Source: Balneolaceae bacterium (GTDB lineage Bacteria > Bacteroidota > Rhodothermia > Balneolales > Balneolaceae). Taken from it: a stretch of DNA of 32,000 nucleotides. Both the position numbers and the translations under genes were made by a program. Under the pieces are notes generated by a model. It saw only the letters and a list, made by a program, of their open reading frames with translations, was not told where the DNA came from and did not search any database. The stretch is taken from positions 1,985,164 through 2,017,163 of the forward strand of contig OZ271839.1 of assembly GCA_965601825.1 (NCBI GenBank), written 5' to 3'. Shown here piece after piece: positions 1-32,000 of this stretch (position 1 is the first letter of the stretch; each line of letters begins with the position of its first letter).

Positions 1-1
1 T

Positions 2-517
2 GCTAATAACTTGGTACTTGAGGAAGCATTACCATTATATGGCTGCACAATTTGTGAAGGTCCTGAAACTAATAGTGTACCCATTGAGTGGAAATTCACT
101 TTTTCACCTCAGGTATTCAACGGAATGGAAGTGAATGGTTCTGAAATAACAGTATTTGTGGATGTTGATGGAGTAAATAGGATTTGGGGCAATTGGTATG
201 AAACCTTTTATGCGCCAACTTTATTAGATGTTGGATTTGTTGAAGCTGAAAATTCTCTCATTGGTTTGGAAATTGATTTAAATGAAATTGCAAATGTAGA
301 TTCAGTTTTTACAATAACATCCGAGGATATTGGAAGGGCGAAAAATTTTGAAATTATCCCGTTTCTTAATGAATTTAGTGAACTTGAGTTGAGAAAAAGT
401 TGGATTGTGCCGATAACCTTTAAAGATGACCAGATTGAAAGCCTATTTGCGAACGTAGATGCAGTAGATTCACGGTTACTTAGGATTACCGCAATCCGTC
501 AAGAGACTAATAATTAA
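2..517 (+). CDS. Hypothetical protein, C-terminal fragment (gene probably starts upstream of the window)
   Basis: Reading frame is open from base 2 (gct aat aac ttg...) to the TAA at 515-517, so the tracked TTG at 11 is probably internal. I recognise no motif. Confidence 0.4.
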   Translation, partial: ANNLVLEEALPLYGCTICEGPETNSVPIEWKFTFSPQVFNGMEVNGSEITVFVDVDGVNRIWGNWYETFYAPTLLDVGFVEAENSLIGLEIDLNEIANVDSVFTITSEDIGRAKNFEIIPFLNEFSELELRKSWIVPITFKDDQIESLFANVDAVDSRLLRITAIRQETNN

Positions 518-635
518 TGATCTAAATTAGATAAAAAATCTTTACGTAAAGGTGGAAAAAACAGTTTAGTAACATTAGCTTATTGAACGACTCCTTAATG
601 CGGCAATGAAATAATAATTCATAGATAATACTGTT

Positions 636-1007
636 TTGACTGAGTTAGAAGACAAAAAAAGAGTACTAATAGTTGAAGACGATATGATCATTTCTCTTGT
701 AATAGAGAATATGGTTAAGGAACTGGGGCATGAAGTTGTTGGAAAAGCCACCTCTGGAGATGAAGCTATACGATTGGCGTCGGATGAATCACCTGATTTG
801 GTTCTTATGGACATTAGGTTAAAAGGAGAAATGGATGGTATTGAGGCTGTTACAGAAATAAAGCAGAATATCAACACTTCTGTAATTTACTTAACAGGTA
901 ATTCTGATCGTGTTAACTACGAGCGTGCACGTGAAACTGAATTCATCGATCTGATTACAAAGCCTTTCACAATTTCTGATTTAACTCGTTCACTTGACCT
1001 GATTTAA
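636..1007 (+). CDS. Stand-alone CheY-like response regulator receiver domain
   Basis: 123 aa. RVLIVEDD acidic pocket, DLVLMDIRL phospho-acceptor Asp context, conserved T (IYLTG) and K (ITKPF) of REC domains, no output domain. TTG 636 is the first possible start after the in-frame TAA at 615-617. Confidence 0.85.
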   Translation: MTELEDKKRVLIVEDDMIISLVIENMVKELGHEVVGKATSGDEAIRLASDESPDLVLMDIRLKGEMDGIEAVTEIKQNINTSVIYLTGNSDRVNYERARETEFIDLITKPFTISDLTRSLDLI

Positions 1008-1080
1008 TTTTAGAATCAGCTTTTAACGCATCTTTATATATATTAGCCCGTAGTGAGTGTTTGAAAAATAACGGGCTAAT

Positions 1081-1884
1081 ATGAGTACTAAGTTCAAAAA
1101 CTTAAAAAACGATCTCCAGGATCTTGAACAAGAAGTAGATGATTCTGTAATGGGGACATCTACAAATGCGTCGTCAGGTAATTCAAAAGTGGCGAATTAT
1201 ATTTTACTTTTCGCATTTATTGCCACCTTGCTTTTCTACACTGGCGATAGAATTGGCTCATTTTTTCAGGATTTAAATCCACTTGCTATTGAACAGCTCT
1301 CAGAAGAGATCACAGATGCTGTCCAGTCCTTTAATGAATATGATCCAGAATTATTACAGGGTATGAGAGATTGGATGGAAGATCTGGGATATGGAGTTTT
1401 AACTGATGAAGAATTATCTGCACTTCGCGATGAAGGAGTTACCGCAACCCAAACGCAAGCACTTCATGATATTGGATATACCGATATAACACTAGAACAA
1501 TTGGTTGAACTTCAGCGCGGTGATGTAACAGCTAACTATATTTCAGGTATTCGTGATGCAGGCTACACAGAAGCAGCAACTTTTGAAGATTTCATAGATT
1601 TACAACGAGCTGATGTTAGTGCCAGATATGCAAGCATGATGAAAGGACTTGGGTATGATCTTAGTATCGATCAACTTGCTCAGACTCGACGAAGTGGCGT
1701 TACTGCTTTTTTTACTAGTAATATGATGGACTTGGGTTATACATTAGAAGAATTAACAGTTGAAAATCTTATTAGAATGCGTAGTATCGGAGTTGATCAT
1801 GAAACTGCTGCAGCATTAATGGATGAAAGGGGAGAAAGATTGACTGTTGATGAGCTTATTCGTTATGAGATAAGTAATCAATAA
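1081..1884 (+). CDS. N-terminally membrane-anchored protein with six ~30-aa tandem repeats (GVT..y....m.dlGY..ls.eqL.elrr), function unknown
   Basis: ATG start. One hydrophobic helix (VANYILLFAFIATLLFY) followed by a repeat array from about aa 88 to 265. Clear codon periodicity; the only long ORF here. Confidence 0.6.
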   Translation: MSTKFKNLKNDLQDLEQEVDDSVMGTSTNASSGNSKVANYILLFAFIATLLFYTGDRIGSFFQDLNPLAIEQLSEEITDAVQSFNEYDPELLQGMRDWMEDLGYGVLTDEELSALRDEGVTATQTQALHDIGYTDITLEQLVELQRGDVTANYISGIRDAGYTEAATFEDFIDLQRADVSARYASMMKGLGYDLSIDQLAQTRRSGVTAFFTSNMMDLGYTLEELTVENLIRMRSIGVDHETAAALMDERGERLTVDELIRYEISNQ

Positions 1885-1904
1885 AAGCCCTTCCACAAAA
1901 ATAT

Positions 1905-1923
1905 AGGGTTTCATACCCTTTTC
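1905..1923 (+). terminator. Weak candidate rho-independent terminator after the repeat-protein gene
   Basis: AGGGT (1905-1909) / ACCCT (1915-1919) 5-bp stem, 5-nt loop, followed by TTTT. Starts 21 nt after the stop at 1882-1884. Confidence 0.3.
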
Positions 1924-1992
1924 ACATTCCGTTTCTATCTACCATTTGCTACTTTCGGTGGCATTGAACTAAAACAATACGCGGAATTGAAG

Positions 1993-2916
1993 ATGGCTGA
2001 AATCGAATTACCTGAGGTTAAACTAAACATCTATTCACCAAAAAATCCCGCAGAAGCCACAATTGTTGAAAATTATGTGTGCACTGCAGAAGGGAGCCCG
2101 AATATTATCCGGCATATTACTTTTGATATTTCTGGTACAGACCTTGAAGGAGAATTTGTAACCGGGCAGTCAATTGGAGTACTTCCTCCAGGTATCAATG
2201 AAAAAGGTAGACCACACAAACTTCGCTTATATTCTGTTTCATCTCCAACGAAAGGGGAAGATGGGAAACCTCATTTAGTTTCTACAACGGTAAAGCGAGC
2301 TAATGAAGAAGTTGACGGTACTTTCTATCAAGGTGTTTGTTCTAATTATATCTGCAATTTAAAACCGGGTGATAAAGTTAAAGTTACTGGTCCAAGCGGT
2401 AGAAAATATTTACTTCCAACTAATGCCTTGGATTATAATTACGTGTTTTTTGCAACAGGTACCGGTATTGCACCATTTCGCGGGATGATAATGGAATTGT
2501 TTGAAAAAGGAATAACAAACGAAGTAGCGCTGGTTTTTGGCTGTCCATATCGTACAGATATCATCTACCCAAAGTACTTTAATGAAATGGAAGAAAAGCA
2601 CAATAATTTCCATTATATCAAAATGATTTCCCGGGAAGATCGTCGTGAAGATGGCAGTAAATATTATGTTCAAACTGCAATAGATGATAGAGCAAAAACA
2701 CTTTCTCCAATTCTTGAGAAAGAGAATACTCTCATTTATTTATGCGGTATGAAGGGAATGGAATCAGGTATTTATCACAATCTTGCGTTGCAAGGTTTTA
2801 CTGATTATCTAACACTTAAAGGTGATTTGGCAGAGCGTGATCCCAGTACATGGAATTGGGATGAAGTTAAGAAGATGATCAAGCCTTCAGAGAGAACCTT
2901 CGAAGAAGTGTACTAG
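1993..2916 (+). CDS. Ferredoxin-NADP+ reductase, plastidic/plant-type
   Basis: RLYSVSS FAD-binding motif (plant-type RLYSIAS), GTGIAPFRG and YLCGMKGM NADP-binding motifs, C-terminal ...FEEVY with a terminal aromatic Tyr. ATG 1993 preferred over the tracked TTG 1987. Confidence 0.85.
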   Translation: MAEIELPEVKLNIYSPKNPAEATIVENYVCTAEGSPNIIRHITFDISGTDLEGEFVTGQSIGVLPPGINEKGRPHKLRLYSVSSPTKGEDGKPHLVSTTVKRANEEVDGTFYQGVCSNYICNLKPGDKVKVTGPSGRKYLLPTNALDYNYVFFATGTGIAPFRGMIMELFEKGITNEVALVFGCPYRTDIIYPKYFNEMEEKHNNFHYIKMISREDRREDGSKYYVQTAIDDRAKTLSPILEKENTLIYLCGMKGMESGIYHNLALQGFTDYLTLKGDLAERDPSTWNWDEVKKMIKPSERTFEEVY

Positions 2917-3052
2917 CTCGATCTTGTGTTCTGTATTCTATTAAAGATTAGCCGCTTTTCTCAATTATTATTGGATGATTCAATCATGAGTTAGAGGTGG
3001 AATTTTTCTATCTTCCACACCCAAATTTTTGATTAATTATCTCCAGAAAGTA

Positions 3053-5716
3053 ATGTCGATTAAGACTTCCAATCAGATTAGAAACGAATTCTTAGAATTC
3101 TTTGCAGAGAAAGAACATGCAATTGTAGACAGTGCACCAGTAGTGCCAAAAGATGATCCAACTCTTCTTTTCACAAATGCTGGCATGAATCAGTTTAAGC
3201 CAATTTTTCTCGGAGAAGAAGGTCAACTAAATCATGATGGAAAAAAATGGAGCCGAGCTGCCGATACACAGAAATGTATCCGAGTAAGTGGTAAGCACAA
3301 TGATTTAGAGGAAGTAGGTCATGATACCTATCATCATACACTATTTGAGATGTTAGGTAATTGGTCGTTTGGCGATTATTTCAAAAAAGATGCTATTGCA
3401 TGGGCATGGGAACTATTGGTTGATAAATGGGGAATGGAACCCGATCGTTTGTATGCAACGGTATTTAGTGGTGATGAAGCAGATGGATTGCCAGCTGATG
3501 ATGAAGCCGTTGAATTATGGAAGTCTGAGACTTCGATTAAACACGATCATATTCTAAAGTTCGATAAGAAAGACAATTTCTGGGAAATGGGAGAGACCGG
3601 CCCATGTGGTCCATGTTCTGAATTGCATATCGATTTAAGACCTAACGAAGATCGAGAAAAAGTTGATGGCGCGACATTAGTAAACATGGACGATCCAAGA
3701 GTGATCGAAATTTGGAATCTTGTATTTATCCAGTTTAATCGACAGGCTGATGGTAGTCTTCAATCACTCCCAGCAAAGCATGTTGATACTGGAATGGGAT
3801 TTGAGCGAGTTTGCGCAGTTCTTCAAGGTAAAATGTCGAACTATGATTCAGATGTTTTTACTCCATTACTTAATAAGATTGCTGAATTAGCAGGAATCAA
3901 ATATGGGCAAGATGAAGAAAAAGATATCGCCATGCGTGTTATCGCTGATCATATTCGTGCGGTTTCATTTTCAATTGCTGATGGGGCTTCTCCCGGTAAT
4001 GATGGTCGAGGATACGTAATTCGCCGAATTCAGCGACGTGCAATTCGCTATGGGTGGGATAAATTAGGTTTCAAAGAGCCATTCATGTTCAAGTTAGTTG
4101 ATGTGCTTGCGGATCAATTCAAGGAAGTATTTCCTGAAATTGTTGCTCAACAAGAATACATCACAAATGTAGTTCAGGCTGAAGAAAGAAGTTTCTTAAA
4201 AACATTAGGGCAGGGTATTTCAATTTTTGAAGACATGATCAAAGACTCAGATAAATTATCTGGGGAAGATGCTTTTAAATTACATGATACATTTGGATTT
4301 CCAATTGATTTAACTGAATTAATGGCTCGCGAGAAAGGTGTGGAAGTTGATGAAGTGGGTTTTGTGGCTCTCATGCAGAAACAGAAGGAAAGGGCAAGAG
4401 CTGCAGGAAAATTTACCGTGGATCAAAGTCAGATTAACGAATGGCAAACGCTATCAGAAGATGATAAATCGGAGTTTGTTGGCTATGATAATTTTGAGAT
4501 AGAATGTTCAATTTTAGCTTATCGAATGGAAGGAGATCGATTTGCATTTACTTTGAATAGAACTCCTTTTTATGCAGAAAGCGGTGGGCAGGTAGCAGAT
4601 ACCGGATTTTTAACAAATGGAGATGAATTTATACACATAATTGATGTCCAAAAAGGAAATGGAGCAAACATCCATTACACAAATCAACTTCCAAATGATT
4701 TAAGTGGAATTTGGTCTGCAAAAATTGACCTTACAAAACGACTAGAAACTCAAAAACATCACTCAGCCACGCATTTAGCACACGCTGCACTTAGAAATGT
4801 TCTGGGCGATCATGTTGCGCAAAAAGGTTCATTAGTTAATAATAGTCATCTCCGATTCGATTTCTCTCATTATGAGGCGATGACAAAAACTGAGCTTGAT
4901 GCAGTTGAAATCGAGGTAAATGCAAAGATTCAGGAGAATATTCCTCTTATAGAGGAACGAGAAGTCCCAATTGATGAAGCTCGTGCAAAGGGTGCAATGA
5001 TGCTTTTTGGTGAAAAATACGGTGATAATGTCCGTGTAATCACATTTGATGAAGAATATTCAGTAGAACTTTGCGGTGGTACACACGTTGGTGCTACCGG
5101 TGAAATCGGATATTTTCGATTTATTCATGAAAGTTCAGTTGCAGCAGGTATTCGCCGTATTGAAGCAGTATGTGGAAAAGCTGCTGATGATCTACTAAGA
5201 GAGGAAAAACAAGTTGTTGGCGAGATTAAATCTTTATTTGGTCAGACAAATGATCCGGTCTCAAATATCCAAAAGTTAATGGATGAGAAAAAAGCTTTGG
5301 AGAAAGAGCTGGAGAAAATAAATATGGCTAACTCCGGCGCTAAACTGGATGACATTTTAAAGAGCTCTGAAGAGATAAATGGAATACACATTGCTAAAGG
5401 TGAAATTCCGGGTTCAGATGTTAGTGCATTAAAGCAGCTTGGTTACGACGGACTACAGAAATCAAACCAGAATACAGTAATAGTATTAGGGTCAAAAAAT
5501 GAAGAGTCTGGCAAAGTATTCATTATGGTTGCAGTAACAGATGATTTAATTAAAGAAAAGAATTTAAAGGCTGGGGCTTTAGTTGGTAAGTTAGGTCGTT
5601 TAGTTGGCGGAGGTGGAGGCGGTCAACCAAATCTTGCGACTGCAGGCGGTAAAAATCCTGAAAAGCTCCAGGATGCACTTTCTCAAGTAGGTTCTATTAT
5701 CAGTGAATCGATTTGA
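3053..5716 (+). CDS. alaS: Alanine--tRNA ligase
   Basis: FTNAGMNQFKPIF and HHTLFEMLGNWSFGDYFK class-II AlaRS core motifs. Editing-domain HSATHLAHAAL ... CGGTHV zinc motif. C-terminal GGGGGGQPNLATAGG tail. ATG 3053 (MSIKTSNQIRNEFLEFF) preferred over tracked TTG 3029. Confidence 0.97.
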   Translation: MSIKTSNQIRNEFLEFFAEKEHAIVDSAPVVPKDDPTLLFTNAGMNQFKPIFLGEEGQLNHDGKKWSRAADTQKCIRVSGKHNDLEEVGHDTYHHTLFEMLGNWSFGDYFKKDAIAWAWELLVDKWGMEPDRLYATVFSGDEADGLPADDEAVELWKSETSIKHDHILKFDKKDNFWEMGETGPCGPCSELHIDLRPNEDREKVDGATLVNMDDPRVIEIWNLVFIQFNRQADGSLQSLPAKHVDTGMGFERVCAVLQGKMSNYDSDVFTPLLNKIAELAGIKYGQDEEKDIAMRVIADHIRAVSFSIADGASPGNDGRGYVIRRIQRRAIRYGWDKLGFKEPFMFKLVDVLADQFKEVFPEIVAQQEYITNVVQAEERSFLKTLGQGISIFEDMIKDSDKLSGEDAFKLHDTFGFPIDLTELMAREKGVEVDEVGFVALMQKQKERARAAGKFTVDQSQINEWQTLSEDDKSEFVGYDNFEIECSILAYRMEGDRFAFTLNRTPFYAESGGQVADTGFLTNGDEFIHIIDVQKGNGANIHYTNQLPNDLSGIWSAKIDLTKRLETQKHHSATHLAHAALRNVLGDHVAQKGSLVNNSHLRFDFSHYEAMTKTELDAVEIEVNAKIQENIPLIEEREVPIDEARAKGAMMLFGEKYGDNVRVITFDEEYSVELCGGTHVGATGEIGYFRFIHESSVAAGIRRIEAVCGKAADDLLREEKQVVGEIKSLFGQTNDPVSNIQKLMDEKKALEKELEKINMANSGAKLDDILKSSEEINGIHIAKGEIPGSDVSALKQLGYDGLQKSNQNTVIVLGSKNEESGKVFIMVAVTDDLIKEKNLKAGALVGKLGRLVGGGGGGQPNLATAGGKNPEKLQDALSQVGSIISESI

Positions 5717-5806
5717 TTTCACTTAACATTCGACATCACTTATTCTGCTAAAAATTTGATATATTCCCGCCCCATTTTTGGGATGGACATTTCATAAAAA
5801 ACAAGT

Positions 5807-6907
5807 ATGGCCAAAAAGAAAACGGACGATATTATTTTTGCTCCTAAAGGAATCGGCGAGATTCATGACGGTGCAGTTCAAAAAGGGGTTGATCTACCTC
5901 CGGCGACAAAGAAGAATCACAAAGATTTAGGTTTAACAGAGGAGCAACTGCTCGAAATGTATGAGCAGATGTATTTACAGCGTCGTTTTGAAGAACGTTG
6001 TATGCAACAGTATCAAAAAGGAAAATTTGGTGGTTTCCTGCACCTTTACATTGGTCAGGAAGCAATTTCTACAGGAACAGTTTTCGCGTTGGAACCACAA
6101 GATGATATTATTACCGCTTATCGTGATCACGGCTGGGGACTAGTAAGAGGCATCACTCCTAAAGAAGGGATGGCAGAATTATTTGGTAAAGCGACAGGGT
6201 CTTCCAGAGGTAAAGGTGGATCAATGCACTTTGCTAAAGCAGATCATCATTTTTGGGGTGGATACGGAATCGTAGGTGGACACATTCCAATAAACGCGGG
6301 TTTAGCCTTCGCAAATAAGTACAACCAAACAGGAAATATTTCAACTTGTTTCTTTGGTGATGGTGCTGTCGATCAAGGAGCTTTACATGAAACATTGAAT
6401 TTAGCCCAACTTTGGAAGCTGCCTGCAATTTTTGTTGTTGAGAATAATGGATATTCAATGGGGACTGCTGCTGCTCGACATACAGTTGCTGAGATTGTTG
6501 ACAGAGCAAAAGGCTATGCAATGAAAAGTGCAGTTATTAATGGAATGGATGTTTTCTCAGTGTATGAGAAAATGAAAGAAATCGCTGATGACATTCGTGA
6601 AAATTCAGAGCCTTGGTTTGTTGAGATAAGAACGTATCGTTACAGAGGTCATTCTATGTCTGATCCACAAAAATATCGATCAAAAGAAGAGCTTGAAGAA
6701 TACCAGGCAATAGACCCGATCCTTCGATTAAAGAGCTACCTCTTATCAAACAAATTAACGAGGGAAGATGCTTTGAAAGCTATCGACGATAAAGTTGAAG
6801 AAGAAGTATTAGATGCAGTGAAGTTTGCAGATGAGTCACCCTATCCCGAACTGCATGAGATGTATGAAGACATGTTTGACGAAGAAAACCCTTACTTCCA
6901 CGTTTAA
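5807..6907 (+). CDS. pdhA: Pyruvate (2-oxo acid) dehydrogenase E1 component, alpha subunit
   Basis: Thiamine-diphosphate motif GDGAVDQGALHETLNLAQLWKLPAIFVVENNGYSMGT. YRYRGHSMSDP loop typical of heterotetrameric E1 alpha. E1 beta follows 16 nt downstream. Pyruvate as substrate is inferred from family and context. Confidence 0.88.
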   Translation: MAKKKTDDIIFAPKGIGEIHDGAVQKGVDLPPATKKNHKDLGLTEEQLLEMYEQMYLQRRFEERCMQQYQKGKFGGFLHLYIGQEAISTGTVFALEPQDDIITAYRDHGWGLVRGITPKEGMAELFGKATGSSRGKGGSMHFAKADHHFWGGYGIVGGHIPINAGLAFANKYNQTGNISTCFFGDGAVDQGALHETLNLAQLWKLPAIFVVENNGYSMGTAAARHTVAEIVDRAKGYAMKSAVINGMDVFSVYEKMKEIADDIRENSEPWFVEIRTYRYRGHSMSDPQKYRSKEELEEYQAIDPILRLKSYLLSNKLTREDALKAIDDKVEEEVLDAVKFADESPYPELHEMYEDMFDEENPYFHV

Positions 6908-6923
6908 AATCATCAATAAATAA

Positions 6924-7907
6924 ATGGCAGAATTACAATTTAGAGAAGCACTTAAATTCGCAATTGATGAGGAAATGGAACGCGATGAGCGCGTTTTCAT
7001 CATGGGAGAAGAGGTTGCAGAATATAATGGAGCTTATAAAGTAACTGAAGGTTTACTTGATAAATATGGATTTAAAAGAGTTATCGATACACCGATTTCT
7101 GAGTTGGGATTTGCCGGCTTAGGAGTTGGCGCAGCTATGCGAGGACTTCGACCAATAGTCGAGTTTATGACTTTCAACTTTGCAGTTTTAGCTGCAGATC
7201 AGATCATAAATCATGCTACCAAAGTTAAGTATATGACGGGTGGGCAAATTGATTGTCCAATAGTTTTCCGTGGACCAAATGCTTCAGCTGGTCAGCTTGG
7301 TGCTACACACTCAGTTTCTTACGACTCAATGTATGCTCACTTCCCTGGTTTAAAAGTTATATATCCATCTGAGCCGGGTGATGCGAAAGGTTTATTAAAA
7401 GCAGCGATTCGTGATAACAACCCGGTTGTATTCATGGAATCAGAGCAAATGTATGGTCTTAAAGGAGAAGTGCCTGATACGGAAGATTTCATCATTCCTA
7501 TCGGAAAAGGTAAAATCAAACGTGAAGGCAGCGATGTGACTGTTGTCGCTCATGGAAAGATGTACCATGTTGCAGTTCAGGCTGCTGCTCAACTAGCTAA
7601 AGACGGAATTGAAATTGAAATCATTGATCCTAGAACAGTAAAACCACTGGATCTTCCATTGATCATTGAATCTATCAAAAAGACTAATCGTTGTGTGCTG
7701 GTAGATGAAGCACATCCATTTGGTGGATTGGCTGCTGAAATCGGATTTTTAATTCAGCGTGAAGCGTTTGATTATCTGGATGCACCAGTACAAAGAGTTT
7801 GTTTACCTGATGTAAATGCACCATTCTCTAAGAAATTATTTGATGCGTGGTTCCCAAGTCCAAAAGATGTGATCGACGCAGTTAATCAAGTTACTTATCG
7901 AACCTAA
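6924..7907 (+). CDS. pdhB: Pyruvate (2-oxo acid) dehydrogenase E1 component, beta subunit
   Basis: VIDTPISELGFAGLGVGAAMRGLRPIVEFMTFNF hallmark of E1 beta / transketolase-like pyrimidine-binding domain. 327 aa. Flanked by E1 alpha and E2. Confidence 0.9.
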   Translation: MAELQFREALKFAIDEEMERDERVFIMGEEVAEYNGAYKVTEGLLDKYGFKRVIDTPISELGFAGLGVGAAMRGLRPIVEFMTFNFAVLAADQIINHATKVKYMTGGQIDCPIVFRGPNASAGQLGATHSVSYDSMYAHFPGLKVIYPSEPGDAKGLLKAAIRDNNPVVFMESEQMYGLKGEVPDTEDFIIPIGKGKIKREGSDVTVVAHGKMYHVAVQAAAQLAKDGIEIEIIDPRTVKPLDLPLIIESIKKTNRCVLVDEAHPFGGLAAEIGFLIQREAFDYLDAPVQRVCLPDVNAPFSKKLFDAWFPSPKDVIDAVNQVTYRT

Positions 7908-7929
7908 ATCAATTTAAAAATCACTCACT

Positions 7930-9168
7930 ATGGCTATTAAAATTGAAATGCCCAAGCTTAGCGACACCATGGAAGAAGGTGTTATTGCTAAATGGAACGT
8001 GAAAGAAGGGGATACTGTAGCAGCCGGCGATATTATCGCTGAAGTTGAAACAGATAAAGCTACCATGGACGTTGAAGTTTTCGATGGCGGTACTATTCTT
8101 AAAATTGTTCCAGGTGAAGGTGATGCAGTTCCATTAGGTGGCTTGATTGCCGTGATTGGCGATGCAGGTGAAGATATTTCTGATTTACTTTCTGATGAAG
8201 GTGGATCTAGTGAAACAGCAGAAGCTCCGGTTAAAGAAGAAACGAAAGCAGAAGAAGTTCCGGTTCCGACTCCTGAAGTAAGCGCATCTACAGATGATGG
8301 TAGAGTGAAGGCTTCTCCATTAGCTAAGAAAATTGCTGCTGATAAAGGCATTGATTTGAATGCTGTGAATGGTTCAGGACCTGAAGGACGAATCATCAAA
8401 AAAGATGTAGAAACCTTCACGCCATCTGGTGGATTAACCAAACCAGCAGCAGCGAGTGCACCGGCACCGGTAAGAACGTTTGAAAGCCTTGAAAGCAAAG
8501 AGATTAAAGTATCTCAAATGCGAAAAGTGATTGCTCGAAGATTATCTGAAAGTAAGTTCACAAATCCGCATTTCTATGAGACCATTGATATCGACATGAA
8601 AGCTGCATTTGCTGCTCGAAAGGCGATGAATGAAGCCAATGATGTTAGAATCAGTTTTAATGATATTGTAGTTAAAGCATGTGCAATTGCATTAACTCGT
8701 CACCCGGCTATAAATAGTTCATGGCTAGATGATATTATCATGCAACACGGCGATGTGAATGTTGCTGTAGCAGTTGCAATTGATGAAGGTCTTATGACTC
8801 CGGTTATCAATCATGCCGACAAGAAAGGATTAGCTGAAATCTCTGCTGAGACGAAAGAACTTGCAGGTCTTGCAAAAGAGCGTAAGCTACAACCAGATCA
8901 AATGGAGGGAAGTACCTTTACTATAAGTAATCTTGGTATGTTCGGTATCGAAGAGTTTACTGCGATCATCAATCCACCAAATGCATGCATTCTTGCAGTT
9001 GGAGCCATACGTGACGTTCCAGTTGTTGAAAATGGAGCTGTTGTTCCAGGTAAGCGAATGAAAGTAACACTTTCCTCTGATCACAGAGTTGTAGATGGTG
9101 CGAAAGCAGCTGAATTCTTGAATACAGTTCGTAATCTGATCCAGAATCCACTTTCGATGCTCCTTTAA
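7930..9168 (+). CDS. pdhC: Dihydrolipoamide acetyltransferase (E2) of the 2-oxo acid dehydrogenase complex
   Basis: Single lipoyl domain with ETDKATMDVE lipoyl-lysine motif. Ala/Pro/Glu linker. Subunit-binding domain ASPLAKKIAADKGIDLNAVNGSGPEGRIIKKDV. Catalytic domain with DHRVVDG active-site motif. Confidence 0.9.
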   Translation: MAIKIEMPKLSDTMEEGVIAKWNVKEGDTVAAGDIIAEVETDKATMDVEVFDGGTILKIVPGEGDAVPLGGLIAVIGDAGEDISDLLSDEGGSSETAEAPVKEETKAEEVPVPTPEVSASTDDGRVKASPLAKKIAADKGIDLNAVNGSGPEGRIIKKDVETFTPSGGLTKPAAASAPAPVRTFESLESKEIKVSQMRKVIARRLSESKFTNPHFYETIDIDMKAAFAARKAMNEANDVRISFNDIVVKACAIALTRHPAINSSWLDDIIMQHGDVNVAVAVAIDEGLMTPVINHADKKGLAEISAETKELAGLAKERKLQPDQMEGSTFTISNLGMFGIEEFTAIINPPNACILAVGAIRDVPVVENGAVVPGKRMKVTLSSDHRVVDGAKAAEFLNTVRNLIQNPLSMLL

Positions 9169-9198
9169 TGTAAAATTGAAATGAGCTATATAGATTTC

Positions 9199-9223
9199 AA
9201 GCCTCCAATTGGAGGCTTTTTTT
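9199..9223 (+). terminator. Rho-independent terminator closing the pdh operon, placed between convergent genes
   Basis: AAGCCTCC (9199-9206) - AATT - GGAGGCTT (9211-9218) perfect 8-bp stem running into a 7-T tract (9217-9223). The stop of the convergent - strand gene (9222-9224) abuts it. Confidence 0.75.
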
Positions 9224-11066
9224 ATGGAGTATACTCTAGGACAAAAATTACTGGTTCTGTGTTAAACACAGAATTCTGTAATAGATTAAATATCCTTCTG
9301 GTTTCATCCCAGCTGATGGATTGACCTGTCATCACAAAAAATTGCCCACTAGTTAACTCTTCAACTCGAGTATTAACCCCTGATTCTGACCGAACCTGTT
9401 GTGCAAGAGTTTCTGCAAATTGTTGATCGGAAAACGAGTTAACCTGTATTTGATAAGCATACTGATAATCAAAAGCTGTTTCCGGCTGATGACGAATAAA
9501 AAGGTTTGAAGTGATGCCTAATTCTCTAAATGATCTAAGTTGCGTTAGTACCTCATTTCTGTCGGTATATGGACCAGTAAGAATGTTATAAGTGTCAGAT
9601 ACACGATTCATGTAAGCTTGTACATTGTACTGATCAAACAACTCCATTGTGAAATTCAAACCATTCGTTCGATCCTGAAAAGCCCCAAATTGAATCAAAT
9701 ACTTAACCGGCTTAGGACGGTTAATAGTATTATTGTAGCACTGATGAACCAAGCTAACATTCGAATCACTTAACTGCGATGAGATTGTACTCTGCTTGGA
9801 AATAGCATCGCTAAATGAAGAAATCGCAGCAGTTCGAATTGAATAAGCTTCATTATTGAAAGTTAAAATCACTGGTTCTGCTATAGCAGTTTCAATTCTG
9901 GCTGCTTGTTGAAAAGCGGTTTGAAGTCCATCATACTCACCCAATCTAACTGCAAATTGACAACGGGCATCTACTCTTAGTAAAGAGGGCAGATTATTCG
10001 TTACAGGTATTATTTCCGGTTCAGGCTCTGGTTCAGGAGTAGTTGGAATTTCTCTAATAGGTTGTTGAAGTGGAGTTGGTTCCGTTTCAGGTTGAAGAGT
10101 TGTTTCATCTTGAGTTGATTCGTCTCGAACAGATTCCGTTTCATTAGCATCATTTCCATTAGGTTCAGCTGCTTGTTCACTTGCTTCTCGTTGCGCTTCG
10201 TCAATCCTATTTTGGTCAATTAAAGTGACGATAGCAGGTTGGTCAGCTAATACAACAATATCTTCCTCAACTGGAGTTGTTATTTCATTTGACTCTGGTG
10301 TTTGATCTTCAACTTCAACCTGATTTGTAGTTTCTTCAGCAAGTTCATCTTGTCGCTCTTCAAGTAAATTTTCTGTGGTATAGTAGAGACGAAGAACTAC
10401 GCGCCTATTTTGTTCTTTACTAGCTGCAAAAGGAAAACCAAGTGAATCATATTGAATTACCGGGCGCGAATCTGCATATCCGGAAGCTTTTAATCTTTTC
10501 GATTCGATACCCAGATCATTAAAGTACTTTACCACATTTGCAGCACGTGCCGTGGAGAGCTCCCAATTCGAGGGATATGCAACTGAAGAAATAGGATTAT
10601 TATCAGTGTGACCTTCTACATCGATATTAAAATCATTGTATTCGAGTTGCTGCATGGCGATCAACACTCGATCTAATAAATACTCTGCATCGGGTTGAAG
10701 TCTCGCTTCACCGGAGCTATAGAGGTAATCACTATTAAATCTGATTTTCAGATCATTCAAGTCGCGAATGATTTCTAGATTTCCGGCATCAATTTCAGGT
10801 TCCAAAAGTGTGAAAAGTTCATCTTGTATATTTCCGATAGGGGTGGTGAAGAACTCGGTTTCATCAGAAAACTTACCAAATAGTTCAGATAGAGAAGAAA
10901 ATTCGGTTTTTGTGATTTGAGATACAGCAAGAAGAATAATTAAAAAACCGAGTACAATCGTGATAATATCCAGGTAGCTAACTTGCCAACTAGATTCTTC
11001 TTCTTCCTCAAATTCTTGAAGAGGGAAAAGAGAGTGTTTAATTATTATTTGATCTCGTTTTTTCAA
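9222..11066 (-). CDS. MotB/OmpA-family stator-like protein with acidic Pro/Thr linker and three C-terminal SPOR-like domains
   Basis: TTG is the only in-frame start. W-QVSYLD-IITIVLGFLIILL single TM carrying the conserved MotB-type Asp (D33). OmpA-like core DVEGHTDNNP...NWELSTARAANVVKYF...GYADSRP...NRRVV. aa 231-352 E/T/P-rich linker (PEPEPEPE). aa 366-612 three SPOR-like repeats (YLIQFGAFQDRTNG...YNILTGPYTDRNEV; YQIQVNSFSDQQFAE...FFVMTGQSISWDET). Confidence 0.8.
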   Translation of the reverse strand: MKKRDQIIIKHSLFPLQEFEEEEESSWQVSYLDIITIVLGFLIILLAVSQITKTEFSSLSELFGKFSDETEFFTTPIGNIQDELFTLLEPEIDAGNLEIIRDLNDLKIRFNSDYLYSSGEARLQPDAEYLLDRVLIAMQQLEYNDFNIDVEGHTDNNPISSVAYPSNWELSTARAANVVKYFNDLGIESKRLKASGYADSRPVIQYDSLGFPFAASKEQNRRVVLRLYYTTENLLEERQDELAEETTNQVEVEDQTPESNEITTPVEEDIVVLADQPAIVTLIDQNRIDEAQREASEQAAEPNGNDANETESVRDESTQDETTLQPETEPTPLQQPIREIPTTPEPEPEPEIIPVTNNLPSLLRVDARCQFAVRLGEYDGLQTAFQQAARIETAIAEPVILTFNNEAYSIRTAAISSFSDAISKQSTISSQLSDSNVSLVHQCYNNTINRPKPVKYLIQFGAFQDRTNGLNFTMELFDQYNVQAYMNRVSDTYNILTGPYTDRNEVLTQLRSFRELGITSNLFIRHQPETAFDYQYAYQIQVNSFSDQQFAETLAQQVRSESGVNTRVEELTSGQFFVMTGQSISWDETRRIFNLLQNSVFNTEPVIFVLEYTP

Positions 11067-11078
11067 GAGGCATAGAAA

Positions 11079-11876
11079 TTAGATCATATTTCTATTTCTT
11101 CGCATATGAGCTTGAAGACGATCATAAATCTGAAGAGCAGTTTTATTCTCTTCAATTAGAATAATGCCTTCTAAAATCAATTTCTCTCGAAAATATCGTA
11201 AAGAAGCTACATTATTCATTTTCTTCGACATTGGCGTAAAAATGAAATTCCCTATTAAAATCCCATATAAAGTGGTCATAAGAGCAGCGCCAAGACCGGC
11301 TAGTAGTGACTCAACTTCACTAAAGCCGGATAGAATAACGATTAGGCCGAAAAGGGTTCCGAGCATACCAAAAACCGGTGAAGTCTTACCCATGCTTGCA
11401 ATAATTTGATTTACCAGTTGCTGTCGGGTATAGTTCTCTTCAATATTGATTTCGCCCAGTTCTCTTAAATCTTCAGTGGTATAATTAGTATCTAATACAG
11501 AGAAAAGGTATCCCTCAAACTGATCTGCATATTCTTCACTTAGTTGAGAAACAGCAGTAAATTTGTCTTGTTTGATCAGTTTTTGCCAGTCCATGATGCG
11601 TTGGATATCAGACTCGAGTACTTCTGGTGTTATTGTGCTGTAAGAGAATAGCTTCGTACTTTCAACTAGTGCTCTAAGTACACTATTGAACGGATAGCTA
11701 ATAAAAACACTTGCGGTAATTCCGCCAAAAACAATAGCCAAACTTGGCAAATTTAGAAACTCAAAACGCGATGGTATTAGATCGTATTCTGTAAATCCAA
11801 CCACTAATAACGCTCCCCAAACTAAAATGAGTAGAGAGATGAGAAAACATAAAATATTAAGGATCGAGGTACGCAT
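11079..11876 (-). CDS. MotA-type (MotA/TolQ/ExbB family) proton-channel protein, 4-TM flagellar-stator-like topology
   Basis: Two N-terminal TM helices, ~95-aa cytoplasmic loop, two C-terminal TM helices with SPVFGMLGTLFGLI and LGAALMTTLYGILIGNFIFTPM family signatures. C-terminal LILEGIILIEENKTALQIYDRL resembles the MotA tail. 12 nt upstream of the MotB-like gene. Confidence 0.85.
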   Translation of the reverse strand: MRTSILNILCFLISLLILVWGALLVVGFTEYDLIPSRFEFLNLPSLAIVFGGITASVFISYPFNSVLRALVESTKLFSYSTITPEVLESDIQRIMDWQKLIKQDKFTAVSQLSEEYADQFEGYLFSVLDTNYTTEDLRELGEINIEENYTRQQLVNQIIASMGKTSPVFGMLGTLFGLIVILSGFSEVESLLAGLGAALMTTLYGILIGNFIFTPMSKKMNNVASLRYFREKLILEGIILIEENKTALQIYDRLQAHMRRNRNMI

Positions 11877-11882
11877 GTAGGA

Positions 11883-12407
11883 CTAAAATGCCTTCTTTAA
11901 ATTTTCATCTATCAGGCCATTATTTTGTAACTGCTGGATAATGTAAGTGGATGAAGGTATGGGAACCTCAGGGTCCATTTCAAGTGCTCGACGCCATTGA
12001 TTTACAAATTCATTTATATATCCAAGTCCTAGATAAATGCTGCCCCTAAGTGCTAATACATCAGCATTTTCTTTAATTAAAGCCGCTCTGTTTATAAGGA
12101 ATAATGCATTTTCAAAATCACCGGAATAAAAATGTTGTTGAGCCAGTATATAATAGTTTGTCAGAGTATTTGCCTGGGCCTGATATCTGGAGTAAATATC
12201 GTCTTTGTAGAGCTCAATAAGGGCTTGTCTTAATTCTTCTTCTTTGGCTTGTGCCTGTGCAATACTATCTGCTTCTGGACTAATGATTAATTCCTGAGAA
12301 TCTACTGCACTTGTTCCACCATCAGAATCAGTTAACTCACCAGATGAACCGCAGTTAATTACGAATAGTGTAAAAAAGACCGCAATTGATGTGAGCCAAA
12401 ATTTCAT
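11883..12407 (-). CDS. TPR-repeat lipoprotein
   Basis: MKFWLTSIAVFFTLFVINC: signal peptide ending in Cys (lipobox-like). The rest reads as TPR-like helical repeats. ATG 12407 preferred over tracked TTG 12410. Gaps of 16 nt and 6 nt to its neighbours. Confidence 0.6.
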   Translation of the reverse strand: MKFWLTSIAVFFTLFVINCGSSGELTDSDGGTSAVDSQELIISPEADSIAQAQAKEEELRQALIELYKDDIYSRYQAQANTLTNYYILAQQHFYSGDFENALFLINRAALIKENADVLALRGSIYLGLGYINEFVNQWRRALEMDPEVPIPSSTYIIQQLQNNGLIDENLKKAF

Positions 12408-12426
12408 CAATCAATAAGATGTTGAG

Positions 12427-14283
12427 TTATGAGTAGCTGGCATTTTTTCTAATGGAATTCATCAAGATAGCTTTAGCGTATTCCGTTTGTTTAGTTGGAA
12501 TATCTTTTAGCTCGATAAGTTCCATTCTGAGTAGTCTCTGTTCTCTTTTAGGGCGCGCTGATAATATTTTTGTGATGATAGCTTCATCAAGCCCAACTAT
12601 AGCGTCTAAAAGTGTTTCAGTATTCAATGAACGAACAGCTCTTTTAATAATCTCATCGCTCAATTCTGGTAGCTGTTCAATAGTAATGAATTGCTTTTCA
12701 AGGATGGCCCCAACGATTGAACCAGTAGCTTTTAGTTCATCGATGTATCTTTTTTGTTCGTGAACCGGAAGTCGTTCAAGGATAGGGTAGATGTGCTCTG
12801 CACCGTATTGCTCACTTCTTTCAGCTTCGACTAAATCCATTGCTTTATCAAACAATTCAGACGATATCCTTTGCTGTTGATCGTTGGTTAAGTTATTCAA
12901 AGACGCCATTTGAAGCATGATCTTAGCAGCAATTTCCTTATCCAGCTTCTCAATAAACTCTGCAGCTGAGTCGTCCGGTAAATATTGTAGAATGAAAGCA
13001 CCGGATAAGCTATCCTCAGTTTCAAGTAAGGTGAGAATGTGGTGATTTGAAATATGATCTAAAAATTTAAATAAAGAGAATTTGTTTCGCTTACTCTCAG
13101 AAATCGTATCCTTTGCACCTTTTTCTAACATCTTCGCAAAATCAGTAACAACTTCTTTTCTACGGTCTGTTGTTAAATCAGGAAGTTCCATTACACTATC
13201 AATAACTGTATCGTAATCTTCCGGATGTAATTCTCGTTTTAACGTTCTAAGCAGATGTTTATCAACAGCTAGAATTACTTCAGCAGCTTTTCTGGCACCA
13301 TTCTCTTCTTCACTTAACCAGTATCTGAAAATTGTAGCAACTTCATCCGGCTTATTAAAGAAGGCTTCAACAACTTCCTCTTTTGTATTGATGAAAGTAT
13401 CAACACTTACTTCTTCAACTACATCAGTTTCCTCGGGTTCTTGAAAAGCAATAGGCTGAGGTGCATATTCATTTTTAAATGCTTCTCTAAACTCACGAAT
13501 AGGAATTTGGGGCGGTGGTTTATTCATTAAGCGATTGAACAGAATGGTTAAACCAAAGAGAAGCATCAAAGCTAAAGCCGGGATATACGTATATATCGAA
13601 TTGTAATCCGGTAGTGTTTGTGGCGTTATTGTAGTTGCCGTGATTGGTTCAGGCCTTTCAGAGAAGTCAGGAATGGCTAATTGCGAGATAATTATCTCAT
13701 CGCCACGAGCTTCGTTGGTTTTTACAGCTATACTTGTAATAAATCGCATCAACTCTAATTGTTCAGCAGTTAGAGAAGTATCAGCATAGATGTTAACGCT
13801 CATATTGATCAATCGAAGCGTCTTTATTGTATTCTGATTTACAATTACATCGGGCTGAAGACTAACAGAAGAAGGTGCACGAACATTTTCATCAGGTACA
13901 AAAGGAAGACCAGGCATGAACAGGTTTTGCCTTGGTTGAGACGTTGAAACAACTTGATTCTGACTAGTACCAATTGCTTCATCTACAAGCTCTGCATTTA
14001 TATTAACATCGATAAAAAACTTCTTTCTATTAAAGTAGTTTGCAAGAACTTGGATAATCTGGGAATCATACTGTTGTTCTAAATTAGTGACTCGCAATTC
14101 AAGTGACTGAGAATTTCCAGCGTCAATTGTAGCTTGTGCGCGAAGATCAGTTATAGTAGTTACATTAAAAATAATTAAGAAAAGAAGAGAAGGGGCGGCG
14201 ATTTTGAGTTCAAATATTGAACTGAGTTTAGAAGTCAATAAGTAAGATATAGGGGTATCTTTATGCATATTAGTCAGATGCAC
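12427..14283 (-). CDS. Membrane-anchored FliG-like protein: periplasmic ring-building-motif-like N-terminal half, TM helix, cytoplasmic three-domain FliG homologue
   Basis: aa 310-385 RKAAEVILAVDKHLLRTLKRELHPEDYDTVIDSVMEL...VVTDF (FliG-N pattern). aa 404-480 FKFLDHIS..LLETEDSLSGAFILQYLPDDSAAEFIEKLDKEIAAKIMLQMASLNNL (FliG-M / MgtE-N pattern). aa 525-612 LLDAIVGLDEAIITKILSARPKREQRLLRMELIELKDIPTKQTEYAKAILMNSIRK (FliG-C pattern with charged helix). TM at aa 229-252 (IYTYIPALALMLLFGLTILFNRL). Start is GTG 14283 or ATG 14268; either overlaps or abuts the usher stop (14270-14272). Confidence 0.7.
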   Translation of the reverse strand: MHLTNMHKDTPISYLLTSKLSSIFELKIAAPSLLFLIIFNVTTITDLRAQATIDAGNSQSLELRVTNLEQQYDSQIIQVLANYFNRKKFFIDVNINAELVDEAIGTSQNQVVSTSQPRQNLFMPGLPFVPDENVRAPSSVSLQPDVIVNQNTIKTLRLINMSVNIYADTSLTAEQLELMRFITSIAVKTNEARGDEIIISQLAIPDFSERPEPITATTITPQTLPDYNSIYTYIPALALMLLFGLTILFNRLMNKPPPQIPIREFREAFKNEYAPQPIAFQEPEETDVVEEVSVDTFINTKEEVVEAFFNKPDEVATIFRYWLSEEENGARKAAEVILAVDKHLLRTLKRELHPEDYDTVIDSVMELPDLTTDRRKEVVTDFAKMLEKGAKDTISESKRNKFSLFKFLDHISNHHILTLLETEDSLSGAFILQYLPDDSAAEFIEKLDKEIAAKIMLQMASLNNLTNDQQQRISSELFDKAMDLVEAERSEQYGAEHIYPILERLPVHEQKRYIDELKATGSIVGAILEKQFITIEQLPELSDEIIKRAVRSLNTETLLDAIVGLDEAIITKILSARPKREQRLLRMELIELKDIPTKQTEYAKAILMNSIRKNASYS

Positions 14284-17266
14284 CAGTGTTTACCCTCTCC
14301 TCTAGTGTTTCCATATCCGGAATATAGAGATCGGGGTTAAACCTCAATGCCTGTTCCCAATGTCTTTGCGCCTGTTCGATGTTTCCTTCAAAATAATAAA
14401 AACTTCCCTTTAATGCGTGCCCTTGTGCAGTTTCAAAAAGTTCTAATGATTCAGTCACTAAGCGGAATGCTACATCTATATTTTTACTATAAAATGCATT
14501 CTGTGCTCGAACTATATAGCGAAGGGCATCATCAATAGTTCCAAAGATTTCTTGGGAGTATTCTAAGATTTCGGGTGATGCTTTAATTGCATCAGTAACC
14601 TCAGCAATTGTGATTAATTCTTGTTCTGCTTCTTCGTCTAAGTCTTCAAGACTCCTTGGTGTTAATCGGAAGCTCAATCCTTCAACAAAATCGCCATTTT
14701 GTATTGCTTCAACTTCAAAATCAATTTTGTTTGGTGATGCATCAACTTGAAGGATATCAAGCTGTGATTGGTCGACACTTAAGGTATATGACCCTGGTGG
14801 AATTGGATATTCATAAAAACTGCCATCAGAAAATGTTCGTAGCTCGTTAATTACATTGCCACTATTATCAGCTAGAATGATTTTTAGACCACCAATACCT
14901 TGTTCCGTTGAATCGGGAAATACTCTATTTACACCACCTTCCATTACTCCAGCCATAAAAAATGGGATTTCAATTCTCTTGTAGGTATTTGGATCAGTTA
15001 TAATTGAAAACTTATCAACAGAGGGGACTAACATTGGATTATTGATAGATGAAATATTCATCTCAAGGTTATATTGAAAATACTGTTGCATCTGGTTGTA
15101 ATAGAGAACACCATTTTTAACAATAGCATTAGAACCACTTCTGTTAATTCGCATTCTGCCTTCTTCAATATCGTCATCAATTCCTTCATCGTAGATTTTG
15201 TTGTTATTATTATCAACAAATAGCTTAATGGCTGCTCCGGATCGCCCAACTTGATCTCTACTTGTTAGAATTAGGTTATCAAACTTGGTGTCATAGCCGA
15301 TTGAACCTCTTACACTGTTTGTTGTGCTATATCTATTACCTAGCTGTGTAAAAGTAGAATTTGCTCTAACTTTGTTAAAGTCTATAACAATATTAAATCG
15401 GATTGAATTTTCATTACTTAAGTAGTTTCTACCTAGAGTTAATTGAAACCTACCTTGCTTAAATACATTTCTTGATACCAAAAACTCAAGTGATTCCAGC
15501 TGAGACTGTTCGGCTAGGTATCTTGCTTGCCCTCGAACAAAAAAACCTTTAAATAAATCGGGTAATCGTGTATTTCTTGGTACAGTATAAGTAAATGAGT
15601 TTTCAAAGTACGATACTGGAGAAGGATCAAATATATTGTAAGTATTAGTTAGACGATCTGTATATCCCATTCGAATACTAAATTTCCTTATTCGAGTACT
15701 CAAATCTGTCCTAAATGTTGAGAAATTTCCTGTATCTCGTCTTCGGGTAAAATTTGAAACGCGAATATTTAGAGGGATTTCAAAAATTCTAAATGGGAAA
15801 AATAAGGAACCACTGAATTGATCTTTATTATTTGATGCATTGTAAAAACTTTGATTCTCACTAAAGTTCGTATAGTCAAATATGAAACTAGCACTATTAG
15901 CAAAAATTGAGTTAATCGAACTTCTGATATATCCATCATAAATACCTTCAAGCATAAGTGTTGTACTATTAGACAGTCTCGAAGATACTGAAGACACAAA
16001 ATAGGGGGTACTATTACCATTGGATTGATCATAATACTCAACGCCAAATTTGGTTGTTAGCCAATTTGTTAAGCCATAAGCAGCATTTCCTTGAAACGTG
16101 TAATTTTTACCAGTCTCACCAATAAAAAAGTTTTCAACATACCCGGCATTAGCTGTATAGTTTAATTCACCTTTTGGGATAAATGTAAATGGTATCTGAA
16201 TTCTGCTTCGCTTATTTATAATCTGACCAGTAGGCCCGTATATTCTGATATCTAATTGGGATGATCCATAATACCTAGGAATAAGAAATCGATAATTTCC
16301 AATTTCATCAGACTGTTGAAAATCCAGTAGTGAATTGTTTAGATAAAGTTCAACTTCTGATTGGGGAAAAGTAATACCATTAACTTCGTATTCATCAAAA
16401 AAAAGTCGAGGTTCAATTGGGTAATTAGAAATGCTAATGCCCGTATAAGGTGTCGTTAAAGCACCGCTTAAATTAGATTGTCCTACCGTAACCGTTGTTA
16501 ATGCGGGCTTTTCTTTTACTACATAACGCCATCGTAGACCATTTGTCTCTATTAGAGACACATCACTAGAAAAGTTACCGAATACTGCGCCCTGAATATC
16601 GCCACCTAATGCTTGAGCACCAATAACATTATTAAAGCTTACAGAACTTGTATTACTATTGATGGTAGTATTTACACTGTAATCGAGAAAACCAAAATCA
16701 AAGAAATTACGATTTAAGCCATCTCGTAAATCAAATAAGTTCTCATCTCTTCTAAGTAATGATGTTCTGCTTCTCTTTTGATCTCGAAGTGCCTTTTCTA
16801 TAATTGGCAGTTCTTGTAATGTATTTAGAGAGAGTGCTAGATTGTTAAAATCAACTGTAAAATCGAGTTCAAATACCGCATCAAATAAATCTACACGAAG
16901 AAAAGAGTCAAAATCTCCAAGTATGTAATCATCTGGAGAAATATCTATTCTTTTATCCTCAAACTGTATTACTCGTCTTTCAAAATCGATTAAATAAGGG
17001 ATTTGATCGATTGAAAAGTTTCCACTGATAATTAATCCTTCAACACTAGCTTCTAGCTGAAGAAGGGAGAAGAGTTCGTTTACAGGTAAGTAGAATTGAT
17101 CATTCTTATAAAAACTTGTGACATAAGAGCCAATTACCCCACGATGCCGGAATGTGAGATATACTTCAAATGCATCGTCATTATTTTGTGCACTTGCATT
17201 ATTTGGTAGAATGGAAACAAATGCAAGGCAAAAGATAAATGAAGCTTTAAGGCATTTGTAAATCAC
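14270..17266 (-). CDS. Fimbrial usher-like outer-membrane protein with extra C-terminal CarboxypepD_reg/Cna-B-like and TPR domains
   Basis: GTG start overlapping the chaperone stop (GTGA, 17263-17266). Signal peptide ...PNNASA-QN. VYLTFRHRGVIGSYVTSFYKNDQFYLPVNELFSLLQL resembles an usher N-domain. aa 274-362 YTGISISNYPIEPR..SEVELYLNNSLL..GNYRFLIP..LDIRIYGPTGQI..RIQIP matches the PapC/FimD plug-region pattern. Long aromatic-rich beta-strand region. aa 771-872 GGLKIILADNSGNV..TFSDGSFYEYPIPPGSYTL. aa 912-983 TPR. Confidence 0.6.
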   Translation of the reverse strand: MIYKCLKASFIFCLAFVSILPNNASAQNNDDAFEVYLTFRHRGVIGSYVTSFYKNDQFYLPVNELFSLLQLEASVEGLIISGNFSIDQIPYLIDFERRVIQFEDKRIDISPDDYILGDFDSFLRVDLFDAVFELDFTVDFNNLALSLNTLQELPIIEKALRDQKRSRTSLLRRDENLFDLRDGLNRNFFDFGFLDYSVNTTINSNTSSVSFNNVIGAQALGGDIQGAVFGNFSSDVSLIETNGLRWRYVVKEKPALTTVTVGQSNLSGALTTPYTGISISNYPIEPRLFFDEYEVNGITFPQSEVELYLNNSLLDFQQSDEIGNYRFLIPRYYGSSQLDIRIYGPTGQIINKRSRIQIPFTFIPKGELNYTANAGYVENFFIGETGKNYTFQGNAAYGLTNWLTTKFGVEYYDQSNGNSTPYFVSSVSSRLSNSTTLMLEGIYDGYIRSSINSIFANSASFIFDYTNFSENQSFYNASNNKDQFSGSLFFPFRIFEIPLNIRVSNFTRRRDTGNFSTFRTDLSTRIRKFSIRMGYTDRLTNTYNIFDPSPVSYFENSFTYTVPRNTRLPDLFKGFFVRGQARYLAEQSQLESLEFLVSRNVFKQGRFQLTLGRNYLSNENSIRFNIVIDFNKVRANSTFTQLGNRYSTTNSVRGSIGYDTKFDNLILTSRDQVGRSGAAIKLFVDNNNNKIYDEGIDDDIEEGRMRINRSGSNAIVKNGVLYYNQMQQYFQYNLEMNISSINNPMLVPSVDKFSIITDPNTYKRIEIPFFMAGVMEGGVNRVFPDSTEQGIGGLKIILADNSGNVINELRTFSDGSFYEYPIPPGSYTLSVDQSQLDILQVDASPNKIDFEVEAIQNGDFVEGLSFRLTPRSLEDLDEEAEQELITIAEVTDAIKASPEILEYSQEIFGTIDDALRYIVRAQNAFYSKNIDVAFRLVTESLELFETAQGHALKGSFYYFEGNIEQAQRHWEQALRFNPDLYIPDMETLEERVNTGASD

Positions 17267-18093
17267 CTAATTGTATAAGAAATAGATCTAGTTTGTGTTT
17301 CAATAGGAATTATATCATCTGTAGGCACGTCGCTTCTACTGCTCTCAAAAGTGGAGGTAATGATATAATTACCAGCTGGTAAATCATCAATATCAAATTC
17401 TTGGCGATGTGCGCCATCGAAATATAGTGATGTCGAAACGAAAGCTCTTCGTACTTCAATACCATTATTATTTACTATTGATGTTGAAATAGAACCAAGG
17501 AAAGGGGAGTTGCCGCCTCTTTCATAAGAAGTAATCACAGAAATGGAACTTTCCTCTTCATTTGGTTCAACTGTAATATCACCAATCTCGATTCCAGTAC
17601 TTACATCACCAACTTTATAAAATAACCCAGTTACTTGCTCAATGGTGATAGCAACCCTTGCGCTAACAACATCAGTGGCTTGAAGCTCAACTGGTGGTGA
17701 TTCAGGTGTAGATGATGTTCTGATTCTAGCCCAATACGTACCGTCGTCTAAAGAATTATCTGCATTTATTCGAAGGCGAACGGTTTGTCTTTGTCCAGGT
17801 GCAACCGTAAAATTTCTTGGGAATGCTCGGATTTTATCTGCAATTGAGTATTGTAACTCAGAGGTACTATCTGTAGTGATAAGTTGCCGCGTTCCATCCG
17901 GTAGACTACCGCTATAAGCGAAGAAAAAATCCACTGAAATTTCCTGTGTTTGGTTTGAACTATTTATAATTAAATAGCTACCAAATTTAGAATCATCCGT
18001 TATAAATAAATTGGTTGGTGCAATAGTTACCTGTGCTCTAATACTGCACGCTATAAAGAAGAGTAAGAAAATAGATGATATATATCGTTTCAT
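17263..18093 (-). CDS. PapD-like periplasmic fimbrial chaperone (two Ig-like domains)
   Basis: Signal peptide. VTIAPTNLFI..SYLIINSSNQTQEISV (strand A/B pattern). IRAFPRNFTVAPGQRQTVRLRI..DDGTYWARIRTSSTP (PapD core pattern f.v.PP.f.l.Pg..q.vRl). VAITIEQVTGLFYKVGD (FYRP-like strand). A second beta-rich domain. Sits directly upstream of and overlapping the usher-like gene. Confidence 0.6.
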   Translation of the reverse strand: MKRYISSIFLLFFIACSIRAQVTIAPTNLFITDDSKFGSYLIINSSNQTQEISVDFFFAYSGSLPDGTRQLITTDSTSELQYSIADKIRAFPRNFTVAPGQRQTVRLRINADNSLDDGTYWARIRTSSTPESPPVELQATDVVSARVAITIEQVTGLFYKVGDVSTGIEIGDITVEPNEEESSISVITSYERGGNSPFLGSISTSIVNNNGIEVRRAFVSTSLYFDGAHRQEFDIDDLPAGNYIITSTFESSRSDVPTDDIIPIETQTRSISYTIR

Positions 18094-18160
18094 AGCAGTC
18101 TAGTAGTTATTACCAAGAACTTAAGAAAAATTATTATATATGTTATTTATTTTTCTATCC

Positions 18161-18193
18161 AAAAAAAAAGGCCATGATTTCATGGCCTTTTTT
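18161..18193 (-). terminator. Rho-independent terminator/attenuator after the candidate major fimbrial subunit gene
   Basis: GGCCATG (18170-18176) - ATTT - CATGGCC (18181-18187) perfect 7-bp stem. On the - strand it is followed by a 9-U tract (A-run 18161-18169), and on the + strand by 6 T. Lies 21 nt after the stop at 18214-18216. Confidence 0.7.
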
Positions 18194-18213
18194 AAAAACG
18201 ATTGTTGATATTC

Positions 18214-18717
18214 TTACTGATAAGAAACTTCAAGTGAAATTGTAGCAGTGTAGTCAGAAGCTGCAGCTTGTGAAGAACCAGGTGTTACTGTTCCGCCAAT
18301 ATAGACATATAGAAAACCTGAACCGTCAAATGATGCACCTGTATAAGTAGAATTAGGATCAAAAGCAGTCAAAGTTCCGGGAGTTCCATCTGCATCCCAA
18401 CCAGCATCTGTTGCAGAAAATGAAATAGGCATTGTAGCGCCACCAGCAGTTGCACTTGTTAAATTTGATGGAAGTGTAAAGGTTAAATCTACACCAGCCG
18501 TAGCTGAACCAACAAAATCAAAGTTACCTGCATCTGCAACTGCCTTATCAATAGATTTTGCTATATCAGGTGTAACATTACCAAACTCTAAATCTCCAGG
18601 TGTTACAGTTACTGCTGCGATAACATTTGCGTTAGCAGCGATATCAAAAGATTGTGCGTTTACATTAGCAGCAACAAAAAATGTTGCAAAAACGAATAAA
18701 GAAACTAATTTTTTCAT
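18214..18717 (-). CDS. Small secreted DUF4402/Csu/SCPU-like fimbrial subunit, candidate major subunit
   Basis: Signal peptide ...ANVNA-QS. Ala/Gly/Thr-rich. Family motifs DLEFGNV, FLYVYIGGTV and C-terminal SDYTATISLEVSYQ shared with three upstream paralogues. Has its own flanking intergenic regions and terminator. Confidence 0.65.
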   Translation of the reverse strand: MKKLVSLFVFATFFVAANVNAQSFDIAANANVIAAVTVTPGDLEFGNVTPDIAKSIDKAVADAGNFDFVGSATAGVDLTFTLPSNLTSATAGGATMPISFSATDAGWDADGTPGTLTAFDPNSTYTGASFDGSGFLYVYIGGTVTPGSSQAAASDYTATISLEVSYQ

Positions 18718-18748
18718 GACAGTAGTATTTGTTGTTTATTTTCTACAC

Positions 18749-18756
18749 CAAACTTA
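18749..18756 (-). promoter_or_regulatory. Bacteroidota-type -7 promoter box candidate (TAAGTTTG = TAnnTTTG) for the major subunit gene
   Basis: - strand TAAGTTTG lies 31 nt upstream of the ATG at 18717. An ATTG sits 20 nt further upstream (possible -33 element). Same box-to-ATG spacing as at 23364-23371. Confidence 0.3.
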
Positions 18757-18786
18757 AGACACTTTCTTTTACCTACCAATTAGATG

Positions 18787-18800
18787 TTCTTAATTAAAAG
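18787..18800. promoter_or_regulatory. TTCTTAATTAA-containing candidate operator, copy 1
   Basis: + strand TTCTTAATTAAAAG shares an 11-nt core with the perfect palindrome at 20461-20474. Lies just upstream of the putative promoter of the major subunit gene. Confidence 0.3.
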
Positions 18801-18804
18801 CTGA

Positions 18805-19323
18805 CTATTGGTATTCAATATGTAGTACCACGTCTGCATTATAGGTGCCATTCTGAACATCACCGACGTCAACGCTACCAAAAACATATACATACAGCTG
18901 TTGCCATATATTATTAGATTCGGTTAATCCATTACCTAAAACATTAACATAACCCTCATTATCCAATAGAAGTGAAGAATTAAACGGATTATTTGAACCT
19001 GAATTGTTGTAGGCAATATCGAGGTTTATTGGTATACGATCTTGAACTGCCGGATTAATATGTTGCAAATATTCAGGTACCGATAGACTAAGAAAAAGTT
19101 CTTGGGTATTTATTGTTTTGATATTAAAAATTCCCATATCAATGTCACCCAGTTCAATTTCATCGATCCCAGAATTTGTAACTAGTATCCCAAAATTTAA
19201 TTCCTGATCAATTTCTGTACTAATTTCAGGCTCGACAGTAAGCTGAAGATTAATGAATTGGGCATACGTAGTCTGTGTTAATAAGAAAAAAAGTACACAA
19301 ATATGTATGACCTTATTAATCAT
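18805..19323 (-). CDS. Small secreted DUF4402/Csu/SCPU-like fimbrial subunit paralogue
   Basis: Signal peptide ...TTYA-QF. Motifs ELNFGIL, QLYVYVFGSV, NGTYNADVVLHIEYQ. Start overlaps the upstream paralogue by 8 nt. Confidence 0.55.
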   Translation of the reverse strand: MINKVIHICVLFFLLTQTTYAQFINLQLTVEPEISTEIDQELNFGILVTNSGIDEIELGDIDMGIFNIKTINTQELFLSLSVPEYLQHINPAVQDRIPINLDIAYNNSGSNNPFNSSLLLDNEGYVNVLGNGLTESNNIWQQLYVYVFGSVDVGDVQNGTYNADVVLHIEYQ

Positions 19324-19903
19324 AGCTAACCATAATATTTATGTTGCCTGTATAATTTCCGGCATCTACAGTACCTACATTAATTGAACCATAGATATAT
19401 AAATAGGCAGTATCATTAAAAACTGCGGGGTTATAGCCTTCATAAACCGGTGTTGGTGGGGGACCTGGTGGTCCACTTCCTCTATATTTTAAAGGAAATT
19501 GTGCACTTGCAACACTACCCAATACCATCATATTGATTGACTGGCTAGTCAAGTTTTGGCCTTGATTCGCATAAGATGACTGAAGTGTGAATGGGATTCT
19601 ACAAGCTGGATTTGTTTCACATCCTATTAAGCCATCAAGCAATAAATATTGATCTGCAGTTACTTCAACTAATACATCTAAATATTCTACACCTGTAATT
19701 GTGAATATTTTAGAACTATTAATATCTATCGATGCACTTGTTTCCTGAACAACTGTACCAAATTCAAGATTGGTTCCAGGCGAAAATTCATCTAGACTAA
19801 CTGAATAAAGACTGCTATATGTACCAAAGTTAATTTCTTGTGCAATTGAAGAAATACTGAATAAGTGAATTAATAGTAATATTGAAATTAACTTCGTTAT
19901 CAT
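19316..19903 (-). CDS. Small secreted DUF4402/Csu/SCPU-like fimbrial subunit paralogue (divergent: Cys pair and PPGPPPTP insert)
   Basis: ATG 19903 (MITKLISILLLIHLFSISSIA-QE, good signal peptide, 1 nt after the upstream stop) preferred over tracked ATG 19942, which overlaps the upstream gene by 38 nt. Motifs NLEFGTV, AYLYIYGSINV, AGNYTGNINIMVSYD. Confidence 0.55.
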   Translation of the reverse strand: MITKLISILLLIHLFSISSIAQEINFGTYSSLYSVSLDEFSPGTNLEFGTVVQETSASIDINSSKIFTITGVEYLDVLVEVTADQYLLLDGLIGCETNPACRIPFTLQSSYANQGQNLTSQSINMMVLGSVASAQFPLKYRGSGPPGPPPTPVYEGYNPAVFNDTAYLYIYGSINVGTVDAGNYTGNINIMVSYD

Positions 19904-19904
19904 T

Positions 19905-20399
19905 TTAGATATAATCGATTTCGATAGTGAAATCTCCTTCATATGTACCAGGTACGGCTTGTTCTAGGTTTACACGGCCACCAACCCAGATATAATACCT
20001 CCCTTCGTTGTTAAAGAAAATATTTTGATTTCTTTCTTCAATTAACTCAGAGGTCGTCTGGTCTTCGATAGAATTGCCGGATAACTCATAGGTAAACGTT
20101 AATGTACCTTCACCTGTTGTATTTGTTAGTTCTCTAGCGCGTAGAAAATCTAACCGGAATTCAGCTTCAGGTGTACCTAATGCAATCATAAAGCCTGCAT
20201 TAAGATCTGTGATTGGATTAACATATAATTCATTTTCATCAGCATCAGAATTTCCAAATGTCATTGAGTTTATCGTAACTAACTCAATAACTGGTGTAAC
20301 TTGTGCATTGATATTAATTGTAGCTGTTAATCCATCTCCCGATTGACCAAATGATAAAGCAGGTAGAAATAGTACAATAATAGTGATTAGAGATCTCAT
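19905..20399 (-). CDS. Small secreted DUF4402/Csu/SCPU-like fimbrial subunit paralogue (first gene of the subunit block)
   Basis: Signal peptide ...ALSFG-QS. Motifs SMTFGNS, RYYIWVGGRV, PGTYEGDFTIEIDYI. Confidence 0.55.
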   Translation of the reverse strand: MRSLITIIVLFLPALSFGQSGDGLTATININAQVTPVIELVTINSMTFGNSDADENELYVNPITDLNAGFMIALGTPEAEFRLDFLRARELTNTTGEGTLTFTYELSGNSIEDQTTSELIEERNQNIFFNNEGRYYIWVGGRVNLEQAVPGTYEGDFTIEIDYI

Positions 20400-20460
20400 T
20401 ATTTGCTTGCTAAACTTTTAGTTAAAGTTAAGGCAAAGCAAAATTTAAGCCAGTTAATCT

Positions 20461-20474
20461 TTCTTAATTAAGAA
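20461..20474. promoter_or_regulatory. Perfect 14-bp palindrome TTCTTAATTAAGAA, candidate operator, copy 2
   Basis: Self-complementary. Lies in the 93-bp intergenic region, 61 nt upstream of the ATG at 20399. Shares its core with 18787-18800. Confidence 0.3.
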
Positions 20475-20492
20475 TTTGCAATAAGGGTTTTA

Positions 20493-20885
20493 TTACCAGG
20501 CAAATGCATTGAAGTAAAGAGGGTCAAGTTCTACCTCGCGACCTTGTAGTTGAATACTTCTAGGGAGTACTTCAGTATTTCTTATATAATTAGTAATCAT
20601 TTCGAAATTATAGGTAAGTGTTTCATTTCGAAATCTGGATGAGAATCGTACAGTTATGGTGTAAATACTATCAATTGGTTCCTCATCTATTAAATAATAT
20701 GGATTAGGTGTATTGATAGGGTAAAAGTCACCAACAATTTTAAGTTGATCACGCCCAGGGATAAAAGTACTATCCTCTAGTTGTGGCTGCAGATTTACAT
20801 TGAAGGTTATAGCTGTTTGAGCAAATCCACTAAGATTGATAGTTAGTAATATAAAAGCTGAGAGAATTAGTCGTCTTAGAGTCAT
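20493..20885 (-). CDS. Small secreted beta-sandwich (CBM/Ig-like) protein, function unknown
   Basis: Signal peptide ...SGFA-QT. ITFNVNL...LKIVGDFYP...IYTITVRF...LTYNFEM strand pattern resembles CBM20-like/Ig-like folds. Starts 3 nt after the stop of the 476-aa gene. Confidence 0.5.
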   Translation of the reverse strand: MTLRRLILSAFILLTINLSGFAQTAITFNVNLQPQLEDSTFIPGRDQLKIVGDFYPINTPNPYYLIDEEPIDSIYTITVRFSSRFRNETLTYNFEMITNYIRNTEVLPRSIQLQGREVELDPLYFNAFAW

Positions 20886-20888
20886 TTA

Positions 20889-22319
20889 TTAATCTGAGAT
20901 TTTAGTCACTTCGTCTTTCCAGTAAACGATAGAAAATACACTTTCACGTGGGAAAGAAGGAGGAATACTGGATTTTAATCTGTTATCGTATTGATAATTC
21001 TTTGAATACCCTGAATAAATGGTTGAACCTGAGAAGGTGCCCACAGGTCCTCGGTTTTCCTGAATCAATCCACCTAAGAGATTCAGTGTACCTTTGGCAC
21101 AACACCAATTATAGTTTTCCACATAGAATGATGTATTTAAAGCCACAATGGATGCATGGACGGTAACATCCTGAGTGCCACTATATGAATGTGCGTTTGC
21201 ATCTATTCGAACGTGACCTTCGCTCACTAATCCAAGCATGTCAGTACTGGATGAGTCTGCTAAAGGATTGGTAGCATATGTGATATCACCATCAATCTCG
21301 ATAAGTGATTCGGAATGTAGCGTTACGGCACCTTTCACAGTACCAACAACATCCACACGTCCAGTAGTTGAAATTACTCCGTTAGTAGCACTTAGATCAT
21401 AATCAACTGGGGAACTCCAAAAACTACCGTTGTACTCTGAAATTCGGGCATATCCAACACCACTACTTTCATAGAACTCAACATTTAACTGATTGTTAAA
21501 TCGTAATCCGCCATTGTTAGCAGCTGTTTCTAATTTACTGATCTCGTAACTAGTTGGAGAGCTTTTAACAGGAGCGTTAAAATTCTCGCCACCAAAAAAG
21601 TTTGGACTGGTTGGGTTTGTTGAATGCGCACGCCATGTATTTGGGCTTGTTACCAATCCATAGAAAGAAGGATCTCCTGACATCGCAAATTGTCCATTTG
21701 TATGAATTGGACCATAAATATTATCTGCTCCAATGAACCAAATTGTACTTCCAGACGAACTTAATTCTGATTGAGTCATGTAAGAATACTTAGAAAATGA
21801 ATCTCTTTGCATAAGTACTTCAGTTCTAACTTCTATGTCGTCGTACGTTGAGGTGCTAACTAATAATACCTTGTATTCATCCCAAGATGTAACACTATTA
21901 TTGGCTGGTTTATTCAGACTAGATTCAGTGTAACTTGTTAATTGACCACTTATCTCAAATCCACGAGCACCACTCTGTGAATTTACAAGTTGATCTGCAA
22001 GACCTTCTTCAATGTCCTGTAATTGCTCTAAACTTAGTTGACCAAGAGCCATTTTTTTTCTACCAGCATTGGACCGAGCTCTAATTGCAACAGTATCCAC
22101 AACATCGCTCATGGTAATTGAGCCTGTCCAATTATTATTGGCTTTCATTGTTTCAACTGCATTGTCAATCAATGATTTAGATAAATTTCTTGCTTGTTGA
22201 GCATTGTAATAATCAACAGATACTTCAGGTATATCTGTAACACGTTCTTGATTATTTACCTGAACAATGCCGGTAATAATTGTAAGTCCACTTACTAAAA
22301 ACAATAAACTTCTACCCAT
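20889..22319 (-). CDS. PilX/GspK-like large pseudopilin-like (tip) protein
   Basis: N-terminal hydrophobic anchor GRSLLFLVSGLTIITGIV followed by YYNAQQARNLSKSLIDNAVETM (PilX_N-like pattern). GPIHTNGQFAMSGDPSFYGLVTS motif as in large PilX-N-domain proteins. 9-nt gap to the upstream gene. Confidence 0.45.
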   Translation of the reverse strand: MGRSLLFLVSGLTIITGIVQVNNQERVTDIPEVSVDYYNAQQARNLSKSLIDNAVETMKANNNWTGSITMSDVVDTVAIRARSNAGRKKMALGQLSLEQLQDIEEGLADQLVNSQSGARGFEISGQLTSYTESSLNKPANNSVTSWDEYKVLLVSTSTYDDIEVRTEVLMQRDSFSKYSYMTQSELSSSGSTIWFIGADNIYGPIHTNGQFAMSGDPSFYGLVTSPNTWRAHSTNPTSPNFFGGENFNAPVKSSPTSYEISKLETAANNGGLRFNNQLNVEFYESSGVGYARISEYNGSFWSSPVDYDLSATNGVISTTGRVDVVGTVKGAVTLHSESLIEIDGDITYATNPLADSSSTDMLGLVSEGHVRIDANAHSYSGTQDVTVHASIVALNTSFYVENYNWCCAKGTLNLLGGLIQENRGPVGTFSGSTIYSGYSKNYQYDNRLKSSIPPSFPRESVFSIVYWKDEVTKISD

Positions 22320-22328
22320 GACTACTCC

Positions 22329-22913
22329 TCAATAAGGTAAGTTGATGTTATTTGGCACGAATATCCTTTTCCAAACCAGACGCGGATATTCCTGGTTCTC
22401 ATTATTAACGGTATATGGCTCGCCTGTTTCTACCATAATTTCTACTTCAATCTTTTTAACAGCAGATCGATCTGAAGTAACGGTTCCGTTGGCCGTGTAA
22501 TAATTCATATCAAAATAAACGACCGGAAACTCAAGAGTACCGTAACTGCTAATTCCGATAGGCCCGGTTCTTTTCAAAAAATAGTCGTTTGGATTTGTTG
22601 TCTCAGTTACTGCATCAGATTTATCGAAATACCACCTGATATTCGTTGAGCCAAAACTATCAGTGTCATAAACATCACCTTGAAAAATGATATTCATATC
22701 TGTTATAGTTGTAAATGGGACAGCAGTACCAGCATTAAATCCAATTTTATTGAAGTCGTTATCTAGAATCTCGACCAAATTATCTAATGAATTCTGATTA
22801 TAGCTACTTAATGCAAGTTCCTGGCTTTGATTCATCACTTGCACATTAAATGCCAGTATGGAAATCAAGAACATTCCACCAATCACAAATGTTATGGCTA
22901 ATCCTGAACTCAT
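22329..22913 (-). CDS. PilW/GspJ-like pseudopilin-like protein
   Basis: N-terminal anchor SGLAITFVIGGMFLISILAF. Body pattern IRWYFDKSD..YFLKRTG..EFPVVYFDMNYY..KKIEVEIMVETGEP..LVWKRIFVPNN resembles GspJ/PilW-type minor pilins. Its ATG shares one base with the upstream stop (TAATG). Confidence 0.45.
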   Translation of the reverse strand: MSSGLAITFVIGGMFLISILAFNVQVMNQSQELALSSYNQNSLDNLVEILDNDFNKIGFNAGTAVPFTTITDMNIIFQGDVYDTDSFGSTNIRWYFDKSDAVTETTNPNDYFLKRTGPIGISSYGTLEFPVVYFDMNYYTANGTVTSDRSAVKKIEVEIMVETGEPYTVNNENQEYPRLVWKRIFVPNNINLPY

Positions 22914-23332
22914 TAGTAGGTATATGATTTAACGTACTCTAAAGTGATGAAGACTTCAGGAGTAACATTCTGATTAAGTACAGATACAGTAACCTGATAT
23001 CGTTTCATCGAGCCGGTATCCTCAATCAATTCTGAGTTGCCATCTATCACGAATGTTGTAGTGTATTCATCATTCGATCCATATGTCTGTGACAATTCAA
23101 CAGGGTAGTTTGCATATACATAACTTCCGCTGCTTGGATCTAAATCATCCGGCTCGTAAATCCACTGAACCTTATCTAATTCATCCTGAGCAACAGCAAT
23201 CGCTCGGTATTCGGCTTCAGCCTGATAAATGGTTTGTCTTGACGAATTGAAGCTTCTTGCCGTGTTTAATGACAAAAAGGAAAAAACAACCATCGCTCCC
23301 AATAAGTAAAATATTTCGGAATAACTAGTCAT
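22913..23332 (-). CDS. PilV/GspI-like small pseudopilin-like protein
   Basis: MTSYSEIFYLLGAMVVFSFLSLN N-terminus (Glu at precursor position 6). AEAEYRAIAVAQDELDKVQW helix and C-terminal MKRYQVTVSVLNQ...FITLEYV resemble GspI/PilV. In-frame TAG 3 codons upstream fixes the start. Confidence 0.4.
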   Translation of the reverse strand: MTSYSEIFYLLGAMVVFSFLSLNTARSFNSSRQTIYQAEAEYRAIAVAQDELDKVQWIYEPDDLDPSSGSYVYANYPVELSQTYGSNDEYTTTFVIDGNSELIEDTGSMKRYQVTVSVLNQNVTPEVFITLEYVKSYTY

Positions 23333-23363
23333 CGTTCTCTACTTTTATTACATGAGTAATTAT

Positions 23364-23371
23364 CAAATATA
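23364..23371 (-). promoter_or_regulatory. Bacteroidota-type -7 promoter box candidate (TATATTTG) for the pseudopilin-like operon
   Basis: - strand TATATTTG lies 31 nt upstream of the ATG at 23332, inside a 219-bp AT-rich intergenic region. No convincing -33 TTG at the expected spacing. Confidence 0.3.
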
Positions 23372-23551
23372 TGTTACAATTAAAATTAATCTATCGTAAC
23401 AAAATGCTATTGAGGGCACTAGTTAGTATTTGATATTAATCAATATAGCGTTCTTCTTGACCTTTCTTTAGAAAATCTAATTTTCGGTCTTCATGTTATC
23501 GGAGAATTAACAGAAATCTTTAGTCCTTTATTATAAAATATTGATCACATT

Positions 23552-26500
23552 TTATTTAATAAAGGTCATTTTTTTGATAAAAACCTCCCCGTTAGCTTGA
23601 AGGCGATAGAAGTAAACTCCACTGGCTAAAGCATTTGCATTAAACCGCGTTTCATAACGACCCGGCTGTTGTTGACCGTCTATTAAGGTTTGAACCTTCC
23701 GACCCAAGATGTCATACACTTCAAGTAGAACATTGGATGTTTGATCAACTCCAAATTCAATAATTGTGCTAGGATTAAAAGGATTAGGGTAGTTTTGATT
23801 CAAGAAAATAGCTTCAGGTACATCTCGTTCAATTTGCTCGGTACTTATTTTCAGAGTAAATCGAGTGTTCATTGTGGAAGCTTTAGCTTTCAATTGCTGT
23901 TGTGGTGAAAGTGGATCTAAATTTCTTCGAATCTTGGCGCGTGTAGTATGATTGAAAGAGAATGAATTTTGATCAAATAAATTGATTTCATCACCGGTTT
24001 CATTATCAATTAGAATGAAAATCCAATCATCAGGAACTCCTCTCAAGGTATTCCATTTCATGGTATAGTTTCCTGATACCGGGACTCCATTTTCAAAGGA
24101 TTCAAAGTGTAATGGAATAAAATATCTTGAATTGAAATCAGCAGGTAGATTATTAATTGCCAACTCAGTTCCATTTTCTAATAATGAGTGGAATTCAATG
24201 TGTGATGCTGACAGCGGTAATAAAGTGAATGCATCTAGATCATCTTTTCCAATCTCAGCAGTCTCTGAAAATAAAATGTTAGTTCGTTTTGTACGACCAT
24301 TTTCGCCTGTAATTGCTATCTCTATTTGTGGGTAAGGAATGTCATTAGATTTCTGCTTTACCCGAATTGAATCTTCAATTATTTCCTGACCTGAATCTAG
24401 TCCTTTCCTTAAGAACGAGTTGCCTTGAGTTTTTGCATCTTTCTTTACTTTAAGAACTGGACTTACATCACTTGCTTTTACCCAGAATCCCTGGAAAGGA
24501 GCTATTAGTCCACCATTTGGTAAGGTACCTGTTATTCCATTCCAAGTTAGATATTCACCATCGCCACCATTTGCGGCAGGATCCCAAATATAAATCGTAG
24601 ACTCAACATTAGTTTTGGTCCAGTTCGGTGTGTCATCCCAATCTATTGTCGCTGCAAAAGGATTACCAATTAAATTCCAACCGGAATCTGCGGTAGCAGT
24701 GTAAGTAATGCCAAAGTCAACCTCAGTATCGTCTCCATTCCATTCCTGACCTCCAGCATCTAAAGTATCAGGTAGAGCTTCATTATATAGTGGATCAGCT
24801 GCAATATCACCAAATACAAAAAGGAACATTCCCTGACCTTGGGTTAAGGTCTGACTTGAACTTGTAGGTGCTCGATATCGTTGGTTGTCTGTTGCAGAAC
24901 CGCCATCGATATTTATATCATAGGTTTCATCATAGGTTAACACATTCGGTTGTAATGTATCACCAGGACTAGTTGTTGAAGTGTAGAATGCACCTGGATA
25001 ACCTTGAGTTAAGGTTCCATCCAATAAATCACCATAGGTAGTATTAAAAGGGGAGGAGATTAGTCGCCATCCAATGCTTCCAGTAATCTCTCTTTGCATT
25101 CGAATCGAGCCTGAACCATAACTTTTTGAATTTGCTATTAAGTTTGATCCACTTGGCAGAAACATAACTCCATCAACTAAATTCAATGAATCCGTTACAG
25201 TTACATTACCAACAAAATCAGCACCATTTGAATTATCAATTTCAAGATTCGTGAAACTATTCGGACTTGTAATAGTCTGTTTTACGCTCCCATTCAATAT
25301 TATGTAACCAATGGTGGCATCATTAACATCTAAGGCGCCACCTACAGTTAAGGTATCTGTATTACTTCCGAAAATATCGCCCTCGCCGGATGTCTCACCT
25401 GTTACCACAAAATTGATTCCACCAGATACAGTTACAGATGCCGCATTTTCTATCGAGATTTGAGCAATCGTGGTATTTGTTGTACTAACTACAGGTTGCT
25501 GAGTACCTTGAGATGGTGATGCAGGTATTAACACTTTATCAGTTGGACCCGGAACCACACCAGCACTCCAGTTTACAGCATTATCCCAATCATTTGCCAC
25601 ATTTGGCAATCCGGGACTCGATTGCCACTGTGTATTAAATTCAGCGTATTCTACTTGAGCAGTGTTAGTGATGGATGCACCATTCAAGGTTCCCGATATA
25701 GTGGCAGTACCTGCAATAATTGATGAAGTCAATGTTGCAGAATAAGTACCATCTAAGTTATCGGTTACTGAACCGAGGGAACCCGAAGTAACACTTAATA
25801 AAACAGTTTCTCCACCAGCAGTTAAATTATTTCCTTCAGAGTCTTTAGTCTGAATTGTGACTGTTGTTGTGGCAAAACCATCGTTAAAAATTACAGTTGG
25901 GCTAACGGAGATCGTAGTTGTTAGCTCAGAAGCAGCTCCTGGAGTCACTGTGAAACTGTTACTAGTACCTTCTTCTGCACCGGCAGAATTTGTGGCTGTT
26001 ATTGAACATGTACCCAGATCGGTTATGCTCACAGTTAGAGATGATAATACACCATTGGTGAAAGAAGGAGTTGTTCCTGCACCGGTTCCTATATTACAAT
26101 TTGAGGACGTTAGAGAAGCTGTACCATTAAAAGTAGTAACAGTATCTTGAGCACCATCAATTGCTACCAGTGTAATGTTGAAATTCTGTCCAGCAAGTTT
26201 ATCTGAAATATTCCCAAAAGGGACACGCTCAACTTTAAAACCTGTCAGTTGCCCAAGAACCACCACATCGAAATCAGTACTGGTTGTATCTGTTAAGCCA
26301 GTGCTTGAAGCCGTCAAATTATAGGTCCCAGTATCATCAACTATCAGATTATCAAATTCGGCAATTCCAAATAAATTGGTTTCTTCAAGTGTAGTTGAAG
26401 CGATATCAAAGACACCAGATCCACTTACAGCATTTAAAGCCATAGTCACATCAATTCGACTTTCTTCAACGGGATTTCCAAACTGATCTATTAATTGTAT

Positions 26501-29500
26501 TCGTGGTGCAGGAGTTATCGCTGAATTCAAATTTGATGTGCCGGGTTGCTGGGCATATTCCATTGAAATCTGAGTACCGGCAACCATTTTTAATTCACCA
26601 TAATCAGTGGAGCCACCTAAACCCGTTGTACCTACGTTCTTAATATTCCCACTATTTGGAAGTGTACCAGTTGTCGGACGTACACGAATATTTGAAAAAG
26701 TTATTTCGGCCGGATTAGTTGTAGAAGCAGATGTAACTGTAAATGTAATTTGTGAGGTAGTTCTACTTGTGAATGGAATTAATAAATTCGTATTACCACC
26801 AAAAGCTGCGTTTACACTGGCTGAAGGTTCTCCTCCAGTAACATCCCACTCAAAACCTGTCGGTGCTTCAAATATGTAGGTACCCGCTGTAAACTCACCA
26901 ACAAAGCTTTCCTGAACTCTAGGTCCAGTAAGTGTTGTCCATGCAGGGGAGGGGGCAATACTTGCATCATCAGCTGAAATTTCTTCACCACCTTTAGCCG
27001 GTGTTAACGAACGAATTGCAATATCATATTTATTGGATAGATAATCTTCAACCGTTTCCTGATCAGCTAATGAAATCTCCTGATCATATAGAATTACTTC
27101 AGCAATCAAACCGTCCCAACTATCACCATTATCTAAAGGACCCTGGCCAATTATAGCTGTTGTGATATTTGATGCATCAAGTGTACCTGTAGGAATTGAA
27201 GTTGTTGATGTTGGATTACTTAATACACCATCAATGTACATCTCATAAGTTGTTTCTGAAGTCCATTTAAGCATTACAATTTGACCATCAGTTGTTTGAG
27301 CATCAGTAAAACTTTCAAGTGTAAATGCGGTTTGATCTCGCAATCCAGAAGTAATTACATTTGAAACTCCTGGTGTTGATGTTGCCGCATCATATCTAAG
27401 ACTGAAATATCGATCAGTAGTACCACCGGCAGGTGTTTCTGTAGCCCAGAATCCTCTATCAGTACTGGTTCCATCAGATTCTATAACAAAGAATATGGTA
27501 AGCCCGGATAATCCTCCCAGATAAGCTGTTTCAGCATCAGCATCTTCGAGTCTAACATTTGTACCTCCTGGAAATTCTATAGCTGCCTGTGAATTGATAC
27601 TTCCAACACTAGCTTGAAAAGTGGGATCGGTTCCGCCACTTGAAGTGAAATCATATCCATTACCACTTTGGTCTTGCCAGGTTGTAACAGAAGGACCACT
27701 TGTTACCACACCAGCATCACCCTTCAACCAAACCAGAAGTCCATTAACGGATTTTGGGATACTAAAAGAGATATTTCTGTCTTGTGGATTACTAGTGTCA
27801 GTACCATCATCTGCAATAAACCTGACAGTACGCAAATTATCTGTAGGTGTGGTAGCTGTATTTAGATAAGAAACTGTTCGAAGCGCAGATTCAAAGTCTG
27901 CTTTTGCAGCTGGGCCAGTTAATGTTAAAGTTCCACTACCACCATCCCATGAATCGGTAATTCCAAAAATATCATCAAATATTAATGAGTCTTCTGTACT
28001 TTCATAACCAGATGTAATCTGGATAGTAACACTCTCAATATTTGTATCGTCCGGATCAACAAGTGTAATTGCTTCTGTTATGATTACGGTATCACCAGCA
28101 GAATAAAATAAGCTGTTACTTTCGATATCTGATAAAGTGGGTGCAGTGTTTAGACTCGAAACCGAAATATCACGAGATTGAACATTACTGCTATCAATTC
28201 CATCAAAAACTCTGAATGTTACTTCACGGTCTAATCCAGTAACAGGATCGGAACTGATGTTTTCAAAGGTCACGCTTTGAAGTGCAGTTTGGTAGTTAGT
28301 TACACTAGAAGAACCGGTAAGGGTTAAAACACCCGTTGGTGAATCGAATGAACCAATAATTCCATTTTGAGGTGTAAACCCAAATACATCTTCACCTAAG
28401 AAGTAATTATTAGTGAATGATATTGTCGCTCCATCTAAATTAGCATCATCTGAATCTGAGACTGTCAATGAACCTGTAATTTGTATTGGACCATCATTTT
28501 CTGTGAAAGCTAAAGTAGTTCCTTCGATCGTAGCAATTGCCGGAGCTGCATTAAGAGGGGTAATAGTAATATTTCTTGAGACGATATTACTGATATCATC
28601 CCAGTCTATCACCTGAAAATCAATTTGTCTGGTTACAGTTGATGGACTCACACCATCTGTATTTTGATAAGTAACTGACTGAATTGCCGTTTCATAATCG
28701 GAGATAGTAGCACTACCTGACAATGTTAAAATACCTGTTCCAGAGTCATAAATACCGGTTATTCCACTAACCGGAGCGGGAAGTGTTAAAACATCTTCTG
28801 ATCCATCAAATCCTTCTGTAATAGAAATTGTAGCACTCGAAATGGTTTGATCAAAAGCTACAGGATCATCATTTGATATAGTTATTGAAGATGTCAAACC
28901 AACTGCAGGATCGCCTTCTGTATAACTGATATCCGAAAGTTCAATACCTGAAAGTACAGGAGGTACATTAAACCACTTATCACTTAAAAAACCATAGATA
29001 TTGGTGAAATCTGATGTGCTAAGTGAAGTGTTCCATGAAATAAATTCGGCTACTGTACCCGTGAAATTATTTGTTGTTGCTGGATTATTTGCAAATGTAA
29101 CTGGATCAACAGTCCCATCTTCTTCACCTATATTAGGATCACCACCATGACTATTCATGGTACCAGCGACTAGTGGACTTTGAATTATGGATCCACCATT
29201 AATATTTGCTTCCCATGTTGTTGAAGGCTGATCGTGACTAGCTATGATTATGTATGTAGTGTTTGTTTCAACAGTTCCAAGGTCAATCGATAAATCATCT
29301 CCACCTGTCCATTCAGTATTCACACTCCATGCGAAAGCATAAGCCGTTCCATCCTTAATAGATATTTGATACCCATTAGAACCACCACCTTGTTCATAAA
29401 TAATCTGAAGTCCTGATAAATCATTTCCTGTTCTGAATACGGCAGCAAATGATTTTTCAGTAAATGTGCTAGTATTTAAAATTGCGTTATCAGCTACTGC

Positions 29501-31663
29501 ATAGTTATCACCGTTATTCCCTCCATTGCCATCAAAAACAATCCCACCACGATTTCCTAAAACAGTAGAACTAAGAGAGGGCGAATCACCAGCGCTAGTA
29601 GTAGCTGCTATATCAGCTGTACTTGGTGGTCCCGGAAGGTTAACTGATCTATCTTCCCACGCTGATAATGCACCATCCGCAGGTTGTCCTGTACTACTGT
29701 CTCCATTCCCATCAGCATCTCGTGCATCAAAATGAAAAACTACTCCCGAAGACTGATAGATCCCTAAATCGGTGATGCTTTCAGGAAATTCAACATCTCT
29801 TGAAACCGTATTACCATCTTCAGTGCCGTCATTAGCAGTGAAGGAAATAGTTCTTATTGTGGTGGATGGTGGAGTACCAGTATTTTCAAAAGTTACAGAA
29901 CGGAGAGCTACCTCATAATTCGCAACCGTAGTTGAACCGCTCAATGTTAATTTTCCGCCAACTCCGTCCCAGGTTCCTGTAATTCCAAGTTGGTTGGTGA
30001 AGGCAAGAATATCTTCACTCGCATTGAAGCCGGATGTGATCTCAACAAACGCACTATCAATGTTTGTGTCATCCGCGTCTTCAAGCTGAATGCTGTTGGA
30101 AATTGTTTTTTGGCCTGATCCTTCAAAATAAACTAGAGATGCTGTTTCAACTTCAGTTAGAGAAGGAACAATGTTGACCTTAACTACAGTGATGTCTCGA
30201 GTTTCAGTATTACTATCATCATCGCCATCATTTATGGTGAAACTAATCGTTCTGGTATTTTCTACCGGTGCCGGATCTGTATTCTCATAGGTGACAGCTC
30301 GCAATGCTGTTTGATAATTTGCAACTGATGAAGTTCCTGAAAGAGTAAGGACTCCATTTATTGCATCCCAGCTTCCTGTTATACCTAGTTGGTCTGTGAA
30401 AGCAAGTACATCTTCAGAAGAATCAAAATTTCCTGTTATTTCAACTGTAGCATTTTCGATATCTGTATCATCACCATCGTAAGTAGATATATCATCGGTA
30501 ATGATTGTAGGTGAATCACCAGAGTTATATGTGATAGTTGAAACTTCAATACTATCTAAAATAGGTTCAGCATTTACTTGACTAATAAATGCGCCTAGCC
30601 CAGGCGCATTTTGATTAGAATATTCAGTAGCTATCCAGGCTGAATCTCTTGTTGTATTTGAAATTCGAACTTCATCAAAATCACCTAAATAAGGCCAGAA
30701 TGATGCAGTTGATAGGAAAAGATCTTCGTCATCAATATTAAATGACTCATTCGAGTTATCCGATGCTACCTCCGCACCATCTACATATATTGTTCTATCT
30801 CCATTTGAAGCACGTGTAAGAGTTAGATAGGACCAAACATTATTTGTGAGTTGTCCACCAGGTGAGGATAGAGCGTCATTATTAATCTGGAAATTGATTA
30901 CGCCGCCGGCTGTTGCCCAAACAGAGTAACCATTCAGATAGTCACCTTTGGTAAGAATATCCGGTCCACTTGCAAGATTGGCTATTCGAAGCCAGAATGA
31001 AATCGTAATGCTTCCTGAGATATCTAAAGGAGAAACTCCATTATCAACTACTGTGATTCTATCTCCTGTTCCGTTAAAATCGACAGCTCCTCCAATTTGC
31101 CCTGTCGTTAAAACAGTTCCTGTATCTGTACCATCAGTTCCTTCACCGGAAGCATCAGGAAAAGTTCCGACAGGATCTTCTTCATTTAAATGTAGGACCA
31201 TTTTATAATTAGAGTCCCAAACATTTTCACTTGAAGGATCTGTGCTTACAGTGGAATTCCCGAAATAAATATAGAATTCAGTATCTGTAGTTGGAGATAG
31301 TGTTGGAAATCGAACCCAAAAAACTAAACTACCGGCATCCGCATCATAATCTTCTATTTGATGACTCATGATCGTAGAACCATCTGCAGTTGTAAAGACA
31401 ATATCATAACCGAACTGATTCTCAACTTGTCCATTAGGGTTAACACTCCCAACCCATCTAAGCCTATCAACATTAGTAACACTTATTAATACAGGAAAAT
31501 TGGTAAGATCTGACGTTCCATAGACTTCAGATGAATTCACAATACCTTTCAAACGCTGAGAATAGCCCGGTAGCTGAGCTACAGCAATATCAAGCGACAT
31601 CCAAAATATTATCAACAGGATACCGCACTTAATCCAGTTATATTTTTTGTAATCTGGCGCCAT
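23552..31663 (-). CDS. Giant T9SS-secreted surface adhesin: DUF2341 + three LamG/ConA-like domains + five ~130-aa cadherin-like repeats + Ig-like (Big_1-like) domains + T9SS C-terminal sorting domain
   Basis: ATG 31663 (MAPDYKKYNWIKCGILLIIFWMSLDIAVA-Q signal peptide) preferred over tracked TTG 31693. DUF2341 pattern FPVLISV...GYDIVFTTADGSTIMSHQIEDYD...LVFWVRFPTL...FYIYFGN. LamG pattern GGAVDFNG..ITISFWLR..WSYLTLTR..TIYVDG..GDFDEVRIS. Invasin-like ATTTVTIQTKDSEGNNL..LLSVTSGSLGSVTDNLDGTYSATLTS. C-terminal YPNPFNPSTIIEF...SGVYFYRLQANGEVFIKKMTFIK. Confidence 0.85.
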   Translation of the reverse strand: MAPDYKKYNWIKCGILLIIFWMSLDIAVAQLPGYSQRLKGIVNSSEVYGTSDLTNFPVLISVTNVDRLRWVGSVNPNGQVENQFGYDIVFTTADGSTIMSHQIEDYDADAGSLVFWVRFPTLSPTTDTEFYIYFGNSTVSTDPSSENVWDSNYKMVLHLNEEDPVGTFPDASGEGTDGTDTGTVLTTGQIGGAVDFNGTGDRITVVDNGVSPLDISGSITISFWLRIANLASGPDILTKGDYLNGYSVWATAGGVINFQINNDALSSPGGQLTNNVWSYLTLTRASNGDRTIYVDGAEVASDNSNESFNIDDEDLFLSTASFWPYLGDFDEVRISNTTRDSAWIATEYSNQNAPGLGAFISQVNAEPILDSIEVSTITYNSGDSPTIITDDISTYDGDDTDIENATVEITGNFDSSEDVLAFTDQLGITGSWDAINGVLTLSGTSSVANYQTALRAVTYENTDPAPVENTRTISFTINDGDDDSNTETRDITVVKVNIVPSLTEVETASLVYFEGSGQKTISNSIQLEDADDTNIDSAFVEITSGFNASEDILAFTNQLGITGTWDGVGGKLTLSGSTTVANYEVALRSVTFENTGTPPSTTIRTISFTANDGTEDGNTVSRDVEFPESITDLGIYQSSGVVFHFDARDADGNGDSSTGQPADGALSAWEDRSVNLPGPPSTADIAATTSAGDSPSLSSTVLGNRGGIVFDGNGGNNGDNYAVADNAILNTSTFTEKSFAAVFRTGNDLSGLQIIYEQGGGSNGYQISIKDGTAYAFAWSVNTEWTGGDDLSIDLGTVETNTTYIIIASHDQPSTTWEANINGGSIIQSPLVAGTMNSHGGDPNIGEEDGTVDPVTFANNPATTNNFTGTVAEFISWNTSLSTSDFTNIYGFLSDKWFNVPPVLSGIELSDISYTEGDPAVGLTSSITISNDDPVAFDQTISSATISITEGFDGSEDVLTLPAPVSGITGIYDSGTGILTLSGSATISDYETAIQSVTYQNTDGVSPSTVTRQIDFQVIDWDDISNIVSRNITITPLNAAPAIATIEGTTLAFTENDGPIQITGSLTVSDSDDANLDGATISFTNNYFLGEDVFGFTPQNGIIGSFDSPTGVLTLTGSSSVTNYQTALQSVTFENISSDPVTGLDREVTFRVFDGIDSSNVQSRDISVSSLNTAPTLSDIESNSLFYSAGDTVIITEAITLVDPDDTNIESVTIQITSGYESTEDSLIFDDIFGITDSWDGGSGTLTLTGPAAKADFESALRTVSYLNTATTPTDNLRTVRFIADDGTDTSNPQDRNISFSIPKSVNGLLVWLKGDAGVVTSGPSVTTWQDQSGNGYDFTSSGGTDPTFQASVGSINSQAAIEFPGGTNVRLEDADAETAYLGGLSGLTIFFVIESDGTSTDRGFWATETPAGGTTDRYFSLRYDAATSTPGVSNVITSGLRDQTAFTLESFTDAQTTDGQIVMLKWTSETTYEMYIDGVLSNPTSTTSIPTGTLDASNITTAIIGQGPLDNGDSWDGLIAEVILYDQEISLADQETVEDYLSNKYDIAIRSLTPAKGGEEISADDASIAPSPAWTTLTGPRVQESFVGEFTAGTYIFEAPTGFEWDVTGGEPSASVNAAFGGNTNLLIPFTSRTTSQITFTVTSASTTNPAEITFSNIRVRPTTGTLPNSGNIKNVGTTGLGGSTDYGELKMVAGTQISMEYAQQPGTSNLNSAITPAPRIQLIDQFGNPVEESRIDVTMALNAVSGSGVFDIASTTLEETNLFGIAEFDNLIVDDTGTYNLTASSTGLTDTTSTDFDVVVLGQLTGFKVERVPFGNISDKLAGQNFNITLVAIDGAQDTVTTFNGTASLTSSNCNIGTGAGTTPSFTNGVLSSLTVSITDLGTCSITATNSAGAEEGTSNSFTVTPGAASELTTTISVSPTVIFNDGFATTTVTIQTKDSEGNNLTAGGETVLLSVTSGSLGSVTDNLDGTYSATLTSSIIAGTATISGTLNGASITNTAQVEYAEFNTQWQSSPGLPNVANDWDNAVNWSAGVVPGPTDKVLIPASPSQGTQQPVVSTTNTTIAQISIENAASVTVSGGINFVVTGETSGEGDIFGSNTDTLTVGGALDVNDATIGYIILNGSVKQTITSPNSFTNLEIDNSNGADFVGNVTVTDSLNLVDGVMFLPSGSNLIANSKSYGSGSIRMQREITGSIGWRLISSPFNTTYGDLLDGTLTQGYPGAFYTSTTSPGDTLQPNVLTYDETYDINIDGGSATDNQRYRAPTSSSQTLTQGQGMFLFVFGDIAADPLYNEALPDTLDAGGQEWNGDDTEVDFGITYTATADSGWNLIGNPFAATIDWDDTPNWTKTNVESTIYIWDPAANGGDGEYLTWNGITGTLPNGGLIAPFQGFWVKASDVSPVLKVKKDAKTQGNSFLRKGLDSGQEIIEDSIRVKQKSNDIPYPQIEIAITGENGRTKRTNILFSETAEIGKDDLDAFTLLPLSASHIEFHSLLENGTELAINNLPADFNSRYFIPLHFESFENGVPVSGNYTMKWNTLRGVPDDWIFILIDNETGDEINLFDQNSFSFNHTTRAKIRRNLDPLSPQQQLKAKASTMNTRFTLKISTEQIERDVPEAIFLNQNYPNPFNPSTIIEFGVDQTSNVLLEVYDILGRKVQTLIDGQQQPGRYETRFNANALASGVYFYRLQANGEVFIKKMTFIK
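23555..23806 (-). other. T9SS (Por) C-terminal sorting domain of the giant adhesin
   Basis: Last ~84 aa: NYPNPFNPSTIIEFGVDQTSNVLLEVYDILGRKVQTLIDG...YETRFNANALASGVYFYRLQANGEVFIKKMTFIK, the classic TIGR04183-type CTD pattern. Confidence 0.85.
27758..28963 (-). repeat. Three tandem ~130-aa protein repeats (R3-R5) inside the giant adhesin
   Basis: aa 911-1312. Each unit contains ..SEDVL.F....GI.G.(W/Y/F)D...G.LTL(S/T)G......Y..A(L/I)..V.(Y/F).N......R.(I/V).F...D. Similarity is at the protein level only. Confidence 0.7.
29786..30568 (-). repeat. Two tandem ~130-aa protein repeats (R1-R2) inside the giant adhesin
   Basis: aa 376-636: ..DSSEDVLAFTDQLGITGSWDAINGVLTLSGTSSVANYQTALRAVTYENT.. and ..NASEDILAFTNQLGITGTWDGVGGKLTLSGSTTVANYEVALRSVTFENT.. 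Confidence 0.7.
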
Positions 31664-31759
31664 ATGAATTAATTCGAAAACAAATATAGCCAAACCTACC
31701 TTTTTAGTAGGCTTAATTAGTGGATTCTAATTAGATACCGTGCTTATCGAACTCTTTGC

Positions 31760-32000
31760 TTATTTAATAAGAGTCATTTGACGAGTAATCACTTTAGTCG
31801 GAGTTGTGAGTCTATAAAAATACACTCCAGACGATAGTGAAGAAGCGTTGAATTGAACAGAATAGAAACCAGCAAATTGAGATTCATTTACCAAAGTCTG
31901 TACTCTTCGTCCTAGTAGATCGTAAATTTCTAGTAATACATCGCTATTAACATCTAACCCATAATTAATAGTTGTAGATGGATTAAATGGATTCGGGTAG
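31760..32000 (-). CDS. 3' end of a second T9SS-secreted protein (C-terminal sorting domain only; gene continues beyond the window)
   Basis: Not in the ORF track because it has no start inside the window. My hand translation of the - strand gives YPNPFNPSTTINYGLDVNSDVLLEIYDLLGRRVQTLVNESQFAGFYSVQFNASSLSSGVYFYRLTTPTKVITRQMTLIK-stop (TAA at 31760-31762), a canonical T9SS CTD. Confidence 0.8.
   Translation of the reverse strand, partial: YPNPFNPSTTINYGLDVNSDVLLEIYDLLGRRVQTLVNESQFAGFYSVQFNASSLSSGVYFYRLTTPTKVITRQMTLIK

Follow-up and report, generated by a model that had tools for sequence, protein, structure and literature searches.

The chaperone-usher (CU) genes for a surface fibre in a marine Balneolaceae bacterium share one operon with genes for a reduced flagellar rotor, a FliF-FliG fusion, and a MotA/MotB stator; the probable product of this operon is an ion-driven envelope machine of a new kind. 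The operon lies in a 32,000-nucleotide stretch of DNA (hereafter, the window). All ten open reading frames were found on the minus strand at the coordinates and in the order given by an earlier note made from the sequence alone: four pilin-like subunits, a chaperone, an usher, the rotor protein, a TPR lipoprotein and the two stator subunits. That note knew of no described system combining an usher with a FliG/MotAB module, and our search of the searchable literature found no description of one. Nor did family searches reveal another flagellar gene in the window, as the note had also stated, or within 10 kb at any locus examined.

The junctions are as tight as had been claimed. The chaperone (17263–18093) and usher (14270–17266) genes share 4 nt. 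The usher stop codon, TAA, lies at 14272–14270, and the rotor gene begins either at GTG 14283, with a 14-nt overlap, or at ATG 14268, after a 1-nt spacer. The remaining gaps, between the rotor, TPR, motA and motB genes, are 16, 6 and 12 nt, and all six genes from chaperone to motB are joined by overlaps and short gaps of 1–16 nt. The proposed absence of an internal terminator was borne out by a consensus scan of the minus strand from 20399 to 9222, which gave no convincing candidate, the sole one being a weak repeat with three GC pairs within motB (9724–9703). A strong G+C-rich hairpin (9199–9218, no strand assigned; 8-bp stem with five G-C pairs) separates the convergent motB-SPOR and PDH E2 genes and is the probable end of the operon; only the plus strand carries its T-run.

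The four pilin-like subunits are encoded at 19905–20399 (subunit 1, 164 aa, with a signal peptide), 19316–19942 (subunit 2, 208 aa), 18805–19323 (subunit 3, 172 aa) and 18214–18717 (subunit 4, 167 aa). Judged by their sequences, all four small proteins are members of the DUF4402 family. Pfam DUF4402 weakly matches two of the four, subunit 1 (E = 3.3e-4) and subunit 4 (E = 0.0016, full-length), and across the subunit family it matches 33 of 54 members, with a best E value of 4.3e-34 and no rival family. Subunit 2 has no Pfam match of its own; a profile from its orthologues cross-matches other subunit classes, and that of subunit 3 cross-matches subunits 2 and 4. The positions of subunits 2 and 3 are also conserved, and orthologues of subunit 1 occupy the same position in the 36 Balneolaceae loci that reach that far. 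The subunit 4 position holds, in all loci examined, a signal-peptide ORF of 166–215 aa ending in ...TVxY[NQ], and subunit 4 is probably the fast-evolving major subunit. The subunits had been described as DUF4402/Csu-like; the first term holds, and the second is borne out for the fold of the chaperone alone, no subunit having a Csu sequence match.

The chaperone, a 276-aa periplasmic protein with two Ig-like domains, gave no match to Pfam, NCBIfam or PDB sequence profiles, and PapD_N weakly matches three of 15 orthologues (best E = 0.0029), while homologues carry the source names "fimbrial biogenesis chaperone" and "PapD". Its predicted PapD-like nature was evident in the fold: in Foldseek searches of the PDB, the AlphaFold2 model (pLDDT 87.6) matched the CU chaperones FimC, EcpB, Caf1M, CsuC and PapD (E about 1e-8), with nearly all of the top 50 matches being CU chaperones and the best TM-score being to the archaic CsuC. 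The 998-aa outer-membrane usher was likewise without a match in Pfam, NCBIfam or PDB sequence profiles; Pfam Usher gave one weak match among 15 orthologues (3.2e-4) and another in a distant locus (L123). The AlphaFold2 model of the usher (pLDDT 82.1) comprises an N-terminal domain, a barrel with a plug, two C-terminal beta domains and an extra TPR tail. Its top 19 PDB matches in Foldseek were all FimD or PapC (E = 1.6e-27 to 1.4e-10, alignments spanning 490–940 columns), the next match reaching only 1.9e-7, in agreement with the usher-like assignment made earlier. The tail (aa about 887–996; 14279–14608) is helical in the model, matches TPR_2 (E = 1e-4) and has a paralogue in the TPR lipoprotein (BLASTP E = 9e-11).

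The rotor protein (12427–14283; 618 aa, or 613 aa from ATG 14268) had been read as a membrane-anchored FliG homologue. The FliG N, M and C domains are indeed present (Pfam, about 1e-9 to 1e-10 each; NCBIfam TIGR00207 fliG, 3.5e-14), and the identity can be refined to a homologue of the C-terminal half of FliF fused to FliG. Searched against the PDB, a profile of the wide family, which comprises 119 clusters (50% identity) at E ≤ 1e-30, mostly full-length, matched FliG (1LKV, E = 1.7e-42), FliF (6SCN, E = 7.7e-6, FliF residues 369–559) and an engineered FliF-FliG fusion (8Z4D). The resemblance to FliF is moderate (E = 7.7e-6 to 0.02) and extends only from RBM3b onward. The protein consists, in order, of a FliF-like periplasmic segment, a single membrane helix, the FliF tail that binds FliG, and a full FliG. 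A signal peptide is probable (A49/Q50). The RBM3-like periplasmic domain (aa 50–228; 13600–14136), when searched alone, aligned with RBM3b of FliF (9YH6, E = 0.0039), and its PGLP and RGD..P motifs are invariant. The membrane helix (aa 229–254) follows. The cytoplasmic part (aa about 300–618; 12430–13386), which aligns with the FliF tail and with FliG_N in 5TDY, contains the FliF C-terminal FliG-binding motif (..A.lF.yW..) and then FliG N, M and C with the torque helix. In this helix R580 aligns with R281 of Salmonella FliG and E588 with D289, whereas the charges of D288 and R297 are not kept; of 43 family members, 40 have Arg at the R580 position. For ring formation there is a precedent in engineered FliF-FliG fusions (PMC6079021, PMC11481574).

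Family searches also recovered the TPR lipoprotein and the MotA-like and MotB-like-SPOR proteins of the earlier note. The TPR lipoprotein (11883–12410; 175 aa), a putative rotor-associated periplasmic adaptor, has sub-threshold TPR matches (E = 3e-5) and a lipobox whose Cys is kept in most orthologues with an intact N-terminus. Three distant loci (L041–L043) encode this TPR module as an in-frame fusion to the rotor C-terminus, behind a lipoprotein-signal-like helix. The MotA-type subunit (11079–11876; 265 aa) matches PF01618 (MotA_ExbB, E = 7e-16) and is of the flagellar type: its best NCBIfam matches are the stators MotA, PomA and MotP (1e-25 to 1e-28), compared with 0.01 or worse for the TolQ and ExbB families, and in the PDB it matches flagellar stator A subunits alone (6YSF, 3.7e-22; PomA, 2.8e-16), with no ExbB or TolQ chain. 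It is 68–93% identical across the family. The MotB-type subunit (9222–11066; 614 aa), which matches the MotD, MotS and MotB families, is built of a plug (MotB_plug, E = 3e-7), an OmpA-like domain (3e-14), an acidic linker and a triple SPOR tail (3e-8), and all 40 sequences compared have its transmembrane Asp33. The triple SPOR region (aa 368–611; 9234–9965) is collinear with aa 912–1160 of a Gracilimonas usher-SPOR fusion, P0162 (E = 9e-11); in motor-less sister loci the triple SPOR sits on the usher rather than on MotB. The earlier note had left room for these being the ordinary fliG and motAB copies of a flagellum. The secreted, single-pass FliF-FliG fusion and the three SPOR repeats of MotB argue against this, as does the flagellated type species Balneola vulgaris, which lacks the whole module at this locus and has an usher carrying the triple SPOR.

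The adjacency of usher and motor extends well beyond this genome. Genomes of 36 Balneolaceae species share the gene order, as do six of eight distant loci (L041–L044, L122 and L123) with rotor proteins about 20% identical to that of the window; in these six, profile searches show every component to be homologous (usher, E about 1e-240; chaperone, 1e-57 to 1e-75; MotA, about 1e-60). Because it recurs in dozens of independent genomes, the arrangement is beyond chance. A TPR tail on the usher is accompanied by a downstream rotor gene in 58 of 58 loci, compared with none of 34 loci with SPOR-tailed or tail-less ushers; among loci chosen via the usher alone, the rotor follows all 19 TPR-tailed ushers, which are from metagenomes, versus none of the 31 without the tail. 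Gracilimonas, Fodinibius and B. vulgaris retain CU genes without the motor; assembly itself therefore does not require the motor, which is an optional add-on to the CU genes.

These data lead us to favor, by a modest margin over even chances, a two-module trans-envelope machine in which a flagellar-type motor is coupled to the usher of a CU system. The first module, of archaic type, would build a surface fibre from the four DUF4402 pilins by means of the PapD-like chaperone and the FimD/PapC-fold usher, and could exist alone. The second would be a minimal flagellar-type motor. The rotor protein probably builds an inner-membrane ring, its FliF-like domain lying on the periplasmic side and FliG on the cytoplasmic side. 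On this FliG, MotA/MotB-type stator units would act, held to peptidoglycan via the OmpA-like domain and three SPOR repeats and powered by proton or sodium flow via Asp33. The TPR lipoprotein, presumably made 1:1 with the rotor protein, to which it is fused in other lineages, would touch the paralogous TPR tail at the periplasmic C-terminus of the usher, a tail that we propose to be the docking module for the motor. Through this contact the torque or force of a proton- or sodium-driven motor would reach the usher and the fibre base, coupling the two mechanically. Clues to such coupling are the paralogy of the usher tail and lipoprotein, the TPR-rotor fusions and the movement of the triple SPOR between MotB and usher, while the flagellar-stator MotA, the MotB plug and Asp33 and the FliG torque-helix Arg are hallmarks of a motor. 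As the likeliest output we tentatively suggest turning or twisting of the usher-held fibre, either to spin it or for screw-like extension or retraction. We know of no precedent, however, for an usher barrel turning in the outer membrane. Moreover, the rotor proteins of L041 and L044 have an N-terminal periplasmic LysM domain which, if it binds peptidoglycan, would work against free rotation.

Such anchoring of the rotor to the cell wall would better suit a less probable but serious alternative, namely that MotAB and FliG energize the usher without continuous rotation, in the manner of TonB-ExbBD or Tol-Pal, so that the fibre does not spin. Short strokes or limited-angle torque, passed through the TPR adaptors, would open the usher plug, speed translocation or retract the fibre. 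The plug within the barrel of the usher model fits this proposal, and TonB-dependent transporters also have a plug inside a barrel; where the locus lacks a motor, SPOR repeats tether the usher itself to peptidoglycan. Against it, what has been kept is a full flagellar-type rotor-stator pair and not one of ExbBD or TolQR type, and the retention of a FliF-like ring-building segment with a full FliG is hard to explain without a turning ring.

That the motor serves an unknown partner or another process, such as moving or secreting the large T9SS surface proteins whose genes lie close by, with inherited synteny accounting for the adjacency, appears improbable. Two loci of one rotor-family clade (L046 and L047) do lack CU genes while containing the rotor, TPR, MotAB and a protein of ~360 aa, and therefore the motor has further partners; these loci adjoin T9SS substrates and a PorZ-like gene. 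The gene for a giant T9SS protein is a constant neighbour in general, and Balneolaceae synteny is high, extending to the adjoining PDH genes. However, independent neighbours would not be expected to show the perfect tracking of motor and usher TPR tail, the paralogy of that tail with the rotor-linked TPR module, overlapping or abutting usher and rotor genes, the exchange of a SPOR tail between MotB and usher, or linkage that survives in six unrelated contexts where identity has fallen to about 20%. Slightly less probable again is a static scaffold or sensor, in which the ring and peptidoglycan-bound MotB would fix the location of the usher (via SPOR, for instance, at poles or septa) or sense fibre load, with ion flow being regulatory and doing no mechanical work. 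Peptidoglycan is the target of both SPOR and LysM domains, flagellar stators are known mechanosensors, and in distant loci the genes directly downstream encode a histidine kinase and a response regulator of AraC type. Yet none of the ten window proteins has a signalling domain, and the invariant Asp33 and very high MotA conservation indicate an active ion pathway. Although some Balneolaceae, B. vulgaris among them, are flagellated (PMC5167729) and 11% of non-motile species are reported to carry rotor proteins but no filaments (PMC12199754), a decaying flagellar remnant lying by chance beside fimbrial genes is very unlikely given the ORFs intact across all loci examined, the conserved MotA, the invariant key motor residues, the same fusion architecture in 119 clusters, the lack of other flagellar genes nearby and the absence of the module from flagellated B. 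vulgaris.

Upstream of the subunit genes, the region 20493–31693 on the minus strand encodes conserved neighbours that may or may not belong to the system. They comprise a protein of 130 aa, a DUF4900 protein, a pair of small proteins each bearing a single hydrophobic helix at the N-terminus, and an adhesin-like protein of 2713 aa secreted by T9SS. These genes are kept 5´ of the subunit genes in motor-bearing and motor-less loci alike.

All ten open reading frames that the earlier note had placed on the minus strand between positions 20399 and 9222 are present exactly as it listed them: in transcription order, four DUF4402 pilin-like subunits, a chaperone, an usher, a rotor protein, a TPR lipoprotein, a MotA-like protein and a MotB-like protein with a SPOR domain. 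The tight junctions that it described are also borne out by the sequence. The chaperone and usher genes share a 4-nt overlap (17263-17266), and the usher stop codon (TAA, 14272-14270) is followed by a rotor gene that starts either at GTG 14283, giving a 14-nt overlap, or at ATG 14268, leaving a 1-nt spacer; the latter start, used in the public annotation, yields a protein of 613 aa. The gaps downstream of the rotor gene are 16, 6 and 12 nt. A consensus scan revealed no convincing minus-strand terminator inside the cluster, again as claimed, and a strong hairpin (9199-9218) lies between the cluster and the convergent pyruvate dehydrogenase (PDH) E2 gene. From the spacing of the genes, we infer that the ten-gene cluster is an operon. 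Within the motB-SPOR coding region, a perfect 7-bp inverted repeat with an 8-nt loop and three G-C pairs (9703-9724) scored weakly as terminator-like on both strands, and is probably of chance origin. The rest of the window encodes alanyl-tRNA synthetase, an oxidoreductase and PDH E1 alpha, E1 beta and E2 and, upstream on the same strand, four small or medium-sized proteins and a 2713-aa protein with a type IX secretion system (T9SS) C-terminal sorting domain. The window holds no other flagellar genes, as had been noted, with none for the FliM/FliN switch, type III export, rod, hook or filament; nor were flagellar companion genes found within 10 kb in any related locus for which gene tables were at hand.

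The rotor protein (12427-14283, minus strand, 618 aa) had been described as a FliG homologue. FliG N, M and C domains are indeed found, but the protein reads as a fusion of a FliF-like segment with FliG rather than as FliG alone. The Pfam FliG_N, M and C matches are confined to residues ~400-615 of 618. The first 50 residues resemble a signal peptide ending in ...LRA/Q, like those of other secreted proteins of the cluster, and after them come a conserved periplasmic domain of ~180 aa and one membrane helix (residues 229-254). A profile of the rotor family built from 43 diverse members and run against all PDB sequences matched FliG (E=1.7e-42), an engineered Vibrio FliF-FliG fusion (8Z4D, E=8e-36), Salmonella FliF (E=7.7e-6, FliF residues 369-559) and Vibrio FliF (E=1.6e-5). 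In these alignments a rotor beta-alpha-beta element ending RGD...F corresponds to FliF RBM3b, the rotor membrane helix to the second FliF helix, TM2, and the ..A.LF.yW.. motif to the tail by which the FliF C-terminus binds FliG (...VVALVIRQWM), while the 65 residues after this motif align with the FliG N-terminal domain (5TDY). Searched by itself, the periplasmic domain retains a match to a FliF fragment (9YH6, E=0.0039), and one distant relative of the rotor carries a faint precomputed YscJ_FliF_C match. FliF RBM1 and RBM2 are absent from the rotor protein, and no family could be assigned to the N-terminal half of its periplasmic domain. We infer an RBM3-like fold for the N-terminal half of the protein and ring formation by the fusion. 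When compared with Salmonella FliG, rotor residues R580 and E588 align with R281 and D289, respectively, and R580 is arginine in 40 of the 43 family members; D288 and R297 are not kept.

The two remaining motor proteins are of the flagellar stator type. The MotA-like protein matches PF01618, and in NCBIfam it scores against flagellar stators with E values of 1e-25 to 1e-28 versus 0.013 for TolQ and 0.07-0.09 for ExbB. Its PDB matches are to flagellar stator A subunits only (Clostridium MotA, 3.7e-22; Vibrio PomA; Bacillus MotA; Campylobacter MotA), and no A subunit of the ExbBD, TolQR, GldLM, ZorAB or AglRQS type is among them. The 614-aa MotB-like protein contains a MotB_plug segment (E=3e-7), an OmpA-like domain (3e-14) and SPOR (3e-8; PF05036 E=3.4e-8, aa 453-514), with MotD, MotS and MotB as its top NCBIfam families. 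Asp33 in its membrane helix, which by motif we take to be the channel aspartate of MotB, is invariant in 40/40 family members, including distant ones. The MotA, MotB and FliG scores all fall far below the NCBIfam equivalog cut-offs (for fliG TIGR00207, 52.9 versus 226.7 bits), which makes them relatives rather than orthologues of their flagellar counterparts. Across Balneolaceae, MotA retains an unusually high 68-93% identity and is always 264-265 aa long; identity falls to 37% for the rotor, its presumed partner, and to 30-60% for the pilins.

The chaperone and usher were not identified by Pfam, NCBIfam or PDB sequence profiles. No match to the curated Usher model (PF00577) was obtained at E<=0.1 with the window proteins and PapD_N (PF00345) reached only 0.19; among 15 orthologues, PapD_N was found in three (best 0.0029) and Usher in one (3.2e-4), together with a weak TcfC E-set domain match. 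Their identity was obtained only through structure prediction, with AlphaFold2 models built from alignments of 80 and 89 homologues. The chaperone model (pLDDT 87.6) has two beta (Ig-like) domains, and chaperone-usher (CU) chaperones account for almost all of its 50 best PDB matches; FimC, EcpB, Caf1M, CfaA, CsuC and PapD match over the full length with Foldseek E values of about 1e-8, and the best TM-scores are to the archaic CsuC. In the usher model (pLDDT 82.1), a large barrel with a plug domain inserted into it is preceded by a beta domain at the N-terminus and followed by two further beta domains and a helical TPR tail. FimD and PapC structures fill its first 19 PDB places (Foldseek E values of 1.6e-27 to 1.4e-10, up to 942 aligned columns), and the next match stands at 1.9e-7. 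The PapD-like and usher-like assignments of the earlier note are thereby upheld and, judged by sequence, the two window proteins represent a very divergent CU branch. The four subunits (164-208 aa) all carry a signal peptide and end in a conserved ...TVxY motif. DUF4402 is matched by 33 of the 54 members of the subunit family (best 4.3e-34) with no competing family; in sequence, the window subunits matched neither Csu nor Fim subunits in the PDB. By fold the system is a CU system, one that lies outside the curated sequence models and has an added energy module.

The usher and motor genes are adjacent well beyond this genome. A rotor-seeded scan of Balneolaceae species genomes yielded 38 loci, and the 36 that reach far enough share the order subunits-chaperone-usher-rotor-TPR-MotA-MotB-SPOR. 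The adjacent PDH genes are also syntenic in the Balneolaceae loci, and gene order within this family is therefore by itself weak evidence of linkage. An exhaustive profile search returned 119 rotor clusters (50% identity) at E<=1e-30, most of them 580-810 aa long and matched over their whole length. Eight distant rotor loci were looked up, and in six (L041-L044, L122 and L123) the rotor gene lies directly behind that of a ~965-1000-aa usher homologue. MotA and MotB follow downstream in five of the six, the L123 contig ending after the TPR gene, and L041-L044 and L122 have one or more chaperones and DUF4402 subunits upstream. Balneolaceae profiles match every component in L041-L044 (usher ~1e-240, chaperones 1e-57 to 1e-75, MotA ~1e-60); the components of L122 and L123 were judged from gene tables. 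T9SS signals in the distant loci suggest that they come from a Bacteroidota-related superphylum. We also scanned metagenomes from the usher, which gave 74 loci, and counted all loci with enough downstream sequence. A TPR-tailed usher is followed at once by a rotor gene in 58/58 loci, compared with 0/13 for SPOR-tailed ushers and 0/21 for tail-less ushers of ~857 aa; in the usher-selected set alone, the rotor gene comes next in 19/19 TPR-tailed versus 0/31 other loci. Metagenome patterns seeded from the rotor family gave no confirmed match.

The TPR tail that marks the motor-linked ushers (14279-14608 in the window, aa ~887-996) is paralogous to the TPR lipoprotein, with 34% identity over 67 aa (E=9e-11). 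Most orthologues of the latter whose N-terminus is intact keep the lipobox cysteine. In L041-L043 the rotor reading frame instead runs on into a helix resembling a lipoprotein signal (...LAGC, ...TSC, ...AGC) and then into the TPR module, an arrangement that implies either a second membrane pass or release from a "polyprotein" by signal peptidase II. These rotor-TPR fusions, with TPR following FliG_C, occupy L041 5844-8267, L042 10001-12265 and L043 10001-12250, and there is no separate TPR gene in these loci. Taken together, the tail, the lipoprotein and the fusions amount to a domain bookkeeping that is predicted to link the motor and usher parts physically.

The same cluster also exists without the rotor, TPR, MotA and MotB genes. 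In Gracilimonas, Fodinibius halophilus and Balneola vulgaris DSM 17893 the motor-less cluster occupies the same chromosomal place, with PDH E2 adjoining in the latter two, and the usher is 1169-1239 aa long with SPOR repeats at its end. SPOR-tailed ushers in general consist of 1120-1549 aa in total, with a variable linker and three SPOR repeats, and occur in L039 (10001-13516), L040 (10001-13720), L045 (10834-14343) and ~13 metagenome loci (e.g. L061, L063 and L068). The SPOR tail of MotB is likewise made up of three repeats and is collinear with that of the usher fusions; residues 912-1160 of the Gracilimonas usher align with residues 368-611 of the window MotB (E=9e-11). The motor-bearing and motor-less forms are thus distinguished by a single ~5-kb block, which extends from the usher TPR tail to the OmpA-like part of MotB. 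In a neighbour-joining usher tree, motor-bearing and SPOR-fused forms are interleaved many times, and in distant outgroups the motor is present and SPOR is absent. Repeated loss or allelic exchange of the ~5-kb block seems likely. The motor is an optional addition to the CU cluster. Conversely, the motor genes occur without CU genes in L046 (9517-14569) and L047 (7387-12534), where a rotor, an unannotated ~360-aa protein, a TPR protein, MotA and MotB lie beside T9SS substrates and a PorZ-like gene, the rotors of this sister clade measuring 606-613 aa. Thus, the rotor/TPR/stator set behaves as a portable module for which the usher is the commonest, but not the only, partner.

In the mechanism that we propose, the fusion protein would form a ring in the inner membrane, its FliG part lying underneath. 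Stator units of the MotA5B2 type, anchored to peptidoglycan through their OmpA-like and SPOR domains, would push the FliG torque helix through ion flow at Asp33. TPR lipoproteins would sit 1:1 on the periplasmic face of the ring, the paralogous TPR tail of the usher would dock onto these ring-borne modules, and torque or force would in this way be passed to the usher and the fibre base. On genomic grounds we regard mechanical coupling of an ion-driven motor to the usher as somewhat probable in its most specific wording and as quite likely in its most general. Continuous rotation or a screw-like drive of the fibre we consider less likely than not. Subunits passing through FimD take a rotating, screw-like path, and a rotary drive could plausibly aid or reverse subunit movement through the usher. 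In its fullest form, the proposal is of a minimal FliF-FliG ring with MotAB, dispensing with type III export, rod and filament, that spins or screws a CU fibre via TPR couplers, the fibre serving as propeller, drill or winch, possibly with a giant T9SS adhesin; this we consider doubtful.

Several observations favour a more restrained action, in which limited strokes gate or energise the usher with no free rotation. The rotors of L041 (5844-8267, aa ~32-73) and L044 (10001-12226, aa ~72-115) carry an N-terminal periplasmic LysM, a peptidoglycan-binding domain, which is hard to square with free rotation of the rotor. In addition, the usher is wall-tethered in the motor-less forms, and the charges of the rotor torque helix are only partly kept.

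[quoted passage not shown] It differs from that motor in joining FliF and FliG in a single chain that has a signal peptide, only one membrane helix and neither RBM1 nor RBM2, in the three SPOR repeats of MotB and in having pilus genes as neighbours; FliM/FliN, export apparatus, rod, hook and filament genes are missing from the vicinity. Flagella have been observed in B. vulgaris (PMC5167729), which lacks the module, a point against its being the flagellar motor. On architecture, context and absence from this flagellated species, we reject the reading of these genes as standard flagellar fliG/motAB copies. A decaying flagellar remnant is likewise ruled out, the genes being intact, conserved and widespread. 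An energiser of the ExbBD/TolQR type would share with TonB-ExbBD and Tol-Pal the concept of an inner-membrane, ion-driven 5:2 motor acting on a plugged outer-membrane barrel or a cell-wall linkage, but the stator is of the wrong clade for it, and on that ground we reject this reading. The locus also differs from those systems in lacking a TonB- or TolA-like spanning protein and in having a partner that bears FliG.

The proposed mechanical coupling of motor and usher has a parallel in GldLM of type IX secretion and gliding, a motor whose mechanical energy is carried through the periplasm to machinery in the outer membrane (PMC8986121, PMC9127263). Both are inner-membrane, ion-driven motors of the 5:2 type from the same superphylum, and T9SS substrates lie beside the window locus. 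However, GldL and GldM are not of the MotA/MotB type and have no FliG-like ring, and GldM itself spans the periplasm, whereas the system described here would rely on a FliG ring in the cytoplasm and on TPR adaptors. The rotor can be likened to the engineered FliF-FliG fusions of Salmonella and Vibrio, which assemble rings (PMC6079021, PMC11481574) and in which the two proteins follow the same head-to-tail order in one chain (8Z4D/8Z4G). Those laboratory constructs contain full-length FliF, whereas the fusion described here is natural, shortened, devoid of RBM1/RBM2 and encoded outside flagellar gene clusters. On the fimbrial side, several small secreted subunits precede chaperone and usher just as in the Acinetobacter baumannii Csu system (CsuA/B-A-B-E, CsuC, CsuD), and archaic CU pili of this kind also supply the chaperone with its best TM-scores, to CsuC. 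The usher fold likewise corresponds to FimD/PapC. In contrast to the Csu system, the subunits are DUF4402 proteins, the usher has an extra TPR (or SPOR) tail and the cluster includes a motor module. Classical CU assembly draws on no inner-membrane energy.

A full-text literature search, which covered papers outside subscription, returned no description of an usher paired with FliG/MotAB, and DUF4402 is not mentioned in the literature open to such a search. CU pili are the textbook example of a fibre built at the outer membrane with no input of cellular energy and, to our knowledge, FliG with MotAB is known solely as the flagellar torque generator. We rate the system as categorically new as a machine, with a function read from genomic evidence. 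The conserved, tight usher-motor operon suggests that a flagellar rotor-stator core has been reused for another surface organelle. In the fullest form of the proposal, the module would also be a free-standing relative of the flagellar motor core, with a bearing on the origin or simplification of that motor. As a naturally minimal rotor that unites FliF and FliG in one polypeptide and has no switch or export gate, it lends itself to studies of motor evolution and mechanics, and the paralogous TPR modules on rotor and usher point to a new cross-envelope energy route in Gram-negatives. A 2025 survey described rotor proteins in non-motile or non-flagellated bacteria and left their role unexplained (PMC12199754); the locus is a concrete system for that question. 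A MotAB phylogeny from the same year does not report the usher-linked context (PMC12505986). Motor-bearing and motor-less alleles at the same chromosomal site in related species constitute a natural experiment, with cultured strains for both in Balneola sp. EhC07 (motor) and B. vulgaris DSM 17893 (no motor).

The loci vary in their fimbrial and regulatory genes. Two paralogous chaperones and five to six pilin-like genes (e.g. L043 4855-5688 and 6202-7053) are found in L041, L043, L044 and L122, compared with one and four in the window. A response regulator and a histidine kinase directly follow motB in L041 (9755-11928), L043 (13728-15898), L044 (14679-15449) and L042 (13859-16080, minus strand); the output domain of the regulator is of the AraC type in three of these distant loci and of the GerE type in one, and no regulator is seen in the window. 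Between the pilin genes and the gene for the giant protein, the window contains four conserved genes (20493-23332, minus strand) that encode a 130-aa secreted protein, a 476-aa DUF4900 protein and proteins of 194 and 139 aa. The last three each have one N-terminal hydrophobic helix reminiscent of pseudopilins, the canonical prepilin motif being absent. The four genes are present in many loci and missing from a Balneola subgroup (L021, L023, L025, L027-L030 and others), in which the giant gene abuts the first subunit gene. The giant protein of the window (23552-31693, minus strand, 2713 aa) combines Laminin_G and Invasin_D3 with its T9SS C-terminal sorting domain, and may be a functional partner, e.g. 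an adhesin carried or moved by the fibre. Immediately ahead of the pilin genes, and on their strand, there is always a gene for a giant surface protein, in motor-bearing and motor-less loci alike; it is the first gene of L039, L040 and L045 and is found at L122 1-1375 and at L042 217-3423, where the gene encodes a T9SS protein of 1068 aa and shares 4 nt with the first pilin gene.

Follow-up and report, generated by a model that had tools for sequence, protein, structure and literature searches.

In the 32,000-nucleotide stretch of a Balneolaceae genome that we analysed (the window), we found an operon in the order chaperone-like, usher-like, FliF-FliG fusion, TPR lipoprotein, MotA and MotB, a compact arrangement in which neighbouring genes overlap or are separated by 6-16 nt (Table 1). 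The open reading frames of motA and motB lie where the initial annotation had placed them, and motB starts with a TTG codon that aligns with the Met of its homologues. The usher-like protein has a body (aa 1-876) that is 48-52% identical to relatives, followed by a C-terminal TPR tail. It gave no Pfam, NCBIfam or PDB sequence match to ushers (classical FimD/PapC, PF00577), and searching by sequence gave no support for either the "usher" or the "chaperone" identity; the label "usher" reflects gene context, not sequence.

Table 1. Coordinates of the operon features and of the MotB domains within the window.
Feature	Position (nt)	Strand	Basis
Palindromic GC-rich hairpin, likely terminator ending the operon	9199..9218	.	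between convergent motB and pyruvate dehydrogenase E2 gene
MotB-like stator B subunit with linker and triple SPOR, 614 aa	9222..11066	-	Pfam domains, homologue alignment, AlphaFold model
SPOR-like module 3, aa 535-612	9231..9464	-	profile match to CwlC SPOR 1X60
SPOR module 2, aa 456-526	9489..9701	-	Pfam SPOR
SPOR-like module 1, aa 369-443, between invariant Cys369 and Cys443	9738..9962	-	AF2 fold, hhalign
Acidic Pro/Thr/Glu-rich disordered linker, aa 230-361	9984..10379	-	AF2 pLDDT, composition
OmpA-like peptidoglycan-binding domain with N-terminal extension, aa 77-229	10380..10838	-	Pfam OmpA, Foldseek
TM helix with invariant Asp33 (SYLD) and plug-like helix, aa 21-69	10860..11006	-	Pfam MotB_plug 21-63
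MotA-like stator A subunit, 265 aa, 4 TM, flagellar (FIT) type by sequence	11079..11876	-	Pfam MotA_ExbB
TPR lipoprotein, constant member of the motor cassette	11883..12410	-	annotation and loci comparison
Membrane-anchored FliF-like/FliG fusion, 618 aa, presumed rotor partner	12427..14283	-	Pfam FliG_N/M/C
Usher-like secreted protein, 998 aa	14270..17266	-	gene context, loci comparison

We observe that the near full-length matches of MotA are exclusively to the flagellar MotA/PomA/MotP NCBIfam models and to flagellar stator PDB chains. As the initial annotation had claimed, the protein has four hydrophobic segments (about 8-26, 41-61, 168-188 and 193-213) and a large cytoplasmic loop, of ~105 aa between TM2 and TM3. 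Its alignment is gap-poor against C. sporogenes MotA residues 33-237 and PomA 25-242, and P167, Y204-G205 and P215 are invariant and common to the genome's own flagellar MotA. When proteins of the same genome are ranked by similarity, flagellar MotA reaches E 1e-24 versus E 0.002 for the ExbB/TolQ homologues, to which the likeness is marginal and C-terminal. The FIT group comprises the flagellar stator units MotAB/PomAB/MotPS; its A subunit has four TM helices and, between the second and third of them, an enlarged cytoplasmic domain that generates torque, and its B subunit a single TM with a conserved Asp, then a plug and linker, and an expanded OmpA-like domain (Puente-Lelievre et al. 2025, PMC12505986). 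The pair in the window resembles these stators in the 4-TM MotA with its large cytoplasmic domain, in the retained TM3 and TM4 prolines and in the A gene lying directly upstream of B. Motors of the GIT group (ExbBD, TolQR, AglRS) have an A subunit with 3 TM or a condensed cytoplasmic domain and a B subunit that lacks an OmpA-like domain. A Tol-Pal/ExbBD-like (GIT) identity was ruled out by the 4-TM MotA with its flagellar matches and by the full OmpA-like domain of the B subunit. Zorya, in which ZorA is accompanied by ZorC/D or ZorE, was ruled out with PADLOC, which returned generic ZorB-model matches for MotB and none for MotA, the FliF-FliG fusion or the TPR protein; a ZorA-style long cytoplasmic tail is absent from the 265-aa MotA.

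Upon scanning MotB against Pfam, MotB_plug (21-63), OmpA (116-207) and SPOR (453-514) all scored above their gathering scores. The AlphaFold model places helices at 31-51 (TM) and 59-69 (plug-like, low pLDDT). In an alignment of 38 homologues with 36-70% identity, W27, Q28, Y31, L32, D33 and T36 are invariant (38/38), D33 being the essential TM Asp that had been singled out from the sequence. The OmpA-like core, described at the same time as complete, carries the motifs GHTD152-155, LSTxRA170-175 and NRR220-222, invariant in the 38 homologues, and its best Foldseek matches are the periplasmic domains of MotS, PomB and T6SS TagL (TM 0.83-0.84). In its single TM with Asp, plug-like helix and OmpA-like domain with N-terminal extension the window's MotB is like flagellar MotB, and the MotA/MotB pair would conduct ions. 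A paralogous short MotB in the same genome ends exactly at the equivalent ...RIYY, where the extension begins. Unlike any described stator, this MotB then continues for ~385 residues, comprising the acidic linker and three SPOR-like domains.

The linker contains 36 D+E versus 5 K+R, together with 37 P/S/T, as expected of the acidic spacer first proposed here, and the AF2 pLDDT is below 50 across most of MotB 245-357. Among homologues it is unalignable and 14-154 aa long; since it can be as short as 14 aa, a long reach is not essential.

The three SPOR-like repeats reported to follow the linker were confirmed, with module 1 being weak by sequence. Module 2 scores 34.1 bits with Pfam SPOR versus a cut-off of 21, which module 3 misses with 16.9 bits, and no SPOR match was obtained for module 1 scanned alone against Pfam; modules 1 and 3 were assigned to SPOR via profile homology to module 2 and comparison with CwlC. 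In profile-profile comparisons the three modules are mutually homologous with probabilities of 94-99% (hhalign; 94% and 96% for module 1 against modules 2 and 3, 98.8% for module 3 against module 2). Against PDB sequences, the module 3 profile matches the CwlC SPOR domain 1X60 (E 5.5e-5), which is also the top match of the module 1 profile, weakly and without significance (E 0.12). The SPOR fold is an RNP-like b-a-b-b-a-b unit of about 70-75 residues. AlphaFold predicts three such units with pLDDT ~85-94, and one unit superposes on 1X60 with a TM of 0.78 (rmsd 1.8 A, 75 columns), the only high-TM match in single-domain superposition. Foldseek with the full-length MotB model returned only OmpA-like anchors, and the SPOR part was then modelled alone. 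For this three-domain model, tandem ACT, ferredoxin-like and RRM proteins outrank the SPOR structure, so the fold search is not decisive and fold alone is no proof of glycan binding.

SPOR domains are septal-targeting modules that bind denuded glycans, with β1 contact residues Q251/S254 in FtsN and Q270/A273 in RlpA (PMC6895207). We found the matching β1 Gln, the Ser or Ala three residues on and the next Phe conserved in module 2 (Q459 in 38/38 homologues, A462 in 23/38, F463 in 38/38) and in module 3 (Q541 in 33/38, followed by S544 and F545 in a Q541-x-x-S544-F545 signature). In module 1 the corresponding residue is Arg374 in the window's MotB and Gln in 31/38 homologues, and the Cys369-Cys443 pair, running from the β1 region to β4, is invariant in 38/38 and analogous to the FtsN C252-C312 disulfide (PMC6895207). 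The SPOR modules would bind peptidoglycan glycan strands. The initial view that one B subunit may combine two different peptidoglycan-binding modalities, OmpA-like and SPOR-like, is supported.

Next, we investigated how widespread this architecture is. Among the 150 best of 40,613 matches in a library of 1.84 billion representative proteins, MotB with both OmpA-like and SPOR domains occurs only in this Balneolaceae family, to which all of the ~17 full-length clusters in that set belong. Ten longer MotB relatives outside the family were scanned and showed no SPOR, two of the ten carrying TPR instead. A search for relatives with the full alignment yielded 5 true relatives amid generic MotB/OmpA proteins, and a genome-level search was used instead. 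MotB-SPOR is present in 41 sampled genomes from 6 genera and forms >100 protein clusters at 90% identity. Cys369, R411, Cys443, Q459 and F463 remain invariant down to 36% overall identity, and the SPOR tail is undisrupted by stop codons in the sampled genomes; this long retention, the invariant residues and the lack of disrupting stops indicate purifying selection on the tail. In the literature we found no description of MotB plus SPOR, of non-flagellar FliG/MotAB, or for DUF4402.

The window genome is flagellated, and its own flagellar motA-motB-fliL-fliM-fliN genes lie at 1.494 Mb, apart from the MotB-SPOR locus. Among 22 genomes of genus g2 and 10 of genus g5, none gave an FlhA match, and MotB-SPOR is present in 18/22 and 10/10 of them, respectively, amounting to 28 sampled genomes without an FlhA match. 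Five complete genomes of these two genera contain no flagellin and no canonical FliG, only FliF-FliG fusions of 610-650 aa, and such a fusion was present in 30/30 full motorised loci examined. A stator of the FIT group works on the flagellar rotor, and so is expected alongside flagellar export, rod, hook and filament genes. The pair in the window instead has a FliF-FliG fusion, a TPR lipoprotein and usher-like fibre genes as its operon partners, and is kept where no flagellar genes were found. Given the non-flagellar operon, the separate flagellar motAB and the occurrence in genomes without FlhA, the MotA/MotB-SPOR pair is not a flagellar stator. For the same reasons, the initial suggestion that the SPOR domains specify where a flagellar motor sits in the sacculus is unsupported. 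Additionally, the triple SPOR is not stator-specific, being the C-terminus of the usher-like protein in motor-less loci.

We read 30 motorised and about 30 motor-less loci, and relatives carry one form or the other at the same chromosomal site. In motor-less loci the usher-like ORF is 1145-1549 aa long and ends in a homologous linker and triple SPOR, with the Cys pair and Q..F signatures as in the MotB-borne copies. In every locus read, the usher tail is the triple SPOR when the motor is absent and TPR when it is present; in the window, the TPR tail (14270-14638) takes the place of the linker and triple SPOR. In a motorised and a motor-less locus of the same genus, the flanks are collinear (74% and 78% nt identity) and enclose a variable segment of 5.1 kb versus 0.9 kb. 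Whichever protein carries it, the triple SPOR invariably ends the coding part of the locus. The motorised loci of families f5 and f6 encode a short MotB lacking SPOR, which shows that the motor itself can do without the SPOR tail; in one f5 variant, LysM takes its place.

Upon examining the MotB core tree, we observed that the SPOR-bearing MotBs form one clade (SH-aLRT 99). Short MotBs, among them the usher-linked MotB of f6, make up both its sister group (SH-aLRT 90) and all of the outgroups. Three short representatives (210-249 aa) inside the clade may be fragments or real SPOR-less variants. In the SPOR tree the A-type and B-type modules separate, with a single clade not rejected (p-AU 0.65). 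The usher-body tree mixes motorised and motor-less forms, with at least 9 changes, and gives no direction of the A/B event; in our reading, the usher body has recombined, and the fusion did not happen repeatedly. MotB-SPOR appears to be a chimera of single origin, restricted to Balneolaceae. Residues 1-229 would be a normal short MotB (TM Asp, plug, OmpA-like), as in sister-family motorised loci, and residues 230-614 the linker and triple-SPOR tail that ends the usher-like protein in motor-less loci, brought together by a single fusion of the SPOR tail to the motor cassette within Balneolaceae.

Overall, the pair is probably a flagellar-type ion-driven stator of a non-flagellar envelope or fibre machine, with a chimeric MotB that carries a SPOR wall tether or address. 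The operon would build this machine around a surface fibre, with a MotA5B2-like ion-driven stator, not serving a flagellum, as its last part. Most likely, the SPOR tail tethers the entire envelope machine to peptidoglycan or serves as its address there. We infer an anchoring role, in which the modules would fix the trans-envelope apparatus to the wall, carried by the component that must stay in place and beside the OmpA-like domain that would take the torque reaction. Septal or polar targeting of the whole apparatus is possible.

The latter would make the tail an address and not an anchor, a less likely reading: the triple SPOR would send the fibre machine to denuded glycans at septa or new poles and thereby fix the appendage site, through the usher in motor-less forms and through MotB in motorised ones. 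The denuded-glycan signature residues (PMC6895207) are found in modules 2 and 3, and also in the majority of module 1 copies, both MotB- and usher-borne; a tandem of three domains would bind a rare wall feature with higher avidity; and the module is retained whichever subunit bears it. Against this, neither the operon nor its flanks contain a gene for an amidase or another wall hydrolase, sister-family machines work without SPOR, and the f5 variant with LysM argues for generic wall tethering. LysM binds intact glycan.

We consider it unlikely, though worth stating, that the anchor is handed over in a rotary fibre machine, leaving the usher when a motor is present and reappearing on the stator in Balneolaceae. 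If true, the MotAB-driven FliF-FliG ring would move or turn the outer-membrane platform or its fibre relative to the sacculus, the moving part being freed from the wall, to which the stator would be attached doubly, and the whole would be a trans-envelope ion-driven rotary pilus machine made from flagellar motor parts.

It is improbable that the tail is a historical passenger with little or no function on MotB, placed there when recombination put the motor cassette in frame with the usher-SPOR 3' end. The terminal position of the module in every locus and the SPOR-less motors of other families fit such an origin, but the retention across 41 genomes, 6 genera and >100 clusters, with the five invariant residues and no disrupting stop codons, speaks for purifying selection. 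Even less probable is that these ferredoxin-like modules no longer bind peptidoglycan and instead bind the usher tail, a fibre subunit or, ACT-like, a small molecule. The Foldseek ranking of tandem ACT and RRM proteins and the barely SPOR-like sequence of module 1 favour it, and it is opposed by the Pfam score of module 2, the CwlC match of module 3, the mutual homology, the single-domain superposition and a periplasmic location on two different wall-adjacent proteins. Finally, an auxiliary flagellar stator of the dual-stator type, with SPOR placing the flagellar motor at poles or septa, would suit the flagellar type of MotA/MotB, the flagellated genome and the septal-targeting role of SPOR domains (PMC6895207), but it was rejected as close to refuted by co-occurrence and operon context, and by the alternation of the module with the usher-like protein.

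When comparing the tail with known SPOR proteins, we find that it shares with FtsN, DamX, DedD, RlpA and CwlC (PF05036) the b-a-b-b-a-b fold, the β1 Gln, Ser/Ala and Phe, and a predicted periplasmic location. It differs in having three tandem copies on an ion-motor B subunit (on the usher-like protein in relatives), in the very divergent module 1 and in the lack of a divisome or hydrolase domain on MotB-SPOR. There is also a likeness to the SPOR-ending usher-like proteins of Bacteroidota-group fibre operons, which have a homologous triple SPOR in the same order, with the Cys pair and a C-terminal PV..LE, and share the chromosomal locus, which in most genera adjoins pyruvate dehydrogenase genes; in the literature we found no paper on such proteins. 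There the module sits on an outer-membrane protein and motor genes are absent, whereas in the window the usher has a TPR tail and the module sits on the inner-membrane MotB. As in T6SS TagL/TssL, T9SS PorE and T2SS GspB/OutB (PMC9239104), a wall-binding module would fix a trans-envelope machine, but here two wall-binding chemistries are present in one polypeptide and the second is exchangeable between subunits.

MotB-SPOR is a natural "Rosetta stone", since the same wall module is found on the outer-membrane platform in motor-less loci and on the stator in motorised ones, and this modular swap ties the motor physically and functionally to the platform and the wall. Flagellar-type stators are generally regarded as flagellum-specific; the one described here is retained under selection, together with a FliF-FliG fusion and a surface-fibre system, in bacteria that gave no sign of flagellar genes. 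Furthermore, motorised and motor-less alleles at one locus within a genus, and the SPOR-less motors of sister families, are natural controls that could be used to study the function of the motor and the fixation of stators in the wall.

We found that the MotA/MotB pair lies in a tightly packed run of six minus-strand genes, in which adjacent members overlap or are spaced by 6-16 nt. Upstream of this run are DUF4402-type subunit genes, pilin-like genes and a gene for a 2713-aa T9SS-sorted protein. The names "usher" and "chaperone" are taken from gene context alone; sequence searches gave no support for either label. Between motB and the convergent pyruvate dehydrogenase E2 gene stands a hairpin, scored on the plus strand, which has a T-run there, and it is likely a terminator. 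By the names that close homologues bear, the organism belongs to Balneolaceae.

Features of the gene run carrying the MotA/MotB pair, and of the MotB protein
Feature	Position	Strand	Details
Chaperone-like gene	17263-18093	-	
Usher-like gene	14270-17266	-	
FliF-like/FliG fusion gene	12427-14283	-	
TPR lipoprotein gene	11883-12410	-	
MotA gene	11079-11876	-	265 aa
MotB gene	9222-11066	-	614 aa
Hairpin	9199-9218		GC-rich perfect palindrome, 8-bp stem: AAGCCTCC-AATT-GGAGGCTT
SPOR-like module 1	aa 369-443		in MotB
SPOR-like module 2	aa 456-526		in MotB
SPOR-like module 3	aa 535-612		in MotB

The initial annotation had described a four-TM MotA and a MotB with Asp33, an OmpA-like core, an acidic spacer and three SPOR-like domains, and this description was borne out in all its parts. 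MotA matches Pfam MotA_ExbB, and its near end-to-end matches are flagellar stators only, both among models (PomA, MotP, MotA) and among structures (C. sporogenes MotA, Vibrio PomA, B. subtilis and C. jejuni MotA). Four hydrophobic segments are present, with ~105 aa of loop separating TM2 from TM3, and its P167, Y204-G205 and P215, also found in the genome's own flagellar MotA, are invariant across 31 orthologues. In MotB, the MotB_plug (21-63), OmpA (116-207) and SPOR (453-514) domains all score above the Pfam threshold, the latter two as had been proposed. Across 38 homologues (36-70% identity), the OmpA-type motifs GHTD, LSTxRA and NRR are invariant, as is D33 within its SYLD context, in agreement with the conserved TM Asp expected of a stator. 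The AlphaFold model of full-length MotB, run with the alignment of these 38 homologues, contains a TM helix (31-51), a plug-like helix at low confidence (59-69), a confident OmpA-like domain, a disordered stretch (~245-357) and three confident b-a-b-b-a-b units, and the OmpA-like part is nearest to the MotS, PomB and T6SS TagL wall anchors (Foldseek, TM 0.83-0.84). By the four structural criteria for flagellar stators of Puente-Lelievre et al. (PMC12505986), the pair looks flagellar-type.

The further claim that the pair is a flagellar stator did not hold, since the genome has separate flagellar motAB genes and the locus is kept in genomes without an FlhA match. The genome's own flagellar locus, at 1.485-1.507 Mb, includes FlhA, FliG and motA-motB-fliL-fliM-fliN. 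A triple SPOR in a MotB-sized ORF (495-663 aa) was observed in 41 of 151 sampled genomes of the order Balneolales. MotB-SPOR is carried by 18 of the 22 genomes of genus g2 and by all 10 of genus g5, and no match to FlhA was found in either genus; the listed genomes are 97-100% complete, many of them single contigs, and the absences hold for the genomes searched. Flagellin and canonical FliG are absent from five complete g2/g5 genomes, in which only FliF-FliG fusions of 610-650 aa were found, and the MotA-family genes of these five comprise two of ExbB/TolQ type and one or two fusion-linked MotAs. Read from its sequence, the pair is predicted to work like a flagellar stator, yet it falls outside the flagellar stators as defined by function. 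A SPOR array in such a stator context was not found in the searched literature. We also observed a second, paralogous non-flagellar module outside the window, at 1.110-1.115 Mb (G000:C1:1109888-1117898, in the window's own genome), where a FliF-FliG fusion (613 aa), a 359-aa protein, a TPR lipoprotein (207 aa), MotA (273 aa, 43% identical) and a short MotB without SPOR (225 aa, 42% identical) are followed by a 978-aa secreted protein, with no usher-like gene adjacent.

The MotB extension opens with a linker (aa 230-361) that is strongly acidic (36 D+E vs 5 K+R) and Pro/Ser/Thr-rich; among homologues it spans 14-154 aa and its sequences are unalignable. The three modules that follow are homologous to one another (profile-profile probabilities 94, 96 and 99%). 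Module 2 is a true SPOR domain by Pfam. For module 3, the profile reaches the SPOR domain of CwlC (1X60, E 5.5e-5), and for module 1 it ranks 1X60 first but non-significantly (E 0.12). When residues 362-614 were modelled separately (pLDDT 85), one unit superposed on 1X60 with a TM of 0.78 and an rmsd of 1.8 A; the Foldseek hits ranked above 1X60 were tandem ACT / ferredoxin-like proteins with poor TM per target (0.09-0.28). In FtsN, DamX and RlpA, the beta1 Gln and the Ser/Ala three residues on matter for glycan binding (PMC6895207). The conserved equivalents here are Q459 (38/38) and A462 (23/38) in module 2, with the next Phe, F463, in 38/38, and Q541 (33/38) and S544 in module 3, with F545 as the next Phe. 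Module 1 has the beta1 Gln in 31 of 38 homologues and is flanked by the invariant Cys369 (beta1 start) and Cys443 (beta4 end), a pair that recalls the C252-C312 disulfide of FtsN (PMC6895207). At the beta1 Gln position the window MotB has Arg374 (codon at window 9945-9947), an Arg found in this genome alone among the 38 homologues, and glycan binding by this copy of module 1 may be poor.

We read 63 loci of the order, of which six could not be classified because their contigs were too short, and observed a motorised type A and a motor-less type B. In the 30 type A loci, the usher-like protein (~990-1010 aa) has a C-terminal TPR tail, and its gene is followed by those for the FliF-FliG fusion, the TPR lipoprotein, MotA and MotB with linker and triple SPOR. 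In type B (~30 loci) the motor genes are wholly absent, and in the usher-like ORF of 1145-1549 aa a body 34-52% identical to that of the window leads into a linker and then into a triple SPOR homologous to that of MotB. The usher-borne and MotB-borne modules share module order, Cys pair, Q..F signatures and PV..LE ending, and two of the usher-like ORFs encode two successive triple sets, or six modules (L122:7811-12193, minus strand, 1460 aa; L166:498-4865, plus strand, 1455 aa). Without exception in the loci read, the motor is present where the usher-like protein has a TPR tail and absent where it has a SPOR tail; in motorised Balneolaceae loci the wall-anchor SPOR reappears on the stator. Both types occur within genera g2 and g3, and pyruvate dehydrogenase genes adjoin both in most genera. 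For a same-genus pair of genomes, G077 (type A) and G120 (type B), collinear DNA extends across the usher body (74% identity) and resumes shortly after the SPOR-bearing gene's stop codon (78%), with 5.1 kb between these flanks in one and 0.9 kb in the other. The two types act as alternative cassettes at a single locus. One further locus, L153 (G128:C1:364373-377000), looks like a decayed motorised locus, with a TPR-tailed usher-like gene, a 275-aa FliF-FliG fragment, a TPR protein and then directly the pyruvate dehydrogenase genes, MotA and MotB-SPOR being missing.

In trees from quick searches of related genomes, types A and B are intermixed for the usher body, with at least nine changes forced by well-supported branches, and in the SPOR tree MotB-borne modules lie apart from usher-borne ones; constraining MotB-borne SPOR to one clade was not rejected and fitted slightly better (p-AU 0.65). 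Our reading of these trees is that the downstream block split once, long ago, and that usher bodies recombined afterwards. Within the window's genus, usher-like bodies are 45-52% identical, as divergent as between genera, and their tree conflicts with both taxonomy and locus type; the pattern suggests frequent recombination or diversifying selection of this outer-membrane component.

Motorised loci with a TPR-tailed usher-like protein are also found in families f5 and f6. The f6 locus (G050), the only one of these reaching that far, has MotA and a 225-aa MotB without SPOR; f5 contigs end before motAB or, in G018, hold no motAB. The G018 locus (L182) runs from the TPR-tailed usher-like gene through a 512-aa protein with LysM, a FliF-like region and the FliG middle domain only (L182:6892-8430, minus strand) to a TPR lipoprotein, motAB not being adjacent; with its LysM, a further wall-binding module is borne by a different component of such a machine. 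In a tree of MotB cores that takes flagellar MotB as root, the SPOR-bearing MotBs group in a single clade (SH-aLRT 99). Short MotBs make up both its sister group (SH-aLRT 90) and all the outgroups, among them the usher-linked one of f6. The paralogous MotB in this genome stops exactly at ...RIYY, where the window MotB extension starts. The simplest history, on these sequences, would be a single joining in Balneolaceae of a short-MotB motor cassette with the linker and triple-SPOR tail of an usher-SPOR gene; the cassette could have been inserted into that gene, or the tail captured by a motorised locus. Among the best 150 matches in 1.84 billion representative proteins, ~17 full-length clusters all belong to the MotB-SPOR family, and below them scores fall to MotB cores alone. 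Three of the proteins, P0128, P0129 and P0130 (210-249 aa), are short MotB cores nested inside the SPOR-bearing clade, and P0131 (287 aa) matches only the linker end and triple SPOR; these may be pieces cut off at contig ends, or genuine variants that are split or lack SPOR.

In flagellar-type stators, ions pass the MotB Asp on their way through MotA5B2, docking opens the plug, and the OmpA-like domain grips peptidoglycan and takes the torque reaction. Sequence features for ion path, plug and grip are all kept in the window pair, and the FliF-FliG fusion would be its obvious partner because of their strict co-occurrence. Homology and conserved contact residues make it most likely that the SPOR modules bind glycan strands. 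Because the triple SPOR sits on the outer-membrane platform when the motor is absent, and because sister machines either have no SPOR or have LysM, it would be a wall tether or address of the whole apparatus rather than a stator-specific device. An address, targeting denuded septal or polar glycan, as against an anchor on any glycan, is a rather doubtful reading. Two MotB chains per stator unit would bring two OmpA-like and six SPOR-like domains, which, speculatively, favours stable over exchanging stators. A machine whose motor shifts the platform in the outer membrane, or the fibre it carries, against the wall would fit the exchange of TPR and SPOR tails and the return of the SPOR anchor on the stator, though this reading seems unlikely. 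No SPOR was found in ten longer MotB relatives scanned, two of which have C-terminal TPR repeats. These two, P0204 (402 aa) and P0217 (439 aa), have plug and OmpA-like regions and are natural MotB-TPR fusions, which hints that MotB may work together with the cassette's TPR lipoprotein.

Follow-up and report, generated by a model that had tools for sequence, protein, structure and literature searches.

The minus-strand gene at 12427..14283 of the window (the whole 32-kb stretch of DNA that was analysed) encodes a trimmed FliF, which has lost RBM1 and RBM2, joined head-to-tail to a whole FliG. The relationship is one of homology and not of mere resemblance. Together with the genes around it, the fusion is best read as part of a minimal rotor ring driven by MotAB that would pass energy to an outer-membrane partner, a reading to which we give a probability of about 0.6. 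That a FliF-like part and FliG form one polypeptide of 618 aa had been proposed in an earlier note on this DNA and was borne out by a FliG profile match (E=2.9e-20), a FliF profile match (E=1.5e-8) and Foldseek, which found both. An alternative start at ATG 14268 gives a product of 613 aa that is identical to database protein P0001. A gene-call or frameshift artefact was ruled out, as the fusion is intact in every ~600-aa cluster representative listed and in 38 species loci. The protein has the following parts.

12427..14283, minus strand: FliF–FliG fusion protein, 618 aa, GTG start at 14283
14137..14283, minus strand: probable signal peptide, aa 1-49 (hydrophobic aa 20-47, small-x-small/Q site, putative cleavage before Q50)
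13669..14121, minus strand: FliF RBM3 plus beta-collar (S-ring)-like periplasmic domain, aa 55-205 (AF2 secondary structure, Foldseek, profile)
13885..13917, minus strand: conserved (M/L)PGLPxxPxEN motif, aa 123-133, in the disordered collar-tip loop (pLDDT < 50)
13522..13599, minus strand: single transmembrane helix equivalent to FliF TM2, aa 229-254 (AF2, profile, hydrophobicity)
13300..13371, minus strand: FliF C-terminal FliG-docking motif FFNKPDEVATIFRYWLSEE, aa 305-328, aligned to the last residues of Salmonella FliF, Vibrio FliF and a third FliF
13078..13299, minus strand: FliG N-terminal domain, aa 329-402 (Pfam FliG_N; 5tdy_B, E=5e-4; Foldseek to full-length FliG)
12724..13077, minus strand: FliG middle domain and linker helix, aa 403-520, EHPQR motif lost
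12430..12723, minus strand: FliG C-terminal domain, aa 521-618 (Pfam FliG_C, 39.6 bits; 1qc7 by Foldseek, TMt 0.77, rmsd 2.5)
12505..12555, minus strand: torque helix RPKREQRLLRMELIELK, aa 577-593, aligned to T. maritima SKRAAALLKDELEYM

In its C-terminal half the protein is a complete FliG: the N, M and C domains are all present, and the torque helix is conserved. FliG_N (39.9 bits), FliG_M (37.6 bits) and FliG_C (39.6 bits) all scored above their Pfam gathering cut-offs, while MgtE_N reached 22.1 bits and stayed below its cut-off of 25.9. A 68-homologue profile of the fusion matched T. maritima FliG-MC (1lkv) with E=2.9e-20 at fusion positions ~394-602 and FliG_N (5tdy_B) with E=5e-4 at positions 313-378, and the PDB matches of this profile were FliG chains only. 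The AF2 monomer model (pLDDT 74) was matched by Foldseek to full-length FliG of A. aeolicus (3hjl) with E=2.6e-8 over 314 columns; at a pTM of 0.34 its inter-domain arrangement is unreliable. The three-domain FliG of the earlier note, for which an AlphaFold check of the fold had been suggested, was thus recovered. So were its ARM-like segment and its charged torque helix, as the profile alignments paired the EHPQR/ARM-M segment of FliG with LLETEDSLSGAFILQYLP and the torque helix SKRAAALLKDELEYM of T. maritima FliG with PKREQRLLRMELIEL. The same note had named an MgtE-N fold lacking FliG_C as the finding that would speak against it; a FliG_C with its torque helix was found, and MgtE_N remained below threshold.

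Conservation was counted in 31 members of the fusion family with identities down to 17%. The conservation of charged residues in the torque helix, which the earlier note had wanted checked, is strict at one position and partial at another: R580, the equivalent of E. coli FliG R281, is K or R in all 31 members, whereas E588, the equivalent of D289, is D or E in only 19. The position equivalent to D288 is not acidic in the query. At the EHPQR site the query reads ETEDSL, and Glu alone is conserved (24 of 31 sequences). The EHPQR motif of FliG_M serves in FliM binding; its loss and the lack of fliM or fliN in the cluster fit the earlier suggestion of a rotor without FliM/FliN. Against the NCBIfam fliG equivalog TIGR00207 the fusion scored 52.9 bits, far below the cut-off of 226.7.

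Exactly two hydrophobic segments are present in the fusion protein, aa 20-47 and aa 229-254. The second coincides with the transmembrane helix that had been placed at aa 229-252. The first had been called a signal anchor; it ends in a conserved small-x-small/Q site with Q50 invariant in 19 aligned sequences, and therefore reads as a signal peptide that is probably cleaved. A signal peptide followed by a single transmembrane helix, together with the periplasmic LysM domain found N-terminally in some homologues, puts the FliG part on the cytoplasmic side; a periplasmic position would have contradicted the earlier note.

In the periplasmic domain, AF2 gave the order helix 61-81, strands 89-110, a disordered loop 111-144, strands 145-167, helix 173-187 and strand 196-201. 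This topology of helix, long hairpin, disordered loop, long hairpin, helix and strand is that of RBM3 plus collar. Foldseek led to the S-ring/RBM3-collar region of Salmonella FliF (7d84_A, 6e-5; 6sd1_A, 9.6e-5; ~158 columns), and the FliF chains 7d84_A, 6sd1_A and 8zdt_A had E values from 6e-5 to 1e-4, a TMt of ~0.5 and a probability of 1.0. With a profile built from 22 diverse members over the N-terminal half, aa 55-335, Salmonella FliF was matched at E=1.5e-8 from residue 375 to the last residue, 560; RBM3b and its RGD motif, TM2 and the FliG-binding motif at the C-terminus all fall within this span. The share of the periplasmic domain in this match is FliF residues 375-438, RGD motif included. 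Vibrio FliF was also matched (E=2.7e-5). In the N-half alignment KPDEVATIFRYWLSEE of the fusion stands opposite FliF DPRVVALVIRQWMSND. Pfam YscJ_FliF_C was found in 17 of the 22 members, and the RGD motif is present in 29-31 of the 31. The periplasmic ring-building domain of the earlier note therefore stands as an RBM3 of FliF type, but not as two motifs: the reading as two RBMs was ruled out in favour of a single RBM3 that a beta-collar-like insertion interrupts, the two segments named in the note being its halves. RBM1 and RBM2, the domains in which FliF holds the export gate, are absent, as the periplasmic part comprises only ~150 residues with one RBM3-like domain according to AF2, Foldseek and profile.

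Within the docking motif, P312 is conserved in 26 and W322 in 29 of the 31 members. Directly behind this motif stands ENGARKAAEVILAV, which resembles the start of FliG; the measured support for FliG_N after the docking motif is the profile match to 5tdy_B at 313-378. In the loop at the collar tip, P124 (30/31), G125 (29/31), L126 (28/31) and P127 (29/31) are retained among members that are 17-40% identical. The (M/L)PGLP loop is accordingly conserved in sequence and may be an output or docking site.

The fusion gene lies in a cluster with the following features.

9199..9218: palindromic terminator-like hairpin at the end of the operon
9222..11066, minus strand: MotB-type stator B subunit, 614 aa, with transmembrane Asp, plug, OmpA-like domain, linker and SPOR
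11079..11876, minus strand: MotA/PomA-type stator A subunit, 265 aa (Pfam MotA_ExbB)
11883..12410, minus strand: TPR lipoprotein, 175 aa (TPR matches; lipobox VINC, lipobox Cys in orthologues)
14270..17266, minus strand: usher-like protein, 998 aa, presumed outer-membrane (weak Pfam Usher in relatives)
14282..14671, minus strand: C-terminal TPR domain of the usher-like protein, aa ~866-995 (BLASTP)
17263..18093, minus strand: chaperone-like secreted all-beta protein, 276 aa, role proposed by position only
18214..20399, minus strand: four DUF4402-type pilin-like genes, 167, 172, 208 and 164 aa (weak DUF4402 matches, synteny)
23552..31693, minus strand: giant T9SS cargo protein, 2713 aa (Por_Secre_tail, Invasin_D3, LamG)

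The intergenic gaps in the operon are 6-16 nt. A sigma-70 promoter scan gave 49 sites as against 55.5 in shuffled sequence, Bacteroidota-type promoters being outside the model of the scan. The stator is of flagellar type. MotA scored 89-99 bits with the NCBIfam flagellar stator families MotA/MotP/PomA, below the equivalog cut-offs, and its PDB matches were flagellar stators only (E 3.4e-22 to 2e-9; 8ucs_C 3.4e-22, PomA 3e-16), with no ExbB or TolQ among the profile matches at E<=0.01. It has four transmembrane helices and a large cytoplasmic domain, is 68-93% identical across Balneolaceae and keeps both prolines equivalent to E. coli P173 and P222. The loop charges are not exactly at the E. 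coli R90/E98 positions. At or near R90, K99 and K105 are each conserved in 39 of 43 sequences and position 102 is K or R in 28 of 43; at the E98 equivalent Ser predominates, and acids follow within the next one to five residues, at 111, 114 and 115. MotB matched Pfam MotB_plug (30.2 bits) and OmpA (53.5 bits), and its transmembrane Asp is kept in all five aligned loci.

The pilus-like gene cluster around the fusion had not been seen in the earlier note. The usher-like gene stops within 1-14 nt of the start of FliF–FliG, abutting or overlapping it, and keeps its upstream place in every related locus long enough to show it. Pfam Usher (PF00577) was matched by one of 10 usher-like orthologues at 7e-4, and weakly by the homologue at locus L046. 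The protein of the window itself had no Usher match in Pfam or when the single sequence and a 10-sequence profile were compared with the PDB, where TPR matches only were obtained. Its TPR domain is paralogous to the free TPR lipoprotein (BLASTP E 5e-8 to 1e-14 with TPR proteins of five loci). For the chaperone-like protein no PapD-type signal was detected in Pfam or by PDB profile, and an AF2 model made without alignment (pLDDT 45) was too poor for a fold search. The designations usher and chaperone are weak assignments. The profiles of the pilin-like genes gave no significant match; their homologue at L002 has an unmarked DUF4402 match. No flagellar fliM/N, flhA/B, fliPQR, rod, hook or flagellin genes were present in the 32-kb window or in the examined ±10-kb flanks.

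The order of the 11 genes, namely giant T9SS protein, four DUF4402 pilin-like proteins, chaperone-like protein, ~1000-aa usher-like protein, FliF–FliG, TPR, MotA and MotB, was found in each of the 35 Balneolaceae loci (GTDB species) that span both flanks. The other three of the 38 species loci (L014, L021 and L039) stop at a contig or record end and agree with this order up to that point. Across 36-77% divergence none of the ORFs is broken. The same order occurs at L002, L044, L045 and L046, where the fusion homologues are 17-23% identical; the giant T9SS protein stands beside the cluster in L002, L044 and L045 as well as in Balneolaceae. In a second locus type, which includes Elusimicrobiota, the pilus genes are replaced by a ~365-aa protein resembling an outer-membrane protein, whose profile gave no significant match. 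The core FliFG–TPR–MotA–MotB is shared by Elusimicrobiota and other loci without pilus genes, and the gene for the TPR lipoprotein is present in every related locus. The fusion family comprises 135 clusters (50% identity) at E<1e-30, nearly all of ~600 aa; the taxonomy of its distant members comes from two Elusimicrobiota MAGs only. Homologues are annotated as FliG by JGI. Three members (P0121, P0125 and P0161) carry a periplasmic N-terminal LysM domain, which most members lack.

From the homology of the parts, the fusion junction, the conservation and the gene linkage we infer the following mechanism of ring formation, rotation, TPR–loop contact and output. Many copies of the fusion would assemble through RBM3 and collar into a membrane ring, a minimal S-ring bearing its own FliG ring on the cytoplasmic face, and this ring would do without FliM/FliN and without a type III export gate. 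Stators of MotA5B2 type, encoded two genes downstream, would be held on peptidoglycan by the OmpA-like domain of MotB, and their ion flow would push on the torque helix of FliG_C, so that the ring is turned or loaded. The (M/L)PGLP loop of the collar might be held by a TPR domain, either the free TPR lipoprotein or the C-terminal TPR of the usher-like protein, which is a guess. The ion-motive energy of the inner membrane would in this way reach the outer membrane. For this window and all Balneolaceae, it would serve to assemble, rotate or retract DUF4402 fibres; with the second locus type, its target would be the ~365-aa outer-membrane-like protein. A narrower version is put forward only tentatively: a non-flagellar rotary machine in which MotAB would drive a minimal FliF–FliG ring that is linked, by way of the collar loop and a TPR adaptor, to the usher-like protein of the outer membrane, so that DUF4402 fibres are spun, extruded or retracted and the giant T9SS adhesin is possibly moved as well. 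LysM normally binds peptidoglycan. Its presence in P0121, P0125 and P0161 would hinder free rotation and speaks against the rotor-ring reading, as do the MotA loop charges displaced from the E. coli positions and the D289-equivalent acid in only 19 of 31 members.

The anchoring LysM domains would suit a device that transduces force without continuous rotation, in which MotAB meets a stationary docking platform made up of the FliF–FliG ring or of a smaller oligomer. Once docked on FliG_C, MotAB would unplug and revolve in place, and a limited stroke or signal would pass through the collar and TPR adaptor to the outer-membrane partner, closer to Ton/Tol energy transduction than to a flagellar propeller. 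Both MotB and the TPR lipoprotein have an anchor in the wall or a membrane, the partners belong to the outer membrane as in Ton/Tol-type systems, and axial rod or bearing genes were not found in the window. However, the fusion has retained precisely the parts of which the rotating S-ring and the torque-receiving FliG ring consist, the positive charge of the torque helix is universal (31/31), the stator is of flagellar and not of Exb/Tol type, and LysM is missing from most members. We consider a fixed platform rather unlikely.

It is highly improbable that the fusion is the MS-ring/rotor of a Balneolaceae flagellar motor, or a decaying remnant of one, with an incidental position beside pilus genes. 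Balneola vulgaris has been described as flagellated (PMC5167729), MotA and MotB are of flagellar type and JGI calls the homologues FliG. Nevertheless, RBM1 and RBM2 with their place for the export gate are absent, the FliM-binding EHPQR is lost, the score of 52.9 bits is far from the fliG equivalog cut-off of 226.7, and the window and examined flanks lacked the flagellar genes searched for. The same pilus-like order recurs in 35 of 38 Balneolaceae loci (the rest end early) and with homologues of 17-23% identity, so the position is not incidental; and since the ORFs stay intact over 36-77% divergence, the gene is not decaying. Hardly any credence is given to a C-terminal half that is an MgtE_N-type Mg2+-sensing or regulatory module in place of a torque-receiving FliG. 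MgtE_N and FliG are known homologues, the sub-threshold MgtE_N score has its counterpart in the Pfam matches of many homologues, and such a sensor was nonetheless ruled out by Pfam, profile and Foldseek as far as sequence and fold evidence reach. Three FliG domains exceed their cut-offs while MgtE_N misses its own, FliG_C has its torque helix, the PDB profile matches are FliG chains only, Pfam showed no CBS and no MgtE membrane domain, and the linkage to motAB is obligate.

The proposed rotor ring shares with the core of the flagellar MS-ring/C-ring the RBM3/beta-collar fold, TM2, the Trp-containing FliF C-terminal motif that docks FliG_N, the FliG N, M and C domains with a charged torque helix, a four-helix MotA with a large cytoplasmic domain, and a MotB with transmembrane Asp, plug and OmpA-like peptidoglycan-binding domain. 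In contrast to the flagellar core, FliF and FliG are one polypeptide, FliG is tethered to the membrane, RBM1, RBM2 and probably TM1 are absent, EHPQR is lost, genes for FliM/FliN, export apparatus, rod, hook and filament are missing, and the neighbours are pilin-like, usher-like, TPR and T9SS-cargo genes. Flagellar FliF forms a ring of ~33/34 subunits. In Salmonella and Vibrio, FliF–FliG fusions obtained by engineering or mutation still form S-rings (e.g. PDB 8z4d/8z4g; PMC11481574, PMC10941966, PMC6079021), and such a fusion is therefore structurally compatible with ring assembly. They share with the present protein the direct covalent junction of FliF C-terminus and FliG N-terminus; they consist of complete flagellar proteins, whereas the natural fusion, with its 135 clusters at 50% identity, lacks RBM1/RBM2 and has a non-flagellar context. 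The rings of SpoIIIAG and SctJ/PrgK also have the RBM fold, in SpoIIIAG with an insertion that forms a beta-ring, but the similarity is much weaker than to FliF (Foldseek 5wc3, E=0.23; 2y9j_Y, E=0.26), and these proteins have neither a FliG nor a stator partner.

ExbBD–TonB, TolQR–TolA–Pal, GldLM/PorLM and AglRQS–Glt are possible functional analogues that bring ion-motive force across the periplasm to the outer membrane; for the T9SS/gliding motor GldLM/PorLM, the T9SS cargo protein in the cluster is a further point of comparison. In those 5:2 motors the B subunit itself or a protein of TonB/TolA type spans the periplasm and there is no FliG-type ring target, whereas here a flagellar-type stator would act on a FliF/FliG ring. 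Archaic chaperone–usher pili (Csu/spore-coat-U type) resemble the cluster in the succession of small secreted pilin-like proteins, a beta protein of ~280 aa and a secreted protein of ~1000 aa, and weak Pfam Usher and TcfC matches were seen among the usher-like homologues. In contrast to these pili, the proteins of the window gave neither a PapD-type chaperone signal nor a significant Usher match, and the usher-like protein bears a C-terminal TPR domain. We know of no chaperone–usher pilus that needs an inner-membrane energy source.

To our knowledge, FliG, FliF and Mot-type stators have so far been known solely as flagellar parts. A passage of bioRxiv 10.1101/2024.12.05.626484 is quoted in this connection. 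In the literature searched, neither this cluster nor DUF4402 nor a naturally occurring FliF–FliG fusion was found described. The position of MotAB beside the fusion in pilus-like rather than flagellar surroundings suggests a previously undescribed ion-driven machine made from flagellar motor parts. The fusion family is a concrete, widespread and conserved case in which the S-ring part of FliF and FliG occur with their own flagellar-type stator, a TPR adaptor and an outer-membrane partner. If the rotor-ring proposal is true, this would be the smallest set of parts able to make a Mot-driven ring and a new route for ion-motive energy to the outer membrane. It would also offer a simple system for rotor–stator coupling and for scenarios of the origin or reduction of the flagellar motor, with Balneola isolates available in culture. 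Should the narrower version of a rotary machine hold, it would be the first flagellar rotor–stator pair outside the flagellum and the first chaperone–usher-like pilus energised from the inner membrane, and a natural "half a motor" that is functional in itself would bear on the evolution of the flagellar motor.

The ORF of the FliF–FliG fusion (12427-14283, minus strand) begins with GTG and encodes 618 aa. An ATG five codons after the GTG lies one base past the upstream gene's stop codon, and translation from it yields the 613 aa of a protein in public data (P0001). The Pfam domains FliG_N (39.9 bits), FliG_M (37.6 bits) and FliG_C (39.6 bits) all exceeded their gathering scores. A profile of 68 homologues covered the whole structure of 1lkv (T. 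maritima FliG-MC; E=2.9e-20) and matched the FliG_N domain of 5tdy (E=5e-4). An AlphaFold2 model calculated from the 68-sequence alignment (mean pLDDT 74, pTM 0.34) was aligned by Foldseek across 314 columns with full-length FliG of A. aeolicus (E=2.6e-8) and also with Salmonella C-ring FliG chains. The C-terminal half is thus FliG, as proposed in the earlier note, far beyond chance. In the profile alignment its "ARM-like" segment fell on the EHPQR region of FliG_M and its charged helix RPKREQRLLRMELIEL on the FliG torque helix. An MgtE-like sensor was rejected, since MgtE_N reached only 22.1 bits (cut-off 25.9), while FliG_C with the torque helix was present and both profile and Foldseek pointed to FliG.

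The AlphaFold2 model of the N-terminal half consisted of the following elements:
aa 61-81: helix
aa 89-110: long hairpin 1
aa 111-144: disordered loop
aa 145-167: long hairpin 2
aa 173-187: helix
aa 196-201: strand
aa 229-253 (hydrophobic stretch 229-254): TM helix

In the Foldseek ranking of the whole model, about 20 FliF S-ring chains (RBM3 and beta-collar) came next below the FliG chains, for example 7d84_A (6e-5), 8zdt_A (7.6e-5) and 6sd1_A (9.6e-5), with a probability of 1.0, and each was covered nearly completely. SpoIIIAG and PrgK reached E values of only about 0.2-0.3. The two ring-building segments described in the earlier note turned out to belong to a single RBM3, which the collar insertion divides in two. 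A profile of aa 55-335 from 22 diverse members, run against PDB sequences, matched FliF of Salmonella (E=1.5e-8, the best match), FliF of Vibrio (2.7e-5) and a third FliF (7.5e-4). The aligned span extended from residue 375 of Salmonella FliF to its very last residue and comprised the second half of RBM3 with RGD, TM2 and the C-terminal FliG-docking motif (KPDEVATIFRYWLSEE in the fusion, DPRVVALVIRQWMSND in FliF). Pfam YscJ_FliF_C was found in 17 of the 22 members. Directly C-terminal of the docking motif stands ENGARKAAEVILAV, which we take to resemble the FliG N-terminus. Because the FliF match ends in the docking motif and this FliG-like start follows directly, FliF and FliG are fused end to start in this protein. 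Anchor and rotor-like part are therefore joined in one polypeptide, each half being identified by both profile and Foldseek.

Only two hydrophobic stretches, aa 20-47 and aa 229-254, are present in the fusion. The first ends at a conserved small-x-small|Gln site with an invariant Q50 and is probably a cleaved signal peptide. With a signal peptide and one TM helix, RBM3 and collar would be periplasmic and FliG cytoplasmic. The periplasmic location expected for the N-terminal half was thus retained, the supposed signal-anchor is better read as a cleaved signal peptide, and a periplasmic FliG part disagrees with this topology. In three homologues (P0121, P0125 and P0161) the RBM3-like domain is preceded by LysM. 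LysM domains bind peptidoglycan, and their placement fits a periplasmic RBM3-like domain.

An exhaustive profile search at E<1e-30 yielded 135 cluster representatives at the 50% identity level, nearly all of them 580-750 aa long and matched in both halves. Conservation was counted in 31 members with identities down to 17%. The (M/L)PGLP motif of the collar-loop tip was kept in 28-30 of these, D168 in 30, RGD in 29-31, the FliF/FliG junction residues W322 and G329 in 29 each, and F405 and F407 in 29-30. All 31 have a positively charged residue where E. coli FliG has R281, and 19 have an acid at the D289 equivalent; the FliM-binding EHPQR motif was not kept. In the family members P0154 (754 aa) and P0161 (807 aa), a single gene call continues from FliF–FliG into a lipobox segment and a TPR domain, which reflects either a genuine fusion of three parts or read-through in the gene call.

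Downstream of the fusion, with gaps of 6-16 nt, follow genes for a TPR lipoprotein (175 aa), a MotA homologue (265 aa) and a MotB/OmpA protein (614 aa) with plug and SPOR domain. Among solved structures, the MotA-like protein matched flagellar stators only, including 8ucs (C. sporogenes MotA in the stator–FliG complex; 3.4e-22) and PomA (3e-16), with no ExbB or TolQ chain among the matches. The MotA, MotP and PomA families of NCBIfam scored 89-99 bits, below their equivalog cut-offs. The MotB channel Asp and two MotA prolines are retained. In 43 orthologues the cytoplasmic loop of MotA has two conserved lysines, K99 and K105, and several acids; because these charges do not coincide exactly with R90 and E98 of E. 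coli, their pairing with charges of FliG is only plausible. MotA (11079-11876, minus strand) is the best-kept protein of the cluster, with 68-93% identity across the 38 loci of the Balneolaceae scan (L006-L043), compared with 36-77% for FliF–FliG and 40-54% for the usher-like protein. The long, acidic Pro-rich linker and SPOR domain after the OmpA-like domain of MotB (aa ~240-614; 9222-10346, minus strand) occur at all Balneolaceae loci and are restricted to them; MotB of the distant loci is about 225 aa long and lacks this extension. The TPR lipoprotein (11883-12410, minus strand) and the C-terminal ~130 residues of the usher-like protein (14282-14671, minus strand) are paralogues (BLASTP E 5e-8 to 1e-14 for TPR proteins of five loci), which suggests a shared docking site for the two in the machine.

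The other features around the fusion were:
9199-9218: palindromic GC-rich hairpin with flanking T-run, between the convergent E2 acyltransferase and MotB genes
upstream of the fusion: secreted protein (usher-like), 998 aa, with C-terminal TPR domain
upstream: secreted beta protein (chaperone-like), 276 aa
upstream: four DUF4402-like small secreted proteins
20493-23332, minus strand: four short to mid-sized ORFs (139, 194, 476 and 130 aa), separating the giant gene from the DUF4402 genes
23552-31693, minus strand: T9SS cargo protein, 2713 aa, with Invasin_D3, LamG and DUF2341

The hairpin is probably a two-way terminator closing the operon. The 139-, 194- and 476-aa products have an N-terminal hydrophobic helix of pilin-like appearance, and the 130-aa product starts with an apparently ordinary signal peptide, the last residues of which are AQ. 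DUF4900 is present in the 476-aa product; its gene and the 130-aa gene occur in one Balneolaceae clade only, and in the Balneola clade the giant gene is immediately beside the pilin-like genes. A giant protein of 2000-2700 aa adjoins the DUF4402 genes in Balneolaceae and at the distant loci L002 (1-2451), L044 (1-1375) and L045 (1-2384); the proteins of the window and of L045 end in a T9SS sorting domain. The giant protein may belong to the FliF–FliG system. The remaining genes of the window are housekeeping genes (AlaRS, pyruvate dehydrogenase subunits, a response regulator), and no further flagellar genes were found in the 32 kb. Antisense ORFs of 81-194 aa at 12452-12763 (plus), 11164-11409 (plus) and 7914-8498 (minus) are almost certainly not genes, because they overlap real genes and give low-complexity translations.

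The GTDB scan gave 38 distinct loci, all from Balneolaceae or mislabelled relatives. By tblastn mapping, every locus reaching the flanks showed the order (giant protein), pilin-like, chaperone-like, usher-like, FliF–FliG, TPR, MotA, MotB. This pilus-linked order (type A) was also present with members sharing just 17-23% identity with the query (L002/L003, L044, L045 and L046), and L046 encodes a ~1000-aa protein with a weak Pfam Usher match. At L001 (Elusimicrobiota), L004, L005 and L047 the pilus genes were absent, and the order was FliF–FliG, a ~365-aa secreted protein, TPR, MotA and MotB (type B). The ~365-aa protein was encoded at:
L001, 11956-13029
L004, 11788-12918
L005, 9232-10329
L047, 10415-11602

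Its sequence shows an N-terminal "GVDAFLEG…VWS" motif, a single weak Pfam FlgO match (E=0.009) and an aromatic-x-Phe C-terminus as in outer-membrane barrels, a hint that it may be such a barrel. From the comparison of types A and B, the invariant core is therefore FliF–FliG, TPR, MotA and MotB, with a variable outer-membrane partner.

All parts for a stator–rotor pair are present and conserved, and the part of FliF that was kept is exactly the S-ring builder. In flagella the number of S-ring subunits equals that of FliG, as seen in FliF cryo-EM structures. Laboratory FliF–FliG fusions retained ring formation (PMC11481574, PMC6079021). The natural fusion would likewise assemble into a ring, and MotAB units would turn or load it via the torque helix. 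The conserved LPGLP loop of the collar, which matches the disordered collar insertion of FliF in position, would be the output; in basal-body cryo-EM work this insertion faces the rod. A TPR domain, a typical peptide-binding module, could connect the loop to the outer-membrane partner. Candidate outputs are assembly, rotation or retraction of a fibre, or movement of the giant adhesin. This mechanism has to be read with the LysM domain in a few members, the inexact MotA charge positions and the weak "usher" and "chaperone" identities in mind, and the ring itself is a prediction.

A serious alternative, although clearly the less probable one, is that the fusion forms a fixed, Ton/Tol-like platform with a limited stroke; a peptidoglycan-binding LysM domain on some members would be awkward for a freely rotating ring. 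That the fusion is the flagellar rotor of Balneola, or a remnant of it, is far less probable still. B. vulgaris has been reported to be flagellated (PMC5167729), but RBM1, RBM2 and EHPQR are lost, flagellar neighbours are absent at the loci examined, the gene order with pilus-like neighbours is strictly kept, no ORF is broken, and Elusimicrobiota have the module as well.

The literature searched contained no account of a FliF–FliG fusion in nature or of its gene cluster. The main text of a paper on MotAB evolution mentions FliG once, for the rotor–stator contact residues of E. coli, and does not mention Balneola or Bacteroidetes. Rotor proteins in non-motile species were explicitly left unexplained in a 2025 preprint (bioRxiv 10.1101/2024.12.05.626484). 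Database names for the family are "FliG", "FliG C-terminal domain-containing" or hypothetical. The fusion system represents a flagellar rotor–stator core that has been fused, trimmed and redeployed, and a rotary or ion-driven chaperone–usher-like pilus, if true, would be categorically new.
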